Origin: an uncultured Phycisphaerales bacterium
GTDB taxonomy: Bacteria; Planctomycetota; Phycisphaerae; Tepidisphaerales; Tepidisphaeraceae
Assembly (NCBI GenBank): GCA_963844715.1
Contig: CAWJPJ010000007.1
Coordinates: 864,001 to 928,000, forward strand
Reading direction: 5' to 3'
Length of the DNA stretch: 64,000 bases
Numbering within the stretch: the first letter of the stretch is position 1; the number at the start of each line of letters is the position of its first letter. The translations under genes and the position numbers were made by a program. The notes under the pieces were generated by a model. The model did not search any database and was not told the origin of the DNA. It worked only from the letters and a program-made list of their open reading frames with translations. Shown here piece by piece: positions 1 to 64,000 of the stretch.

Positions 1-1680
<1,680 letters not shown>

Positions 1681-1705
1681 AACGGACGCGATTCCAGAGG
1701 GAACC

Positions 1706-1972
1706 ATGTTACGAACGGTCAAGGCAACGATTGACAGAAACGGCACGGTGAAGCTTGCGGAGGCCGTTACGCTTTCGGAGCGCCGGTCAGCGCTTGTTAC
1801 GATTTTGGATAGGGTCCCGGCGCGATCGGGAAGCATCAGTGAATCCGCCATTTTAGCGGAATCTGCCCTGAAGGCTGATTGGCTCAGCAGCGAGGAAGAT
1901 GAGGCATGGAAGCACTTGACTGAACTGCCTGGCCTGGACAAAAAAAGGAATGGGAAAAAAGGCCGAAAATGA
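1706..1972 (+). CDS. Putative type II antitoxin
   Basis: 88 aa; N-terminal 'TVKATIDRNGTVKL' and C-terminal 'SALKADWLSSEEDEAWKHL' are typical of antitoxins preceding PemK/MazF toxins; ATGA overlap with the toxin gene. Confidence 0.65.
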   Translation: MLRTVKATIDRNGTVKLAEAVTLSERRSALVTILDRVPARSGSISESAILAESALKADWLSSEEDEAWKHLTELPGLDKKRNGKKGRK

Positions 1973-2294
1973 TCGCAGGCGATGTCGTTCTGCTCCATTT
2001 TCCGTTCAGCGATTTATCGGGCGCGAAACTGCGGCCTGCGGTTGTACTTGCCGTAGTTGATCGAGCGGATTTTATTGCGTGTCAAATCACCAGCAAAAGA
2101 ATGGCTGACCGGCAGCGGTTGAACTGGCGGATGAGAGTTTTTCGGCTGGCGGTTTGCGGGTCGTGAGTTTTGCCCGACCAGGAAAATTGTTTACCGCGCA
2201 CCGGAGCGTCGTGTCGCGAGTAGTCGGTCGGCTGCGAAATGTGCAATTGGGCCGGATTCGCAACGCCGTTGTGGAGTTGATCCATGGCGCTTGA
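1969..2294 (+). CDS. PemK/MazF-family toxin (one apparent indel near 2110)
   Basis: GDVVLLHFPFSDLSGAKLRPAVVL...CQITSK; a shifted frame continues AVELADESFSAGGLRVVSFARPGKLFTAH...ELIHGA* to TGA at 2292-2294. Confidence 0.8.
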
Positions 2295-2328
2295 CGAGCG
2301 ACGGCGACAAAGTCCGAGATTCGAGCTT

Positions 2329-2592
2329 ATGAAAAAGAAATCAAACAAAGGTTCCGAAAAGCCAAGTGAAAACCTGGACGTTGCGCCGACACCGCCCGGC
2401 TTCTTCGGGAAGGCCGTGATGGGCAAATACCATGGGCAGTATGTCCAAGGACGAAAGGTCGTTCGCGCCGTGAATCTTGAAGAGGATGTTGCGGCGGTAT
2501 TTAAGGACTCGAATTCGGTGAACAAAGTGCTGCGTGCAATCATAACCAGCTTGCCGCAGGGAAATTCAAGGAAGCGAAAGAAATCTGCGTAG
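2329..2592 (+). CDS. Orphan BrnA-like antitoxin / small DNA-binding protein
   Basis: GKY...VNLEEDVAAVFKDSNSVNKVLRAII pattern resembles BrnA-type antitoxins; start inferred at MKKK. Confidence 0.5.
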   Translation: MKKKSNKGSEKPSENLDVAPTPPGFFGKAVMGKYHGQYVQGRKVVRAVNLEEDVAAVFKDSNSVNKVLRAIITSLPQGNSRKRKKSA

Positions 2593-2626
2593 TAGCGGAC
2601 AAAGAAAAAGAGAGGATTATTGCACT

Positions 2627-2917
2627 ATGAAACTTCGACCCCTACAGGATCGTGTGATCGTCAAGCAATCGGAGGCTGAGGAAAAGACGGCCAGCGGGAT
2701 TCTTTTGCCGGATACGGCGAAGGAAAAGCCGACCAAGGGCAAGGTCATTTCCGTCGGGCCGGGGAAGTTGGACGAGAAGGGCAAGCCGATGGAGTTGGCC
2801 GTCCGAAACGGCGACACGGTTTTTTACGGAAAATACAGCGGGACCGATATCGAAGTGGACGGCGAGAAATTCGTCATCCTGCGCGAGTCGGACATCCTGG
2901 GCGTACTTGAGAAGTAG
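2627..2917 (+). CDS. groS: Co-chaperonin GroES
   Basis: MKLRPLQDRVIVK...EEKTASGILLPDTAKEKP...ILRESDILG. Confidence 0.98.
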   Translation: MKLRPLQDRVIVKQSEAEEKTASGILLPDTAKEKPTKGKVISVGPGKLDEKGKPMELAVRNGDTVFYGKYSGTDIEVDGEKFVILRESDILGVLEK

Positions 2918-2975
2918 ATAATGAACTTGAATGCGGAACGATTAAATCGTCCGCGCTCATGATTGGAGAAAGAAC

Positions 2976-4601
2976 ATGGCCGCTAAGCAGATGAAGTTTG
3001 AGAACGACGCACGCGCCGAAATTGCCAGCGGGCTCTCGCAGCTCGCCAGGGCCGTCAAGGCGACCCTCGGGCCGCGCGGGCGAAACGTGGTGTTGCAGAA
3101 GTCGTTTGGTAGTCCGCGCATCACCAAGGACGGCGTTACGGTTTCGAAGGAGATCGAACTCCCTCAGCCGTTCGAGAATATGGGCGCGAAGCTGGTGAAT
3201 ATGGTGGCCAGCAAGACCAGCGACGTGGCCGGGGATGGAACGACGACGGCCACGGTGCTGGCCGAGGCGATCTATTCCGAAGGGCTGCGGATGGTCACGA
3301 CCGGCGTGAATCCGGTCATCATTCAGCGCGGGATTCTGAAGGCGGCGGAAGTCGCCGCCGATGCGATCACCAAGCAATCCAAGAACGTCAAAGGGCGCGA
3401 GGATTACAAACGCGTCGCGACGATCAGCGCCAACGGCGACGAAAAGATCGGCGATCTGATGGCCGATGCCATGGAAAAAGTGGGCAAGGAAGGCGTCATC
3501 ACCGTCGACGAAGGGAAGAGCACCGAATCCGTTCTCGAATACACCGAAGGCATGCAGTTCGATAAGGGGTATCTATCCCCGTACTTCCTGACCAACACGA
3601 CCTCTCTGGAGGCGGTGCTGGAAAACTGCCTGATTCTTTTGCACGAGAAGAAGATCGCGAATCTGGCGGAGTTGCTGCCGCTGCTGAACAAGGTTGTCAC
3701 CGCCGGTCGTCCGCTGCTGCTTATCGCGGAGGATGTGGAAGCCGAAGCGCTGGCTGCTTTGGTGGTGAACAAGCTTCGCGGCATTTTGCAGGTGTGCGCG
3801 GTCAAGGCCCCGGGGTTCGGAGATCGGCGCAAAGCGATGATGGGCGACCTGGCGGTCGTCGTCGGCGCGAAATTCATCAGCGAGGATCTGGGTTTGAAGC
3901 TTGAGAATATCGAACTCGACGATCTGGGCACCGCCAAGCGCGTGGTCGTCGACAAGGACAATACGCTCATCGTCGAAGGAGCCGGAAAGCGAAAGGATAT
4001 CGACGCGCGTGCGGATCAGATTCGCAAGCAGATCGATCTGACGACCAGTGATTACGACCGCGAGAAATTGCAGGAACGGCTCGCCAAGCTCACTGGCGGC
4101 GTGGCCGTGATCAAGGCCGGCGCGGCGACGGAAACGGAAATGAAGGAGCGCAAGGACTTGATTGACGATGCGCTGCACGCCACCAAGGCCGCGGCCGAGG
4201 AAGGGATCGTGCCGGGCGGCGGCGTGGCGTTCCTTCGCGCCATCGAAGCTGTTGAAAGCGGCAAGTCCAAGGCCAGGGGAGATGAGAAACTTGGCTTTGA
4301 CATTGTCGCGCAGGCGCTTCGTTCGCCCACTCGGCAGATCGCCGATAACGCCGGCGAGGATGGCGACGTCGTCGTGGATGAGATTCTGACCAACAAGAAT
4401 CCCGCCTGGGGATATAACGCCGCGACGGGCGAATATGTCGATATGCTCAAGGCGGGCATTATCGATCCGACGAAAGTCGCGCGCACGGCGCTGCTAAACG
4501 CGGCGAGCGTCAGCGGGCTGGCGCTGACGACAGAAGTGCTGATCACGGAACTGAAGGAGAAAGACGGCGAGTCGATCCCGGTTGCCGGGGCGGTGGTTTG
4601 A
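2976..4601 (+). CDS. groL: Chaperonin GroEL, second paralog without the GGM tail
   Basis: All Cpn60 signature motifs present; divergent C-terminus. Confidence 0.97.
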
Positions 4602-4636
4602 GGCGCGACGAAGTGAAGAATTTGGTATCGCCGAAA

Positions 4637-4657
4637 GCCCACGGCAGCGCCGTGGGC
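4637..4657 (+). terminator. GC-rich hairpin after groEL2
   Basis: gcccacggc-agc-gccgtgggc, a 9-bp perfect stem with only a weak T tail. Confidence 0.45.
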
Positions 4658-4726
4658 GTTTGGCTAAATTAGAAAGTCAGCCGTTTACGGGTAAGATGAG
4701 ATAGCAGGGACGGATTTCGCGATTTT

Positions 4727-5881
4727 TTGAGGTTTTTCGTGGCCACCGCCAAGCGCGATTATTACGAAGTTCTGGGGGTGACGCGGACGGCGTCGGGCGA
4801 TGAGATCAAGCGCGCGTACCGCCGGCTGGCGATGAAATACCACCCCGATCGCACCAACGGCGACAAGTCCGAAGCGGAAATGCACTTCAAGGAATGCTCG
4901 GAGGCGTACGAGGTTCTGAGCGACGATACGCGACGCCAGCGGTACGACCAGTTTGGACATCAAGGGGTCACCGGGCAGCACGATTTTTCGCACATGGATG
5001 TCACGGACATCTTCTCGATGTTCGACGAAATCTTCGGCGGGGCTTTCGGTGGACGCGGCCGCGGACGCACGGCCGGGCGCGGGCCGACGCGGGGATATGA
5101 CCTGGAGACGCGCGTCGAACTAACGCTCGTGGAAGTCGCGGGGGGCGCGGACAAGACGTTGGATTTCGAGCGGCAGGATCGATGCGAGGCGTGCGCGGCT
5201 CGGGAGCCAAGCCGGGGACGAGTCCCGTCGTGTGCGTTCAGTGCGGGGGACAAGGGCGGCGTTGCCCAGCAGGGGTTCGGCGGAATGTTCCGGATGGTCG
5301 TTGCCTGCCCTAACTGCCGCGGGCGCGGGACGGTCATTCGCGATCACTGCCGGCAATGTGGCGGGACGGGCCGGCAACTTCGCAAGCGCGCGGTGGTGGT
5401 GAAAATTCCCGCCGGAGTGCACGACGGCCAGGCGGTTCGCGTGACCGGCGAGGGGGAGGCGGGCGAAAATGGCGCTCCGCCGGGAGACCTGCACGTTTAC
5501 ATTACGGTCAAGGAGCATCCGGTTTTCACGCGGCACAACAACGATCTGGTTTGCCAGATGCCGATTTCATTCACCGAAGCGGCCCTGGGCGCGACGGTCG
5601 AGGTGCCCACGCTGAAAGGGAGCGAGCCGCTGGAGGTTCCGTCAGGGACGCAGCACGGCGAAGTCTTCAAGTTGAAGGGGAAGGGGCTTCCCGACGTGCG
5701 GTCGTATCGGAACGGCGACGAATTGGTGCAGGTGGTGATCGAGGTGCCGCGAAAACTGACCGATAAGCAGAAACAGTTGCTGCGCGATTTGGCTGCCACG
5801 GAAGACGCGCGGATCAAGGAGCAGCGGAAAGGGTTTCTCGACAAACTGAAGGATTTGATCAAGGGAGAGGATAAGAAGTGA
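4727..5881 (+). CDS. dnaJ: Chaperone DnaJ (true start probably GTG near 4739)
   Basis: RDYYEVLGV, HPD motif, CxxCxGxG zinc fingers and GDLHVYI; two compensating indels at ~5195-5260 garble the first two zinc-finger repeats. Confidence 0.96.
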   Translation: MRFFVATAKRDYYEVLGVTRTASGDEIKRAYRRLAMKYHPDRTNGDKSEAEMHFKECSEAYEVLSDDTRRQRYDQFGHQGVTGQHDFSHMDVTDIFSMFDEIFGGAFGGRGRGRTAGRGPTRGYDLETRVELTLVEVAGGADKTLDFERQDRCEACAAREPSRGRVPSCAFSAGDKGGVAQQGFGGMFRMVVACPNCRGRGTVIRDHCRQCGGTGRQLRKRAVVVKIPAGVHDGQAVRVTGEGEAGENGAPPGDLHVYITVKEHPVFTRHNNDLVCQMPISFTEAALGATVEVPTLKGSEPLEVPSGTQHGEVFKLKGKGLPDVRSYRNGDELVQVVIEVPRKLTDKQKQLLRDLAATEDARIKEQRKGFLDKLKDLIKGEDKK

Positions 5882-5911
5882 ACGAAAAAAAACGGAATTT
5901 AGATTGAGGAT

Positions 5912-6445
5912 GTGAAAATGAGCACGCGACCCACAGAACCGAACGCCGACGCCGCCGAAGCCTCCGGCGACCGTGACAGCCTGAAACAGGGGCGAGATGC
6001 CCTACAGCAGGAACGCGATTCCCTGTTCGAGCGATTGGCGCGAACAACCGCGGAATTCCAGAACGCGCGGCGGCGTCTCGAAGCGGATAAAGACCAAGCC
6101 GTCGCGTTCGCCAACAGTTCGCTGATCAAGAGTTTGCTCCCGGTGCTGGACAATTTCGAGCGGGCGCGGTCGGTCGATCCCGCCAAGGCGGACGTGGCGA
6201 CCATTCTCAAGGGGATGCAGATCGTTCATGATCAATGGATGACGGTCCTGAAGAGCCAGTTTGTGGAAACGATCGCGCCCGAGCCCGGTGCGCCGTTCGA
6301 TCCGTCGAAGATGGAGGCGATAATGCATCAGCCCAGCGCTGAGTATCCGCCGAACACGGTGACGCAGCTTTTGCAAAGTGGATATGCATTGCATGGGCGG
6401 ACGCTACGGCCCGCGCAGGTCGCCGTCAGCAGTTCGCCGGAGTAA
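5912..6445 (+). CDS. grpE: Nucleotide exchange factor GrpE
   Basis: AEFQNARRR, LLPVLDNFERA, FDP, GY...RTLRPAQVAV. Confidence 0.95.
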   Translation: MKMSTRPTEPNADAAEASGDRDSLKQGRDALQQERDSLFERLARTTAEFQNARRRLEADKDQAVAFANSSLIKSLLPVLDNFERARSVDPAKADVATILKGMQIVHDQWMTVLKSQFVETIAPEPGAPFDPSKMEAIMHQPSAEYPPNTVTQLLQSGYALHGRTLRPAQVAVSSSPE

Positions 6446-6453
6446 AACCTTTC

Positions 6454-6813
6454 ATGCCGACATATGAGTACAAATGCGAGGCCTGCGGCAACCAGTTTGA
6501 AAAGTTCCAATCCATCACGGCGCCGGCGATTCGCAAGTGCCCCAAATGCGGCAAGAACAAGGTTAAGCGTCTCATCGGCACGGGCGCGGGTCTGATTTTC
6601 AAGGGGTCGGGGTTTTACACCACGGATTACCGCAGCGATTCGTATAAAAATGCCGCCAAGAATGAGAGCCCGGCGCCGGCGAAGAGCGAAGGCGATTCGA
6701 AGCCGGCGGGGGCGGAAACGCCCAAGCCCGCTCCTGCCGCCTCGTCCTCGGGATCGGACGCTACGCCCGCGGCGAAACCCGCACCTTCGCCGCGAAAGAA
6801 ATCCGGAAAATGA
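6454..6813 (+). CDS. FmdB-family zinc-ribbon protein
   Basis: MPTYEYKCEACG...CPKCG...FKGSGFYTTDY followed by a low-complexity tail. Confidence 0.9.
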   Translation: MPTYEYKCEACGNQFEKFQSITAPAIRKCPKCGKNKVKRLIGTGAGLIFKGSGFYTTDYRSDSYKNAAKNESPAPAKSEGDSKPAGAETPKPAPAASSSGSDATPAAKPAPSPRKKSGK

Positions 6814-6819
6814 ACCGCC

Positions 6820-7005
6820 ATGGAATGCCCGATCTGCAAAAAGACGGTGGTCCGCGGCGATGATCCAATTGCCCCCAATCGCTTTTTCCCGTTTTGCAGC
6901 GATCGGTGCAAATTGATCGATTTGGGCCGTTGGCTTGGCGGAAAGTATTCGATTCCCGTGGAGGATCCGCCCGCCGAGCGGGAGCCACCGCCGAAAGGAC
7001 GCTGA
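6820..7005 (+). CDS. yacG: DNA gyrase inhibitor YacG
   Basis: CPICKK...PFCSDRCKLIDLGRW. Confidence 0.92.
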   Translation: MECPICKKTVVRGDDPIAPNRFFPFCSDRCKLIDLGRWLGGKYSIPVEDPPAEREPPPKGR

Positions 7006-7094
7006 GTTTGTAGGTTTGGCCCGCGAGACTATAATCCCGGTTTCGCTGGGCCTCGGCGTGTGCAACCGGGGATTTCGCCGGCGCCGGATGTTGG

Positions 7095-8871
7095 GTGAAG
7101 GGAAAGGAGCTTCGGTTCATGCCATCCGATGGTTCAGGCGAAGTGCTACGCGGTATTGATTGGAAGCAGACGTTGCCCTTCATCCAGATCTTTGGGTCGT
7201 TCCGGATCGCCATCCATCTATCGAAAATGGCCCTGGGTCTGGCGCTGCTTCTGTGCGTATGGTTCGGGGGCGTCGTTCTGGATGGAATCTGGTTTCACTC
7301 GGCTCGAGCCGTGAGCGGTGAGATCGAGGCTTACAGCAAAATCACGTCCCACGACGTCGGCGAATCGCTCTCGACCTGGCGCGATCAGACTCAAAAGCAG
7401 ATGGAGTCGGATTACGCGGACATGCTGCTGGATTACGGGGTTATTGCACCGCAGGACAATCAGACCCTGGATGACGTGCGGCAGTCGGCGCTGGACGCGG
7501 CGGCAAATCGCGCGGATCTCGGAGAGCTGGACAGTAAGATCATCGCCAGGCGAGACGCGGCGGTGAAGCAAGCCGACAGCGACTACGACACGGCGGTCAA
7601 GAACGCCGACGCCAAGACCAAACAACAGGTGACCGATGACGCCGCCAACGCGCGGGACGCGGCGAAAATCGCCGCTTACCAGCAGGCAAGCGAGGACCAC
7701 GCCAAGGCCCATAAACTGGATGGGCAGGGGCTTTTTGCCGCGTTCTTCAGCTATGAGATTCGTCAGGTTTATCTCATTGTTTCCAGCATCGCGCACAACA
7801 ACTTGGTTGCCCCCGACGGAGCTGCGGACCATCTTTACGACTTCTTCGCCGTGGCGCCGGTATGGCTGATCTTCCACCACACGGTTTTCTTCGTGATCTT
7901 CGGAGTCTGGTTCCTGCTGATCTGGTCGATCTTTGGCGGCGCCATCAGCCGCATCGCGGCGGTGCAGGTTGCCCGGGACGAAAAGATTTCGATCCGGCAG
8001 GCGATGAATTTCGCGGTCGGGAAGGTTCTTTCATTCGGGTCGGCGCCGGTTATTCCGGTGGCGATCGTATTGGCGCTGGGTCTGCTCGTTGCGGCGGGAT
8101 CGCTGGTTGGAAATGTGCCGTTCCTGGGGCCGATCGCGGTTGGAGTGTTATTCTTCCTGGCGCTGTTGGCCGGGTTCATCATGACCCTGGTTCTGCTGGG
8201 CACGGCGGGCGGGTTTAATCTGATGTATCCGACGATCGCGGTCGAAGGTTCGGACAGTTTCGACGCCATCAGCCGAAGCTTCAGCTATGTGTATGCCCGC
8301 CCCTGGCGAATGGCGTTTTACACGCTGGTCGCCCTGGCGTACGGGGCGGCGACGTATCTGTTCGTGCACTGCTTCATCTATATGACGCTGGTGCTGGCGC
8401 ATCGCTTCGTGGGGATGAGCTTGTTCGGTCACGCCGCCGACACGCGGACGCTCTTTTCCGTCATGTGGCCGAGTCCTGCAGCTTCGGGGCGCGTGGCTTA
8501 TCAGGTGGATTACGAGCGCCCTTTCGTTCGGGCAATCGGTCGGTGCTTTCTTCATTCACGTTTGGGTCATGCTGCTGGTTTCGTTCATGGGGGCATTTGC
8601 GATCAGCATTTACTTTTCCGCCAACACGATCATTTACTATTTGATGCGGCAAGAGGTCGATAGCACGGAGATGGACGACGTTTATCTCGAGCAGTCTCCG
8701 GACGACTTCGACACCAGGCAGCCCCCCGCGACAGAGGCGATTCAGGTCACCGCGACGGTCACGACGGTGAGCACACCGGCGTCCCCGGATGAATCCGAGC
8801 CCACGCCCGAATCGGCCGGACAGGATTCGCACGAGGAGCCGCCCTCATCCGGCTCTGAATCGACGACATAG
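7095..8871 (+). CDS. Multi-pass membrane protein of unknown function (indel near 8520 joins ORFs 7095-8663 and 8569-8871)
   Basis: Several hydrophobic helices and a soluble insert; the C-terminal IYYLMRQEVD segment is in the shifted frame. Confidence 0.7.
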
Positions 8872-8887
8872 ATTTTCCCCCGCGCGG

Positions 8888-8893
8888 TATAAT
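8888..8893 (+). promoter_or_regulatory. Possible -10 box of the tRNA promoter
   Basis: TATAAT about 20 nt upstream of the tRNA start. Confidence 0.4.
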
Positions 8894-8911
8894 TGCGATC
8901 GAGATAACAGA

Positions 8912-8985
8912 GCACCCGTAGCTCAATTGGACAGAGCATCGGTCTTCGGAACCGAGGGTTGGGGGTTCGACTCCCTCCGGGTGCA
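8912..8985 (+). tRNA. tRNA-Arg(UCG), likely integration site of the ICE
   Basis: Cloverleaf: acceptor GCACCCG/CGGGTGC, D-arm GCTC/GAGC, anticodon arm TCGGT-CTTCGGA-ACCGA, T-arm GGGGG-TTCGACT-CCCTC; no encoded CCA. Confidence 0.95.
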
Positions 8986-9013
8986 TTTTCCTAAGCTGCT
9001 CCGAAATCAAACT

Positions 9014-10288
9014 TTACGGCAGCGGCTTGAACACCTTCCGTTTGGGAAACTCCCGCTTTCGGCCCAAGTTGGTCAGTTTTTGGTCAGTCGGGTCGTCCGC
9101 TGAGCCAACTGTGCCGACCAACACCTGCTGAATTTGCTGCGCCTTATCGATGTCCTCCGGACGCACCGACAAATAAAACTGCTGTGTCGTCTTAATGTCG
9201 CTGTGTCCGGCCAACTGCTGCACCACGTGGATCGGCAGTTCGTTTGCCCAATTCGTGATGCAACTGCGCCGCAGGTCGTGGATCGTGTAGGGACCAACAC
9301 CCGTCTGGCGGCAGATCGTCTGGAACCGCCGCAAGGCATTATTCATTAAATCCCGGTCGGTTTGCCATAAGCCATCTTGGACTTGCTGGCGGTAATACTC
9401 CCACCGACCATGATCCATGAACACATAGGGACATTGCTCGGGTGCGATCGTCTGCCACCTTGCCAGCAAGTCGATCGCCTGCCTGGGCAATGGAATGGAT
9501 CGCATTTCGTGGTCCTTCGGCGTCCATGCCTGCACGAACCCTTCGGCTACTTTTCGCGTTACGTGAACCTGGCCTGATGCAAAGTCGATGTCCGCCCAGG
9601 TTAGATTCAACGCTTCACGAAGACGCAAACCGGTCGTGTAAAGCACTACGAGTAATGCTCGCCACATCGCATCCGGCGCCCTGCCGACCAAAGCCAAAAA
9701 ATCTTTGGGCGGACAATACGGCGGACGCTTGCGCCCAACCTTCAGCAGGGGAACGCCGGAACACGGATTGGCTCCCTTTGCCAAGTAACCTCGGAAAATC
9801 GCGAGGTTGAACAGACGCCGAAGCGTCTTGACCTCACGATTGGCGGAAGCCGGCACGATACCGGCGCCAATTCGTTGCGAGCGGAACTGCTCCATCTCCC
9901 TTGCGGTGACGCGATGGATCGACCGGTCCCATCCGGTAGAATCGGCCAGCAATTTCAACGTCGCCAACTGCATATGCAGTGTCTTTCGAGCGACGCTGCC
10001 TTTCATAAGCTGCTTGTGCTCGTCGTAAAACGCTTTCAGTGAGACCGGCGTCGGGGCATCGCCCTTTCCCTGCCGGACCTCTTGTTGGGTGTTTTCGGCG
10101 AAACGCTCAGCCTCCTTTCGGCCATTAAAGCTCTTGGAATACCGATTGCCGTCGTTGCCGAACCACCGCACCACCCAGCTGAACGGCCGCTTTTTTGGCC
10201 ATTCGGATTTTGGTAGCGGGTGGCCCGACGCATCGGTCGGAACCGGCCCATAATAACTGCGATAGATACCAACTTTCGTCGTCGCCAT
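9014..10288 (-). CDS. Tyrosine integrase (start likely MATTKVG at 10288)
   Basis: TGLRLRE, HDLRR, LAGHSDIKTT..FY catalytic residues; converges on the tRNA 3' end; RBS-like GGAGAGG upstream. Confidence 0.92.
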   Translation of the reverse strand: MATTKVGIYRSYYGPVPTDASGHPLPKSEWPKKRPFSWVVRWFGNDGNRYSKSFNGRKEAERFAENTQQEVRQGKGDAPTPVSLKAFYDEHKQLMKGSVARKTLHMQLATLKLLADSTGWDRSIHRVTAREMEQFRSQRIGAGIVPASANREVKTLRRLFNLAIFRGYLAKGANPCSGVPLLKVGRKRPPYCPPKDFLALVGRAPDAMWRALLVVLYTTGLRLREALNLTWADIDFASGQVHVTRKVAEGFVQAWTPKDHEMRSIPLPRQAIDLLARWQTIAPEQCPYVFMDHGRWEYYRQQVQDGLWQTDRDLMNNALRRFQTICRQTGVGPYTIHDLRRSCITNWANELPIHVVQQLAGHSDIKTTQQFYLSVRPEDIDKAQQIQQVLVGTVGSADDPTDQKLTNLGRKREFPKRKVFKPLP

Positions 10289-10416
10289 GATGGGAACCTC
10301 TCCGGCCCGCATGCCCGGGGCCGATTGGGCCACCACGTGACGACTGACCAATGAAAGGAGTATAGCGCCAGGCGGCCGGGGCGTGAAGGCAATCGCAAGC
10401 GAAATTCGCAACGTTT

Positions 10417-10683
10417 TTAAGCTTCCGTTTTCACTTCCAGGAACCGATCCAATTCCTTCCTGCGGAACCAGACATGCCGCGCGTACTTGGTGGCGCGGAG
10501 CTGTCCCTTATCGCGCCAGAAGGTGATGGTGCGCATCGCCGATCGCGGCGTATGCGAGCTGATCTCGTCCAACCGCAGATACTGCGCCGCCTCCAGCGGC
10601 GTCATCAGGTCGGGGAACAGGGCCGGTCGAGGCGGCCACTCCAATGGCAACGGACACTCAAGCTTTTCCTCATGGTCGTTCAT
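10417..10683 (-). CDS. Excisionase-like HTH protein
   Basis: LMTPLEAAQYLRL...WRDKGQLRATK...FRRKELDRFL; directly upstream of the integrase. Confidence 0.8.
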   Translation of the reverse strand: MNDHEEKLECPLPLEWPPRPALFPDLMTPLEAAQYLRLDEISSHTPRSAMRTITFWRDKGQLRATKYARHVWFRRKELDRFLEVKTEA

Positions 10684-10955
10684 GGATTTGCCGATTCCGT
10701 CTGCCGTTCGGACTCTTGAAACTCGTGAATGCGCTCAAAGGATAGTTGCGCGACCAAGGCAAGGATCAAGAGATCGTCCCGTCCGAAACTGTCGGCGCTT
10801 TGCCATTTGCCCGCACTGTCGCGGTACAGACGCTGGAACGTCGCGGCGAATAGGGGGCGGCTGCTGTTGCCGTTGTCCACGGCATTCTTCCAGATGGCTG
10901 CCTTCACGGTGCGCCGGCGGACTTCGACGATCGGCTTGATCGAATTGTGGTTCAT
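10680..10955 (-). CDS. Small conserved mobile-element protein (paralog of 58268-58513)
   Basis: KPIVEVR..TVKAAIW.N...TFQRLYR...WQS.DSFGRDDLL.LA.VA shared with the ORF at 58268-58513; in frame with DUF2274 in this assembly. Confidence 0.7.
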   Translation of the reverse strand: MNHNSIKPIVEVRRRTVKAAIWKNAVDNGNSSRPLFAATFQRLYRDSAGKWQSADSFGRDDLLILALVAQLSFERIHEFQESERQTESANP

Positions 10956-11303
10956 GGAATGCCTCTTAAAAGAGTCACGTTGCCCCGGCTCTTTGGCCGT
11001 TATGCCTTTGGGGTATTGGTCGGACCGTGCCGCCGATCCGACCCCGGCCGAGGCCGGTGCAACCGGATGCTGTTTCTTGAATTTCCGGAAGGAACGGTCG
11101 GTCGCCAAAAATCTCCTCACGATCGGCTCCAACAGGTCTTTCGGTTCGATCTCCTGTCCATAGGTCTGCACATAGAGCCGACGGTACAAGAGTAAATCTT
11201 CGTTCAAGCCTGGATCGAGCCGGACGCGATATTCCACGGGCGGGCGGTCGTCGCGGAGTTTGGGAAGAGCAATCGTGGGCATGTCGACTCCTTGGCTAAT
11301 CAC
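10956..11303 (-). CDS. DUF2274-like protein
   Basis: LPKLRDDRPPV..RVRLDPGL...Y...YG..EPKDL..P....FLATDRSF; usual position after trbI in Tn4371-like elements. Confidence 0.75.
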
Positions 11304-12654
11304 TCCGCATAGGGCGGCAGGTCAAAATCGCGGTTGACGAGCACGCGCACCGGCCAGCCGGGGCGGACAGTGATGGTCGGCTGCACATTCAATTGCCGGT
11401 CGATGATCTTGGAGCCGATGGCGCTGGCCTGTTGCGCAACCGCGTCGCCCACGACATCCCCCGAAGAATTATTCACGTCCTCCTGGGGATTGCGGGCCAG
11501 GTTGCCGGCATAGGCGACGATGCCGGAGAGCACCGCGGCGGCGGCAAGCTTATCACTGTGATAATCCACCTGATCGGCGATCCCGGCGTAGCCGCCGCCG
11601 TCCGTGCCACGCATGCGGTCGAGATTGACGGAAGCTCCATCTGGAAAGAGCAGCTGATGCCACACCAGCAGCGCCCGATCCTGCGCCATGCTGATCTGGC
11701 TGTCATAGCTCCCGTAGAGCCGTGCCCCCTGGGGAATCAGCAGGTGGTTTCCCGTGGCCGAGTCATAAACGGGGGACGTGACTGTGGCCACCACGTCGCC
11801 GGGCAGATCGGTGTTAATGCCGGTGAGCAGCGCCGCGGGGATCACCGTTCCGGCTTGTAACTGGTAGACGCCGGACTTTTCATCGGGCGGTTCTTGCAGG
11901 ACCGGCCGCGGCGGCTCACTACCTGGCGAGGACGGGCCATTGAGGAATGCCAGCTTGCGCTCCTGGTCACTTTGCGGCTGTGGCCCCGGCGCCTGCGGGA
12001 GCAGGGCTTCAAGGCGCTCTCCCTGGCTCTGAATCTCTCGCTCAAAGGCATTGGCATTCCTGTCGGCACCCGGCTCACCGGCGGCGACCATTTGCGCAGG
12101 GTTCGCCGGGGCTTGCACTGCTGAGCCGCCGTGTCATCCAATTTGAAGAACAATCCCGACGCCCAGACCTTGGCTTGCTGCTGGCCGGCGGCGGATTGAT
12201 AGGCGGCGATCTGCTGGGCCAGTTGCTTGTTCTCCTGGCCCACCTTCTGAATAGATTCGGCCAGGCGTGCCAGCGCCTGCTGTAGCGCTTGCTCGCGCGG
12301 CGACGGCTGCATGGAGCCCTGGTAAGGATTCTGCCGGTCCAAATCCGTCGACGCGGCGGATTTTGGCTTGCGCTAGCCACATCCGCATAGCTGGAAGGCA
12401 GGTCCGCGATGGGCGAAGGCTGGGCATTTTCCGGCGGCAGGTCGATCTTGCGCTCCTGAGACGCGCGGATGAAAGTCAATCCCCAGTCCCACGATCAGGG
12501 CTGCCGCGACGACCGCCGCCAATAGAGCCGCCGCCAGGCGAATGTGCCGCCGCTTTAAGCCTGACACGCGCCCGCGGGGAACGCGAATGGTCAGGTTCCG
12601 TGATTCCTCAGCAGAATCATCATGAGGAGTAGGATTGATGGATTCAGAAGACAT
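11300..12654 (-). CDS. trbI: TrbI/VirB10 (indels in the N-terminal half)
   Basis: AGTVIPAALLTGINTDLPG, LLIPQGARLYGSY, D..GYAG..DQVDYH, QPTITVRPG. Confidence 0.9.
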
Positions 12655-12711
12655 GGCATTTTCCTTTTTTGCTGCAAGCGGATTGATTCGAAAGCACCGT
12701 TGGCGCCGCCA

Positions 12712-13686
12712 CTACTCCCGTTCGATTCGGACCACTTCCTGGGGCGATTCGCCCAGGCGCAGCTCGGCCTTTTGGATCACCTGATCGACGATGTAGTAGT
12801 TGCCTCGCTGGCGGTAATTGACGAGCTGCGCATCGCCTTTGCGGCTGAGCACAAACAGAGGGGGCGCTTCCTTGGCGTCCAAACTTGCGGGAAAGGCGAT
12901 AAAGGTCTTGTGACCGTCGGTGAAGACGCGCAAAGGCATCCAGTCGGGCGTATCACCCTTGGCGCGGATGGTGTAATCAAAATCCATGTCCGCCAGATTC
13001 ACCGCCGGGTCGATCAGCATCCGGCTCAACTGGTTCTGCTGCTCCTGGTCGTCAGCAAGCTGGCGGGCAAAATCGGCCGGATAGGTCCACTGGACGGCGG
13101 AGTGGTAGACGCCGGCAAGGCTTTGCAAATCGATCTGGTAGACCCGGCGGTCCGTGCATAAGACCAAGTTGGTTTGAAGGTCCGGCTTGAGAGGCTTGAT
13201 GAGCACCAAGGTCTGAATGCCATTCCCGCCGCCACTGTGACTGTCGCCGACCAGCCACTGCGCGGTGTCTCCGCAGACTTTGGAGATCAGTTGCTCTCCC
13301 GGCTCCAGCAGGATGGTCGTCACGTGACCGGGGCTGGCGATGACCTGATAGACCATGCCTGATACAAAGTCATAGGTCTGGGCCGCCTGGATAAAGCCCT
13401 CTTCCGTGGGCCGCTGAGCAGCGCCGCGTGTGGCGTCGGCGATCACCTGCCCAGCGCTTGGCTGTGAGGCGGCGACCGGGCGAATATCCGGCAGTCGCCG
13501 CCACTGCGGGACGGCCACCGGCACTGCCACCTCTTTGACGATAGGCGGCGGTGGCTCGGTGAGGCGATTGGCCTCCAGGTAGACCGTCTGCGGCGGCGGC
13601 GAACTGCTGCACCCGCCCAGCATCGCTGCGGCGGCGAGCCATATATATGTTGTATGGAAAGAACCCTTCTGATTGATCTGTTTCAT
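12712..13686 (-). CDS. trbG: TrbG/VirB9 lipoprotein
   Basis: Lipobox LGGC, LEPGE, GDT..W, TNLV..TDRRVY, W.PLRVF.DG.KT, LVNYR. Confidence 0.9.
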   Translation of the reverse strand: MKQINQKGSFHTTYIWLAAAAMLGGCSSSPPPQTVYLEANRLTEPPPPIVKEVAVPVAVPQWRRLPDIRPVAASQPSAGQVIADATRGAAQRPTEEGFIQAAQTYDFVSGMVYQVIASPGHVTTILLEPGEQLISKVCGDTAQWLVGDSHSGGGNGIQTLVLIKPLKPDLQTNLVLCTDRRVYQIDLQSLAGVYHSAVQWTYPADFARQLADDQEQQNQLSRMLIDPAVNLADMDFDYTIRAKGDTPDWMPLRVFTDGHKTFIAFPASLDAKEAPPLFVLSRKGDAQLVNYRQRGNYYIVDQVIQKAELRLGESPQEVVRIERE

Positions 13687-13734
13687 GATGTGCTCCGGAT
13701 AAACATGCGATTAAAGTGAAAAGATCTGTAGCTC

Positions 13735-14430
13735 TTAATTGTTCCCGGCAAACTCCTGGCTCCACGTGAAACTGGTGACGTAAACGCCTAGGGGATTTTG
13801 AAAGATAGCTCGGGCGGTTTTGGGCGGCACGATCCTGGTGGTGAACAGACCGGTCCAATAGCTGACCGTGGAGCGGGCGCCATTTTCAAAGGCGGTTTCC
13901 CTCCACGCGCACCTGGTAGCTGGCGTCGGAGCGCTGAAGGACGCTGACGATCTCGACGGACATGGTCACATCCTGGTTGGCGGGATCGGCCAGGCCCGCA
14001 TGTGCGCCGTACTCGCTCATGGTCGTGACGGCATCGCCGGCCAGATAGTGATAGGCTTCCTCCCAGTTCTCCTTGAGCACGACTGGATCGGAAGGGCGTG
14101 AGCGCACCTTCCGCACCAGCTCCGCTAAGTGAAAAGCGATCTGGGCGCTGGTAGGAGTGTAGCCGCGATCCAGAAGCTCAACCTGGCCGATCAGCGCCCC
14201 TGCGGGTCCACCTGGGCGACATAAGCTTCGATCCGCGTGCGGCTGGATTGATAGAGCAGGCCAATCGTCAGCACACCGCTGAGGCCAAAAGCGGCGAAGG
14301 CCATCATCCGCCAGTTCTCCGCTTGCACCTGGGCTGAGCCGATGCGCTGGTCCCACGCCTGCCCCGCGAGCGCAAAGGGGGACTGTTCGACTCCGTGTGA
14401 CTGATAGCTGCGCGTTTGTTTTTTGAACAT
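13735..14430 (-). CDS. trbF: TrbF/VirB8 (two indels)
   Basis: AGQAWDQRIGSA.VQA.NWR, DPVVL..NW..AY, NPLGVYVT.F.WS across three frames. Confidence 0.85.
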
Positions 14431-14458
14431 GTGCGATTCCTTTGTTGAAAAAAACTTC

Positions 14459-15480
14459 TTATTTGCCATCCGCTTTGGGCGCGCGCCGGCCGCGGTGACG
14501 GACGCACCGGCGGCGACCACGGCGCCGCCCCCTGTAAACATCGAAGCTGCTTTCATCGCGCCCCAGCGCATCGCTTGACCGGCATAGGGCGCGCCCTTCT
14601 TGGCCGCGTCGATGGCGGTTCCCGCGGCATACGCGCCAGCCCCACCGGCCATGACGGCCCCTCCCATGCCGTCGGCGGCCAGACTGGGCGAGCCCGAGAC
14701 CAAATCCGAGCTCATGGAGGTGGCCATGCGGGCCAGGAGCAGCAGCGCCACCGCGCCGATCGCCGCGGCGGTCGCCTGACGGATGGTCAGCGCGTCGGCG
14801 GGGACGGCAGTGACCTGCTGCACCAGATTCAGCCCCAGCGCCATCACCAGGGCGAGAACCATGAGCCTTACGCCGCTGGCGATGAGCCAGCCGATGGGGC
14901 GCTCGGCCAAAAATGCCGTCTTGCTGAGCAGCGCCGTGGGCAGGAGCACGAACGACGCCAGCGAGCCGGCCTTGAACTGCACCAGCGCGAGGAATATCTG
15001 GAACGCCAACATGGCGAAGGCGATGAAGTAAACGAGTGCCGCCAACTCGATGATCATGATCTGCGGCAGGTTCTCGAAGGTGGCGCGGATGCCGGTCAGC
15101 TTGGTCGCCGCCATGATCATGTTCCACGCTCCCGACCAGCCGATGGCGACGACCTGGCCGGGGTTGTAGAACTGCTGGGTGGTGATCGAGGAATTCCCCG
15201 CCTTCATCCCCAAGCTCACAAAACCCTGGCCGACGGTGTTGATCAGCGAGGGCCAGTTCATCACCAGCCAGGCGAAGAAGCCGATGTAGAGGAATCTTCG
15301 CGCCAGCGCCGAGAGCACTTCCTCCTGGCTCAAGGCCCAGGTGAGTCCCGCCAGGGTCAGATTGATCAGCAGTAGGGTGGCGAAGAGCCAGTAGACGTCC
15401 CCCTGGATCAGACCGAAGCCGTGGTCGATGAAGTTGAGCGTGTGCTGCAAAACATCGTTGAGGACATTGCCTTCATCCAT
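14459..15480 (-). CDS. trbL: TrbL/VirB6 (fused to trbF in the ORF track by an indel)
   Basis: GFGLIQGDV.WL, LYIGFFAW...NW..L, KTAFLAER, multiple TM helices, Gly/Ala-rich tail. Confidence 0.88.
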
Positions 15481-15513
15481 AAATGCTCCTTCGCTCCACG
15501 GAGACCTGGGAAC

Positions 15514-16308
15514 TCAATTTCCAAACGGTTCGGTAACGGGCGCTACGTCGTAGGTGGTCTGGGCGTCTGAGGTGGCGCGGTTGACCAGTTCCTGGTTCCG
15601 CACGTATTCGGCGGATTCTTCGGACTGCTGCAAGGCCAGCGATCGCTGCGTTGCCAGTTCCGCCGCCTGCTGGTCTTGAAGTTGGGCGCTGAGGGTGACG
15701 AGCATCTCGTTGGTCGCCTGGATCGCCGCCGTTTCACCCGGCGCGTTTTGGCTCGCCGTGGCGAGATCACTCATACGCTGTTGCGTGCCGCTCATGGACG
15801 CCACCGACGCCTCCTGCATCTGAATGGCCTTGGCCGCCGCGCCGCGCGCCGCAGAGTTCCACTGGTCGGGGTACTGGGCGATCTGTGTGTCGGACTGGCC
15901 TCGCCAGTCCTGGGGAGCGGGATAGGCGTCGCGGATCAGTTGCGCGATCAATCCGCAGTTGAAGGCCGCGGTGAAGCCGATGGGGTCGGTCGAGCCTTCG
16001 CTTTGCATCTCGCCGCAGAACTGCTGGAGGGTCTGCTGAATCTGCTCCATGATCCCCACCGCCTGCTGGGCATTGGAGATGCTCAGGTGCTGGAGCATGC
16101 GGCTTTCGTTCTGAAGGGATTGGATCTGGTTCTGAATCTGCTGGACCTGGTTATCGATCTCCTGAGCCTGATGCGCCAGTTGCTCGATCAGCAGCGTCCC
16201 ATTGGTCGGGTCATAGACGATCCACTGGGCTTTGGCCCGCGAGGCCAGAATCAAAGGGAGCAGAAACGACCCCGCAAGGACGATATTGCGAATGAAGTTC
16301 TTACTCAT
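15514..16308 (-). CDS. trbJ: TrbJ/VirB5
   Basis: Signal peptide, AQWIVYDPTN, Q-rich coiled coil, SQ.A.G..AA.QATNE. Confidence 0.85.
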   Translation of the reverse strand: MSKNFIRNIVLAGSFLLPLILASRAKAQWIVYDPTNGTLLIEQLAHQAQEIDNQVQQIQNQIQSLQNESRMLQHLSISNAQQAVGIMEQIQQTLQQFCGEMQSEGSTDPIGFTAAFNCGLIAQLIRDAYPAPQDWRGQSDTQIAQYPDQWNSAARGAAAKAIQMQEASVASMSGTQQRMSDLATASQNAPGETAAIQATNEMLVTLSAQLQDQQAAELATQRSLALQQSEESAEYVRNQELVNRATSDAQTTYDVAPVTEPFGN

Positions 16309-16311
16309 GGT

Positions 16312-18772
16312 CTACTCCTTCGTAGTTGAGATTTGGGAACCTGGACTATTCACACTGTCGAGCAGCGCCGCATCCACTCCCCGCGCGGTAAGGAACCGCC
16401 TGGCAAATTCACTCCGCGGGCAGTCGCGGCAGAATCTTTCCGGCGAGCGTGCGGTCACCGTGGGAACTGGCGGCGCACACCGCCAGGGCTACGGGACTTA
16501 ATCCAAGCTCAAAGAGGCGGTCCCCGTCGCGGCTTTGGTAGTAGTAATCGCGTTTGGGGGCTGCGGAGGCGAGGATGCGAAGCTGCTGCTCGCTGAGGCC
16601 AAAGGCTTCATAGACCCGCCGCACGGCCGGCTCCATCGCCCGTGCGTTGGGCAGGAAGATGCGCGTGAGGCAGTTTTCAATCAGCGCCGGCGCGATGGGC
16701 GAGTCGGCGATGTCGCTGAGGCTTTGGGTGGCGAAGACGACGGCGACGTTGCGCTTGCGCAGGACCTTGAGCCATTCGCGGATTTTGGAGGCAAACAACC
16801 CATCCGCCAGAAACACCCACGCCTCATCGAGCACGAGGAGCGTTGGCCTTCCCCCTGTCTCCTCGGCGGCAAAGCGCTCTTCCAGACGATGAAACAAATA
16901 AGTCAGCACCGCGGCGGTGGCGGCTTTGCTCTGCATCAACTGCTCGGTCTCAAAAGCTTGCCAGGTTCCGCGATTCAGTTCGTCTTGATTGGCGTCCAGC
17001 AAGTGGCCGTAAGGCCCTTGCAACGTGTAGCGCCGCAAAGCTTCCTTGGCGGCGCGGTGCTGTAAGAGATTGGTGAAGCTGCTGAGTGTCCGATCTCGCA
17101 CCTCGCTGGCGCCCAGCAGTTCCAATACACGCCAGAGCTCTTCCTTGAGAATTGGATCAGCCTTGACGCCCTCGCGCTCCAGGATGTCGAGGAGCCATTC
17201 CTGCGCCCAGAGCGCTCCGGCGGCTCATGCACGCGCGCCAGTGGCTGAAAGCTCAAGCCTCCTTCGGTCGCGCCAAGATCGTAGTAATCGCCGGCGGCGG
17301 CGAGCGTCAGCACCTTAAAGCTTCCCCCCTTGTCAAAGAAGTAGACCTGCGCCTGCGGGTATCTTCTCCACTGGCTGGCCAGGAAGTTGAGCAGCGTGCT
17401 CTTGCCCGCCCCGGTGGGGCCGCAGACCATGGTGTGGCCGACGTCCCCCTGGAACAGCGACAAACGAAACGGCGTAGCGCCCTTGGTCTGAGCTTGAAGG
17501 AGTACCGGGCCATTCAGGTGCTCGCATCGCCCCGGTCCCGGCCATACGCTGCTGAGAGGGATCAGATCGCAGAGATTCAGCGAGCCGATCACCGGCCTTC
17601 GCACGTCGGCGTAGGCATGACCGGGAAGAGAGCCCAGCCACGCCTCCACCGCGTTGACCGTTTCGATCTTGGAGACCAGCCCCACGCCGTCGATCACGCG
17701 CTGCACCGCCGCCGCCTTCTGATGGGCCTGATGAAGATCGCTGTCCCAGACCGTGACGGTGAGGGTCAAATACCCATAGCTGCACAGGTCCGCGCCAGGT
17801 ATTGCATTGCCTCATCGGCATCGTGCGCCTTGTTGACGCTGTCGCTGTCTTCCAGCGTGGAGGCTTCCTTGGTGATTGTCTCTTTCAGCAGCGAAGCGAG
17901 GCCCTTGCGCTTGGCGAACCACTGGCGGCGCAGGGAGGCCAGGAGCTTTTCAGCATTGGTCTTGTCCATGGGAAGCCAGCGCACGACCCAGCGATACGGC
18001 AGAGGGAGTTGATTCAGGCCGTCCAAAAGTCCCGGCATGGTGCGGTGGGGGTAGGCGCGGATGCTGACGGTCTGGAGATAATCATTGCCAAGCTTTGGCT
18101 CGAATCCTCCGGCTAAACAATCGTCGGTCAGCATCTCATCCAGGTAGAACGGCACGGGCGGGAGCTCGATGTGCAAGTGCCGGCGCGTGGAGACGCACTG
18201 ATGCAAATAGGTCAGCAGGTCGCTTTCAGCGAGCTCCAAAACCAGCGGCATAAAGGAGCGCAGGAGGCCGCCGATCTGGTCCACCTGCGCAGGAAACCTT
18301 CCAGTTCCCGATGATAGTCAAGTCCGCGCAACTGCGCCGCGGACTCGACAAACAGATCGCGCCCACCGGCCAGGCGCTCCTCGGGTGGCAGGTAGGTCAG
18401 AACCAGGGCGTGATCCGATTCAAAATGCGTCTGGTCCGCCTCAAAACTTTTTCGCCGCTCGGCTTCGATCGCTGCGGTGACGGGATCGGGGAATACTGAG
18501 GTCGGGTAATCCTGGCTGGGGCGGCGATGGGCTTCGACGTGCAGGCACCAGCGCGAACCCAGGCGCTTGAGCGCATTGTTCATTCGCGCCCGCACCGCGA
18601 TGAGCTCGTGATCCGAGCAGCTGTCCAAATCCGGCCCGCGGAAGCGATACGCCGCCAGGAATGAGCCATCTTTGTTCAGGACGACGCGCGGGTGAATCAG
18701 GGCCGCCCAGGGGAGGTAGTCACTGAGCTTTTTGCCTTTGCGGCGATATTCGGAGATGTTAAACATGAGCAT
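16312..18772 (-). CDS. trbE: TrbE/VirB4 ATPase (several indels)
   Basis: LSDYLPWAAL..VVLNKDGS, FRGPDLDS, VGHT.V.GPTGAGKS, DEAW, IREWLK.LRK.N..V.FATQS. Confidence 0.92.
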
Positions 18773-19050
18773 CAACCTTCCAAATGAGCGGGCAAACGAA
18801 TCTGACGGCGGAACACGTCCAGCCACAGCGGATCGGCCTTGGTCAGCGCCACCGCCGCCGCGTGCATCGCCAGCCCCAGGGGTACTCCCAGCCACCAAAC
18901 CTGCAAGCCCAAGGACAGGGCCGCGGCCATCGTGCCGTTGAGGATCGCCACGGGTCGGGGCACGCCTCCCATAAGCACCGATTGCGTCAGGGAAATGCTC
19001 AGGGGGATCTCGAAACCTTCGGGCTTTTCCTGATGAAGCGAACTGGTGGC
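18772..19050 (-). CDS. trbD: TrbD/VirB3 (start approximate)
   Basis: GFEIPL..SLT..VLMGGVPR..AILNGT.AAAL.LGL...DP. Confidence 0.85.
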   Translation of the reverse strand, partial: ATSSLHQEKPEGFEIPLSISLTQSVLMGGVPRPVAILNGTMAAALSLGLQVWWLGVPLGLAMHAAAVALTKADPLWLDVFRRQIRLPAHLEG

Positions 19051-19058
19051 GAGGGTTT

Positions 19059-19376
19059 TCAAAACGTCAGCCCTCCGGTGAACCCGAAGAAGGTCAGGCC
19101 GAACTGCGCGGCGGCGAAGGCGATGGACAGGCCCAGGACGACCCCCAGTACCCGGCGCAGGGTGCTGCCCCCCTCGCTGAACGCGAAGGCGAAGCCGACC
19201 GAGACAATGGCCAGCACTCCCAGGCCCTTGGCGACAGGGCCGGTGAGGCTTTGGACGATCTGGTCCAGAGGCCCCTCCCAGGGCATATCGGTGCCGGCGG
19301 CGAAGGCGGCGCTGGGGACAGCCAGCGCCATTCCTGCCGCGACTGCCATCAGCAGGCGAGAAGATCTGTGTTTCAT
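19059..19376 (-). CDS. trbC: TrbC/VirB2 pilin
   Basis: Signal peptide, MPWEGPL..I..SLTGPVA, GLSIAFAA. Confidence 0.9.
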   Translation of the reverse strand: MKHRSSRLLMAVAAGMALAVPSAAFAAGTDMPWEGPLDQIVQSLTGPVAKGLGVLAIVSVGFAFAFSEGGSTLRRVLGVVLGLSIAFAAAQFGLTFFGFTGGLTF

Positions 19377-19577
19377 GATGAAACTCCTCGTTAAAGTTCA
19401 CGTCATATGGCCCACCTGTCAGCGCACCTGAGCCAGTTGTTAGGAATGATGAGCATGAAGCGCGCGCCGTCGCGCGCAAGATCGGCGCGAAGTGACGGCG
19501 ATTTGAGTTGCGGGATCGTTGCGCTCTCGCGCTTCTCTAACGATGAAAGTGGCGCCACATATCGGGGGAGTGGGGAT

Positions 19578-19672
19578 CGGGGAGAGGGGTCAAACCCCTC
19601 TCCCCGGCGCGGTTTCACACAATATATATATAGAAAGGCAGCCGGATCGGAATTCAAATCCGATCCGGCTGC
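19578..19672. other. Two perfect hairpins flanking a (TA)n tract
   Basis: cggggagaggggt/acccctctccccg (19578-19606) and gcagccggatcgga/tccgatccggctgc (19638-19672), with aatatatatata between them. Confidence 0.8.
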
Positions 19673-19700
19673 TGCACTTCATCGGCTGACAACGATGTCG

Positions 19701-21179
19701 CTATGCCCCCGGCGTTTGCTCCTGGTTCCGGGCCTCTGGCTCCTCCCGCAGATTGGATGGCAGCCATGCGTTGAGCTTCGCCGCCAGCTTGGCATCCTCC
19801 ACGCGTCCTTCGGCGGCATCGGTAAACAGCTTGGCAAGCTCCGAAACGAGCTCCGATTTCTTCTTGTTCTCGGCGGCTTTTGAATAGACCGGACCGCGAA
19901 ACTCGCCGATCAGGTGGGCAAGTTGAATCTTCTGGTATCCCGCCAGCCACTTCTCATCGGGACGCCAGTAGCGGCGCACTTCCACGCCCAACTCGACGGC
20001 CAGACGCCAGACCAGTTCCGTTCGGCGTTGCAGGTGGACCGTGATGCACTCGACCGTCAGAAGATCGATCAGCGCATCCAGCTTCTTCTCGGATAGGCGC
20101 TTCACGGCCTCGTAAGCAACATGATCCTCGACGTAGTGCTGGTCATGCAGCGGGTCCAACTCAACCCGACGCTTACGGAGGATGTCGAGCGCCATTGACG
20201 CGAAGCCTTCGGCTCGGTCGGCGTGAACGGTCGTCCCGTTCGCATCATGCCGGATCGAAAGCGCCTCGCTACGCACCTTGTCATGCAGTATCAATGCCAA
20301 AACACGTCTGCAAACTCGGCCGTCTTTGAGCAGAAGTTCGCGGACGGCCAACGCCTGATGCGTGAACGTCGCGGCAAGCTGTGGCTCTTTCAGGTCATCC
20401 GAAGTCGGCGGCTTCGGTGCGACGTGTCCATTGCCCCCATGAACGCCATTGCCCGATGCGTTGCGACGGTTTCGCGGGATACGGTATTCACGTCGCACCC
20501 GACCATCCGGGTCGAGCAACAAGAACGCCGTGCCAACGGCCTTCGTCGCCTCGGCGTAGTGAACCTCGGCATCCTCGGTTAAGGTCTGTCCCTCGTCGTC
20601 CAGCGTTTCCAGCTTCGTCTGAACGTCCTGATATGCCTTTTGCTCCGACTCGCTGAACTCGCCGGGTCCGGCTTCTAGTTCCGCGATCTTCGCCTCCAGC
20701 TTGCTCCGTTTGTGCGCCAGCTTTTCGAGCTTGGCGGTGGTCTGCTGGTCGTACTCCTGCGGCGCATCAGCCATCGAAAATAGCCGATCCTGCACGTCGG
20801 CCTGCGGACCAACCACAACGTCGCCCCAACCTTCCTCGATCAGCTTTTGCCGCTCGGCCAAAAGCGCTTCAGCCTGCGCCTCCATGAACGCCTTGCGCTC
20901 GATCAGCACGCGCTCGGCAAACAGGTCTTTGCTGACGGCGGATTCCGGCAACTTCGACACGTCGAAGGTGGCGGACTTGGCGTCGATCCACGCGTGGGCA
21001 ATCACGTTGCGGACGTGCTGTGCATGCTCTGGGTTGCTGCCGACTTCCTGCCAGACTTCCAATTGACGATCCGCCGGAACGGACGCGAACGCCTCGGCGG
21101 TCGCGGTGTCGATTTCACCTTGGCGGTACGCGGCCTTCACCGGATCGGCCAGAGTTGCCAGCTTCATGCGCTGGCGCAC
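19701..21179 (-). pseudogene. ParB-like protein, C-terminal part (gene interrupted by RIT element 1)
   Basis: Starts VRQRMKLATL, the continuation of the HTH in the 24831-25286 fragment; C-terminal W.PD...K..L...KKSELV is typical of ICE ParB proteins. Confidence 0.85.
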
Positions 21180-21265
21180 TTATGTGTTGAGTATATTTAT
21201 GTTGTCAGATCACACCAACCAGTGGCTTCCCTGGACGCGATAGGCTGTTGTGACCACATAATTTT

Positions 21266-22279
21266 TTACAATGCCTGCAAGAACTCCATCAGTTTTGGAT
21301 TGGCTTTCCATGATTTGCGTTTGGACGACCTTGGCCCAGTGAGCTCGCATGTGGCGAGCATTTTTGCTTTGGTTTCCAAGTCGATCTCGGCGTACACGTT
21401 GGTCGTATTGATTGACACGTGACCGAGCCAGGCGCGAATGGTGTTGATGTCCACGCCAGCGCGCAGTAGATGTGTTGCGGTGGTGTGGCGGATCGTGTGC
21501 GGCCCGACTCGCTTCCTGGCCAGCGTTGCGACTTTCCTGCTGGCCGCGTCGACGTGCCGCGACACCAACGCATGAACGCCGAAACGTGTGAGCGGCTCGC
21601 CGCGTTGGTTTAAGAACAGTTTTTCGCCTTCGGCGCGGTTGTCAGCCAGTTCCTTGAGCTTGTCGATCGTCGTGGGCCAGAGCGGACAAAATCGAGTTTT
21701 GTTCCCCTTGCCAACCAAGCGCACCGATCCGGCGCCATCGGCGCGGCGTTCGATATCAGCCAGCGTCACCGCAACTGCCTCGCTCACGCGGGCGCCGGTG
21801 TTGTACAAAAACAGCAGCAGTGCATGATCGCGGCGACCAATCTGGCGCGCAACATCCGGCGCGGCGATCAGAGCGTCAATCTCCGGCTTATCGAGATAGC
21901 ACAGCGCCGGTCGATGGAACCGCTTCGATGGAATAACCCGGATTGCCGAGCACCAGGCGATGTGTTCGGGTGCATGGTCGGCGACAAAGCGAGCGAAGGC
22001 GTGGATGGCGGCAAGCCGCTGGTTGCGAGTACGTATGGTGCATTTGCGCTCTGATTCCAGGTGTGACAAAAAGCTTCGCAACCGATCAGGCGAGAGCGCA
22101 TCGACTGTCAGGCGATCCACCGCCGCACCTGTCTTCTTGGAGACGAAAGGCATCAACTGAGCGAAGGCATCGCGATAACTGCGCTGTGTGTTGCGCGATA
22201 AATTGCGTTCGGCAACCAGATGTTCCAGAAGGAAACGGCGAATCCACGTACCCAGTAAAACGCTTTTTTGTGTCATCAT
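21266..22279 (-). CDS. RIT tyrosine recombinase C
   Basis: S.NT..SYRD, TRNQRLAAI, YNTGARVSE, HTIRHTTA.HLL, WLGH....TT..Y. Confidence 0.92.
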   Translation of the reverse strand: MMTQKSVLLGTWIRRFLLEHLVAERNLSRNTQRSYRDAFAQLMPFVSKKTGAAVDRLTVDALSPDRLRSFLSHLESERKCTIRTRNQRLAAIHAFARFVADHAPEHIAWCSAIRVIPSKRFHRPALCYLDKPEIDALIAAPDVARQIGRRDHALLLFLYNTGARVSEAVAVTLADIERRADGAGSVRLVGKGNKTRFCPLWPTTIDKLKELADNRAEGEKLFLNQRGEPLTRFGVHALVSRHVDAASRKVATLARKRVGPHTIRHTTATHLLRAGVDINTIRAWLGHVSINTTNVYAEIDLETKAKMLATCELTGPRSSKRKSWKANPKLMEFLQAL

Positions 22280-23208
22280 CCTGCCATCGGTAAGGCGTAG
22301 TTGCGGAAGAGAGAGCTTGCCTCCTGGGCCAGTTCGCTGGTCAGTTGCAGATAAACCTGCGTCTCGCGAACGCTGCAATGGCCCAGATACGTCGCCAAGC
22401 GTGGTAGTAATTGCTGAACGTTCTTGCCCGCGCGGTACCAGCTAATCAGCCGGTTCACAGCGAAGGTATGCCGCAGATCATGCAACCTCGGCTGAAAGAA
22501 AAAGCTGGTTGGTCGGCGGATTCCAATCTGTTCGCGCAGGAGCTTGTAGCTGTGTTGCGCGGTCTGCTTGGCAATCCGCCGTCCCGTGCGATCGGTTAGA
22601 AACGGCTTGTCATTGCCGGCGTCGCCGGCGCGATGCTTGCCTTGGTAGGCGATCAGCAGACTGCGCAGGTCAGCGCCGATCGGCACCAGCCGGCTTTTGT
22701 AGAACTTGGTCTGGCGGATGGTAAGGATGCTCGCCCGCAGGTCCACGTCTTCCACATTCAGCGCCAACGCTTCGCTGATGCGAAGCCCGCTGCCATATAG
22801 CAGCAACAGAATCGTTCTCATGGTGGCTGGGCTGAGTAACCAACAGTTGCGATACCGCTGACTGGTCGCTTCCAAGAGCGACTTCATCTCCGCGACCGAA
22901 TAAATGTAGGGAATGAACGACCACTGCCGACGAGGCTTGTCCCGCGGCAACGGAGACGCCGATGCGTACTTGCGGCTGATCGCAAACCGATAAAAACCGG
23001 CCAGGGCATGATACTTGGAGAGCCAATAGTTGGTGACGGGGCCATCTCCATCGAGATAGCGGCGCACTGTTTGAGGAGTCACGCGCCGCAGCTCGACATC
23101 GCCAACGGCTCGGGCAAAGGCGTGGAGCAGGCCTTTTTCTCTGCAAAAACCAATGCCCAGTGATTGGCGGTACTCCACGTAACTGTTAACACAGGCCGAG
23201 ACCTTCAT
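22276..23208 (-). CDS. RIT tyrosine recombinase B
   Basis: PYIYS, GLRISEAL, TKFYKSRLVP, PRLHDLRHTFAV, L.TYLGH.....T..YL. Confidence 0.92.
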   Translation of the reverse strand: MKVSACVNSYVEYRQSLGIGFCREKGLLHAFARAVGDVELRRVTPQTVRRYLDGDGPVTNYWLSKYHALAGFYRFAISRKYASASPLPRDKPRRQWSFIPYIYSVAEMKSLLEATSQRYRNCWLLSPATMRTILLLLYGSGLRISEALALNVEDVDLRASILTIRQTKFYKSRLVPIGADLRSLLIAYQGKHRAGDAGNDKPFLTDRTGRRIAKQTAQHSYKLLREQIGIRRPTSFFFQPRLHDLRHTFAVNRLISWYRAGKNVQQLLPRLATYLGHCSVRETQVYLQLTSELAQEASSLFRNYALPMAG

Positions 23209-23218
23209 TCCTGCTCCT

Positions 23219-24619
23219 TCAGGCTACATAACCACACAGTTGCCGCCGAGCGCATCGCGTCGCGCAAAACCGGTCGGGATGCCGAGAGTGTCGGCGCTCG
23301 CAGGCGGCGTTGAACTCGATCAGTTCGCCCAAATCGACGTCGCCCACCGTCATCAAGCTCGTCATATCCACCTTGGCGTAAATCTCAGTGGACTGAACGA
23401 TGGAGTGCCCAAGATGATCGCCGATCTGTTTGAGGCTGAATCCCTCCGACAACAAATGGGTTGCACAAGCATGACGCAAGCCGTGCGGTCCGTAACGCTT
23501 GAGCTTTTGGCCCAGCGACTTCTGGCGGTCGCAGACGACCGTGGCAGCCGACATCAACGGGCGATAAGGCTGAAGCATGGAAATGAAGACCTCTCTGTGC
23601 CGGCAGATGGGCCGGATCTTCAGATAGGCGACGATGGCATCACCCACGGTGGAAATGAGCGGATAGGTTCCGACACGATGCAGCTTCGGCCGTGGCGGAC
23701 GAATGACCCCATTCTCCCAGTCGATATCTTCCAGGCGCAGGCCGCAAACTTCGCCTGAGCGAAAACCATAAACGGCCATCAACAGCATCATCGCGCGATC
23801 GCGAACGTCGACAGGATCGTTGGTATCGGCTGAATCAAGCAGTTCACGGACTTGTGCCCATGTCGGCCCCTGGGGGTAGCGTTCGTGGCGATAGAGCCGC
23901 GGCGCATGGATGCAGTCCCACAGGGTTGGTTCGCAACCGCGCCGACCGCCGAGCCAGCGCAAGAACACGCGCACGTGACAGATATGGCTGGCGATGGAGC
24001 ACCGCGACCATCGCGTGAACTGTGGTTCCTGTAGATAGCCCGTCAACATTCGCGCGTCGAGCTTCCGCAAATCGCCGCCCGGATGTTTGGCCGCCCAGGC
24101 TAGAAACAGGCCAACGTCGCGGCGGTAAATGCCGACGGTACAGGGCGACCATCCATGTTCGGCGCGCTTGAACTCGATAAAACCCTGCATCAGATCATCG
24201 AAAGGCCCGCGGATGAACGAACGTTCCATGCGTCCGCAAAATGCCAGCCAATGTCTTATCCGGCCCAGGAATTTATGGATGGTGGCGGCCGATGGCTTCC
24301 TACGATGCAAGCCGCCGCGAAAGTTGCCGTCACGCCATTTAGGACCCAACGTGCGCAACTGTTCCTCGTTAACAACCTGTCCAGGCTTGAGGTCCAGCAA
24401 TATGGCAGCATGGAGGGTATATCCAGCAGCATGTTTGAACGTCTCCAGCGCGCGGCCATCTTCGACCAGATGCCGCAGGTAACGTTCCCGTTCCTCGCGC
24501 ATCGGGCTTTCGCGGTGCAACTGCAAATGCTTTCGACGGGTGACAAACTGCTCAAACATCGCGGAACAAATCGAGATCGGCTTTGCCCGCTGCTTCGGCA
24601 ATGAGGCGTGGACGATCAA
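23219..24619 (-). CDS. RIT tyrosine recombinase A
   Basis: RDRAM..L...YGFR..EV..L.LEDIDW, GPHGLRHACATHLL, IGDHLGH.....T.IYAKVD. Confidence 0.9.
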   Translation of the reverse strand: MIVHASLPKQRAKPISICSAMFEQFVTRRKHLQLHRESPMREERERYLRHLVEDGRALETFKHAAGYTLHAAILLDLKPGQVVNEEQLRTLGPKWRDGNFRGGLHRRKPSAATIHKFLGRIRHWLAFCGRMERSFIRGPFDDLMQGFIEFKRAEHGWSPCTVGIYRRDVGLFLAWAAKHPGGDLRKLDARMLTGYLQEPQFTRWSRCSIASHICHVRVFLRWLGGRRGCEPTLWDCIHAPRLYRHERYPQGPTWAQVRELLDSADTNDPVDVRDRAMMLLMAVYGFRSGEVCGLRLEDIDWENGVIRPPRPKLHRVGTYPLISTVGDAIVAYLKIRPICRHREVFISMLQPYRPLMSAATVVCDRQKSLGQKLKRYGPHGLRHACATHLLSEGFSLKQIGDHLGHSIVQSTEIYAKVDMTSLMTVGDVDLGELIEFNAACERRHSRHPDRFCATRCARRQLCGYVA

Positions 24620-24830
24620 TTAGTTATGTTGCGAGTATCGGCGTGGGAGTGGAACAGCATTAGCTGATCGAATGATGGCGCACACGGGATGAATCCAACG
24701 AAAATAATGCTCTTGCCGTAACAGATCAGAAGCGAGAAGGCCCACAGACCACAGGAACATCTCTTACGGCCGAGCACATAACTAAACTCAACACATAAGT
24801 ACGATTATGTGGTGGACAACATAACAAGCC

Positions 24831-25286
24831 ATAGGGCTGGCTGACGCCGAATTCGGCGGCGATGGATTCAACGCCTTTCGCTTCCTCCCGCGCCAACTTG
24901 GCGAAGGCTTCGGCTTCGTCCAGCGGGTGCATCGGCTCCCGGATAAAGTTCTCGGCCAGCGCCAAGGCGTCGGCCGTGTCGTCATCGACGGAACGCAGGA
25001 TGCACGGCACTTTCGGCGGTCGCCCCCCCTTGGCTGAATCCTTAAACACGGCGCAGCGCGCTGCCAGACGGCCATTGCCGACAATCACCCGGTAGCCACC
25101 GGCTACTTTGTCATCGGCGCGGACCACCAGCGGTTGGATCAGGCCAAACGCCCGAATCGACGCGACTTTCTGCCGATGGGCGTCCCGTTCCGGCTTGACG
25201 CGGCGGGGATTCCGCTTGTTCGGAATCAGCTTCGACAACGCAACGGAAATCTGAACACCATGAAATTGAGATAGATTGCGAGTCAT
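24831..25286 (-). pseudogene. ParB-like protein, N-terminal part (ParB domain plus start of HTH)
   Basis: NPR, SIRAFGLIQPLVVR, G.GRL.A, AENFIRE.MHPLDEAEAF, IAAEFGVS. Confidence 0.88.
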
Positions 25287-25319
25287 AAAAATAGCTCTCT
25301 GTCGATAAAGTTGAATGAA

Positions 25320-25556
25320 TCAAATACCTTGTTGGCCTTTCGCCGGCGCGTCGGGGTTGCCGACACGGACCTCAACGCGAGGCCCATAGCGGTACACGTC
25401 CACGGTCATTCGTCCGTCCTCATGCTGGACCAGACTGATCAGACCGCCGTTGCCGCCGCCGCCGACAAATTCGACGATCCGCTCGCAGGGAGCGGCATAG
25501 TGATTGGCAACACAATTCTTGATGACACGGGGCCTTTGCTGCAATGGCTGGCACAT
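25320..25556 (-). CDS. Small hypothetical protein
   Basis: Co-oriented ORF filling the gap between ssb and parB. Confidence 0.45.
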   Translation of the reverse strand: MCQPLQQRPRVIKNCVANHYAAPCERIVEFVGGGGNGGLISLVQHEDGRMTVDVYRYGPRVEVRVGNPDAPAKGQQGI

Positions 25557-25568
25557 GGGACACCTCGG

Positions 25569-26030
25569 CTAAATCGGAATATCCCGGCCCGCGCGGGCAA
25601 ACTCGCCTTGGGCGGGCTGCTCTGGTCTGGCGCTCTTGGCATTGTTTCGGCGCTGACCACGCCCCTTGCGTTCGGCGGGTGGACCGTTGCTGCCCGGCTT
25701 GCGATCGACAAACCGGAACTGTTCGACAACCACGCGAATCTTGCTGCGCCGCTGGCCGTCTTCCTGTTCCCACTGTTCCAGCCGCAAGCGGCCTTCGATG
25801 TGGATCGGGCGTCCCTTGGTCAAGCTCTCGCCGATAGTCTGCCCTGTCTTGCCGAAGGCGGAACAGTCGATAAATAGCACGTCCTCACGGTCGCCACCCT
25901 TAGCATCTTTCCACCGGCGATTGACCGCCAGTGAGAAATCGCAAACCCGGGTATCGGAGTTGGGCAGCGCCTTTAACTCCGGGTCCCGCGTCAGGTGTCC
26001 CATGAGGATCACCTTGTTGTAGTTGGCCAT
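25569..26030 (-). CDS. ssb: Single-stranded DNA-binding protein
   Basis: MANYNKVILMGHLTRDPEL...KGRPIHIEGRL; C-terminal DIPI. Confidence 0.93.
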   Translation of the reverse strand: MANYNKVILMGHLTRDPELKALPNSDTRVCDFSLAVNRRWKDAKGGDREDVLFIDCSAFGKTGQTIGESLTKGRPIHIEGRLRLEQWEQEDGQRRSKIRVVVEQFRFVDRKPGSNGPPAERKGRGQRRNNAKSARPEQPAQGEFARAGRDIPI

Positions 26031-26139
26031 GATGAATCTCCTTGTGTAAATGGCCACTGATGAGTGCGGCGTCACCGTGACAACCGCTCCCAGCCCGCCC
26101 CGGCGAAACACAACCGGGATGGGTTCGGGAGGGGTTGGC

Positions 26140-27262
26140 TCAGATATCCGTCATTTGGAAATCTTGGACTTCCCCGCCTGTGCCTTCGCCTTCTGCGGCG
26201 GAGGCTTTGGCTTCGATGGCCAGTCCCAACGCGCTGTAGTAGGCGGCTTGCTTCAATCGGTGCGATGCGCCGAACCAGACGGAATCGAGCCGACGATTCA
26301 GCTTTTCAGCCGGGTTCAATCCCCGGTAATTCCGCTGATGGTCGGCCCATTCGCTCACCGCGTTGTACGCCGCCCATGCGGTGTGCTTCATGCTGGGGAG
26401 CGTGTTCCGCTCGTTATCGAAATTGGCGAGCAACTGACCGAAAACCTTCTCTCGGCTCTTCTTCTGGCGGTCGGTCCCGCCGGGAACATCCGCACCCGCC
26501 AACCCCCGGAAGTAACCCGATGCCTCGGTTACGCTGAGGTCTTTGGCAAGCATCGCGTGAAGTTCTTCGTCAAACTGGTCGAACCGCGCCGCGATGATCC
26601 CTAACTTGGTGCGGGCCTCGGCAATCCGGCTTTCCAACCGGGGATGATGGGAAATGGTCAATCCGTCCATGCCCGCCTCACGCATGGCCAGATTGAGTGT
26701 GTTCTGACAGACCACGCGCACGGTCGTCGGAATCATCCGAAGCGCCTGGCTTCCGTCGTGAGTGTTGGTCAAGAGAACATAGGGCTTAATCAGGTCGTCG
26801 GCTCCGGCCCGGTATTCCCTGGGAATCCTGCGCCAGCATCCACACGCGCTTACCGCCGTGGAGACTGCCCGCCGTCTCGTATATGGCGAGCTTGTCGCCG
26901 ACCAGCGCATCCATAAAATCGAAGGCTTCCCGATTCTGGAATACGCGGTAACGTCTGCCCACCACGCCCAACACCGCTTTCGTATCGGTGCGAACGTTGG
27001 CGACAAACTCCGGTACGTCCACTTCGACAGGCTCAGTGCGGGCCGCCTCCTGACTATTGTTGTCCGGGTCGCTAGTCGCGCGCTCTGCCGAGCGGAAAGC
27101 CCGGACCGGCCATTGCTCTACGTGCCAATCCAACCCGGCGAGGCTGATCGCCTCGGCGCTGGTGGTTGCCTGTTCGATCACTATGCCCAAGCGATGCCAA
27201 GCAGGCTCGCCCGTCACAAAAACTGCCGCTCGTCCGGTTGTCTGGTCGATCTCGTGTGCCAC
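26140..27262 (-). CDS. DUF932 (TIGR03299-like phage/plasmid protein; indel near 26830)
   Basis: AHE...AWHRLG...AGLDW, Y...QNREAF.F.D, YETAGSL.GGKRVW, NTHDGS, RVVCQNTL, W.AYNAVSE; GTG start with GGAGG RBS. Confidence 0.88.
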
Positions 27263-27329
27263 AAGACACCTCCCGAAAAGGAAGAAAAACTCCAAACCGG
27301 GAAGGCGTAGGCCCAAAGCCCACGCAATA

Positions 27330-27375
27330 TTTTTGACCTCCCGGCTTCGGTAGAAGCACGCCGGGAGGTCAAAAA
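27330..27375. promoter_or_regulatory. 16-bp perfect hairpin upstream of the DUF932-ssb-parB operon
   Basis: tttttgacctcccggc ... gccgggaggtcaaaaa; the regulatory role is inferred. Confidence 0.6.
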
Positions 27376-27460
27376 CATGAGATCCATCTGGCTGGCGACG
27401 GGAACGCGAGCGCAGCGGACGAAGGGCATGCCACGCGCAGAGGTTGAGAGTTGCATATGT

Positions 27461-27525
27461 GCGTTTATGTTGAGTTCCGAATTATTTTTGAGTTCGGCGG
27501 AAAATCCCTGCATTTCGGGGGTTCT
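27461..27525. repeat. Left 65-bp inverted repeat of RIT2
   Basis: Exact reverse complement of 30849-30913. Confidence 0.95.
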
Positions 27526-27602
27526 GAGCAGAATGGCGAAGCGGTTTGCTTCACATAATCCTGATGTCTTTCTTATGCCCATGTGGCGGAAAGGAAGGCG
27601 TC

Positions 27603-28863
27603 ATGTCTCACGATCTGTTTCTTCGATGTGTTCGCAGGCGGATCAGCGGCAATCCACAGGAACCGCTGTTGGAGCGATTCCTGATTTATCTCACCCAGCG
27701 TGGTTACGCTCCGGGAACGTGGTATCGGCTTCTGCGCATTGCCGATCACTTCGGGCGATGGCTTGGCCCTGGACCTTTGACGTACAAGGCGGCGCAGGGC
27801 TTCCTCAAACGCCATTTGCCGAGGTGCCGATGCACAACGCATTCGCTGCGCAGCCTGCAATGCAATCGCGAAGCGCTGCGGCTTTTGCTTGAGATGGCCG
27901 CAATCACGCCGACTCCGTCGCCAGCCCCCATGCATTTTGCGGATCGGCTGCTGGAACAATATGGACAGCACCTGATACAGGCGAGAGGACTCGCGCCGGT
28001 GACTGTCCATCATCGGTTGGATCTGGCCAGGCGAATGCTTCGACAGTTCCGAGTGCGTCAATCATCACAGTTCCGCGCCTGGACGGCCGCTCAGATCCAG
28101 CAATACATCGCGCGAATGGTGCGTCCTTACCAGACGTCCACCGGCCGCGCCATGACTTCAGCGACTCGCTCGTTCCTATGCTATTTACTGCAAAATCGCT
28201 TGATTCGGCGGGATTTGGCCGCGGCGGTTCCCGCATTGGCCCATTGGCGATTAGCGCCCTTGCCCAACACTCTGACAATCAAGGAGATTGAACGGCTCCT
28301 CAGGGCTGTCCGGCAATGCACCCCGCTCAATCTTCGCGACCGCGCCATTCTCCTGTGCATGGTCGAACTGGGTCTCCGGCGCCCCGACGTGACGGGACTG
28401 GAAGTCATCGGGGTGGATCTGGCCCATCGAGTGTTGCGCCTTCAACATCACAAGGAACGGGAGGCGGCGGCAACGCCCATGACCAGCCGACTGGCAGAGG
28501 CGATTGAAGCGTATCTCCGCAAAGGCCGTCCTGCCTGCCAGTCACCGTTCCTGTTCGTCTCGCATCGCGCCCCGGTTGGCAAGCCCTTGTCCACTGCCGG
28601 CCTTGGACACATCGTGCTCAGGATTGCTGGTCGCGCGAGATTGCAGGGCCGCGTCAGGGGCACCCATATATTTAGGCATAGTCTCGCCAGCCGACTGCTC
28701 GCTTCGGGAGGCGCCTTAAACAAATCGCCGACGTGCTGGGTCATCAGTCGATTGAGACAACGATGATTTATACCAAAGTCGATCTGCCGCGCTGATGCAG
28801 GTGGCGTTGCCTTGGCCCGGGGGCGCCAAAGACAAAACCTCCGCCGGGGAGGTGCGGCCATGA
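27603..28863 (+). CDS. RIT tyrosine recombinase A (indels near the C-terminus; end approximate)
   Basis: RGLAPVT, LAAAVP, RDRAILL...LGLR, GTHIFRHSLA; shifted frame continues IADVLGHQS..TT.IY.KVD. Confidence 0.88.
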
Positions 28864-29816
28864 CACACCAACTGACGATGGTTCGCCACGCCAGAGCCTA
28901 CCTTGAATACCGCCGCTCCCTGGGCTTTGCACTGCGCGGTCATGGCAGATTGGCGATGCAATTCGCTCGTTTCCTCGATCGCCGCCGTCACGAGCTTCCA
29001 ACGATCGGCCTGATGCTGCGCTGGGTCAATGGAAAGGGAACGCATTCCCAAAGCTATCGCGCCAGTCGTTTAACGGCGGTTCGCAGTTTTGCACGCTATC
29101 TGGCGGCAAGGGATGAACGAATCCCCATCCCGCCCGCCCGACTCTTATCCGTGAGGATTCGGCGCTGTCGGCCTCACATTTACAGCCCGCTGCAACTTGA
29201 GCAGCTGCTGTCCGCTGCCGGGCGGCTGCATCCTCACTTTGCGCTTCGCCCTTTGACCTATCAGACGCTTCTGGGACTGATCGCCGCCACAGGCTTGCGC
29301 ATCTCTGAAGCCATCAGGCTCCAGCGCGGACAGATCGATTTGAAGCGTGGTCTGCTGGAGATTACGCAGACCAAATTCAAAAAGTCACGCCTTGTGCCGA
29401 TGCACCCGACCACAACGCGGGCCTTGCGCCATTACCGCGATAAGCGCGATCAGCAATGGGGAACACGACAGGAAGCACCATTCTTTCTCAACGCCGCAGG
29501 CCGATATTTGCCATCGGAAACGGTACAGGCTGTATTCCGTCGGCTTTGCGAAGGTCTCGGCTGGCATCGGGGCAACGGCGAATTACCCAAACCACGCCTC
29601 CATGACCTGCGCCACAGCTTCGCCTGCCGCCGCCTATTGATCTGGCATCGCAATGGCGACGACATCGGGAACCGCATCGCCGCGCTGGCGACGTACCTGG
29701 GCCATGGCAGGGTCCGGGACACCTATTGGTATCTCACCGGCACCTCGGAACTGCTTGCCATTGCGGGAGACCGCTTCGGACGATTCGCCGATTCGGCAGA
29801 AGGGAGCAACCCATGA
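28860..29816 (+). CDS. RIT tyrosine recombinase B
   Basis: Y...RRSLGF, PHIYS, TGLRISEA, TKFKKSRLVP, PRLHDLRHSFA, TYLGH....TYWYL. Confidence 0.92.
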   Translation: MTHQLTMVRHARAYLEYRRSLGFALRGHGRLAMQFARFLDRRRHELPTIGLMLRWVNGKGTHSQSYRASRLTAVRSFARYLAARDERIPIPPARLLSVRIRRCRPHIYSPLQLEQLLSAAGRLHPHFALRPLTYQTLLGLIAATGLRISEAIRLQRGQIDLKRGLLEITQTKFKKSRLVPMHPTTTRALRHYRDKRDQQWGTRQEAPFFLNAAGRYLPSETVQAVFRRLCEGLGWHRGNGELPKPRLHDLRHSFACRRLLIWHRNGDDIGNRIAALATYLGHGRVRDTYWYLTGTSELLAIAGDRFGRFADSAEGSNP

Positions 29817-30826
29817 AAGCCAAGGAACTTATCCCCACGCTTCCACTGGCGCCGTTACTCCAGAACTATTTTTGTTCTCATTTGATCGGCCAGCGCGACC
29901 TGAGCCGGCGGACGATCCATGCCTATCGCGACACATTCCGGCTGCTGCTGAAGTTCCTGGCTCACCGCTTCAAGTTGATGCCCGAAGCATTGCGCGTGAG
30001 TGATCTGGACCCGCCAAGAGTCCTTGCCTTCCTTGATGACCTGGAACAATCCCGTGGCAACGGCGTTCGCACCCGCAACGCCCGGTTGGTGGCGATCCAT
30101 TCCTTCATGCGCTACATCGCATCCGTCGAGCCGTCGTTGTTGAATGTGGCCCAGCGCATTCTTGCGATTCCCGCCAAGCGATTCGATCGCCCATCCATCG
30201 GCCATCTTACGCGCCAGCAGATGCAAGCCATTCTGGACGCGCCTAATGCCGCGACGCGCGGCGGACAGCGCGACCGTCTTCTGTTGATGATGCTGTACAA
30301 CACCGGCGCGCGAGTGTCGGAGGTGGCGGCTCTTCACGTACACGATGTGCGCCTGGATTCCCAAGCCACGGTGCAGTTGCACGGGAAAGGACGGAAGAAT
30401 CGCGCCGTACCGCTGTGGCGTTCGACAACGCGATTGCTGCGGCAGTGGCTCAAGGACACTGGCGCCGCGCCTGAATCCCCGCTGTTTCCCAATGCACGAG
30501 GCGAGCCGATGAGCCGGCATGGCATCGCCCAGCGCTTGGCAACGGCCGTGGCTCGCGCCTCGAAGAAGTTGCCGGGTTTGGGGAACATCCGCGTGACTCC
30601 ACACAAAATCCGGCACTCCACGGCCATGCACCTGCTGCAATCGGGCGTGGATCTTTCAGTCATTGCGATGTGGCTGGGCCACGAACACATCGAAACAACA
30701 CATCAATACCTGGACGCCGATCTGGAATCGAAGAAACAGGCGTTGGCATGCTTGGATTCACCCCGTCTGCACCGGTATCGCCGCTCTGCGCCCAAACCGC
30801 TCCTTCAGTTCCTGGAAGGCCTGTGA
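29813..30826 (+). CDS. RIT tyrosine recombinase C
   Basis: T..AYRD, RTRNARL.AI, YNTGARVSE, TPH.IRHSTAMHLLQSGVD, WLGHE..ETT..Y. Confidence 0.92.
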   Translation: MKAKELIPTLPLAPLLQNYFCSHLIGQRDLSRRTIHAYRDTFRLLLKFLAHRFKLMPEALRVSDLDPPRVLAFLDDLEQSRGNGVRTRNARLVAIHSFMRYIASVEPSLLNVAQRILAIPAKRFDRPSIGHLTRQQMQAILDAPNAATRGGQRDRLLLMMLYNTGARVSEVAALHVHDVRLDSQATVQLHGKGRKNRAVPLWRSTTRLLRQWLKDTGAAPESPLFPNARGEPMSRHGIAQRLATAVARASKKLPGLGNIRVTPHKIRHSTAMHLLQSGVDLSVIAMWLGHEHIETTHQYLDADLESKKQALACLDSPRLHRYRRSAPKPLLQFLEGL

Positions 30827-30848
30827 TTATGTTGAGCCATCATGCACG

Positions 30849-30913
30849 AGAACCCCCGAAATGCAGGGATTTTCCGCCGAACTCAAAAATAATTCGGAAC
30901 TCAACATAAACGC
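30849..30913. repeat. Right 65-bp inverted repeat of RIT2
   Basis: Exact reverse complement of 27461-27525. Confidence 0.95.
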
Positions 30914-31560
30914 GCAGGCCCGCAGCGCTGTACTCAGCGTGAGGAACCGAGCATGGCAAGGCCGTACTCGGCCGGTGGCGTTTCGATAGCGGAGTCGAGC
31001 TAGACGTGCTGCGTAGGCCCGCTGCATCTGGTCCCGGCGCGCGCGGGGGCCTTTCAACAACTTAGCGGGCCTACCCTCCACCCCATGTTCCCGGCGCCAT
31101 CCTTATTGTTTCCGACAGTCATCACACCGGATTGACGGCCAAGGAGAGGAGGTGCGGAGGAGAGGACCGGCCTGAGGTCCTCTTCTCTGCATTCGCATTT
31201 CTTTATTTATAGAATGGCAAGCAGGGGCGTTTCTCTCGGTCGATAGTCTTGCGCTGTAATGGATATATGGCCGGTTTTAGCGTCGGGTCAGGAGAGCGTG
31301 ATGGTCACGACTTCCATCCCCTACGGTGTACCAAATGGCAGTGGACGCCGTATACCGCATTTTGCGGGTTGAGCTTGGATGCCGATTCTCGAAAAGTTTT
31401 TTTTAATCCAAGGGACGGCGGTCGCATTAATCTCCTAAAATCTCCAAGTAGTAACAGCGGCTGTATTGATATTGCCCTCCTCATCATGCTACGCCGGGTT
31501 GCTGTCAAGTGAACTGATTCATTGCGCATGCGGCCGCACTGTCCCGAAAGGAGACTCATC

Positions 31561-31944
31561 ATGCGGACCAAAGAGATTCGTGCTGAAGAGTGGCCGCCAT
31601 TTTTCAATGAGTTTACGCAGCTTCACCACGGTAAGCGCGTGAACGTGGAAACGCTGGGTAGCGGCGGGCTGGGCGTTACATCGCATGTGCGCGATCTGCC
31701 CTTGGTGGGGATTGTGGCCGCCGATCCCAAGGGCGGCACGGGCGAGTGGATTGAGATTATCGCCGGCGATTCCGCTCAAACTCACGCTACGCATTCCGTT
31801 CCCAATCCAGCTCATGTGCATCTGGCCGAGGAAGAGGACGGAAAAGCCGTGGCGCTACAGATCGAGTCAGCTAAGGGATTGGTAACAATGATCCGCTTTG
31901 AGAAGAAGAGTGAAGGAATGCCCCCGGGATTCACCATTGAGTGA
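31561..31944 (+). CDS. DUF5335-like small protein
   Basis: T.EI...EW..FF..F...H.G....VE.LG...G......LPLVGI..D pattern; RBS aggag. Confidence 0.6.
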   Translation: MRTKEIRAEEWPPFFNEFTQLHHGKRVNVETLGSGGLGVTSHVRDLPLVGIVAADPKGGTGEWIEIIAGDSAQTHATHSVPNPAHVHLAEEEDGKAVALQIESAKGLVTMIRFEKKSEGMPPGFTIE

Positions 31945-32019
31945 ATAGGGTGCTTCAGGATGCAGCCGACTAAGTGCAAGCATCCCAGATGGACAAATAT
32001 CCCAGAACACGAGGTGAAT

Positions 32020-32370
32020 CATGGAAACCTGCATTATTCCTGAGGATCAGTGGACGGAATTCTTCGACCGCTTAAATCACGACCAGGCTGGCTGGATCGC
32101 AACGATCCGCGTGCTGCATGGCCAATACGGGCCACAAACCATCGTGTGACGAATTTACCTTTTCAGGGGATCAGCTTCGACACCAAGGGGACCCGACCCA
32201 GTAGCGTACAGGTCAGCGCTGGCAACCCATTCCGGCACCATGTCAATCACGTCGTAGACCTGCCACTTCACATTCGCCAAACCGAAGAGCCGAATGGAAG
32301 TATCGATGTGCAAATTGAGCCGGCAAATGGGCCCGTAACCCTGATTCATCTTCATGGCCCGGTCCATTGA
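32020..32370 (+). CDS. Second DUF5335-like paralog (indel near 32145)
   Basis: METCIIPEDQWTEFFDRLNHDQAGW.ATIRVL...G in one frame, then LPFQGISFD...H.V..P..I in the next. Confidence 0.5.
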
Positions 32371-32772
32371 CGATGGCGTTTGCCCGGAATTGTTTACCCC
32401 CGCGCGAAGTGCGCATTAGGGCCGCGCCAGCGCCATTGGGCAAAACCAATATCCTCGCGCATTAGAAATTATTTGAAAAACGGCTGAACCGTTGAAAATG
32501 CGCAGAACATCGCGGCGCACGAATCGCCGCGAAAAAAGTAGTAGGTCCGACGGGGTAACGAAATCACGCTGGATGCTTTACGCGGACGCGATGAGCATCA
32601 ATCCAGGAATAAGGGGGGGCAAAATAGATTGCGCTCGGGCGAAAATGCTCCCTGTTCTTTCGGTTCGTATTGACTGCCGAACCGGTGGGCCGACTGCCTC
32701 GGCTGCAATTTAAGGGAGACGTATCGCTCTCAAAGGGCACATGCTGTTCGGGAGTCCATCGCAGAGATACAC

Positions 32773-34870
32773 TTGTCACCGACGACGCCGGTCCATCGAA
32801 GTCGTCGATGCGGATGGAGCGCCCAGTCGATGACGCGAAACGCGACCACATTCGTCGCTCTCATTGTATTCACGGCACTGTATGTCGTTGCGGGCAAGCT
32901 CGGACTTTCGATGGCGTTTCTCAACGCCAGCGCTTCGCCCATTTGGCCACCGACCGGATTAGCGCTGGCCGCAATGCTCTTATTTGGTTATCGCCTGTGG
33001 CCGGCAGTGCTGGTTGGGGCTTTTGTCGTAAACCTGACGACCGCAGGCACAATTTCCACTTCGGCGGTGATTGCGGCGGGTAACACCTTGGAAGCGGTCG
33101 TGGGCGCGATGCTCGTACGGCGCTTCGCTTCCGGCACGGCTGCTTTTGAGCTGGTGCCGAATATCTTTCGATTCACCGTGTTCGCCGCGATTCCGAGCAC
33201 GATGATTAGCGCGTACAGTGGGAGTCACGTGCCTAGCCATAGCCCACTTCGTACCGTGGGATTTGTATGGACAGGTATGGATGACGTGGTGGACTGGAGA
33301 TTTCGCCGGCGATCTGCTAGTCGCACCGCTTTTGATCATCTGGGCCACCGCGTCCCGGCCCGCCCTGAGGCTCCCACACATGTTGGAGGCGCTGGCCCTG
33401 GCGGCCGTTCTAATCGTGTTGGGTGACCTGATTTTCATCCGCTGGCATTCCCATTACGGTCAGGCGGAAGCGCTCGCTTATTTGGCGGTTCCATTGTTGA
33501 TCTGGGCGGCGTTCCGTTTTCAGCAACGGGGCGCTGTCGCCGCGGCGTTTTTGCTGTCGGCGATCGCAGTTCGAGGAACGCTCCGCGGCGCCGGGCCCTT
33601 TGCCACCGGCAATGCCAATGAATCTCTGGTGCTTCTGCAAACGTTCATGGGCGTCAACACGCTCATGGCTTTGATCCTCGCGGCTGTCGTTGCCGAGCGA
33701 ATGCGCGCCCACGGTGAGAGGGAACAGATTCTCCAGCGCGAGCGAAACGCGCGGGCTGAGGCGGAGCAAGCCAATCGCGCCAAGGACCAGTTCCTCGCTA
33801 TGCTCAGCCACGAACTGCGGACGCCGCTGAGCCCCGTCTTGCTCGCGACAACGTTGCTGGAAGGCAGTCCCGACCTGCCGCGTCATCTCTCCGAGCATAT
33901 TCAAATGATCCGGCGCAACGTCGAATTGGAGCGGCGGCTGATTGATGACCTTCTCGATTTGACGCGAATCACCCGTGGTAAGTTCCAACTGAATCTTACG
34001 ACAGCGGATGTCCATGAGGTGCTCCGCCTCGCCGTGGAGATTTGCTGTGCCGGACGAGTCGATGACCTCGTATTGAATTTGTCGGCGCCTCAGCATCATG
34101 TCAACGGCGACCCGGCACGGTTGCAACAGGTGTTTTGGAACCTAGTCAATAACGCCGCCAAATTCACGCCGGTAGGCCGGTCCATCACGATACGATCGAA
34201 GAACGTCGACGAGCAAAGTGCGATTGAGATTGAGGTCTCGGACACCGGCGCGGGAATTGAACCACAGTTTCTCCCGCGATTATTCAATGCGTTCGAGCAG
34301 GGTGATGCAACGTGCGCCGGACGTTCGGTGGGCTTGGTTTGGGGTTGGCAATCACCAAGGCGCTCGCCGAAGCGCACTGCGGCACGGTGACGGCCCACAG
34401 CGCAGGCCGCGATGCGGGCGCCACCTTTACGGTACGCCTGCCTGTCATAGCCGAGGTTTCACAACAAGAGTTTGAGCCGGCACCTAAGACCGAGCCAGTG
34501 CGAGTGCAAGGCGCAGGTATTGCTGGTGGAGGATCACGAGGAGACATTGCAAGTCATGGCTGAGTTGCTGAGGCGCCTCGGTCATGAGGTTACGACGGCC
34601 TCCACAATCAGGGAAGCGTTAACCGCCGCCCACGACAAACACTTCGACTTGGTCATTAGTGATTTGGGCCTTCCGGACGGCTTAGGCTATGACTTGATGC
34701 GTGCTCTTCGTGCGGGAAACCATTTGCGCGGCATCGCACTGAGCGGCTACGGAATGTCCGAGGACATCCAGTTAAGCCAAGAGGCAGGGTTTGCCGAACA
34801 CCTGGTTAAGCCGGTGGACCTAAATAAGCTGGAGGAGGCGATGATACGCGTCCTGGCAGGACACAAATAG
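32773..34870 (+). CDS. MASE1-domain hybrid sensor histidine kinase with receiver domain (several indels)
   Basis: SPIWPPTG..LA, GNTLEA, WWTGD (MASE1); FLAMLSHELRTPL, NLVNNAAKFT, DTG.GI, GGLGLGL; receiver LLVEDH...SDLGLPD...KP. Confidence 0.88.
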
Positions 34871-35160
34871 TCAGCCGCGGGCCTTGAGGCCGCCACCGAA
34901 CTTACAACTATGGGCGGGACAAATTCGAAACATCCGCGGCCGCCAGGATAGGATGCGGTTCACGGAGCGGACACCCAAATCAGAATCGCTCGCCGGTCAC
35001 TTAACTGTGTCGGAGAGTAGGTCGAAACGAATCGAGTTATGATTTGCACGGACGGCTAGAAACCTTTGAATGAGCGCCGGCGATACAAATGCCGATCTTG
35101 CCTTTGCGGTCCTCTCTACCTTCTACACCTCGCCTGCTCTATTGCCGTAATACCAGCAAC

Positions 35161-35197
35161 CGGGGTGAAAGGATTTGTACCTTCGGCCTCTGCCCCC
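35161..35197 (-). other. Degenerate tRNA 3'-end fragment (tRNA-Pro-like), possible relic att site
   Basis: Minus strand reads gaagg-tacaaat-ccttt-caccccg, resembling a T-arm plus acceptor 3' strand. Confidence 0.45.
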
Positions 35198-35817
35198 AAT
35201 AGGACGGCTAAAAGTGTCCAAGTTTAATCTAGATGAGATTTCTCGTTACCGATCGATTTTGTATTTCGACCGGGACTCATACTTTCACACACTTTCCACT
35301 TTGCGAGGAAATCTCAACGCTGCGCACGCTTAAATTCGATCGAGGTGATCGTCCCGCATTCGGGGCAGCGATCGGGGGTCGCGCGAAGGTCGTACCCGCA
35401 TCTAGGACATATTCGGCGCTTATGATAAAGACGCTGCAGGTGGAGATATCTTAAATAGCGGTAAATTTGATAGCAGGTTAGAAACGTCAAAATCGCCGAC
35501 GCGCCAAACTATCAAAAAAAATAAATAAAATAATCACGCCGCGATTCCGTTGCGGCTCATTAGTGCCAGACTACCAACTATAAAAAACTGAAGTGCAAAA
35601 TCCCAACCAAAAGCTGATGCCAAGACAAGAACAGCGATCATGGCAAATAATCTGGCGCGCGCGGTACCTTCATGTTAGCCACATCCACAGTTATACCTGT
35701 GAAAACGCTCTCGCGGGCAACCGGCCCTAGCTGATGGGATTGCCATAGCCGACAGAATACATTCATCTTAGGAATCCTCTTAGCAAAATCGATCTTCAGA
35801 TGTTCTAATCAATCCTG

Positions 35818-37422
35818 ATGACTTCGCGTACATTCAACCTTCCGGCTCGCCTGCAATCCAGGGGACAGCGGATCATGAATGGGAGAAATGTTGGTCTACT
35901 CTTGAACTTTCTGCCTCCGATCGCAATCGCGCTCGTCTTCTTTGTAATGGTCTATTCTCAGGCTCGGTATGCCCAATCATTGGCGATAAATCCGGATGAA
36001 GGGGTTAATTTGATAAAAAGTGCGATGGTCGCGAAGGGATACCATCTCTATAGCCAGATATGGAATGATCAGCCTCCCGTATTTACCCTGATGCTGAGCG
36101 AAGTATTTCGTGCGGTCGGATTCTCAATTGAAGCCGCTCGCATTTTTGTTTTGGTACTCTCAAGCATCCTGGTCGCCTGTCTTTACCAAACCATCCGGTG
36201 GCTTCATGATCACGGAACGGCGATCGTCACCGTTCTGTTTTTAGCGAGTTCTGCTTGGTTCATTCCGCTCAGCGTCGCCGTAATGATCGGCATGCCTGCA
36301 ATTGCGATGGCAGCAGGATCGCTTTTCTTGGCTAACGGTGCGATTCGATCGTCCAACCGCGCACTTTCCATGAGCCTGCTCTTTGCGTCTGGTCTTTTAT
36401 TTGGTCTGTCAATTCAAACGAAGATTTTTACGCTAATCGTCTTGCCGGCCGTGCTAATAAGTCTTCAGGGTCGGCCTGCCACCGTCTCGCGCAGGCAAGC
36501 TTATTGGGTTTGGTTTTTGAGCGTGTTGAATATTTTCATCCTTGTCATGGTGTTTACTGGAGAGAATTGGGACGAAATGCTGATTCCGCCGCTGCGACTT
36601 CGCGCAATGGTAGCTGTTAATCAAGTTTTTTCATTGCATGATATGTTTTCTCAAATCACCGAGCACTTCTTCTTTTTATTGCCGTTTTCACTCGTCGGTG
36701 TAATTGTGGGACTGCTGCGATCGCCAAGGGAGTCCTTTATCCCCATCTCGTGGTTGGCTACAGGCGTTCTCGTCTTCCATTTTCACCGTCCGTTGCGATA
36801 CCACTACTCACCGATGCTGGAGATTCCGCTGTGTTGGCTGGCGGCGATCGGACTATGCGCCACATTCATGCTAGGTCTTCGAGTATTTCTATGGGTCTGC
36901 TATCGTGCTTTGTCGAACGAAGAGACGAGGCCAAGCGCGTATGCATTTGCAGGGCATGCGACGGTTGCAACGTTGGTTGCGATGCTTGCAATAGGAGTGG
37001 CAACATACCTCACGATCGCTTTAACGTTTCGGGCTCACTATTGGCGTGAGCAGCTAAACCCAACCGTTTCATCTTTTTCTCATACTTCAAGTGCGCTTGT
37101 TGCCGAAATCCAGCAATTCAAAAGACATACTCATTGGATGTATACCGATCTTCCAGTCTATGCGTTCCGCGGCGGTGTGAATGTCCCACCTGAACTAGCT
37201 GTCATAACACAGAAACGCCGACAGACTGGCTTTCTTTCTGATGACCAAATTCTCGGGCTTATACACAAGTACACACCAGAACAAATTCTCATCGCCCGAT
37301 TTTCTTATGGGACAGATTTTCAGGCGATCCTGAGCCAGGATTACGTTCAGATTGGCGCCGAAGCCAGTAGATATAATCACGTTACCAGGCTGTATGTCAT
37401 CAAATCGTTGGCCGAGCGTTAG
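35818..37422 (+). CDS. GT-C fold membrane glycosyltransferase (ArnT/PMT-like)
   Basis: PDEG..L...GY.LY..IW.DQPP motif after the first TM helix; about 11-13 TM segments. Confidence 0.75.
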   Translation: MTSRTFNLPARLQSRGQRIMNGRNVGLLLNFLPPIAIALVFFVMVYSQARYAQSLAINPDEGVNLIKSAMVAKGYHLYSQIWNDQPPVFTLMLSEVFRAVGFSIEAARIFVLVLSSILVACLYQTIRWLHDHGTAIVTVLFLASSAWFIPLSVAVMIGMPAIAMAAGSLFLANGAIRSSNRALSMSLLFASGLLFGLSIQTKIFTLIVLPAVLISLQGRPATVSRRQAYWVWFLSVLNIFILVMVFTGENWDEMLIPPLRLRAMVAVNQVFSLHDMFSQITEHFFFLLPFSLVGVIVGLLRSPRESFIPISWLATGVLVFHFHRPLRYHYSPMLEIPLCWLAAIGLCATFMLGLRVFLWVCYRALSNEETRPSAYAFAGHATVATLVAMLAIGVATYLTIALTFRAHYWREQLNPTVSSFSHTSSALVAEIQQFKRHTHWMYTDLPVYAFRGGVNVPPELAVITQKRRQTGFLSDDQILGLIHKYTPEQILIARFSYGTDFQAILSQDYVQIGAEASRYNHVTRLYVIKSLAER

Positions 37423-37735
37423 GACATCGTTCGTAATCTTTCCAATCTTACTAACGCTGGCACAATGCGTTATGAAGAGATTTGTGCAATTTTGCCGACG
37501 GGCACGTAGCCATTGGAGATTTACGTTGACATATTGTGTCTAGGAGGTATGTTACATGGCGAATTCATCTTTAAGCGGGAACGGTGGGGCATACGTTTGG
37601 CACAACACCACCCCAGTAGTGACTACAATGGCGTCAAGAGTCTGCATCGCATAGGAGTCATTTTGGGCCTCGGAAAGATTTGGCTATTGATTGGCCGATG
37701 TAAAAGGTGCGAATATTCGGAAGGGAGGATGCAAA

Positions 37736-38203
37736 ATGATACGAGTTTTGCGTGTCATGTCCGTGTTGTTCGCAGTCGCGGTACTTACCGTTCTATGGGG
37801 ATCTACGAAAAATTTGGTTCCACCTATTGGGAGCGGCTATGTGCTTGGTTTGACGGATATGCGCCAAATTCACGGCATGACTGGCTGTCCGAGCGTGGCC
37901 CTGGGTCCAAATACACAATCTTGCCAAACGAATGGAATTGACTGTAACGGAACATACCCCAATTGTGGAACGTGCATCGGTCCTTGTGCAGAGAATGACT
38001 CCTTAACGAGCGGGATGGGCAATCCCGATGCCACAGGCTATTTTGCATCAAAACCCTGTCCAGGAAAATACTACGTGAATTCATGCGCTCCGTGGCAGAT
38101 CTTAGATCCGGACAATCCTTCTTGGGGATGTTCCTGCGACGATGGCACGCCGCTAACACCTCAGCCATGCGGCGGTAGCTACACCGGGTTGAATGGCTGC
38201 TGA
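37736..38203 (+). CDS. Secreted cysteine-rich protein A (12 Cys)
   Basis: GGAGGA RBS before ATG 37736; hydrophobic N-terminus; LTDMRQIHG-MTGCP; ends in GC. Confidence 0.8.
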   Translation: MIRVLRVMSVLFAVAVLTVLWGSTKNLVPPIGSGYVLGLTDMRQIHGMTGCPSVALGPNTQSCQTNGIDCNGTYPNCGTCIGPCAENDSLTSGMGNPDATGYFASKPCPGKYYVNSCAPWQILDPDNPSWGCSCDDGTPLTPQPCGGSYTGLNGC

Positions 38204-38245
38204 TACGGGACAACGATGAACGACGTGCTAATCTGGATTTAGGAG

Positions 38246-38752
38246 ATGATTATGAGACAGCGATTTGTCTATGTGATCGCACTTTTAGCCGCATCGGTAG
38301 TTTGGACATTTAGTTTCGGTGATGCTCGCGCTATGGGATCCAAGAATGGGCCTAGTGTAGCGATCATACTTGACAATTCGGCGATGAGTCAGATCCACGG
38401 TATGACCGGTTGTCCGGCGCTTTCGCTGAGTTCCTCAACAGCATGCGCTAACAACGGTAGCACCAACTGCAACGGAGGAATAACGACTAATGGTTGTCCT
38501 GGGACCTGCATGACTCCTTGCGGTGCAGATAACTCGGCGGGCAACAGCGGCAATGGCAACAACGCAAACGGTTATCTGTCTAGTGCTCCATGCACGACCA
38601 CGTACGCTGTAAACACCTGCATTCCCGGTACGATTACAGGTCCTGATGGTCAAGGTGGCTATGCGGACTACCCCACATGCAACTGCAACGGGTCGTCAAT
38701 CGGAAATGCATTACCTTGCGCTGGCACGTACACTTTCGAAAAAGGCTGTTAG
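38246..38752 (+). CDS. Secreted cysteine-rich protein B (12 Cys), paralog of A
   Basis: AGGAG RBS; signal peptide ending ARA; LDNSAMSQIHG-MTGCP; same Cys order; ends in GC. Confidence 0.82.
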   Translation: MIMRQRFVYVIALLAASVVWTFSFGDARAMGSKNGPSVAIILDNSAMSQIHGMTGCPALSLSSSTACANNGSTNCNGGITTNGCPGTCMTPCGADNSAGNSGNGNNANGYLSSAPCTTTYAVNTCIPGTITGPDGQGGYADYPTCNCNGSSIGNALPCAGTYTFEKGC

Positions 38753-38885
38753 TAATAGTCGTTTTTCAAACAGTCCGTTGCCCCCAAGAAACGATTCTAG
38801 TAGCGTCTGCCGGATTCGCTTGATAGTTCCAGACATGTTGGGGCGGTGAGAGGGCGTATCTCTAGCTCATCGTGAGGTCACATCC

Positions 38886-40121
38886 ATGCGCTTCTTGCGA
38901 CCTTACCTCGTTGCGGTGTTCGTGAGTCTTTTCTACGCTGGCCAATTTGGGACATTGGAACCAAGCGGCGGGCGCGCGATAGCCGCGACAACGGCACCGT
39001 CCGCCGGCGAACAATCCGATCATACTTCTTCGTTGTCACCTCAGTTTACTCGGCAGGACATCCTTGCCTACGTTGAAGCAGGTCGATCGAAGATATCTGA
39101 TTTAACTGTGTCGTTCTCTTTCAACGCGACGCATTCTGGACCTGACGATGCGGCGATTCGCGATCACACAAAAATTATCCTCAAGGGCTCAATGATCTAT
39201 AGCGATGAGGTCTACGGAGGCGATGCTTCCAAATCACCGCGCCTTTACGACCGCGAATTGGCTTTCAACGGCCACATTGGCACGATCCACCAAAAAAGCG
39301 AAGGCATTGCATCCTTTGGGCCGGAGAAGCCAATCGATTGTCGTGTGAGGGGGACAGGATTTTTCGATCTAGGTTGGCTCAATCCCCCTATCGAGGGCGG
39401 CACCGGCTGGAATGATCAGAGTCTGATCTCCCTGGTAAAGTCGTCTACGTCCAAGATGCGTCCCCAGCTGGAAATCGTGGCCGGTCACCCGTGTTACGTA
39501 TTCGACGCCTTTGGACCCGAATCAGACGCAACTGATCCAATGATTACCGCATGGCTTGATCCACAACAAGGATTTTTACCGATCAAAGTCGTCTATTTCT
39601 TGCGATCAACTCCCTTGATGGAGTCAGACATTTATACATCCAAGGAGGTTCTTCCAGGTTTGTGGATGCCCCTGCGTGGCCGCAAATACGTGTATTTTCG
39701 CAAAGATAGTCCTTATATCCGCGAAAATCAGGAACATATCATGATCGTGGATAGCGCGGACTCGGAAACGCCAGCGATCGCAGTGAATACGGGAGTCAAA
39801 GACGATTTTTTTGATCTGTGGAAGCATTTGCCTCCGGGTACGCTTTTAATCGACAAGCAAACTCGGAAAATGATAACTGTCGGTGGAAAGGATTGGCGTG
39901 CGACCGCGGATGAAGCCGTAGCCTCTGCCGCTGGTCAAGATTTGTCCGTGACAGACGCTGCTTCGGTTGGATCGCCGGTTACGCCGGCATCAGCAACCGT
40001 TGGACCAACCCCTGTATCATGGTGGAGCAATTCCGTGTTGCTCGAAGTTGGATCGGGTGTTGTTGTCCTAGTGTTGTTGATCCTAAGCGCAGTGATATTC
40101 CGGTTTCACAAAATGGCGTGA
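38886..40121 (+). CDS. Exported beta-rich protein (possibly LolA-like fold) with C-terminal membrane anchor
   Basis: Signal peptide; E.VAGHPCYV...WLDPQQGFLP.K...GLWMP..G motifs; C-terminal TM helix followed by basic residues. Confidence 0.6.
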   Translation: MRFLRPYLVAVFVSLFYAGQFGTLEPSGGRAIAATTAPSAGEQSDHTSSLSPQFTRQDILAYVEAGRSKISDLTVSFSFNATHSGPDDAAIRDHTKIILKGSMIYSDEVYGGDASKSPRLYDRELAFNGHIGTIHQKSEGIASFGPEKPIDCRVRGTGFFDLGWLNPPIEGGTGWNDQSLISLVKSSTSKMRPQLEIVAGHPCYVFDAFGPESDATDPMITAWLDPQQGFLPIKVVYFLRSTPLMESDIYTSKEVLPGLWMPLRGRKYVYFRKDSPYIRENQEHIMIVDSADSETPAIAVNTGVKDDFFDLWKHLPPGTLLIDKQTRKMITVGGKDWRATADEAVASAAGQDLSVTDAASVGSPVTPASATVGPTPVSWWSNSVLLEVGSGVVVLVLLILSAVIFRFHKMA

Positions 40122-40144
40122 TGGGTAATTGGGTTGCGGGATAA

Positions 40145-41974
40145 TTGAGAATGTGGGGAACTTCGCCCATGACCGAGAGAGAACGCCCTATATTTTTTTT
40201 GTTAGTTTCGGTCTCGGCATTTCTGCTGCAAAGCGCAGTTGGCGCCGCCAGCATCGCCACGGATAGCGCCACCCCGGCAGACGGACGTTGTTCATTATCG
40301 CTTGAGGATGCAAACCTCTCCGCGTCCCCGCCTGCCTGCGGCCCGGCAAGCATGGCAATCGCCCTTAAATTGCTCAACTGCAGCTTTACGAATGACGAAC
40401 TGACGAGGCTTGCCGACAGCCAAGGGGATTCAACATTCGCAGAGTTGGCCGAGTTCGCACAGCACAAAGGCCTTTACGCGGTCGCGGTGCGTTTGGGGCC
40501 AGGTCAGTTACTAAAGCTTCATCGAATCGCTATCTTGCAAATACTCTCGCCGCTGATCATAAATGGCGTTCACGCGCCCCATTTCATCGTGTTTGCCGGA
40601 CCCGTGCCAGGCACCGACCATGGCCCATGGTGGAACAAGGACTCGGTATTTTTGTTCGACTCAGTAGCCGGGGATGGCCTGCGCGGCCCATTGCCCATCG
40701 AAGCGCTATCAGAGATGTACACTGGGAACGCCCTAGTGCTATCAAAGTATCCTGTCGATCCGAATGAATTCGCTGTTGCTCATGCGGAGTCCCCGCACGA
40801 TTCGTCGCGCACGATCCGCGACGGCTCCATGGCAGGGTTGGGCGCCGCAGCAATTTTGCTATTTTGTGCCACCCTTCGCAGAAAAACGGGTTCGACAACG
40901 ATGCCGACTGTCGCGCCAACGATTGCGATGGTCATTTATATGACCCTATTTTCCGCCTCATTCAATTCTGCGGCCGCCGATTCGAGCAACCCAACTACGC
41001 GACCGGCAGGTGACTCGGCTGCTACTATTAACTCGAATGCCAACCAGCTCTGTGATGTCGGGAATGTTTCAAAAGGAGAACAAGTCCAACATTCGTTCGA
41101 ATTCACGAATTCTAAACCGATCGACATTGACTTACAGATCGCAGGAACTAGTTGTACATGTTTAAGCGCGCGGTTCGATGGACCGTCTCATCTTCGGCCG
41201 GGTCAAAAAACTAACGTTGTGCTGTCTGCCATCGCACGTAATGGCGGTCCCGTGCAAACCTCCGCTCTGATCAAGACTTCGGCGCAAGAAATGTTTCTCC
41301 TGACTATTCAGATGGCGGTGATAAACGACACGGATTATAGTCCGCGCACTGTTGATTTTGGAGATGTTTGGGCAGACCAAGGAAAGCAAAGCCGCCCTCT
41401 ACATTTTACGCATTACACGTCGAATGCGGGCGCATTCAAAGACTTTCTTGTCCGCTCTTTCTCACCATGCGTAAGCGTTTCGCTGGACAAACCAACATGG
41501 ACCAGTGGAAGCGACGGCGCGAAAACCGTCGATGAGAACGTAACGATTACTCTTGACCCGGCGTTGGCCTCGCTGGGTCCATTAGGTAAAGGTATTTTGG
41601 CAACGGCGAGCGACGGTAATAAGAAACTTTCATTCACGATTGATTGTATCGGCCAAGTTGTGCCTATCGTTGGGGCAATCCCTGATCAGATCGCGGTATT
41701 CGGCGCAAACCTCCCAAATGAAATCCCGGCATCGGTGACGCTAAAGGCAGTTGATGGACGCCTTGTGAACGTCGAAACGATTGAAGCATCGAATTTGACG
41801 ATCGCCAAATGGACGGCAACACCATCGGGGGACGGAACAATAAATCTGGAGATTATAATTCAACCAAACATGCTGCAGGGTCGGGCTCAAGGATCGCTGC
41901 ATGTCAAATTCATCGCGCTTAAGCACTATATGCTTGATATTCCCGTTCGCGTGGTGGATACGACGTCCCGATAA
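40145..41974 (+). CDS. C39-like cysteine peptidase domain + TM hairpin + DUF1573/Ig-like domains
   Basis: ACGPASMAIAL...G.STFAEL...A...GL.A..V...HFIV...LFDS...YTGNAL (C39 Cys/His/Asp); later F.FTN...TSCTC......L.PG (DUF1573-like); no ABC ATPase. Confidence 0.75.
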   Translation: MRMWGTSPMTERERPIFFLLVSVSAFLLQSAVGAASIATDSATPADGRCSLSLEDANLSASPPACGPASMAIALKLLNCSFTNDELTRLADSQGDSTFAELAEFAQHKGLYAVAVRLGPGQLLKLHRIAILQILSPLIINGVHAPHFIVFAGPVPGTDHGPWWNKDSVFLFDSVAGDGLRGPLPIEALSEMYTGNALVLSKYPVDPNEFAVAHAESPHDSSRTIRDGSMAGLGAAAILLFCATLRRKTGSTTMPTVAPTIAMVIYMTLFSASFNSAAADSSNPTTRPAGDSAATINSNANQLCDVGNVSKGEQVQHSFEFTNSKPIDIDLQIAGTSCTCLSARFDGPSHLRPGQKTNVVLSAIARNGGPVQTSALIKTSAQEMFLLTIQMAVINDTDYSPRTVDFGDVWADQGKQSRPLHFTHYTSNAGAFKDFLVRSFSPCVSVSLDKPTWTSGSDGAKTVDENVTITLDPALASLGPLGKGILATASDGNKKLSFTIDCIGQVVPIVGAIPDQIAVFGANLPNEIPASVTLKAVDGRLVNVETIEASNLTIAKWTATPSGDGTINLEIIIQPNMLQGRAQGSLHVKFIALKHYMLDIPVRVVDTTSR

Positions 41975-41997
41975 GCCGGCGCTGACGGGCGACAATC

Positions 41998-43149
41998 ATG
42001 CCAAAATCAAATTATCTGCATCGACTGAGCCTGTGGATGGTCGTCGTAATAGTTCTTTGTTGTGCAATCGCACTGGCAAGCCTGAAATCGTTCAACAATC
42101 GAGCCAGATCCACCGCAAATCCCGTCACCATGTCGCCCGATATCCGAGAAGCGGCGACACAGAACGTTGTGAGAGCGCACGAGGCACTCGCGAGATACGA
42201 CGCGGCACCCACAGATACAAGCCAAACGCCTTGGGCGTTATTCCACGGGCTACTAGGGCATCACGGTGATTTCCCGCTGCGAGATTCTATTTCCGGGGAG
42301 AGCGTAAATTGTGAGGACTGGCTGTTGCAGCAGGCAGCTGCGAAACCGATTTATTGGCAAACGCCGTTAGTCACGCAACGGGACTGGGGCGTTTGCTTTA
42401 CACACGGCAACCTCACCATCACAGAGCGTTTTGAGGATCACTTTTGCCAGTTCTTGTTTATTCTTATGAATCTCGGCCTCGATCCTGATAGGACGACGGT
42501 AAGAGTGCCACCGGACGGCCACGCATGCACGTTGAGGCAGATGGTCTACAACGAACAAACGTTTTGCAACGGGGCGCTGGACGTGAGTTGGGCGTTACCT
42601 CTCTTTGCCAGGTGGGGAAATCCGACTTGGACGAATAAATTCAACGAGCAATACGACCTTGGGTCTTTGATGACCCAACATCTTGATCTCGAAAAGCATT
42701 GTGACGCTTGTTTTGGAACCCACTGGCGGATGGGTCTGGCACTAACTTTATCATTCGCGGCCGAGCGGCTTCCAGAGGATGTGCGGGAACGGGCGAATAG
42801 TCGTCTTCAGCAGTTGATCGAAGAAGCTCATACCGGCCAAGATCCGGATTCAGGCCGTTTCCGTCTTGAGTCCGCGGCGGCAGCGATCGGTATCCACGAT
42901 CTCAGCCAACTTCCAAGTGATCGATCCGCCATTCTTTCGCATCAGGGCCATACATTGGCGTGGCTTATGGTTGCTTTGTCCGACGATCAATTGGCCACCG
43001 AAATGTGGCCACATAAGGGGGTAGAATTTCTAATAGATCAGTTGCAAGGTCCAACGGATTCCCTCAACTACGGCGCCTATTCGCACTGCGCGGATGCACT
43101 TCGTCTTTACCAAGCACGAATGCAATCGATCCTAAACTCGTCGAGATGA
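41998..43149 (+). CDS. Membrane-anchored/exported helical protein of unknown function
   Basis: N-terminal TM helix; motifs PWALFHGLL, H.CQFL, ACFGTH, GH.L.WL, HC.DALRLY. Confidence 0.7.
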   Translation: MPKSNYLHRLSLWMVVVIVLCCAIALASLKSFNNRARSTANPVTMSPDIREAATQNVVRAHEALARYDAAPTDTSQTPWALFHGLLGHHGDFPLRDSISGESVNCEDWLLQQAAAKPIYWQTPLVTQRDWGVCFTHGNLTITERFEDHFCQFLFILMNLGLDPDRTTVRVPPDGHACTLRQMVYNEQTFCNGALDVSWALPLFARWGNPTWTNKFNEQYDLGSLMTQHLDLEKHCDACFGTHWRMGLALTLSFAAERLPEDVRERANSRLQQLIEEAHTGQDPDSGRFRLESAAAAIGIHDLSQLPSDRSAILSHQGHTLAWLMVALSDDQLATEMWPHKGVEFLIDQLQGPTDSLNYGAYSHCADALRLYQARMQSILNSSR

Positions 43150-43159
43150 CTGGTCGCGT

Positions 43160-44152
43160 ATGGAATTGCAAATCAATTCACACCAAGCGATTGACGCAGC
43201 GCCACATTGCGCTCAACTCGCCTCTCGCGAACGATTGCATAGAATTACTGAAGTTTTAATTGCTATTGTCTTTTTCACCGCCGCAGCTTTTAAGGCATTT
43301 GCACTTTTTGAGCACTCCCAGCCGACTTTTTTATCGCCGTTATTTCAAACACGAATTTCACGCGGACTTCTCGCACAGATCGAATTGGCGATCGCTACGT
43401 GGCTTGCGATTGGCGGCTGGTCTCATGCCCGACTAATAAGCGCTTTGATCTTCCTGGCGGCACTATCAGCCGTGGCGACATATGACGCGGCCCATTCATA
43501 TCCGAGTTGCGGATGTTTCGGATCACTCAAGATTTCCCCCTTGATCACGCTAACGTTCGACGTATTGGCAATCCTAGCTCTTGTGGCCACCCGGCCGCGA
43601 TCACATCGACTTGCATTCACTCCGCCATCTCGTCGTCGGCGGGCAATTGCGGGTGGTTTTTTCCTGGTTTCATCTATGTTCATCTGGGTGGCATGTGCTT
43701 ATAGCCCACATACCCAATCGCAAGCCGGTTCTTTGCCATCAAATGCATCGGACGATGTAATCGTTCTGACGCCACAACTATGGATTAACCAGTCGTGGCC
43801 TTTATTTGCTGACGTTGATCAATCGACTGCGCTCCGCCGCGGCCGATGGCTCATTCTTATGTACCATTACGATTGTGACTCCTGTATTCGAGCGATTGCC
43901 AACTATCGAGCCATAGGCAGATTTAGCATTTCTAATCGGCCAAACATTGCATTCATCGCGATACCGCCCGACGCACCTGTAGACGAAGACCCTGTCCCCG
44001 CCTCGTCGAACTACCTTCGATTAAAACTCACATCTGAGCACGAATGGTTCGCGACAACCCCACTCGCACTGTACTTGGAGAATGGCTTAGTTCGACATGT
44101 CGCCGAAGGAGACGCCGCCGAGAGACCCGATCCCACCTGGTGGCAACCCTAG
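43160..44152 (+). CDS. MauE/DoxX-family membrane protein fused to a thioredoxin-like CxxC domain
   Basis: TM helices with SCGCFG (MauE signature); soluble C-terminal domain with YH.DCDSC and WF.TTP. Confidence 0.75.
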   Translation: MELQINSHQAIDAAPHCAQLASRERLHRITEVLIAIVFFTAAAFKAFALFEHSQPTFLSPLFQTRISRGLLAQIELAIATWLAIGGWSHARLISALIFLAALSAVATYDAAHSYPSCGCFGSLKISPLITLTFDVLAILALVATRPRSHRLAFTPPSRRRRAIAGGFFLVSSMFIWVACAYSPHTQSQAGSLPSNASDDVIVLTPQLWINQSWPLFADVDQSTALRRGRWLILMYHYDCDSCIRAIANYRAIGRFSISNRPNIAFIAIPPDAPVDEDPVPASSNYLRLKLTSEHEWFATTPLALYLENGLVRHVAEGDAAERPDPTWWQP

Positions 44153-44207
44153 CGCCGCGAATACTTGGCTAAAAGTCTCTCTCCTGACTGCAATCGAAAA
44201 ATCCGAT

Positions 44208-45236
44208 TCAATTTCGTTTCATACCTGCAGCAATCTGATCCTCCTGAAAAGTCGCCTGATCTATTTCGGATTTATATTGCAACTGCATCGGCAGATTTGG
44301 CCGGTAACGGCGAACAAAGGCATCATAATAACCTTCAGCTTCGTGGCCCCGGCCCAAATTACAAAGGCTGTCGATCAATGGAGGAAGTGCGTTGGCTGAG
44401 TATTTGTAATCTGGCTGATCTATTACACTCTTAAAGTGAACAATTGCTTCCGCATATCTACCTGAGCGGTAAAGGGCTAATCCAAAGCCCCAATCAAAAG
44501 CATTTCGTTCCCCTTGCTTCATTCCCGCAGGCGAAAGTTTTTCCAGAATTCCCACTGCATCTGATGTCTGTCCTTTCAACATGAAACACTCTGATAGCCC
44601 GATTTTTACATGAGTCATGGACCTCGTGACCGTTGCATCGCCTGGAACATAATGTCGAACCATGTCGGAATAAATACAGAACAAGGTGTTCAACGCTTCG
44701 GTGTGTTGGTCATCTCCGCTTTCGATCAAAGGCCAAAGCACATTTTTATAGTCCTGCATGTGCGCCTGCATGGCTTGAAGAATCGGAAGTGTCCTGGTGG
44801 AAGATCCGTTTGCTGCGAGCAATTCGCTTTCGGCGTGGCTTGCCGCCGTCCGGTAGATGACTTCGCTTGCGCGAGGGTCTTTCGAGACGGTATGGAACGC
44901 CTCCGCAATCGCAAATAAATCAGTAGCCCGCAGAGACGTACTCGACAAGGTCGCTCTCAAATTGGCAAGCATGTCCGCGGAAGAGACAGTGCTCGCGGGC
45001 GATTTCTGAAGCCTGACGACCATCCATTCCCGAAGTCGAGGATCGCCGGAACTCATCGAAACCAACGTATCGCTGTTTGTCGCTTGCGAAGTTCGACCGC
45101 CTGTCGGCAATTCGTCCGATAGTTCTGTAGTCCGTGATTGAAGCAAGAACAGCAGTAGAGCCAAAAAAATAGCCAAGGAGGATAGGATTACGGCTGTTAA
45201 GAGCACACGCCGACGAGCAGCATCAATTCCCATCAA
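44208..45236 (-). CDS. Membrane-anchored TPR-like helical protein
   Basis: N-terminal TM helix; GLALYRSGRYAEAIVHFK TPR-like repeat. Confidence 0.65.
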   Translation of the reverse strand: MMGIDAARRRVLLTAVILSSLAIFLALLLFLLQSRTTELSDELPTGGRTSQATNSDTLVSMSSGDPRLREWMVVRLQKSPASTVSSADMLANLRATLSSTSLRATDLFAIAEAFHTVSKDPRASEVIYRTAASHAESELLAANGSSTRTLPILQAMQAHMQDYKNVLWPLIESGDDQHTEALNTLFCIYSDMVRHYVPGDATVTRSMTHVKIGLSECFMLKGQTSDAVGILEKLSPAGMKQGERNAFDWGFGLALYRSGRYAEAIVHFKSVIDQPDYKYSANALPPLIDSLCNLGRGHEAEGYYDAFVRRYRPNLPMQLQYKSEIDQATFQEDQIAAGMKRN

Positions 45237-45626
45237 ACACCCCGCAATGACTTATAAATGTCCCTACAGAATATCATTTTACGGCGAAATTTACAGAATA
45301 ATCGTCTTTCGAAGTTCCCAACCGACTTGACTGCAATCGGCGTCGTTCTATGCCCTATGGGGTGCAGTCGGGCTGGGGGCCGGCATCGTATGTGTTGCAA
45401 GCGAGTGACAGACATCCGTCTTTTCGCTAGCAACATGTTGGTTTCTGGCGGTATACTATGGGGATAGCTTTTGGAACATTGATTATCGGGAGGGAATGAT
45501 CGCGCATCTAGGGCAATCGTCGGCACGGGACCGCCGTTTGTTCGACAGACCGCGAAACTAGATCCGAACTTCCGCGGTCTCGAAATTCTGAAATAGACGC
45601 AAGTGTGCTGGGAGGAATCCAAAGCC

Positions 45627-47329
45627 ATGGCTTGGCTTTTGCGATGGAAATTTTGGCATTGGACACTCGCGTCAATGGCGCTCGGATGGGTTTTGTCCTA
45701 CTGGTATGGTGGGCGCGTTTTTATTCCTGACGATCCAACGGCGCGAGTCAGTGAAAGCTATTTCTGGCATCAGGTAGACATCTCATCGAACCTTCAGGCC
45801 GCCACAGTCGATCGGATTATCCTTTATCCAATTCACCGCAAGGTCCAACTAATCACATTTGAATTGGTGACACACGACCTCACGCAGAGGTCTGGCGTTG
45901 CATTTCATTTTTTTTACGCAACACATGGCGATATCGAGCCCCGATTGACCGCAGCGCAAATCACTTTTGCTCGCGCTTGGTGGACCTCGCCGGTTTTTGG
46001 CGACCTCTTTTGGGGTGGGGGCACAGTGCTGGTTTTCGGTCTCGCTTGGCCGTTACTCTTATTTGATCTTCGGCGCCGTGGTTTCGGGCCGCCGATAATC
46101 GAGTCGCCAGTAGAGCTGCCCAAATCTCCCCTCAAGCAACAACAGGCCGACCAAATCCCCGCGAAGGCAACTACTGCCACGTACTCAAAACTTACCGTAT
46201 TGGACGCGATGATGGAAAGGAGCCTCTTATTACCCGAGCGACAACACTCACCCTCTCCACAACCACCGGCGGGCAACGTGAGATCGCTTAATACCACTCC
46301 GCTCGATCCACAAATCAGCGAAAAACCCCAGGAAGGGAAGGAATATGAAGGCATCTACTACCCCGTCGAGCATCCTAAATCAAAAAAGCCCGAGGGTTTT
46401 ACTCTAGTCGAACTCCTAGTGGTAATTGGGATTATGGCGATTCTGCTTGGATTGCTACTTCCGGCAATTACAGGTGCAAGATTAGCGGCGATGCAGCTAA
46501 TTTGCACCTCCAACTTACGCGCCATCGGTCAAGGCTTTTCAGTTTATCTAGCGCAGAATGGAGGCACCTATCCGCCCGCCTACACTTACGTGGGCGAGAC
46601 AATTCAAAACGGTATTGAACAGCCCACAGAGCCGAATCAAGGACATCTTCACTGGAGTTGGTACTTGTTCAAAACGGGCGGCGTTCCGGCAGAGTCGTTT
46701 CAATGCCCATCGCTCGATCAAGGGGGCCTCCCACCTGAACAGACCACGCCCGACAACTTGGAGCCCGGGCAGGCGAATTTGGCACCGCCGGATCAACAAG
46801 CTTTCCGCCTAGCCTATACCGTTAATGAAGCAATTGTTCCGCGAAATAAATTCGTTCTTGGCTTTCAAGGCGCGGTTCGTTATTACCAATACGTCAAAGC
46901 GAATCAGGTCACACATCCGAGCCAGACGATTTTAGCAACTGAGTGGGGCCCTGCCGGTGCGCGCGTTCCCCGCGACCGGAACCTCGGGCTACTTTCGCGT
47001 CCAAAGTCATCGTCCTGTTGCAGGATATGTTACGGGCTCAGGAATACTTGATTTCTATAATCTCCCGCCCGGAGCCGCGGTTTCGGCCGGCTACAGCGTC
47101 AGACCTCGATCCCGACCCCGACAGCACTACGGGCTTCACACATGTGGAGCTTGATTGGGTGGGACGTAACCATGGTCTCCGCGCGGGTTACCCAGATGAT
47201 CGCCGTACGAATTTTCTCTACGTTGATGGACACGTCGAGTTGAAAAGTATCTATGAAACTCTCGCACCATTCCAATGGGGTGAACAGTTTTGGAGCCTTA
47301 ATCCGCGAAATGATCAAGAAACTCCGTAA
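45627..47329 (+). CDS. DUF1559-type prepilin/H-X9-DG protein with an N-terminal membrane extension (indels near 46960-47050)
   Basis: Internal GFTLVELLVVIGIMAILLGLLLPA...C.SNLR.IG, FQCPS; C-terminal NH...TNFLYVDGHVE. Confidence 0.8.
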
Positions 47330-47650
47330 CAGCCCGCAGACCATTCCCCGCAACGATTATCCACATCCAACGGCTGTTACGCCATGTCTACGATGCACAA
47401 GTATACTGTCGCCGCCCCAATCGATTCCAGCGACGGGTACCGCGGATGTTGAGGCGATCGTGCGGCCAGTGAATCGGTTTGCTTCGACCGTCAAGCCTTC
47501 TTAACGACCGACGACCCTCAAATGCCACCGCTGTCGCTCAACGTTATGGCGCAAATTCAAAGAACAATCCAAACCTATCGAGTTTTCGAATGTATTGGAT
47601 GAAATGCTTCACTTCGCTACCATGGTGTCCCTAAACAATGGAGGAATTGG

Positions 47651-47878
47651 ATGGCGCTTCGCGTGATTGTGCGGATCGATCTTCCGCCGGCCGCTCGCCA
47701 GCGGTTTACGAAAGTGCCGGATCAATTCGGCATGACTCAAGTGGCGGTGAATAGCCGACTGCTGGAGTGGATGACCAGGCAACCGGAGGAGATTCAAGCG
47801 TCGGTTTTGGGCCTCATGCCCCGCCAAGCAGAGAAAGAAGTTGCGCACGAATTTTTGAAGCAGATGGCACAACAGTAA
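47651..47878 (+). CDS. Small hypothetical protein, possibly RHH-like regulator
   Basis: GGAGG RBS; VIVRIDL strand followed by helices GMTQVAV.SRLLEW. Confidence 0.55.
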   Translation: MALRVIVRIDLPPAARQRFTKVPDQFGMTQVAVNSRLLEWMTRQPEEIQASVLGLMPRQAEKEVAHEFLKQMAQQ

Positions 47879-48244
47879 CAAACCGGTTGTTGTTATATTA
47901 ATCAAATCATCAATTACTCACAGCGGTGCGGGTCACTTGCGCTCTGATTCCACGCGCTGGCGGCCCATAAAGCTGTGAGAGTCATTGATCACATTGGCTA
48001 AGATAAGCAATTCGTCCGAATCGGATGCTACTGCCGATCGTTCATTCGATGCGTCTAAGCATCCCTTGGGATACATTCTTCACTTGGCAAGCCAAAGACC
48101 CGCTTGGGGAACTCCAGCACAACCACTCGCATCGCGAGGAGAAAAGCCATGACCAACTGAATCATCGCGCCCTCCTGCACGAAAACAAAAAACTATAGCA
48201 CCGCCGGACGCGGCAGCGCTAATCAAGGTTTCATTGGTGCTTAT

Positions 48245-49199
48245 TCAACTGTCAATGGCTTCGATGCGGTATTCGCTTCCATCGAATCCTGTGACTTTGC
48301 TGATGGACTCGATGCGCCGGCCCTCGTGCGTGCGGCGGATGAATACGATTATTCCGATCGTGCGAGCGATGGCCCGGCGCGGAACGTGACGCGAGACCTC
48401 TCCGATCAAATCTTCCAGCCGAGACAGTGCATCTTCGGCGCTGTTGGCGTGAAGGGTTGCCAGTCCACCCGGATGTCCCGTGTTCCATGCCTTCAGCAGC
48501 GCGCACGCTTCGCCACCGCGCACTTCGCCCACGATAATCCGATCTGGCGCAGCGCAAAGCGCAGCGCACCAGTTCCTCCATCGTCACCGGCGGATCGGTC
48601 GGCTTGGTGAGCAGTTCCACGCGATCGGGAGAACTGCATTGCAATTCGCGGGTATCCTCGATGAGCACCAGCCGATCCCCGGCGAATGCCGCCTCGGCTA
48701 ATACGGCATTGGCTAAAGTGGTTTTGCCTGACCCGGTGCCCCCGGCGATGAGGAGGTTGTCCCGCCGGTCGGCAGCGTCGCGGATCGTGCGGGCTTGAGT
48801 TGCGGTCATAATTCCCTGCCGCACATAATCATCCAAGGTGAAGATCAGTTCCGCCCGTTTGCGGATGCAAAACACGGGACGCTCCGTCACCGGCGGAAGT
48901 TGCCCCTGGAAGCGCTGGCCGGTATGAGGCAGCGTCCCACTGAGCAGTGGGCGATGCCGGCCCACGGCTTCGCCGACGTGATCGGCCACCAGACGGATGA
49001 CCGATTCGGCGCGAGATGCTTCGATACTGCCAATGCGCGAGCGACCCTCACCGGCTCGGTCAATCCACACCTGCCCATCGGCATTGGCCATCACTTCGAC
49101 CACGCGCGGGTCATCCAACACTTGCAGGATGGCTGATCCCAGGGCGGCGCGGAGCATGTCATCGAATCGATCCGTTGATGGATTATTTGCCGTTGCCAT
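48245..49199 (-). CDS. trbB: TrbB/VirB11 ATPase (indel near 48550)
   Basis: LRAALG..I...L.D..VVEVM.N.DG, GGTGSGKTT, IEDTRELQC, GEVRG.EA..LLKAWNTGHPGG..T.HAN. Confidence 0.92.
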
Positions 49200-49710
49200 C
49201 GGATTCCTCTTTCATCTCGCCTGTTTGAAGTTCGCCGAACTCCGATAGACGCTCATCCGCGTCGGTCGTATCCTCTGGCGCCGCGACGGCCGGCTCCGGC
49301 ATCAGTTCCAGCGCCGAAGGTCCTGATCCGGCATGCTCCGCCAAAATCTCCAGAAAGCGGGCAAAGCGCAGCTGGCCATCCGCCGCGGCGGCTTCACGAT
49401 GCTCTTCCGGCATGCCGGGCGTGTGGTTGTAAAACGTGCGGACAAACAGCGCCAGCATCTCTCGAATCACGCGCAGCTCCTGGCTCGTGCGCTTGGAGTG
49501 GTTGTGAACGTGCCAGTGCAGGCGGTCCAGGTTCTGTGCCACCACTTGCTGGCGCTGGTCCTGCTGCTCGGGGCTGAAGAACTGACTGAGCGCCAGACTC
49601 ATCACCTGCGAGCGGGATCGGTTCGGATGCGCCTGGCAGTAGCGGGTTAAGGACTCAAAAACCTCCGGGTCAATCGTGCCGGATACCAGAACCTTGTTCT
49701 TTGTTTTCAT
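49183..49710 (-). CDS. CopG/RHH-like protein
   Basis: SRSQV...AL..F.SP; E.LALFVR...TP...A.G..RF..F; usual position between traG and trbB. Confidence 0.7.
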   Translation of the reverse strand: MKTKNKVLVSGTIDPEVFESLTRYCQAHPNRSRSQVMSLALSQFFSPEQQDQRQQVVAQNLDRLHWHVHNHSKRTSQELRVIREMLALFVRTFYNHTPGMPEEHREAAAADGQLRFARFLEILAEHAGSGPSALELMPEPAVAAPEDTTDADERLSEFGELQTGEMKEESDGNGK

Positions 49711-51584
49711 CAGTAAAACCCTCCGACTCTCCTGCCCTGATCCTCTGGTGGATTGTCAATGGAAGCTGGCCGAGGTGCCATCGCCGGCGCCTCATCCTCC
49801 CCTCCGCCAATCCGCAGGTCCGGCGGCAGAGGCAAGGGCGGACCTTTGGGCCGCTCCTCGCGCCAGTCGTTATTGCCGGCGGCGGCGCTCTTAAGTTGCG
49901 GTGAGGTGTTTGAGGAATCCGGCGACGCGATGACGCGCTGGGCCAGGGCTGTGTGCTCGTAATACCGCAACTTGTCGGTGCGGAAGGGCTTGAACCCGGT
50001 TACGAATATCAACTGCTGGTCATTGGGCAGCGTGCGGATTTCCCCAGGATGCAGTAGGGGCCTGACCTGCTCGCTGTGGCTGATGTTGCGCCGGCCCACG
50101 CCGACTACCATCTGCGGGCGGCTGTAGCTGGCGCGGTATTCAACCTTCTCCCCGGTCATCTGACTTGTCCGCTGCTGTGTCACCGTGTCGGCCGAGGCAA
50201 AGCAACACAGGAGATGGCAATTGTCGATAATCGTGTTGTGCGGGCCGTAGTGCTCGACAATATCGTTGAAGCTTTGGACAACCAATTGGCTCTTAATTCC
50301 ATACCCGGCCATCTGTCGCAGATTCATGGAGAAGAACTCCAGCCGCCCCAGTGTCGGGAACTCATCGAGCAGCATCAGCAGTCGGTGCTTCTTCTTTCGT
50401 CCACGCGAGTCGGTGTCTCGATGCTCCATCAGCGCTCGCGCTGCCTGGTTAAGCATTAGGCGGACCAGCGGCCGCATACGGTCGGCATCCGAAGGGGGAG
50501 GCTGCAAATAGAGCGTGAACGGTCTGTCCAGGCACATGAGATCGCCAATGGCGAAGTCACTGCGGCTGGTTACCTGACAGATTACCTCATCCGCCCACAG
50601 GGTCATGTGCCCTTCGGCGGTTCCGCGGACACTGGAGCGGAAGCGCTCGGCCTGACTGAGCAGCGATTTGGCTACGCGGCCGATCTCCGGATAGACCTGG
50701 GGCTGGCCCGTATGAGGGTCCAGACGATGCGGCGTGGTCATCATCGCCACACACGTATTGTCAAAATCGAGCAATAGCTGCCGCACGCGGCCCAGGTTTT
50801 TTTGCTCTGGGGGCTCGCTGTAGAGCACGTGTAATACAAGAGCGACAAGGAATTGGCTGGCGTTCTGGTCCCACACGTCCAGCGTGCGCTTGGAGCCGTC
50901 GGGGTTCACCAGCATTTCCACTAGGTTCTGCACATCGCGAATCTCGTGAGGGCCTTTGCGGACCTCCAACAATGGATTAAAGCGGGCGCTATCCAGCCGT
51001 GTTGGGTTGAAGAGCACGCAGTGCTGATAGCGGGAGCGATAGCCCGCAGTGGCCTGCCATAGTTCTCCCTTCACGTCATAGGCGATTGCACTGTCCGGCC
51101 AGCACAGAAGCGTGGGGACGACATGACCGACGCCTTTGCCGCTGCGGGACGCACCGCTGACGATCTGGTGCTCCGGCCCATCGTAGGTCAGCAGCTTGCC
51201 TCGATGGATTCCAACGACCGTACCGCGGCACTTGAGCAGACCGGCGCGTTTCATGTTGCGCCTGGTTCCCCACCCTTCGATCCCGAATGTTTTGACCTGA
51301 AAGCGCCCGCCGCCCCCGATTATCGCGGCCAACGCCGATACAACGCTCGCGTAAAGCAGGAAAGCGGCGATTGCTATATCCGTCGCCGGCGAGCGCATCG
51401 GTGAACTGGCCATCGTCCAACTGAGCAGCGCCCATGGCACGTACAACGTCCAGCCGTTGCCACGATACAAGCCGCCGCTGAGCATCGCCGCATCGTTCAT
51501 CTGTCTTGCCGCGCATTGGGTGGCGACCCACAGGCCGGTTACCAGCAAGCTCAACAGAAGTGAGAATTTGAACAGACGCATCAT
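49710..51584 (-). CDS. traG: Type IV coupling protein TraG/VirD4
   Basis: GPEH, RSGKGVG.V.PTLL.W, D.KGE.W..TAG.R, RFNPL.EVR, LDEFP.LG.L.FF, MAGYG. Confidence 0.93.
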   Translation of the reverse strand: MMRLFKFSLLLSLLVTGLWVATQCAARQMNDAAMLSGGLYRGNGWTLYVPWALLSWTMASSPMRSPATDIAIAAFLLYASVVSALAAIIGGGGRFQVKTFGIEGWGTRRNMKRAGLLKCRGTVVGIHRGKLLTYDGPEHQIVSGASRSGKGVGHVVPTLLCWPDSAIAYDVKGELWQATAGYRSRYQHCVLFNPTRLDSARFNPLLEVRKGPHEIRDVQNLVEMLVNPDGSKRTLDVWDQNASQFLVALVLHVLYSEPPEQKNLGRVRQLLLDFDNTCVAMMTTPHRLDPHTGQPQVYPEIGRVAKSLLSQAERFRSSVRGTAEGHMTLWADEVICQVTSRSDFAIGDLMCLDRPFTLYLQPPPSDADRMRPLVRLMLNQAARALMEHRDTDSRGRKKKHRLLMLLDEFPTLGRLEFFSMNLRQMAGYGIKSQLVVQSFNDIVEHYGPHNTIIDNCHLLCCFASADTVTQQRTSQMTGEKVEYRASYSRPQMVVGVGRRNISHSEQVRPLLHPGEIRTLPNDQQLIFVTGFKPFRTDKLRYYEHTALAQRVIASPDSSNTSPQLKSAAAGNNDWREERPKGPPLPLPPDLRIGGGEDEAPAMAPRPASIDNPPEDQGRRVGGFY

Positions 51585-53333
51585 TTACTCCCGCTCCGCT
51601 TCCCGGGATTTCTTCTGTTGCAGCGTGCTGACAATCTTTCCGCGCCCGTTGGCATCCACCGACGCGCTCACGGCCGCTCCGGGATTGGCCCGCGGCACTT
51701 GGCGGATAGGCACGAAGTGAGTCTGGCCACGGCCGGTGACGGCAGCGAAGAGGCCCGCGTGCAGGGACACAGTGCCGCCGTAGATGCCGGTGAGCTGACC
51801 TCCTGGCGGAAAAGAATGGATCTGATTGCCAAAGCGCCGAAGCGAGGCGGGTGCGACCGCCTGCAATTCGCGCGCCTGGAGCGATTGCTGTGCGTTAGGA
51901 CGCAACTGATATCGTCCCTCCTGCAATTGCGCATAGCCGTGTTCCGCCATCCAGCGCCGGCGCGACTGGGCCGCCCGCTGCAGCGCTGGATCAGATGTCA
52001 CGATCGTTTCTTTCCCCAAAGATCGCAGATGCAGTTGTCGATCCAGCCAGGTCCAGGCCTCGGCTTCGACCTGGCTCTGGATGGAGCGAGCGGAAAGGAT
52101 TTCCACGATCCCGTATCCTCGCCCCGCGGGCCGTCGTTGTTTTTCCGATTGACGCTGACTCTGTGCGGGACGAAGTCGGACAAGACTTCCCTCTTCCAGG
52201 ACCCGTAGGGCGTGAGGATTGACCGGGCGGACGTAGAGTACTCGTCCGTGCGCGTCCTCTATGGCCAAAAATCGCCGGTCGCGCACCTCGTCATGAGAAC
52301 CCATGCTCACCACGCGGCCGGTGAGTTCTTTGCCGTCATAGAAGGCCACGGCGCCGCTGCGCGGACCGAGCCTGGCATAGAGGCTCTTGATGATGTCATT
52401 ACGCTTGGCCAGGTCGCGCAGCTTGGGCTTCAGCTCCGCGTCCACGGTCCAGCGTCCCAGGCGATCCCTGCTGGCCAGCCCCAGGCGCTCCAAGTGCTGT
52501 AACCGCGCCGCCACGCGGCGGCGCAGCCGGTCCTTTGCCAACTCTCCTTTACCGCTCAAGCGCAGGCGACGTTCCCCGTCCACGTGCCGCTCGATTACGG
52601 CATCCAGAGATGTATACCGCTGCGCGGAAAGCTCCTTTTGTATCGACTCCCGGACCTGCTCGGCGGTGCGCGGGCCAATCCAGCGCGTGGCGATCTCCTG
52701 GGCCGCCTGGCGCATGCCATGTTTGATGTACGGGCTGGGGATCACCAAATCTGTTCCATCCCGCCGTTTGCCCCGAACCAGCACATGGGCGTGCAGGTCA
52801 TCCGTGTTGTGATGGTTGATCGCTAGCCAATCCAGCTTCGTTCCTAAGTCCCGCTCGGCCTGGGCCAGTAGCTCTCGCATATAGCCTCGCAGGCCGTCGG
52901 ATTGCCGCTCGATCTGGTCCGCTCGCTCCGGCGAGATAATGAAGTGAAAATGATGGCGATCCTCCTCCCACTGGCGCACCCGAGTCCTGGCATCTACGTC
53001 CTCTTCCGTCGCGTCATAAAAGCGGCCGGTCTTGCCGTCCAGTGATGCCGAGTCGCGGGCCAGATAAGTTTGGTGCGCCCGCAGCACGCCTCGCGCCTCG
53101 CCGGACCTCGGAACGGTGTAAGAGGCCTTAATCACCACACGCTGCTGTTGCGGCCCGGCGGCGCCGGCCCGGCGGCTGACGGAACGTCTGCCGACGCGGT
53201 ACATCCACTGCGTGACGCTGCCGATCCGGCCTTTGAACTCCCAGTGGGCGCCGGCCGATTGGCGTCGCCGCCGGCCGGTGCGGATTTTCAGTTCGTCTTC
53301 GACCTCTCGCATCGTGGTTATGCGGCTCGTCAT
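51585..53333 (-). CDS. VirD2-like (MOBP) relaxase with DUF3363-like C-terminus
   Basis: QRVVIKA, H.TYL.RD, DRHHFHFIISPE, DLGTKLDW.A..HHNT...HAHVLVRG (HUH), YI.HGMR, TWLDR. Confidence 0.9.
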   Translation of the reverse strand: MTSRITTMREVEDELKIRTGRRRRQSAGAHWEFKGRIGSVTQWMYRVGRRSVSRRAGAAGPQQQRVVIKASYTVPRSGEARGVLRAHQTYLARDSASLDGKTGRFYDATEEDVDARTRVRQWEEDRHHFHFIISPERADQIERQSDGLRGYMRELLAQAERDLGTKLDWLAINHHNTDDLHAHVLVRGKRRDGTDLVIPSPYIKHGMRQAAQEIATRWIGPRTAEQVRESIQKELSAQRYTSLDAVIERHVDGERRLRLSGKGELAKDRLRRRVAARLQHLERLGLASRDRLGRWTVDAELKPKLRDLAKRNDIIKSLYARLGPRSGAVAFYDGKELTGRVVSMGSHDEVRDRRFLAIEDAHGRVLYVRPVNPHALRVLEEGSLVRLRPAQSQRQSEKQRRPAGRGYGIVEILSARSIQSQVEAEAWTWLDRQLHLRSLGKETIVTSDPALQRAAQSRRRWMAEHGYAQLQEGRYQLRPNAQQSLQARELQAVAPASLRRFGNQIHSFPPGGQLTGIYGGTVSLHAGLFAAVTGRGQTHFVPIRQVPRANPGAAVSASVDANGRGKIVSTLQQKKSREAERE

Positions 53334-54080
53334 GGTTTGTCTCCTAAAATGCCACGCTGATAGCGATAATTGCTTATCTGCCTGACACTTATGTCATTGA
53401 TATATAAGCGTCTTGCCAGGCTATTAGCTGTAAGTCCTTGTGGCTCAATCGCTTCAATGTCCGGCTGATAGCCGGCTTTTATCTTGCCCTGCGTTGAGAA
53501 CAGAATTTCCCCGATTGTCACCGATTCTTTTTTACCCATGTCGATGTGCGACGAAGGGTCTGATTCATCCGCGAATGAAAAACTGATGCCGACTTTGCGG
53601 TACACGCCTAGGACTTGATCGGTATGGATTGGGCCGAAGTAGCGGCTATCGAAGCTGCGTACGGCGGCGGAGCCGACGAGCAGTTCATCGGCGGCGAGTC
53701 TGCGCGGCTGACCAGTGCGGCAGCGGCCGACCAGCGGAATCGAAAGCGGCAATGGGACCTACACGAAAGCCGTTGACGCGCAGCTCGCCGTCCAGCGTCG
53801 AGACAAAGTCGCCGCCGGCGGCCAGCACGTGCTTAAGCAGGATCAGATTCGTCGGCTCACCCCGCAGACGCGTATAGGAATAGGCGCTGGCGGGCAGCGC
53901 AAACGCGACAATACTGCCGCGCTGAATACGACCGCCATGGTAAAGATAGAAGCCAATTGGAACACTCGGCGTGCGGTTGTAAATCACCAGCGGCGGATGC
54001 GGCAGCGACGCGCTGGCAATCAGCGCAGCGATAACGCCTGCGATGACCCGCATACGGCGGAGGCCTCGATCAATTCTCAT
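53330..54080 (-). CDS. traF: TraF-like S26 pilin peptidase (indel near 53700; 3' end uncertain)
   Basis: YN.TPSVPIGFY, LLKHV.A..GD, D..GRPLP.W, SFDSRYFGP. Confidence 0.82.
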
Positions 54081-54556
54081 GGGTTTGCTCCTGCAAGAAT
54101 CGCAACAGGGAATCCCGATTCAGCCGCCTGGGCTCTTGGCCGGCGCAACGACTGGGCCGCAAGACGGTAATAAATCAGCGGAACGCGGCATGGATCGATC
54201 CGCGACTGCTGAATCTCGCCAATCAGTTGGTCGGCTCGGTCGACAACGCCGCGGTCTTTGCCGATGCAGCGGCAATTCAGGAACGCGTGCACGTTCACGG
54301 CTGGGTCGATGCACGGCAGCCGAAAGCCGCTCTGCCCTCTCTCCCGGGCCTGGGCGACAGCAAAGGCGGCGAACTGCCGCCGCGGCGAGACCCGCGCCCA
54401 CCACAACACAGCAAACGCCTCGTCGGCGCGGAACCAATAATGCGTCAAACCATCATCAATGCGCCGCACCTGAACCGGGCTTCCGAAGCGCAGGCGAACG
54501 CTGAAGCGGTCCTTAACCTGACAAGCGGTCAGCCGTGTCCAATCTGAGTGGGTCAT
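54077..54556 (-). CDS. DUF2840-like protein
   Basis: LRFG.P...F..V.W...LP..DP...IDP..V...Y; position upstream of traF as in Tn4371-like ICEs. Confidence 0.65.
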   Translation of the reverse strand: MTHSDWTRLTACQVKDRFSVRLRFGSPVQVRRIDDGLTHYWFRADEAFAVLWWARVSPRRQFAAFAVAQARERGQSGFRLPCIDPAVNVHAFLNCRCIGKDRGVVDRADQLIGEIQQSRIDPCRVPLIYYRLAAQSLRRPRAQAAESGFPVAILAGANP

Positions 54557-55331
54557 GACGGGTTTCGCACGGATGGGTTGAGACTGGCGTGAGCGGGCTG
54601 GGTTGGATGCAGGTATGGCAGCAAAGCAGCGGCCTGCATGGGCAATCGCGGCGGAAGACGCAGGTGGTTCTTGGCCGCGTGCGCCCGAGCCGGCCCCGTG
54701 TAAATCACCCGATGATCGTGCGAAGCATCTGCGTGCGTTGCCGCCGAAGACCTCTCCTCATGCCGGCGATTGGCATGGGTGGCGAAAAGCACCTCGTCAC
54801 ACCAGGCTTGAATGTGCGCCGAGGTTTGGTCATTCAGCGCGGGCTCATACCTCTGGGTAAGCGATCCGCCATGCAGTGGGCTGGCGGGCCCACGGAGCTG
54901 CGCATGGCCCACCAAAACGATGTGCAAGCCGACACCACCGCGCAGTAGATCCAGCCGACGGAGCAACTTTTGCCAATGCGCCAGCGCCAAGGCCTGTCCG
55001 TCGGGAATCGCCGCAAGGTGCTCGGCATTGCCGCCCGGCACAATTCGTCCCCAATCGATAGCTCCACGCTCTCCAGGGAGTCGAGGATGACCGTGGCATA
55101 CTCGTGCAGCCCAACGTACAGGTCTTGCAGCGCCTGCATAACTTGATCGAAGCGGCGGCATACCGGAAATCGAGTGCAAGCAATATGGTTGGTGCTCTCG
55201 TCAGTGGGAATGAGCACCGGCGCCCGCAGGCCCGCCGCCAAAGTCGAGGTGCCGATTCCGCGAATGCCATAGAACAGAATCCGCCGCGGCCGCTTGACTG
55301 AACGAGTGTGGATTTGATCGAACAATTTCAT
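54553..55331 (-). CDS. AAA_24/Sak4-like P-loop protein with degenerate Walker A (indel near 55060)
   Basis: PRRILFYG.RG.GTSTLAA, TVILDSL..VE, V.VGH, RY.P.L, WCDEVLFA, AKN. Confidence 0.65.
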
Positions 55332-55585
55332 GTAGACCTCCTACCTGCATTGGTGAACGCCTCTTGTCCGTTACGACCGGACCAAAACCGCAGAGCATGG
55401 GCGAGGGCTGTGCGCGCTCGGTGGTGATGGAAGTGCGATTTGCGCGGACTGAAGGGATGAGGAGCAGGTTCTGTCTGAAGCGAGAATCCGCTCAGAATGT
55501 GCTTGACAATTTAGCCACGAGTTAGGTAAATGTACGGTATCGCGTTCCTGCCCAGGACGGAGCTTGGGTTCATCGATACCGCCGT

Positions 55586-56740
55586 TTGCCGACCGAGCGC
55601 TGGCGCGGCGCGATTGTTTGCACTACGGGAGGAATTGCCATGTTGGGCGCTGCTCTTTCTGAAGAATTGCCTGCGGCCTCACTGTTTGGGCCTGCCCAAA
55701 TGGCGTTGGAACGGGCGAAACGATTGTTTCGCCGCGCCCAACGCAGCGTGACCCATACCCTTCGCATTGCCTCCCGTGGTGATTTGATGGGTCCAACTCC
55801 GCAAGCCAGGCAAATACGGTTTGTGCCGTGCACGTGGGGCATGCGACGAGACGACTACCGCTGGCGCGGCGATGCCAATCGCGATTTTGCCGCGCTGCGG
55901 AGCGGCGCTTCAACGATGGGCTGGGCGCTGGTTCATGCGCCGCTGCGCAACTGGAGCGAACTGTTGCCAGGGACGATGCCGGATGTCATGGGCACGCGAT
56001 CGGACCTCTACCTGGCGGACTACTGGCTGCTGACGGTGCATTACTTGGTCTGGTCCAAGCGTCTGCCCTATCCAATCAAGGCCAATTGGCTGCACGGCGC
56101 GAGCATTCACGATCGGCCATTCAGCTTTACCAGCGAACTGCCAACCGATTTGACGGAAGCATCGCTGGATGCGCTGATTTTGTTTCGTGAGGCGGCAGTG
56201 ACTCTGCCCCGAAACGGCGGGGATATCCCGATCGCGCCCGCTGAGCCGCCCGTGCTTCACGATGGCCACTGGCATTTGATGACCCGCGAGGTTCCAACCA
56301 GCGCGGCGAATCAAACTCTACCCACTGCCGAATCCCTGGAGCCGCCGCCTCAAGCCGCCGTTTTGAAAGAGGCAATGGACGGAAGTGACGTTCTTCCCGA
56401 ATTGAATGACCAGACCTTTACGGTCTGCTGTGGTGGCAAAAAGTATCGCTTTACCGCTCGGAACAAACAGTTGTTCGCCCTCCTGGATCGAGTCCGCCGT
56501 CGCCCTGGTCATCGGGTCTCCTTCGACGATCTGCGCACCACCGGTGACGTTTGGGATGGCTCGCGGGTGGAAGACAGTTCCATCCGCGGTGCAGTCGCGC
56601 GGCTTCGCAAGCTGCTCAAGAACCATGGCATGAGCGCCTCTGGCCGAGCGGGTCACGACCGGTACGTATCAAGGCCGCGGCTATGTCGTTTTGCAGACGG
56701 CAGAAGGACACGACTGATCAAGCTAAAGGAGAAGCCATGT
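55586..56740 (+). CDS. Hypothetical protein with a C-terminal winged-HTH (ends approximate)
   Basis: LFALLDRV.RRPG..VS.DDL....VW....V.DSSIR.AV.RLRK.L resembles an OmpR-type wHTH. Confidence 0.55.
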
Positions 56741-57458
56741 CAATATTCACGGATAAACGAGGGACCGCAGCGCCACGAACCGTCAAGATTCGCGGCGAGC
56801 AGTTTACGCGGCTTTGGCTTACGACCTCCATGTCCCAGGAGACCTTCGCGGCCCGCATCGGAATGAAGCGCTCCGGGGTATTCCGCCTGCTGCGGCCGGG
56901 CGTGCACGCCATGTTCAGCGATAACTTCGCCCGCGTCGCCCAAGCCCTGAACATGACGCCGCGGGAATTGAAGGAGCGCATCGGGGTTGGAGAAGTCGTG
57001 GTGCGATCGTCCGATGCGGCGTGGCCCAATCTACCAATCGGGCATCAAGGGCCCGGCGCAGCCGCTGGTCGAGGTCACAAGGTTTCACGGGATCAGCGCG
57101 GGTAGCCTGCGCCGAGCGCCTGGATGTGGAGCACGGGACGGTGAAGGTGCCCGAAGGGTGGGGGGATTTCTTCGTGCGCGTGGATGGGATTTCCATGCTT
57201 CCGGACTATCCGGATCAATCCGTCGCCGCCTTCGAAACGGTCGAGGGACAACAGTTTATTTATGGCAAGGACTATCTGATCTGGTTCACGGATGGGGAGT
57301 GCTATTTCAGCAGAGTGCATGAGAGTGACGAGGACCGCGATGTGCTGGTGCTTCGTAAAGTGAACCCGGATCGCCGGCAGTTCCCGGATCGGTATGTCCA
57401 TCGACGGGAGATTGAGCGCATCGCTCGCTGCGTTGGTGTAGCGATCGACAGGAGTTAG
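56738..57458 (+). CDS. XRE-HTH + S24-like repressor (indel near 57040)
   Basis: MSQETFAARIGM (HTH); F.VRVDG.SM.P.Y.D...L...NPD (S24-like). Confidence 0.7.
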
Positions 57459-57496
57459 ATCATCGAGTAGCAGAAATTCATGATGGGAGAAAGACG

Positions 57497-58192
57497 ATGT
57501 CGAGGCTCGTACGGTGGCTCGACCATCGCATGGAGGTGGTGGGAATCGAAAAACGGAAGGATCTGGCGGAATTGACCGGCATCCCGCTCGACGTTTTCCG
57601 CGAAATCCGGGACGTCGGCTCGCTGGAAATCCTCAGCAGAACCCAAAGGCGCCTGCTCGCCGCCGCCTTGCGCGTATCGCTTCGCAATCTGGAACAGCTC
57701 AGCGACCACCTGGTCGATTGGATTGAAGACGATCACGTGTGCGACGCTGAAGGTTGCGGCCGACCGCTTCCTGGCCGGAAGGGTGATCCGGCGTACCGGG
57801 TGCCGCGGGAATTACCGCCCGAAGACCGGGGCACGCCTCTGATCGGGAGAATTCGGCTCGGCGGCCAAGCCGAGTTAGACGAGGATTGGCATCAGGAATG
57901 GGGAAAACACATTCCCCACCGATTCGGCAATGGGCACAACGTCTTCGCCCTGGAAATAGAGTCCACGTGTACCTCGGTCGTGCTGCGAGTGATAGCGCCC
58001 TGGGAGTTTCGCGAAGGAAGAGCGGCGGTCTACTGCTGGAATGGGTGGGAGGCTCAGGCGTGGTTCGGTCGTGTGTGCCTACAACCCAAGGCATATGTCG
58101 TAACGGCGGACGGGCAGCGACATAACCTGGAACTACCGAATGTCATGCGCATTGGCAAAGTGGTGGGCCAGTGGCCCACCGGACCTGCCTGA
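57497..58192 (+). CDS. HTH-containing regulator-like protein
   Basis: RKDLAELTGI N-terminus; PLIGRI..G, typical of the CI/LexA-like linker. Confidence 0.5.
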   Translation: MSRLVRWLDHRMEVVGIEKRKDLAELTGIPLDVFREIRDVGSLEILSRTQRRLLAAALRVSLRNLEQLSDHLVDWIEDDHVCDAEGCGRPLPGRKGDPAYRVPRELPPEDRGTPLIGRIRLGGQAELDEDWHQEWGKHIPHRFGNGHNVFALEIESTCTSVVLRVIAPWEFREGRAAVYCWNGWEAQAWFGRVCLQPKAYVVTADGQRHNLELPNVMRIGKVVGQWPTGPA

Positions 58193-58267
58193 CGCCCCGC
58201 CCGACTCCGGGCGCAAAAACAAACCCGACGGGGGAACGGACGGTCCCCAGCCGGGTTGTGCGAGCCG

Positions 58268-58513
58268 CTACTTGGACTCGCTCTTTTGTTGCAGTTCGTG
58301 GATCGCCTCGAACGTCTTATCCGCGACCTTTGCCAGCACCAGCAGATCGTCGCGGCCGAAACTGTCGGTGCTTTGCCACGTGCCTTCATCGCCGCGGTAC
58401 AGCCGCTGAAACGTCACGTTGTACCGAGCGCCGCTCTCCGTTTCGTTCTGCCAAATGGCGGCTTTAACCGTGCCGATCCGGACTTCGCTAATGGGTTTCT
58501 GCTTCGTAGCCAT
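58268..58513 (-). CDS. Small conserved mobile-element protein (paralog of 10680-10955)
   Basis: KPISEVRIGTVKAAIWQN...VTFQRLYR...WQSTDSFGRDDLLVLAKVAD; GAGGAG RBS. Confidence 0.8.
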   Translation of the reverse strand: MATKQKPISEVRIGTVKAAIWQNETESGARYNVTFQRLYRGDEGTWQSTDSFGRDDLLVLAKVADKTFEAIHELQQKSESK

Positions 58514-58530
58514 GTGAGACTCCTCTCTAA

Positions 58531-58579
58531 AAGGGTTTGATTGGTCCGTTCACCTCGGCGTGACGGACAACAAACCCTT
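58531..58579. promoter_or_regulatory. Long imperfect hairpin upstream of the 58268-58513 gene
   Basis: aagggtttg..gtccgt.cac / gtgacggac..caaaccctt. Confidence 0.55.
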
Positions 58580-58803
58580 ATGAGGAGTCGGAAGCCAGTC
58601 CGCAGCGGCAAGCGCCGGGAGCGAAAAACAGCGAGGAGAATGACAGGCGCGGCGGAGGCCCTTTTCCGCAATCGATACCGCTCTCTGGCCAGGAAACAGT
58701 TCCGCCATAAGGCGGGTCGAAACGTGGCCAGGAGCCGACTCGAGAAAGACCCTCGCTCCCCGTTCGCGCACAACCTCCAACTCGGTGTAAGATTATTACT
58801 CCG

Positions 58804-61095
58804 ATGGTCCCCGTGACGATTCAACACAAGTTCGAATTGGTGCTGCAACATCACCGAGCCGGGCGCTTTAGTGAGGCCGAAGGACTTTACCGCGAGATCC
58901 TTGCGCAAGAACCCAATCACTTTCGCGCGATTCATTATCTTGGATTAATCGCTAATCAGGTCGGTCAACGAGACATTGCGGTTGACTTGATTCGTCGCGC
59001 CATTTCACTCAAACCGGATTACGTCGAGGCCCACGGCAATCTTGGCAGTGTCCTGAACGACTTGGGGCGAATCGACGAAGCCATCGCGGTCTTTCGCCAA
59101 GCGATTATGCTTAGATTCAACTTTCCTGAAGCACACACTAATCTTGGCAACGCCCTGAAAGCCAAAGGACGGGTGAAAGAGTCCATCGCCGCTCACGAAC
59201 AGGCTATTTCCCTTGAACCAAACTACGCGGAGGCCTACAACAATCTCGGCAGCGTTCTGCAAGATGATGGGCAAATCGAGAAGGCTGTCGCCGCGTTTCG
59301 CCAAGCCATCGCACTCAAAGTCGACTTCCCAGAAGCGCACAGCAATCTCGGTAACGCACTAAAAGAACAGGGCCGGATCGATGAGGCCATCGCCTCCCAT
59401 CACAAAGCCATTTCGCTTAACCCCGATTTGCCGGAAGCTTACAACAATCTGGCCAGCGCCCTTATCGCCAAGGGACGACCGGATGAGTCTATTGCCGCCA
59501 GTCGGCAAGCTATTCGTCTCAGATCCAGCTACGGTGAAGCCCACAGCAACCTGGGCAACGCCCTTAAAGCCAAAGGACATCTCAATGAGGCGATTTCCGC
59601 GTATCGCCAGGCCATTGCTCTCAAACCCGATTGCGCCGAAGCCCACTACAATCTCGGTATTGCCTTGAAGGATAGCTCACAACTTGATGAAGCGGTCGCC
59701 GTCTATCGTCAAGCAATTTCATTGAACCCGAACTTGCCGGAGGCTCACAACAATCTCGGCGAGGCTTTGAAAGAGATGGGACGCCTCGATGAGGCCATCG
59801 CTGCGTATCGCCAAGCCGTCGCGGTCGGACCCAACCTTCCGAATGTGCACAGCAATCTGGTACTGGCCCTGCATTACCATCCGAACTGCGATGACCGAGC
59901 GATCAGTGAAGAACTTCGCCGTTGGAACCGCCAGCACGCTGAGCCGCTGCGCGAGCATATCCACCCGCATTCGAACGATCGCGACCCGAACCGTCGCCTG
60001 CGGATCGGGTACCTCTCACCGGATTTCCGAAATCATGTGGTCGGCCAAAATCTACTGCCCGTAATCCAACATCACGATCGCGCGGAGTTCGAGATCATTT
60101 GCTACGCCAATGTGCCAACGCCGGATGAAATGACCCGGCAATTTCAGCAAAGTGCCGACGATTGGCGTGACATTGCCGGCGTTTCCGACGAGGACGTGGC
60201 CGAGCAAATCCGGCGCGACCAAATCGACATACTCGTGGACCTGGCACTTCATACGGACGGCAACCGGCTGCTGGTTTTCGCCCGCAAACCGGCTCCGGTG
60301 CAGGTAAGTTACCTGGGTTATTGCGGAAGTACCGGACTGAATGCGATGGACTATCGTCTTTCCGACCCCTTTCTGGACCCCGCCTCGACAGAAGTTGATT
60401 CTTATAGCGAAATTACGGTACGTCTGCCGCGAACATATTGGTGCTATCAACCCGGCTCGACTCCCATTCCCGAGGTACGCTCGTCGCCAGCGAAAGGGAA
60501 CGGCTGGGTCACGTTTGGCTGCCAGAACAACTACTGCAAAATATCCTCGGCCGCATGGAACGTCTGGACAACAATTCTGCAGGCTCAGCCAAAATCGAGG
60601 CTGCTCATCTACTGCCCGCGCGGCAGCCATCGCAACCTTGCACATAAAACGCTCGTGGACCGCGGGATCGATCCCGACCGTCTAATCTTCTCAGAATCGC
60701 GGGGCGCCGAATATTTTCAGCGATATTGCGAGATCGACATCGCCCTCGATCCGTTCCCGTTTGGGGGCGGGACCACCACCTGTGATGCGCTCTTCATGGG
60801 CGTGCCCGTGGTCACTCTCTCAGGGATTACCGCGGTTGGTCGCGGCGGACGAAGCATCCTCAGCAACGTCGGCCTACCGGAGCTGGTCGCGCATACCCAG
60901 GATCAATACGTTCGCATCGCCCTGGAATTGGCCAACAATTTGGACCGTCTGGAGACTCTCCGTCGGGGAATGCGAGATCGCATGTTGTCTTCGCCATTGA
61001 TGGATGAAGCCGGGTTTGCCCGCGAACTGGATATGGCATACCGAGGCATGTGGCGGAAATGGTGCGAAGCGGTTTCGGCTGACCGGAAGATTTGA
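58804..61095 (+). CDS. TPR-repeat O-GlcNAc transferase (SPINDLY/GT41-like)
   Basis: About ten 34-aa TPRs (AH.NLG..L...G..DEA...); LRIGYLSPDFRNH.V, DILVDL..HT, KPAPVQ, DIALDPFP.GGGTTT.DAL.MGVPV. Confidence 0.92.
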   Translation: MVPVTIQHKFELVLQHHRAGRFSEAEGLYREILAQEPNHFRAIHYLGLIANQVGQRDIAVDLIRRAISLKPDYVEAHGNLGSVLNDLGRIDEAIAVFRQAIMLRFNFPEAHTNLGNALKAKGRVKESIAAHEQAISLEPNYAEAYNNLGSVLQDDGQIEKAVAAFRQAIALKVDFPEAHSNLGNALKEQGRIDEAIASHHKAISLNPDLPEAYNNLASALIAKGRPDESIAASRQAIRLRSSYGEAHSNLGNALKAKGHLNEAISAYRQAIALKPDCAEAHYNLGIALKDSSQLDEAVAVYRQAISLNPNLPEAHNNLGEALKEMGRLDEAIAAYRQAVAVGPNLPNVHSNLVLALHYHPNCDDRAISEELRRWNRQHAEPLREHIHPHSNDRDPNRRLRIGYLSPDFRNHVVGQNLLPVIQHHDRAEFEIICYANVPTPDEMTRQFQQSADDWRDIAGVSDEDVAEQIRRDQIDILVDLALHTDGNRLLVFARKPAPVQVSYLGYCGSTGLNAMDYRLSDPFLDPASTEVDSYSEITVRLPRTYWCYQPGSTPIPEVRSSPAKGNGWVTFGCQNNYCKISSAAWNVWTTILQAQPKSRLLIYCPRGSHRNLAHKTLVDRGIDPDRLIFSESRGAEYFQRYCEIDIALDPFPFGGGTTTCDALFMGVPVVTLSGITAVGRGGRSILSNVGLPELVAHTQDQYVRIALELANNLDRLETLRRGMRDRMLSSPLMDEAGFARELDMAYRGMWRKWCEAVSADRKI

Positions 61096-61409
61096 ACCAA
61101 AATCTCAGGCAAATTGTCGACACTTGCGAACTTCCCGATGACGCATTGAAGCAAGTTCCGTCATCGCCTCGCACATCCGCGCGATAAATTCGGCCGGCAC
61201 GTGACAATGAGTTGCGCGTAAGCTGTTATCTAATCACAAAACGCTTTACTTGTTTGCCCAACGTCTGTAAATTAATTCGCGCAAGCGATAGTATCAGTCC
61301 ACGGTTGGGCATTTTTGGGGCTGCAGGGACGGGGTTGTTAACACGTCTGGCGTATTGGTTGCTGCTACCCTCGAATACTTAGGCTTAATTCCTCCTGGAA
61401 GGAGGGGTC

Positions 61410-64000
61410 ATGTCCATTGTTCGCGGTCTGGGTCTAGGCAAACGCGGTCGTCGTTTTCAGCATCATATTTCTAAAGCCGTTGTTGAGGCGCTGGAATCGA
61501 GGATTCTCCTCTCCTTCGTGGTCACCAATGCGAATGGGGACGACAGCGCGGGCTCCTTAAGATATGAGCTTGGTTTGGCTGTCGGCGCGGCTAATGCGAA
61601 TCATGCCGCCGAGATGGTGACTTTTCAAAGCAGCGTGACCGGCACGATCGACTTGGCGACAAATGGTGCGCTGTCCATTAACAACACCTCCGGCTCGGTG
61701 ACGGTTCAGGGGCCCGGTGACACGATTCTGTCAGTTTCTGCCGACGGGCACAGCAGTGTCTTCTCCGTCACGTCGTCGGCTACCGCCACGATTGAGTACC
61801 TTGGGATTACAGGAGGGGCGACAACCGAAGGGGCGGGAATTTTTAATAAGGGTCATCTGACGATCACGGATTGCGTAATTACCGGCAACAGTGCCAGTGA
61901 CGACGGCGGCGGTATATTTAACTACGGGACCCTCGCGCTCACGCACTACACGTTCATAAGCGAAAACGATGCCACGGACTATGGAGGCGCTATATGCAAC
62001 AAAGGTTCCGGGAACGTGACAATTGCCAGTTCGACTATATCTGGAAATAGTGGCGGAGCCGGAGGAGGAATATACACCGGCGCAGTCTTGAGCGTCACCA
62101 ATTCAACCATCAGCGACAATTCTGCCTCCAGCGGTGGGGGTGGGGTATACATTTATGGTACCGGCACCGCGAATATCTCCTCTGACAGCATCATCAGTGG
62201 AAATTCCACCACCAATGGCTCCGGGGGAGGCATCCGTAACCACGGCGGTGAGTTGACCATTACGGCGTCCACAATCACCGGCAATTCCGCCACCGAAAGC
62301 AGCGGCGGCGGCATCGAAAATGAGGGAATTCTGGCGGCAACCACCTGCTATTTCCACGACAATTCGGCCACATTCGATGGAGGCGGGATTGCAAACCAAG
62401 GGTCGTACGCCGATACCATCTCGGGGTGCACCATAAGCGGCAACTCAAGCCAAGGACGCGGCGGCGGAATTTATAACAATGACAGTGTAGTAGCCCTACA
62501 CGTCACCAACACGGTCCTGAGCGGGAATAGCGCGCAAACCGGCGGAGCCATCTACAACGAGGGCAGTTTTACAGTTCAGAACTCAACTATCAGCAACAAC
62601 ATCGCGCACGGTAACGGGGGCGGTTTGGCAAATGGCGTGTATGACAGTACGGCTGATTTGAACATCGATGAGTGTACCATCAGTGGCAACAGCAGTTCGG
62701 GGACCGGCGGCGGCGGCGGAATCATAAGCGGCGGCGAAGACTCCTCGCCGGATCTGGTCGTCGCCAACAGCACGATCACGGGTAACCGCTGCACCGGTGG
62801 CGGTGACAAAGGGGGTGGCATCGATGTTTACAACGGTTCCGCCAATATCACGTACTCGACAATCACCAGCAACGTTTGCGTCGTGGGTGACGGCGACGGA
62901 GGCGGAATAGCGAACTGGTACGGGAATGTGACCGTCGGCGAATGCACGATCAGCGGCAATCAGGGCGGCTTCGGCGGTGGGATAGCGGGTTATGGGGGGA
63001 CGCTTACCGTGACGGCTTCAACCTTGGCCGCCAATGATGCCCAGAAGGGCGGCGGCGCGGCCTTTAGCGGTGGGGGGAGCAACGTCATCACCAACAGTAC
63101 GCTCAGCGGCAATACCGCCAGTGGTCGCGGGGGCGGAATCTATAATTACTGCAACCTTAACCTTGTCGATTGCACGGTCAGCGGGAACTCCGCCGTTCAT
63201 GGGGGCGGCATCGAAGACCACTACGGGTCCACCGCTCTCTACGGAACGATCGTCGCCGAGAATACGTCCGATGATCTGGAGGGCGGGAATTTCAGCGGGT
63301 TGTACAGCCTCATCGGCGATGGCAGCGGCGCAATTTCCGGTTCGCACAACCTGACTGGCGAACCGAGCCTATCGGCTTTGGGGTATTACGGAGGTCCAAC
63401 CGAAACCATCGTGCCATTACCCATGACCGGCGGTAATCCGGCGATCGGCAACGGCGACCCCAGCGCCGGCCTATCAACGGACCAACGCGGATTTGCGCGG
63501 GACGCAACGACAGGATATGACATCGGCGCGTTTCAATCGCAGCCGAGTCCTATCGTAGTCAACACGCTGGGAGATGCGCTACCGGTCGGATTGGACCAAA
63601 TTTCTTTGCGCGATGCGATCAATCTCGCCGACGCGCTCGGAGGAGACCAAACGATTGCCTTCTCGGCGTCTCTCACCGCCGGCGGCCCGGCGTCGATCGA
63701 CCTGAACGGCACTGTGCTTAATCTTGACGACACTACGGGAACATTAACAATTGACGGACCCGGCGCAACTTTGCTGTCCATCAATGGCGTGCATCAAAGC
63801 GGTGACATCGACACCGGCGCACACACATCGGTCACAATCTCCAGTCTGACAATCACTGGCGCTTCCGACGGCGGCATCAACGCCGGCTATGATTCCAGCC
63901 TGACTGTCTCGGACTGCACAATCACCGGGAACTCCGGCGAATTCGGCGGCGGAATCTCAGCCGTTTACGCCTCTGTCTACGTATATGATTGCACCATTTC
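61410..64000 (+). CDS. Large secreted beta-helix repeat protein (Pmp/pectin-lyase-like); runs off the window end
   Basis: Absent from the ORF track. RBS GGAGG, ATG 61410: MSIVRGLG...VEALESRILLS (LEPRxLL-type motif), FVVTN..D...GSLR, many ISGN.A..GGGI repeats, DQRG..R...DIGAF near 63480-63535. Confidence 0.85.
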   Translation, partial: MSIVRGLGLGKRGRRFQHHISKAVVEALESRILLSFVVTNANGDDSAGSLRYELGLAVGAANANHAAEMVTFQSSVTGTIDLATNGALSINNTSGSVTVQGPGDTILSVSADGHSSVFSVTSSATATIEYLGITGGATTEGAGIFNKGHLTITDCVITGNSASDDGGGIFNYGTLALTHYTFISENDATDYGGAICNKGSGNVTIASSTISGNSGGAGGGIYTGAVLSVTNSTISDNSASSGGGGVYIYGTGTANISSDSIISGNSTTNGSGGGIRNHGGELTITASTITGNSATESSGGGIENEGILAATTCYFHDNSATFDGGGIANQGSYADTISGCTISGNSSQGRGGGIYNNDSVVALHVTNTVLSGNSAQTGGAIYNEGSFTVQNSTISNNIAHGNGGGLANGVYDSTADLNIDECTISGNSSSGTGGGGGIISGGEDSSPDLVVANSTITGNRCTGGGDKGGGIDVYNGSANITYSTITSNVCVVGDGDGGGIANWYGNVTVGECTISGNQGGFGGGIAGYGGTLTVTASTLAANDAQKGGGAAFSGGGSNVITNSTLSGNTASGRGGGIYNYCNLNLVDCTVSGNSAVHGGGIEDHYGSTALYGTIVAENTSDDLEGGNFSGLYSLIGDGSGAISGSHNLTGEPSLSALGYYGGPTETIVPLPMTGGNPAIGNGDPSAGLSTDQRGFARDATTGYDIGAFQSQPSPIVVNTLGDALPVGLDQISLRDAINLADALGGDQTIAFSASLTAGGPASIDLNGTVLNLDDTTGTLTIDGPGATLLSINGVHQSGDIDTGAHTSVTISSLTITGASDGGINAGYDSSLTVSDCTITGNSGEFGGGISAVYASVYVYDCTI

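Follow-up and report, generated by a model that had tools for sequence, protein, structure and literature searches.

The window analyzed here, a 64,000-nucleotide stretch of DNA from an uncultured Phycisphaerales bacterium, contains a gene cassette that is a real, coherent system and apparently undescribed in the literature searched. Peptide maturation by double-glycine leaders and C39 peptidases is already known, and the cassette is a variant of it that is turned outward: its two precursors are probably exported through Sec, folded oxidatively with six disulfides, and relieved of their leader by a C39 peptidase in the periplasm. No description of the cassette was found in the open PMC and bioRxiv literature, a scope that most subscription journals fall outside. 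The precursor genes and their parts are as follows:

37526-37553 (+): sigma-70-like promoter candidate (TTGACA-16-TATGTT), 5′ of precursor 1
37736-38203 (+): precursor 1 (ORF1), 155 aa
37736-37804 (+): hydrophobic signal or signal anchor of precursor 1, about residues 1-23, hydropathy 2.25 over residues 2-20
37844-37879 (+): double-glycine-type leader of precursor 1, positions −12 to −1 (L37, M42, I45, G47, M48)
37880-38200 (+): predicted core of precursor 1, 107 aa, 12 Cys
38252-38752 (+): precursor 2 (ORF2), 166 aa
38252-38332 (+): signal peptide of precursor 2, residues 1-27, ending in A-R-A, an AxA site read by eye
38369-38404 (+): double-glycine-type leader of precursor 2, positions −12 to −1 (L40, M45, I48, G50, M51)
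38405-38749 (+): predicted core of precursor 2, 115 aa, 12 Cys

Both start codons are preceded at 6-7 nt by an SD-like sequence (GGGAGG/AGGAG). The signal peptides were called from hydropathy; by eye, no clear AxA site is present in precursor 1. Alignment of the two proteins gave 40% identity (tblastn E ≈1e-16 to 1e-19), confirming the initial annotation of two paralogs with a hydrophobic N-terminus, the segment QIHGMTGCP and 12 cysteines. QIHGMTGCP is the longest invariant block between them, and every cysteine lies C-terminal to QIHG, in the same order in both proteins, with spacings of 11-6-6-2-3-23-8-14-1-10-9 in precursor 1 and 10-7-8-3-3-23-8-19-1-10-9 in precursor 2. With six disulfides, the predicted cores have masses of ≈10.87 and ≈11.06 kDa, respectively. 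Both are acidic (pI ≈4), with only one or two Lys/Arg, and rich in G, T, N, S and P; neither contains His, and core 2 contains no Trp. The same DNA was recovered in public soil-metagenome contigs, and no further paralog was found in the 4.55-Mb genome, which is 85% complete.

In an alignment of ten family members, two of them further database proteins, 11 Cys columns were invariant (10/10), while the twelfth Cys and the leader glycine at −2 were each present in 9/10; the median identity of the core outside the cysteines was 18%. Both window precursors end in Gly-Cys-stop, which had been read as a trait of the scaffold. However, this ending is shared by only five of the ten, and what is invariant is the last Cys alone. 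A ferredoxin-like reading (CxxCxxCxxxCP) was rejected since the spacing varies, and prenylation of the C-terminal Cys was dropped, as several relatives run beyond the last Cys and the 12 cysteines would pair completely.

The leader consensus of PCAT substrates is given as L(−12)xxxE(−8)L(−7)xxxxG(−2)G(−1) in PMC6959990, with positions −12 and −7 serving as the binding knot. Both window leaders fall into this register, with L(−12), M(−7), I(−4), G(−2) and M(−1). Since the consensus places Gly at −2 and Met at −1, the cut is predicted after Gly-Met. Neither Gly nor Ala stands at −1 in this close group, where both window precursors have Met and the other members Arg, Lys or Ser; in the same register relatives carry G-S, G-K, G-R or, in distant ones, a literal G-G, for example LSASPLALIEGG, LMGDQLSQIDGG and LSDKEQGEVWGG.

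The full leader motif, scored by a mechanical rule, was present in 8 of 21 precursors compared to 4 of 239 other cysteines and one of 111 control proteins with a hydrophobic N-terminus from the host genome (p ≈1e-6, or 3e-5 once three close relatives were collapsed), a comparison in which the rule was composed after the sequences were known and the precursor set was chosen by a filter and by eye. The rule missed 13 of the 21 precursors. In a follow-up with the rule unchanged, 20 separately chosen regions around C39 genes of non-ABC length yielded six candidates in five regions, of which three passed and two more had GG by eye; the other 15 regions held no candidate precursor. One locus (L092) has a textbook leader, yet a C39 gene was not detected nearby. 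Judged from these sequence comparisons, the window leader belongs to the real double-glycine type. The initial proposal of a signal peptide followed by such a leader is thus borne out by the register, the enrichment, the GG relatives and the exported C39 peptidase described below, while the cut that it placed at HG|M was one residue off.

The peptidase is encoded two genes downstream of precursor 2:

40145-41974 (+): signal peptide, C39 peptidase and DUF1573 Ig-like domains, 609 aa

Its catalytic residues are C65 (at 40337), H146 (at 40580) and D172. Two hydrophobic segments around the sequence RRK precede the DUF1573 domains, and from the order of signal peptide, peptidase, hydrophobic segment and RRK, the peptidase domain most likely faces the periplasm. 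This protein is the sole PF03412 match in the 85%-complete genome, scoring 21.7 bits as a whole protein (cut-off 22) and 24.5 bits when the genome was scanned. A profile built from nine cassette C39s had LahT as its best PDB match (6MPZ, E 3.6e-8), with ComA and PCAT1 ranking next. All nine of these homologs have the catalytic Cys and His, and eight have the Asp. The column six residues N-terminal to the catalytic Cys, which in canonical C39s holds the oxyanion Gln, contains Gln in none of the nine. At the positions that form the leader pocket in PCAT1, A55 is replaced by F or L in 9/9, and the I59 position is, in our own reading, hydrophobic in 3/9.

The missing oxyanion Gln, the partly altered pocket and the Gly-Met site would all fit a leader that is vestigial here, with a C39 that acts as a non-cutting chaperone or cuts another target, so that QIHGM stays on the mature protein. 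For FapD, the sole tested periplasmic C39, the Fap study (PMC5557850) did not resolve a target. Against this, the catalytic Cys and His are invariant, and the leader positions hold their register all the way from G-M via G-R, G-K and G-S to G-G, which makes a vestigial leader quite improbable. In the maturation that we favor, the anchored, periplasm-facing C39 would bind L(−12), M(−7) and I(−4) and cut after Gly-Met, releasing the acidic 107- and 115-residue cores. The leader would then serve as a periplasmic pro-peptide rather than as an export signal. If the signal of precursor 1 stays uncleaved, the same cut might, speculatively, also free the folded core from the membrane.

The system resembles the PCAT/AMS exporters (PCAT1-CtA, LahT, ComA) in its leader register, with L(−12), hydrophobic residues at −7 and −4, and G(−2), and in its homologous Cys/His/Asp peptidase. 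In contrast to these exporters, the cassette C39 stands alone, carries a signal peptide and is predicted to face the periplasm, with no ABC transporter in the cassette; the leader follows a Sec-type signal, the −1 residue is often not Gly, and the cargo is a 12-Cys protein of about 110 residues. The lack of an ABC exporter, the Sec-type signal ahead of the leader and Met(−1) indicate that the cassette is not a PCAT member. The nearest topological precedent is FapD of Pseudomonas, described in PMC5557850 as a Sec-exported, periplasmic C39 that acts on Sec-exported substrates. That was also the only paper on a periplasmic C39 found in the open PMC and bioRxiv literature. The Fap substrates described there differ in being amyloid subunits rich in Asn and Gln that have no canonical leader, and compared to the Fap system, the cassette has no FapF-like pore and adds MauE-thioredoxin, LolA-like, DUF1573 and toroid genes.

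The source of the disulfides is presumably encoded in the same cassette:

43160-44152 (+): MauE fused to a thioredoxin-like CxxC domain, with CGCFG at 43508 and CDSC at 43874

The window MauE has the features of PF07291, namely four TM helices, a CXC-F-G loop, and Lys and Glu in helices 1-2, which were placed by motif position rather than by alignment to the experimentally tested proteins. Among 13 cassette MauE ORFs, CGCFG is found in nine (a tenth has CGCYG) and CxxC in eight; no MauE was seen in 17 kb of locus L006. According to the passages searched in a recent report (10.64898/2026.03.05.709764), MauE-type enzymes have been shown experimentally to form disulfides in other bacteria, MauE proteins of two phyla substitute for DsbB in E. 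coli via a CGC motif with F-G directly after it, thioredoxin fusions make up ≈8% of MauE entries, and MADH requires six disulfides that are formed with MauD/MauE; these passages mention neither Planctomycetes nor C39. Since neither DsbB nor VKOR was found in the host genome (85% complete), the oxidase may arrive with the cassette itself. In the proposed sequence of events, the N-terminal signal, as judged from hydropathy, would route the chain through Sec, and the membrane-bound MauE-thioredoxin would then oxidize the 12 cysteines to six disulfides. That each core contains six disulfides, as first suggested from the cysteine count, is likely, and it is supported by the presence of this oxidase in the cassette.

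Twelve cysteines could also be thiolate ligands in periplasmic metal-binding or buffering proteins, similar to metallothioneins or bufferins. The CxC and Cx2-3Cx3C spacings would suit such a role, and bufferins, which are copper-chelating RiPPs, are mentioned together with signal peptides and DoxX in the parts of the bufferin papers that were searched. However, the co-encoded MauE-thioredoxin is of a disulfide-forming type, the cysteines are even in number and fixed in position, the cores are devoid of His, and MNIO and metal-resistance genes are absent among the neighbors scanned. Metal binding is therefore very unlikely.

The combination of a CGCFG MauE and a thioredoxin CxxC beside an exported small protein with 12 cysteines, and hence six potential disulfides, is also reminiscent of the small subunit of MADH, and would suggest a cofactor-bearing, MauA-like subunit of a quinoprotein dehydrogenase matured by MauD/MauE. 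The cassette differs in that the two conserved Trp cofactor residues are lacking, as are MauG and MauB, and the solved MADH chains gave no sequence match. The lack of any Trp in core 2 largely excludes this explanation, which we consider exceedingly improbable.

The cores themselves resemble no known domain in the sequence searches carried out; a match to a metal-binding or structural domain was the outcome that the initial annotation had named as speaking against it. Pfam and NCBIfam models matched none of the 21 precursors at a meaningful level, and PDB sequence searches returned no matches. A single-sequence homolog search recovered only the query itself, an alignment-based search only known members, and a search of the ESM Atlas gave no usable match. 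An AlphaFold2 model made from the ten-sequence alignment was of low confidence (pLDDT 49.7, pTM 0.26), and Foldseek found no fold match to it at E ≤ 0.001; because a search with such a model is uninformative, we propose no disulfide connectivity. Bacteroidota NVEALA (PF14055) cassettes are similar in outline, with a signal peptide, a short conserved leader-like motif, a Cys-rich core, and thioredoxin and DUF1573 neighbors. They differ in having a β-propeller partner instead of a LolA-like one, and the PF14055 profile matched none of the 21 precursors at E ≤ 1. NVEALA is not named in the open PMC and bioRxiv literature searched.

The scaffold had previously been likened to diversifying defensin- or toxin-like families. 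A classical antimicrobial role, in which the products are toxins akin to defensins or bacteriocins, their scaffold diversifies rapidly and a cassette gene provides immunity, draws on the double-glycine leader and C39 as hallmarks of bacteriocins, on the fixed cysteines and variable loops across the family, on the location in mobile cargo, and on the presence of two paralogs. Defensins are small cationic peptides with three to four disulfides. The cores, however, are net acidic (pI 4.0-6.1 in all seven examined) and ≈11 kDa in size, none of the 21 precursors matched bacteriocin or defensin family profiles, and the ABC exporter is missing. Moreover, P0013, an ortholog of precursor 2, has retained 92 of 115 core residues compared to 11 of 27 in the signal (8 of 12 in the leader and 4 of 12 in the spacer), a pattern that is purifying rather than diversifying. 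The acidity and this conservation argue against a cationic, fast-evolving defensin, and the likeness to diversifying toxins is not supported; on the whole, an antimicrobial of the classical kind is unlikely.

The remaining genes of the cassette and its surroundings encode the following proteins:

38886-40121 (+): exported protein with a C-terminal membrane anchor, 411 aa
41998-43149 (+): N-anchored (α/α)6 toroid of no named family, 383 aa, with conserved His/Cys motifs
44208-45236 (−): N-anchored TPR protein, with homologs beside the cassettes of L006, L010 and L014
45603-47329 (+): prepilin-type (DUF1559-like) protein with a long N-terminal extension, a possible accessory

The gene for the 411-aa protein directly follows the precursor in relatives. 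The protein has a weak PDB match to RseB (E 0.23) and an Atlas match to a PF17131 cluster (0.90), and the LolA_like profile matched one of eight members of its family (E 0.21). A LolA/RseB-like fold and a corresponding role are thus a lead only, suggested by distant similarity. The predicted model of the toroid (pLDDT 85.7) gave generic (α/α)6 matches in a structure search (Z up to 17.1, rmsd 3.8, 276 residues aligned); neither LanC nor a protein prenyltransferase appeared in the 50 best rows, a result compatible with membership in either family. The prepilin-type gene has an internal N-methylation motif after an extension of ≈260 residues, an architecture that is repeated in locus L006 (10053-11522; 36% identity over 204 residues). 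Of 22 related cassette regions, only three showed a prepilin motif. Public contigs have one base fewer at 46966 and at 47075, and because they lack those bases, the break in this gene is probably an assembly error.

From gene linkage, the LolA/RseB-like neighbor might bind or carry the product, and the DUF1573 domains and the toroid might act as accessory partners. Neither an outer-membrane channel nor an ABC exporter is encoded in the cassette; the host genome contains five secretin matches. Exit of the product could possibly occur via a secretin-type system, and a prepilin-linked export route would be a guess.

The precursor, the 411-aa homolog, C39 and the toroid occur in this order in all six of the distinct, testable loci, which were left from nine found in a search with the toroid after removal of one duplicate and two that were too short. 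Four of the six, from genome records, belong to Tepidisphaeraceae, Phycisphaerae or Planctomycetota. Homologs of the 411-aa protein were found in 17 of 401 genomes of the phylum and in 16 of 141 of the family, the latter tally including an unpublished genome (G283, the source of locus L084), and in neither of two same-genus genomes searched. Of 37 regions around such homologs, 10 contained a Cys-rich precursor that carries a signal but has another scaffold, and a C39 was detected near five of these ten. The partner genes also exist alone, as seen from L004, with a toroid homolog outside any cassette, and L084-L086, with strong LolA-like matches but no precursor or C39 detected. Across 16 cassettes, the similarity of the cores tracked that of the partners in Mantel tests (rho 0.32 and 0.43, reached in 9 and 1 of 5000 permutations), for which shared inheritance is a sufficient explanation.

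The main rival to a secreted binder is that the same maturation yields a structural or surface subunit, with leader removal as the trigger for it to assemble or to dock onto its partners, namely the LolA-like, DUF1573 or toroid proteins. Every cassette partner is membrane-anchored, orthologous cores are conserved, and the G/T/N/S/P-rich, acidic composition would suit such a subunit. The tracking of core and partner similarity points the same way, though kinship alone accounts for it, and there is a precedent in FapD, whose processing is required for secretion of the Fap amyloid according to PMC5557850. Nevertheless, the cassette has no amyloid-like repeats or FapF-like pore, and the patchy, ICE-borne distribution and divergent tandem paralogs are better suited to accessory interaction factors, so that we regard a structural subunit as somewhat unlikely. 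Our own tentative suggestion is that the cores may reach the cell surface or the medium and act there as target-specific binders in microbial competition, and not as membrane-lytic defensins. A wider and more doubtful extension is that they may be part of a Planctomycetota-wide group of extracytoplasmic ribosomal products with 5-7 disulfides, for which the His/Cys-rich toroid would be a new tailoring enzyme or receptor and a dedicated pseudopilin-like protein would guide the folded product out of the cell; the group would then be a bacterial counterpart of the pre-pro disulfide-rich peptides of eukaryotes.

The cassette lies within a block of distinctly low GC content:

35800-47100 (no strand): low-GC block holding the cassette, GC 0.513

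This value is lower than in all 400 equal-sized windows of the genome (mean 0.594, sd 0.014). The block sits in an insert of ≈29 kb by which an ICE has its trb operon interrupted, with trbB/traG/virD2 at 48255-53333 on one side and the remaining trb genes at 10683-19479 on the other; the ICE integrase adjoins tRNA-Arg at 8912-8985. The cassette is thus accessory, horizontally moved cargo. The ICE region spans 8912-57000 of the window, the ≈29-kb insert carries two triplets of tyrosine recombinases, and repeats of the tRNA 3′ end are located 89-113 kb downstream, beyond the window. Upstream of the block, a MASE1 histidine kinase is encoded at 33218-34870 (+), apparently with its receiver domain in a separate frame, which is possibly another assembly frameshift.

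Promoter-like sites numbered 5 compared to 2.2 ± 1.5 in shuffled sequences, a weak hint. The interval from precursor 2 to the gene after it contained no stable hairpin (z +1.48), and no terminator-like site was found. One metatranscriptome run gave short contigs at 38106-38303 and 38701-38916 only, over 13 kb, and such contigs can neither show transcription nor rank genes. Directly 5′ of precursor 1, in the same low-GC block, is a gene for a PMT_2-family membrane glycosyltransferase (35818-37422, +), of which no homolog was seen in related cassettes; glycosylation of the Ser/Thr-rich cores by this neighbor is possible but unsupported.

If the proposed maturation is correct, the topology of the double-glycine/C39 system is inverted, with export by Sec and a protease that acts on a pro-peptide after translocation. 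Periplasmic C39s, exemplified by FapD with its missing target, would gain a family of clearly tagged substrates, and dedicated clients would be identified for MauE-type disulfide formation. The cassette points to a little-studied planctomycete route to disulfide-locked miniproteins outside the cytoplasm. Because Pfam and NCBIfam models recognize none of the 21 precursors, such six-disulfide miniproteins of Planctomycetota would probably escape genome mining.

Several related loci depart from the arrangement in the window. Locus L136 (3625-4593, +) has a tandem pair of 10-Cys precursors, both with a textbook GG leader, next to LolA-like and C39-DUF1573 genes, and one of these precursors is the hypothetical protein WP_145173907.1 of Gimesia aquarii, a cultured organism; these tandem GG-leader precursors beside the same kind of C39 make the idea directly testable. 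Cys-rich precursors beside LolA-like genes in L055 (8937-9374) and L056 (8530-9039) have only a short G-A-x-C junction, and C39 was not detected in the fetched regions; they may represent a leader-reduced variant. Loci L135 (5044-6714), L138, L143, L144, L148 and L149 encode signal-peptide proteins of 550-620 residues with a C-terminal C39 domain and another part that weakly resembles the 411-aa family (E 0.004-0.2), possibly fusions of partner and peptidase. Finally, the contig of L005 has, in a second precursor cassette, an exported C39 (10394-11533, −) that by eye is apparently fused to a rhodanese-like domain.

Follow-up and report, generated by a model that had tools for sequence, protein, structure and literature searches.

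In PCAT/AMS exporters such as ComA, LahT and PCAT1, a C39 peptidase domain shares one polypeptide with the membrane and ATPase domains of an ABC transporter, and C39 domains are reported to read leader positions -12, -4 and -2 (PMC10885120, PMC6363468), with a cleft that is narrow at the -1 position (PMC6363468). A member of the family that works apart from such a transporter is FapD, from the Fap amyloid system of Pseudomonas; it is described as a Sec-exported, ABC-less and catalytically required periplasmic C39 peptidase (PMC5557850). Omnitrophota proteins also carry C39 domains near a signal peptide, and pro-protein processing has been proposed for them, but these are giant polyproteins, and a leader-bearing Cys-rich partner is not described in the accessible part of that work (bioRxiv 10.1101/2023.11.21.568195). 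As for disulfide formation, MauE is a general oxidase that replaces DsbB via its CGC motif, and CxxC-domain fusions make up 8.2% of MauE entries; the main text of that study mentions neither C39 nor planctomycetes (bioRxiv 10.64898/2026.03.05.709764).

Here we analysed a 64,000-nucleotide stretch of DNA from an uncultured Phycisphaerales bacterium (the window). Judging from its sequence, we consider it probable (roughly 0.65) that a cassette in the window comprises two secreted 12-Cys pro-proteins together with membrane-anchored enzymes likely maturing them outside the cytoplasm. A literature search, largely confined to papers outside subscription journals, returned no description of this cassette. 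With the PCAT/AMS exporters it shares C39 homology and the catalytic triad, as well as a leader with hydrophobic residues at -12 and -4 and Gly at -2. However, it has no ABC transporter, carries export signals on both substrate and protease, leaves the -1 residue free, lacks the oxyanion Gln and has as its core a folded protein of 105-115 aa. With FapD it shares the Sec-exported, ABC-less C39 architecture, the Sec export and periplasmic placement of the cassette enzyme being predicted; unlike FapD, this enzyme has a membrane anchor and carries Ig-like domains in the same chain, and its partner has a leader and 12 Cys. A Pfam search of the cassette genes recognised neither amyloid subunits nor a FapF-like barrel. 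The MauE-type protein of the cassette has the CGCFG site, conserved Lys and Glu and CxxC fusion of the MauE pathway (bioRxiv 10.64898/2026.03.05.709764), but its gene shares a dedicated operon with those of the proteins it likely acts on.

A recurrent gene cassette on a conjugative island

The relevant features of the window are as follows.

8912..10411, no strand assigned: left end of the cassette-bearing conjugative island, with tRNA-Arg and integrase
37736..38203, + strand: g1, precursor 1, 155 aa, with export signal, leader L37-M48 (37844-37879) and 107-aa 12-Cys core
38246..38752, + strand: g2, precursor 2, 168 aa, with export signal, leader L42-M53 (38369-38404) and 115-aa 12-Cys core
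38886..40121, + strand: g3, core cassette member; exported, C-terminally anchored protein for which a weak lead points to a LolA-like fold
40172..41974, + strand: g4, signal-like segment, C39 domain, membrane hairpin with basic loop, DUF1573/Ig-like domains
41998..43149, + strand: g5, accessory; (alpha/alpha)6 barrel anchored at its N-terminus, in which H83, H148, C238, H242, H318 and H363 are conserved
43160..44152, + strand: g6, accessory; fusion of MauE (Lys45 and Glu75 conserved, CGCFG at 43508-43522) and a CxxC domain (43874-43885)
44208..45236, - strand: g7, anchored TPR protein, homologs of which lie upstream of the precursor in 3/5 related loci
45603..47329, + strand: prepilin-type (N-methyl motif) gene, with a homolog two genes behind g5 in related locus L055; putative link to the cassette

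Genes g1 to g6 are co-oriented, intact open reading frames separated by gaps of 42, 133, 50, 23 and 10 nt, and they show no indel relative to public soil-metagenome DNA contigs (three DNA runs from one study, one of which may be the source). The six-gene arrangement is real and not due to chance, because the order precursor, g3 (anchored LolA-like protein), g4 (C39-Ig protein) recurs in all five other loci that are long enough to tell. Related loci thus carry Cys-rich precursors, as an earlier note on this DNA had expected. That note described a six-gene system, of which precursor, g3 and the C39 gene hold as the core; the g5 barrel (4/5 related loci) and the MauE-CxxC fusion (2/5) are accessories, as is the TPR gene g7 (3/5), which had been overlooked. 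Among 40 further short-C39 loci, 27 had no Cys-rich partner, several of these contigs being short.

The cassette occupies a low-GC stretch within a conjugative island that is integrated at tRNA-Arg and has this tRNA gene and an integrase at its left end. The previously suggested ICE setting holds. Its distribution is patchy: it was not found among 40 relatives searched, and g4 as single query against 40 relatives gave two weak Ig-domain matches only. Promoter and terminator scans yielded no more signal than shuffled sequence did, and a site resembling the consensus at 37526-37553 was not counted as evidence.

g4 is predicted to be an outward-facing C39 peptidase

The start of g4 is at 40172 or up to 27 nt upstream of it, as far as 40145. 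Its product matches Peptidase_C39 with E 1.9e-4 and 21.7 bits as a protein and with 24.5 bits in the genome search, against a cut-off of 22 bits; the DUF1573 match has E 2e-8, and the C39 domain aligns with the ComA peptidase at E 9e-17. Concerning the suspicion that the domain might lack a competent triad, we found Cys (40337), His (40580) and Asp (40658) intact, and these residues are invariant in 14/14 C39 domains compared. A profile search of the genome, which is 85% complete, gave no second C39 match. With only a C39 domain, a hairpin and Ig-like domains, g4 departs from the PCAT/AMS architecture, and the ABC-less C39 peptidase that the earlier note had postulated has its published periplasmic precedent in FapD.

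A signal-like segment precedes the C39 domain in 6/6 g4-type proteins, and the hairpin loop contains 3-7 K/R and 0-1 D/E in all six. From this hydropathy and charge pattern the C39 domain is predicted to face outward, in line with the extracytoplasmic placement proposed before. None of the six g4-type proteins has the oxyanion Gln, the position of which lies six residues ahead of the catalytic Cys.

The precursors carry a double-glycine-type leader with a variable -1 position

Both g1 and g2 encode 12 Cys behind a hydrophobic N-terminal segment, and with 34-37% identity in tblastn and 65% DNA identity over aligned columns they are indeed the paralogous 12-Cys precursors for which they had been taken. 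Each reads as an export signal, a double-glycine-type leader and a 12-Cys core. Across a precursor family alignment of 33 sequences, leader position -12 is L/M/I in 31, -4 is V/I/T/C in 33 and -2 is Gly in 31, whereas -7 is L/I/V/M/F in just 16. The g1 and g2 leaders both have L/M/I/G at -12/-7/-4/-2 and so agree with a double-glycine leader in their hydrophobic and Gly positions, but not at -1, which is Gly/Ala/Ser in 15/33 family members and Met in g1 and g2. They also differ from an N-terminal leader lacking a Sec signal, the hydrophobic segment being present in 31/33 precursors. The leader motif together with Cys occurred in 3/302 background ORFs. Part of the leader conservation was selected for, because the profile used in the family search contained the leader region, and curated leader models did not match the g1 or g2 precursors.

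The earlier note had placed the cut after IHG. Since the double-glycine register puts the conserved Gly at -2, the predicted cut moves to a position after IHG-Met, giving a mature TGCP terminus. Two features speak against leader cleavage by g4, namely the lack of the oxyanion Gln and the Met residue in position -1. We weighed whether the leader might be an uncut docking tag, with the C39 domain acting as a chaperone, like the HlyB C39-like domain, or cutting another envelope protein, as proposed for FapD. That about half of the 33 precursors have a large residue at -1 (Met, Arg, Trp, Tyr, Lys) and that the Gln is lacking would fit this idea, and the FapD target may not obey the GG rule either (PMC5557850). 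However, PMC6363468 questions the need for the C39 oxyanion Gln, which lies 4.3 A away in the LahT complex, where a His is offered instead; moreover, GG, GA or GS is mostly kept at the leader end of distant precursors and fusions. Together with the invariant triad, this makes an uncut leader unlikely.

The core is a folded mini-protein with a fixed framework

Nine of the 12 core Cys are invariant and the other three are present in 29-32 of the 33 family members, so that the framework is fixed across the family. Whereas disulfide-rich peptides had been envisaged, the product is a folded mini-protein of 105-115 aa and not a hypervariable peptide. The g2 model (pLDDT 82) is beta-rich, with a leader helix at residues 44-48. 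Fold searches with it gave nothing significant (Foldseek E above 5; best Z 2.9), a result that does not show the fold to be new. Cystine-knot growth factor proteins account for 7 of the 16 matches listed, at weak Z values of 2.0-2.9, and when tested against the CxGxC...CxC ring of that fold, the C84-C88 spacing varied from 2 to 5. An atlas search with precursor 2 returned no usable match, and the precursors have no Pfam or NCBIfam match.

g6 is a likely disulfide-forming accessory

The g6 protein matches MauE (PF07291) at E 9e-10 and has the CXC-FG loop and the conserved Lys and Glu; CGC, CxxC and Glu75 are retained in 4/4 g6-type proteins. From these motifs, g6 is likely an accessory disulfide-forming enzyme. 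Among host oxidases, a second MauE-like match carries a stop, and no VKOR match exceeded the cut-off. Twelve Cys next to a MauE-thioredoxin neighbour recall the MauA-like small subunit of amine dehydrogenases, the six disulfides of which are matured by MauE/MauD. In methylamine dehydrogenase, the small subunit has a conserved Trp pair. No Trp is conserved in the precursors, which also lack any such fold match among the matches listed, and the annotated genes of the window include no recognisable large subunit or MauG-like gene. With MauE being a general oxidase (bioRxiv 10.64898/2026.03.05.709764), we regard this identity as highly improbable.

g3, the prepilin-type neighbour and g5

For g3, Pfam and PDB sequence searches gave no match, and an atlas match to PF17131 (0.90, 117 shared features) is a weak lead. 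In distant relatives, a single chain combines the LolA-like domain with C39, leader and Cys core. Of these long C39 proteins, 7/8 terminate in a leader plus a core of 8-10 Cys, and hhalign matches the N-terminal part to g3 with 89.7% and E 2e-6, compared with 0.1% for controls. We infer that g3 acts as a holder or chaperone. It is also conceivable that the cassette loads the core via g3 onto a pilin-like partner or surface structure, given that a prepilin-type gene adjoins it in the window (where this gene carries two single-base assembly errors) and in L055, as well as 6/7 g3-C39-core fusions. However, these genomes contain such genes in abundance, with many matches in G000, and solitary g5 genes are flanked by them as well; at L034, L072, L075 and L076 no such neighbour was found, and just 2/7 separate-precursor loci of the short-C39 survey have one, which renders pilin loading doubtful.

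The g5 protein has no real Pfam match, nor does any of 40 members of its family; it has no PDB sequence match, and Foldseek found none at E 0.001. It shares the (alpha/alpha)6 barrel fold with GH105/GH88, type II terpene cyclases and cellobiose/GlcNAc 2-epimerases (Z 15-17, rmsd 3.5-4.0, 244-284 residues aligned), but at 5-14% identity and with several families tied. For AGE/cellobiose 2-epimerase, the fold tie (Z 15.1) is accompanied by an hhalign probability of 2-5%, and only the GH-x-x-E-W motif lines up, the Glu of which is Ala in the window g5. Comparison of g5 with AGE and GH88 alignments (7 and 5 sequences) by hhalign was not significant. We discarded g5 as a cassette marker: 0/18 further g5 loci adjoin a cassette, 0/40 short-C39 loci have g5, and of 19 earlier g5 regions L037 alone had a cassette, around a second, divergent g5 copy. 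A tree places the two distant cassette-linked copies apart from the clade of the window g5, each on a long branch.

A model for maturation outside the cytoplasm

Overall, the interpretation in the earlier note is supported, with corrections on cut site, core genes and product. In the maturation model, the precursors would be exported by Sec, and the MauE-CxxC fusion would form six disulfides, either with the aid of host oxidases or in their place. The leader helix would then dock on the outward-facing C39 domain, which would cut after Gly-Met to free a core starting with TGCP and may thereby detach it from a signal anchor that had stayed uncut. At the cell envelope, the core could be held or passed on by g3, the Ig-like domains and the TPR protein, and g5 may be an optional enzyme or binding protein.

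What the core does is the weakest step. A diffusible antibacterial toxin, with immunity from g3 or g5, would be consistent with low-GC island cargo, duplicated and diverged precursors and the patchy distribution, and in StbD a C39 domain is itself described as the toxin. The cores are, however, acidic or neutral (-3 and -6 in the window; family median -2) with a fixed framework, no small immunity ORF was seen, and g5 relatives occur without any cassette in 24/24 genomes of one family. We consider a toxin quite unlikely; instead of a cationic membrane toxin, the product would most likely be a recognition protein that is secreted or displayed at the envelope.

If the maturation model is true, a double-glycine leader and a C39 protease would be uncoupled from ABC export and act after Sec in the periplasm, and the little-characterised periplasmic C39 class, in which the FapD target is not known, would gain a named, testable substrate. 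For the removal of leaders, a C39 peptidase that tolerates Met, Arg or Trp at -1 would be a useful tool, and the 12-Cys core is a small scaffold that was modelled with confidence and for which the fold searches gave no significant match. More speculatively, and improbable as a whole, Planctomycetota may possess a eukaryote-like prepro-protein pathway, in which export by Sec, oxidative folding by dedicated enzymes and removal of the pro-segment by an anchored C39 peptidase with relaxed -1 specificity would yield six-disulfide mini-proteins of a new fold, with the His-rich barrel g5 of this subtype adding a further, extracytoplasmic chemical modification; such products would form a new class of modified proteins made by the ribosome. 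For MauE, the cassette also supplies a candidate for a dedicated substrate, and this in a phylum whose secreted proteins are largely unassigned.

Gene content and genomic setting

All six ORFs described in the earlier note are present, with intergenic gaps of 10-133 nt: the paralogous 12-Cys precursors g1 and g2, the exported C-anchored protein g3, the C39 peptidase g4, the His-rich barrel protein g5 and the MauE-CxxC fusion g6. Pfam assigned C39 and DUF1573 to g4 and MauE to g6; g1, g2, g3 and g5 had no real family match in Pfam or NCBIfam. Each gene, the g1/g2 pair excepted, is single-copy in the genome, and the six genes showed no indel against contigs of three soil DNA runs from one study. 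GC content at 35-46 kb is 0.508; the genome averages 0.594 over 897 10-kb windows, every one of them higher. The cassette stretch is flanked by trbB on one side and by the rest of the trb genes on the other, within a conjugative element that begins at tRNA-Arg (8912-8985) and contains an integrase, a coupling protein and a relaxase, in agreement with the mobile-element location originally proposed. The same contig has exact 44-49 nt copies of the tRNA-Arg 3' end at distances of 89 and 93 kb. Among 40 relatives searched, g4 was not found, bar two weak Ig matches. Low GC, location inside the element and the lack of a g4 match in these relatives together indicate that the cassette is acquired island cargo.

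The island spans 8912-55179, its trb operon being split, with about 27 kb separating trbB from the trbE pieces. Three partial tRNA-end repeats downstream on the contig (962032, 965994 and 986271) suggest that it may be part of tandem islands. Two three-integrase elements (21179-24824 and 27458-30917) each have 99.7-99.9% identical copies elsewhere in the genome, by which we judge both to be recently mobile. A PMT_2 membrane glycosyltransferase gene (35818-37422) lies directly upstream of the cassette, on the same strand and in the same low-GC stretch; no homolog of it was seen in related cassettes. A short minus-strand ORF (35314-35490) ends in a double CxxC zinc-ribbon-like motif and is probably a partial copy from a multi-copy family; the stretch 35350-35400 is common to many unrelated contigs. 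Elsewhere, the window carries two closely spaced groEL genes (4-4601) and a TPR plus Glyco_transf_41 (O-GlcNAc transferase-like) gene (58804-61095).

In a root metatranscriptome (one run, another study), exact contigs of 198 and 216 nt match 38106-38303 and 38701-38916, at the precursor end of the operon, and are the only contigs matching 35000-47500; the pieces listed against 1-20000 measure 31-36 nt and carry differences. These unstranded contigs from one run, possibly derived from DNA, give a weak hint of precursor-end transcription.

Conservation of the cassette across planctomycetes

Searches with g5 and g3 retrieved related loci, five of them long enough to judge: L034 (sharing a contig with L074), L054 and L058 (from one assembly), L055 (Tepidisphaeraceae, the same sequence as L073) and L072 (Pirellulales); L056 and L057 were too short. 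The order precursor-g3-g4 was kept in all five, g5 followed g4 in four (not L072), a TPR gene like g7 lay upstream in three and a MauE-CxxC gene was present in two. In more distant cassettes a precursor, a g3-like gene and a C39 gene are still found, and the additional genes differ: L075 and L086 have a divergent g5, and L076 has MauE-CxxC and encodes C39 and DUF1573 in two separate genes for exported proteins.

A broad C39 profile, with ABC exporters counted, matched 134 of 401 genomes of the phylum (62 matches not listed). Among the matches listed, we examined 40 short-frame C39 loci: seven had a separate signal-bearing Cys-rich neighbour, six were fusions with a Cys-rich C-terminal core, 27 had neither, and g5 occurred at none of the 40. 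One genome, G212, has ten C39 matches and no fewer than six loci resembling the cassette, which differ in their Cys-rich precursors (L034, L075, L083, L091, L098 and L102). Locus L079 encodes a 285-aa secreted protein (13971-14825, minus strand) with 50 Cys and the leader of the precursors, here ending in GG; its operon also encodes a small exported C39 protein.

A leader between signal and 12-Cys core

A six-precursor profile yielded 33 cluster representatives. A 1352-aa repeat protein, a 94-aa fragment and five hits resembling the seeds were set aside, and the 26 others were aligned with seven locus sequences (n = 33). Nine Cys are present in every sequence, and each of the remaining three in 29-32 of the 33; two related precursors jointly lose one CxxxC and one CxC Cys. 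A hydrophobic N-terminal segment is found in 31/33. The leader that separates signal from core has L/M/I at -12 (31/33), L/I/V/M/F at -7 (16/33), V/I/T/C at -4 (all 33) and Gly at -2 (31/33), followed by Cys at +3 (23/33). Positions of the -12, -4 and -2 type are those described, in passages of two reports, as read by C39 domains (PMC10885120, PMC6363468). Leader motif plus Cys occurred in 3 of 302 background ORFs. Since the Gly of g1 and g2 lines up with the first Gly of homologs that have a true GG, the cut is predicted after IHG-Met; ten of 15 distant separate precursors have a leader ending in GG or GS. Position -1 itself is variable, with Gly/Ala/Ser in 15/33 and Met in g1 and g2. Large residues at -1, such as Met, favour the main rival to cleavage, in which the leader would serve as a docking tag and be left uncut.

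The predicted g2 model (pLDDT 82, pTM 0.60) is beta-rich with a short helix within the leader, and fold searches returned no significant structural match. Across the family the core is acidic to neutral (median charge -2). A toxin product would agree with the island setting but matches neither this charge nor the fixed framework.

The C39 protease and its natural fusions

The g4-type C39 domain aligns with the peptidase domains of ComA, LahT and PCAT1 (E 1e-16 to 1e-13), and g4 is the sole PF03412 match in the genome (85% complete). All 14 domains compared keep the catalytic Cys, His and Asp. In all six close homologs C39 has a signal-like segment on its N-terminal side and a pair of hydrophobic segments with a basic loop on its C-terminal side, so that by the positive-inside rule the C39 and Ig domains are both predicted to lie outside. 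The proposal of an extracytoplasmic C39 domain with an intact triad thus holds up, its outward orientation as a topology prediction. All six lack the Gln ahead of the catalytic Cys, a residue whose role the LahT structure, in a passage of its report, calls into question (PMC6363468).

Seven of eight distant long C39 proteins carry a C-terminal leader and a core of 8-10 Cys, and their N-terminal regions align with g3 (hhalign 89.7%; g5 and g4 controls 0.1%):

L080, 7839-9707, plus strand: fusion of g3-like part, C39, leader and Cys-rich core; also in L087, L092, L095, L096, L105 and L109

Their fusion in a single chain links g3, C39, leader and core as parts of a common process. Six of the seven fusions adjoin a prepilin-type gene, which supports loading of the core onto a pilin for the fusions; for the window subtype the case for this alternative is weak.

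The window has a prepilin-type gene (45603-47329; paralog on contig C4) with a 260-aa N-terminal extension ahead of the N-methyl motif. Public contigs are one base shorter at 46966 and likewise at 47075, and the break in this gene is therefore probably an assembly error.

Accessory proteins

CGC and CxxC of g6 are kept in 4/4 homologs, and Glu75 is invariant. According to parts of a recent preprint (bioRxiv 10.64898/2026.03.05.709764), two MauE proteins substitute for DsbB via CGC and thioredoxin fusions make up 8.2% of MauE, by analogy with which the putative disulfide-forming part of g6 appears ordinary and well founded. The g5 model (pLDDT 95) is an (alpha/alpha)6 barrel tied among glycoside hydrolases, terpene cyclases and sugar epimerases (Z 15-17). 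It has six conserved His/Cys residues, and the window copy lacks a Glu that is near-invariant in other family members. Relatives of g5, a His-rich barrel family matched by no Pfam model, occur in 32/401 genomes, and most stand apart from any cassette. Among these genomes are 24/24 of one planctomycete family, f18 (e.g. L045-L053, L140-L157), which carry 1-5 copies. Copies of the window type group in one clade of seven rows (support 100/100). Finally, g3 resembles planctomycete clusters without a family name (0.96); its resemblance to a LolA-like family is weak (0.90).

Proposed pathway and relation to known systems

Building on the gene anatomy, its conservation and the fusions, we infer a pathway to which we give a probability of roughly 65%: the precursors would be exported by Sec and folded oxidatively, the leader would dock on outward-facing g4 and be cleaved, and the core would be handed over at the envelope. 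The cassette would work like a PCAT leader/protease pair but falls outside that class, having no ABC transporter, a signal ahead of the leader and a free -1 position. FapD offers a precedent for a Sec-exported C39 protein, its target being given as unknown in the passages on it (PMC5557850), and Omnitrophota giant proteins likewise carry signal-adjacent C39 domains, as stated in part of a preprint (bioRxiv 10.1101/2023.11.21.568195). Our literature search found no paper describing the cassette. The locus contributes a 12-Cys family with a relaxed -1 position, a His-barrel accessory and an island setting.
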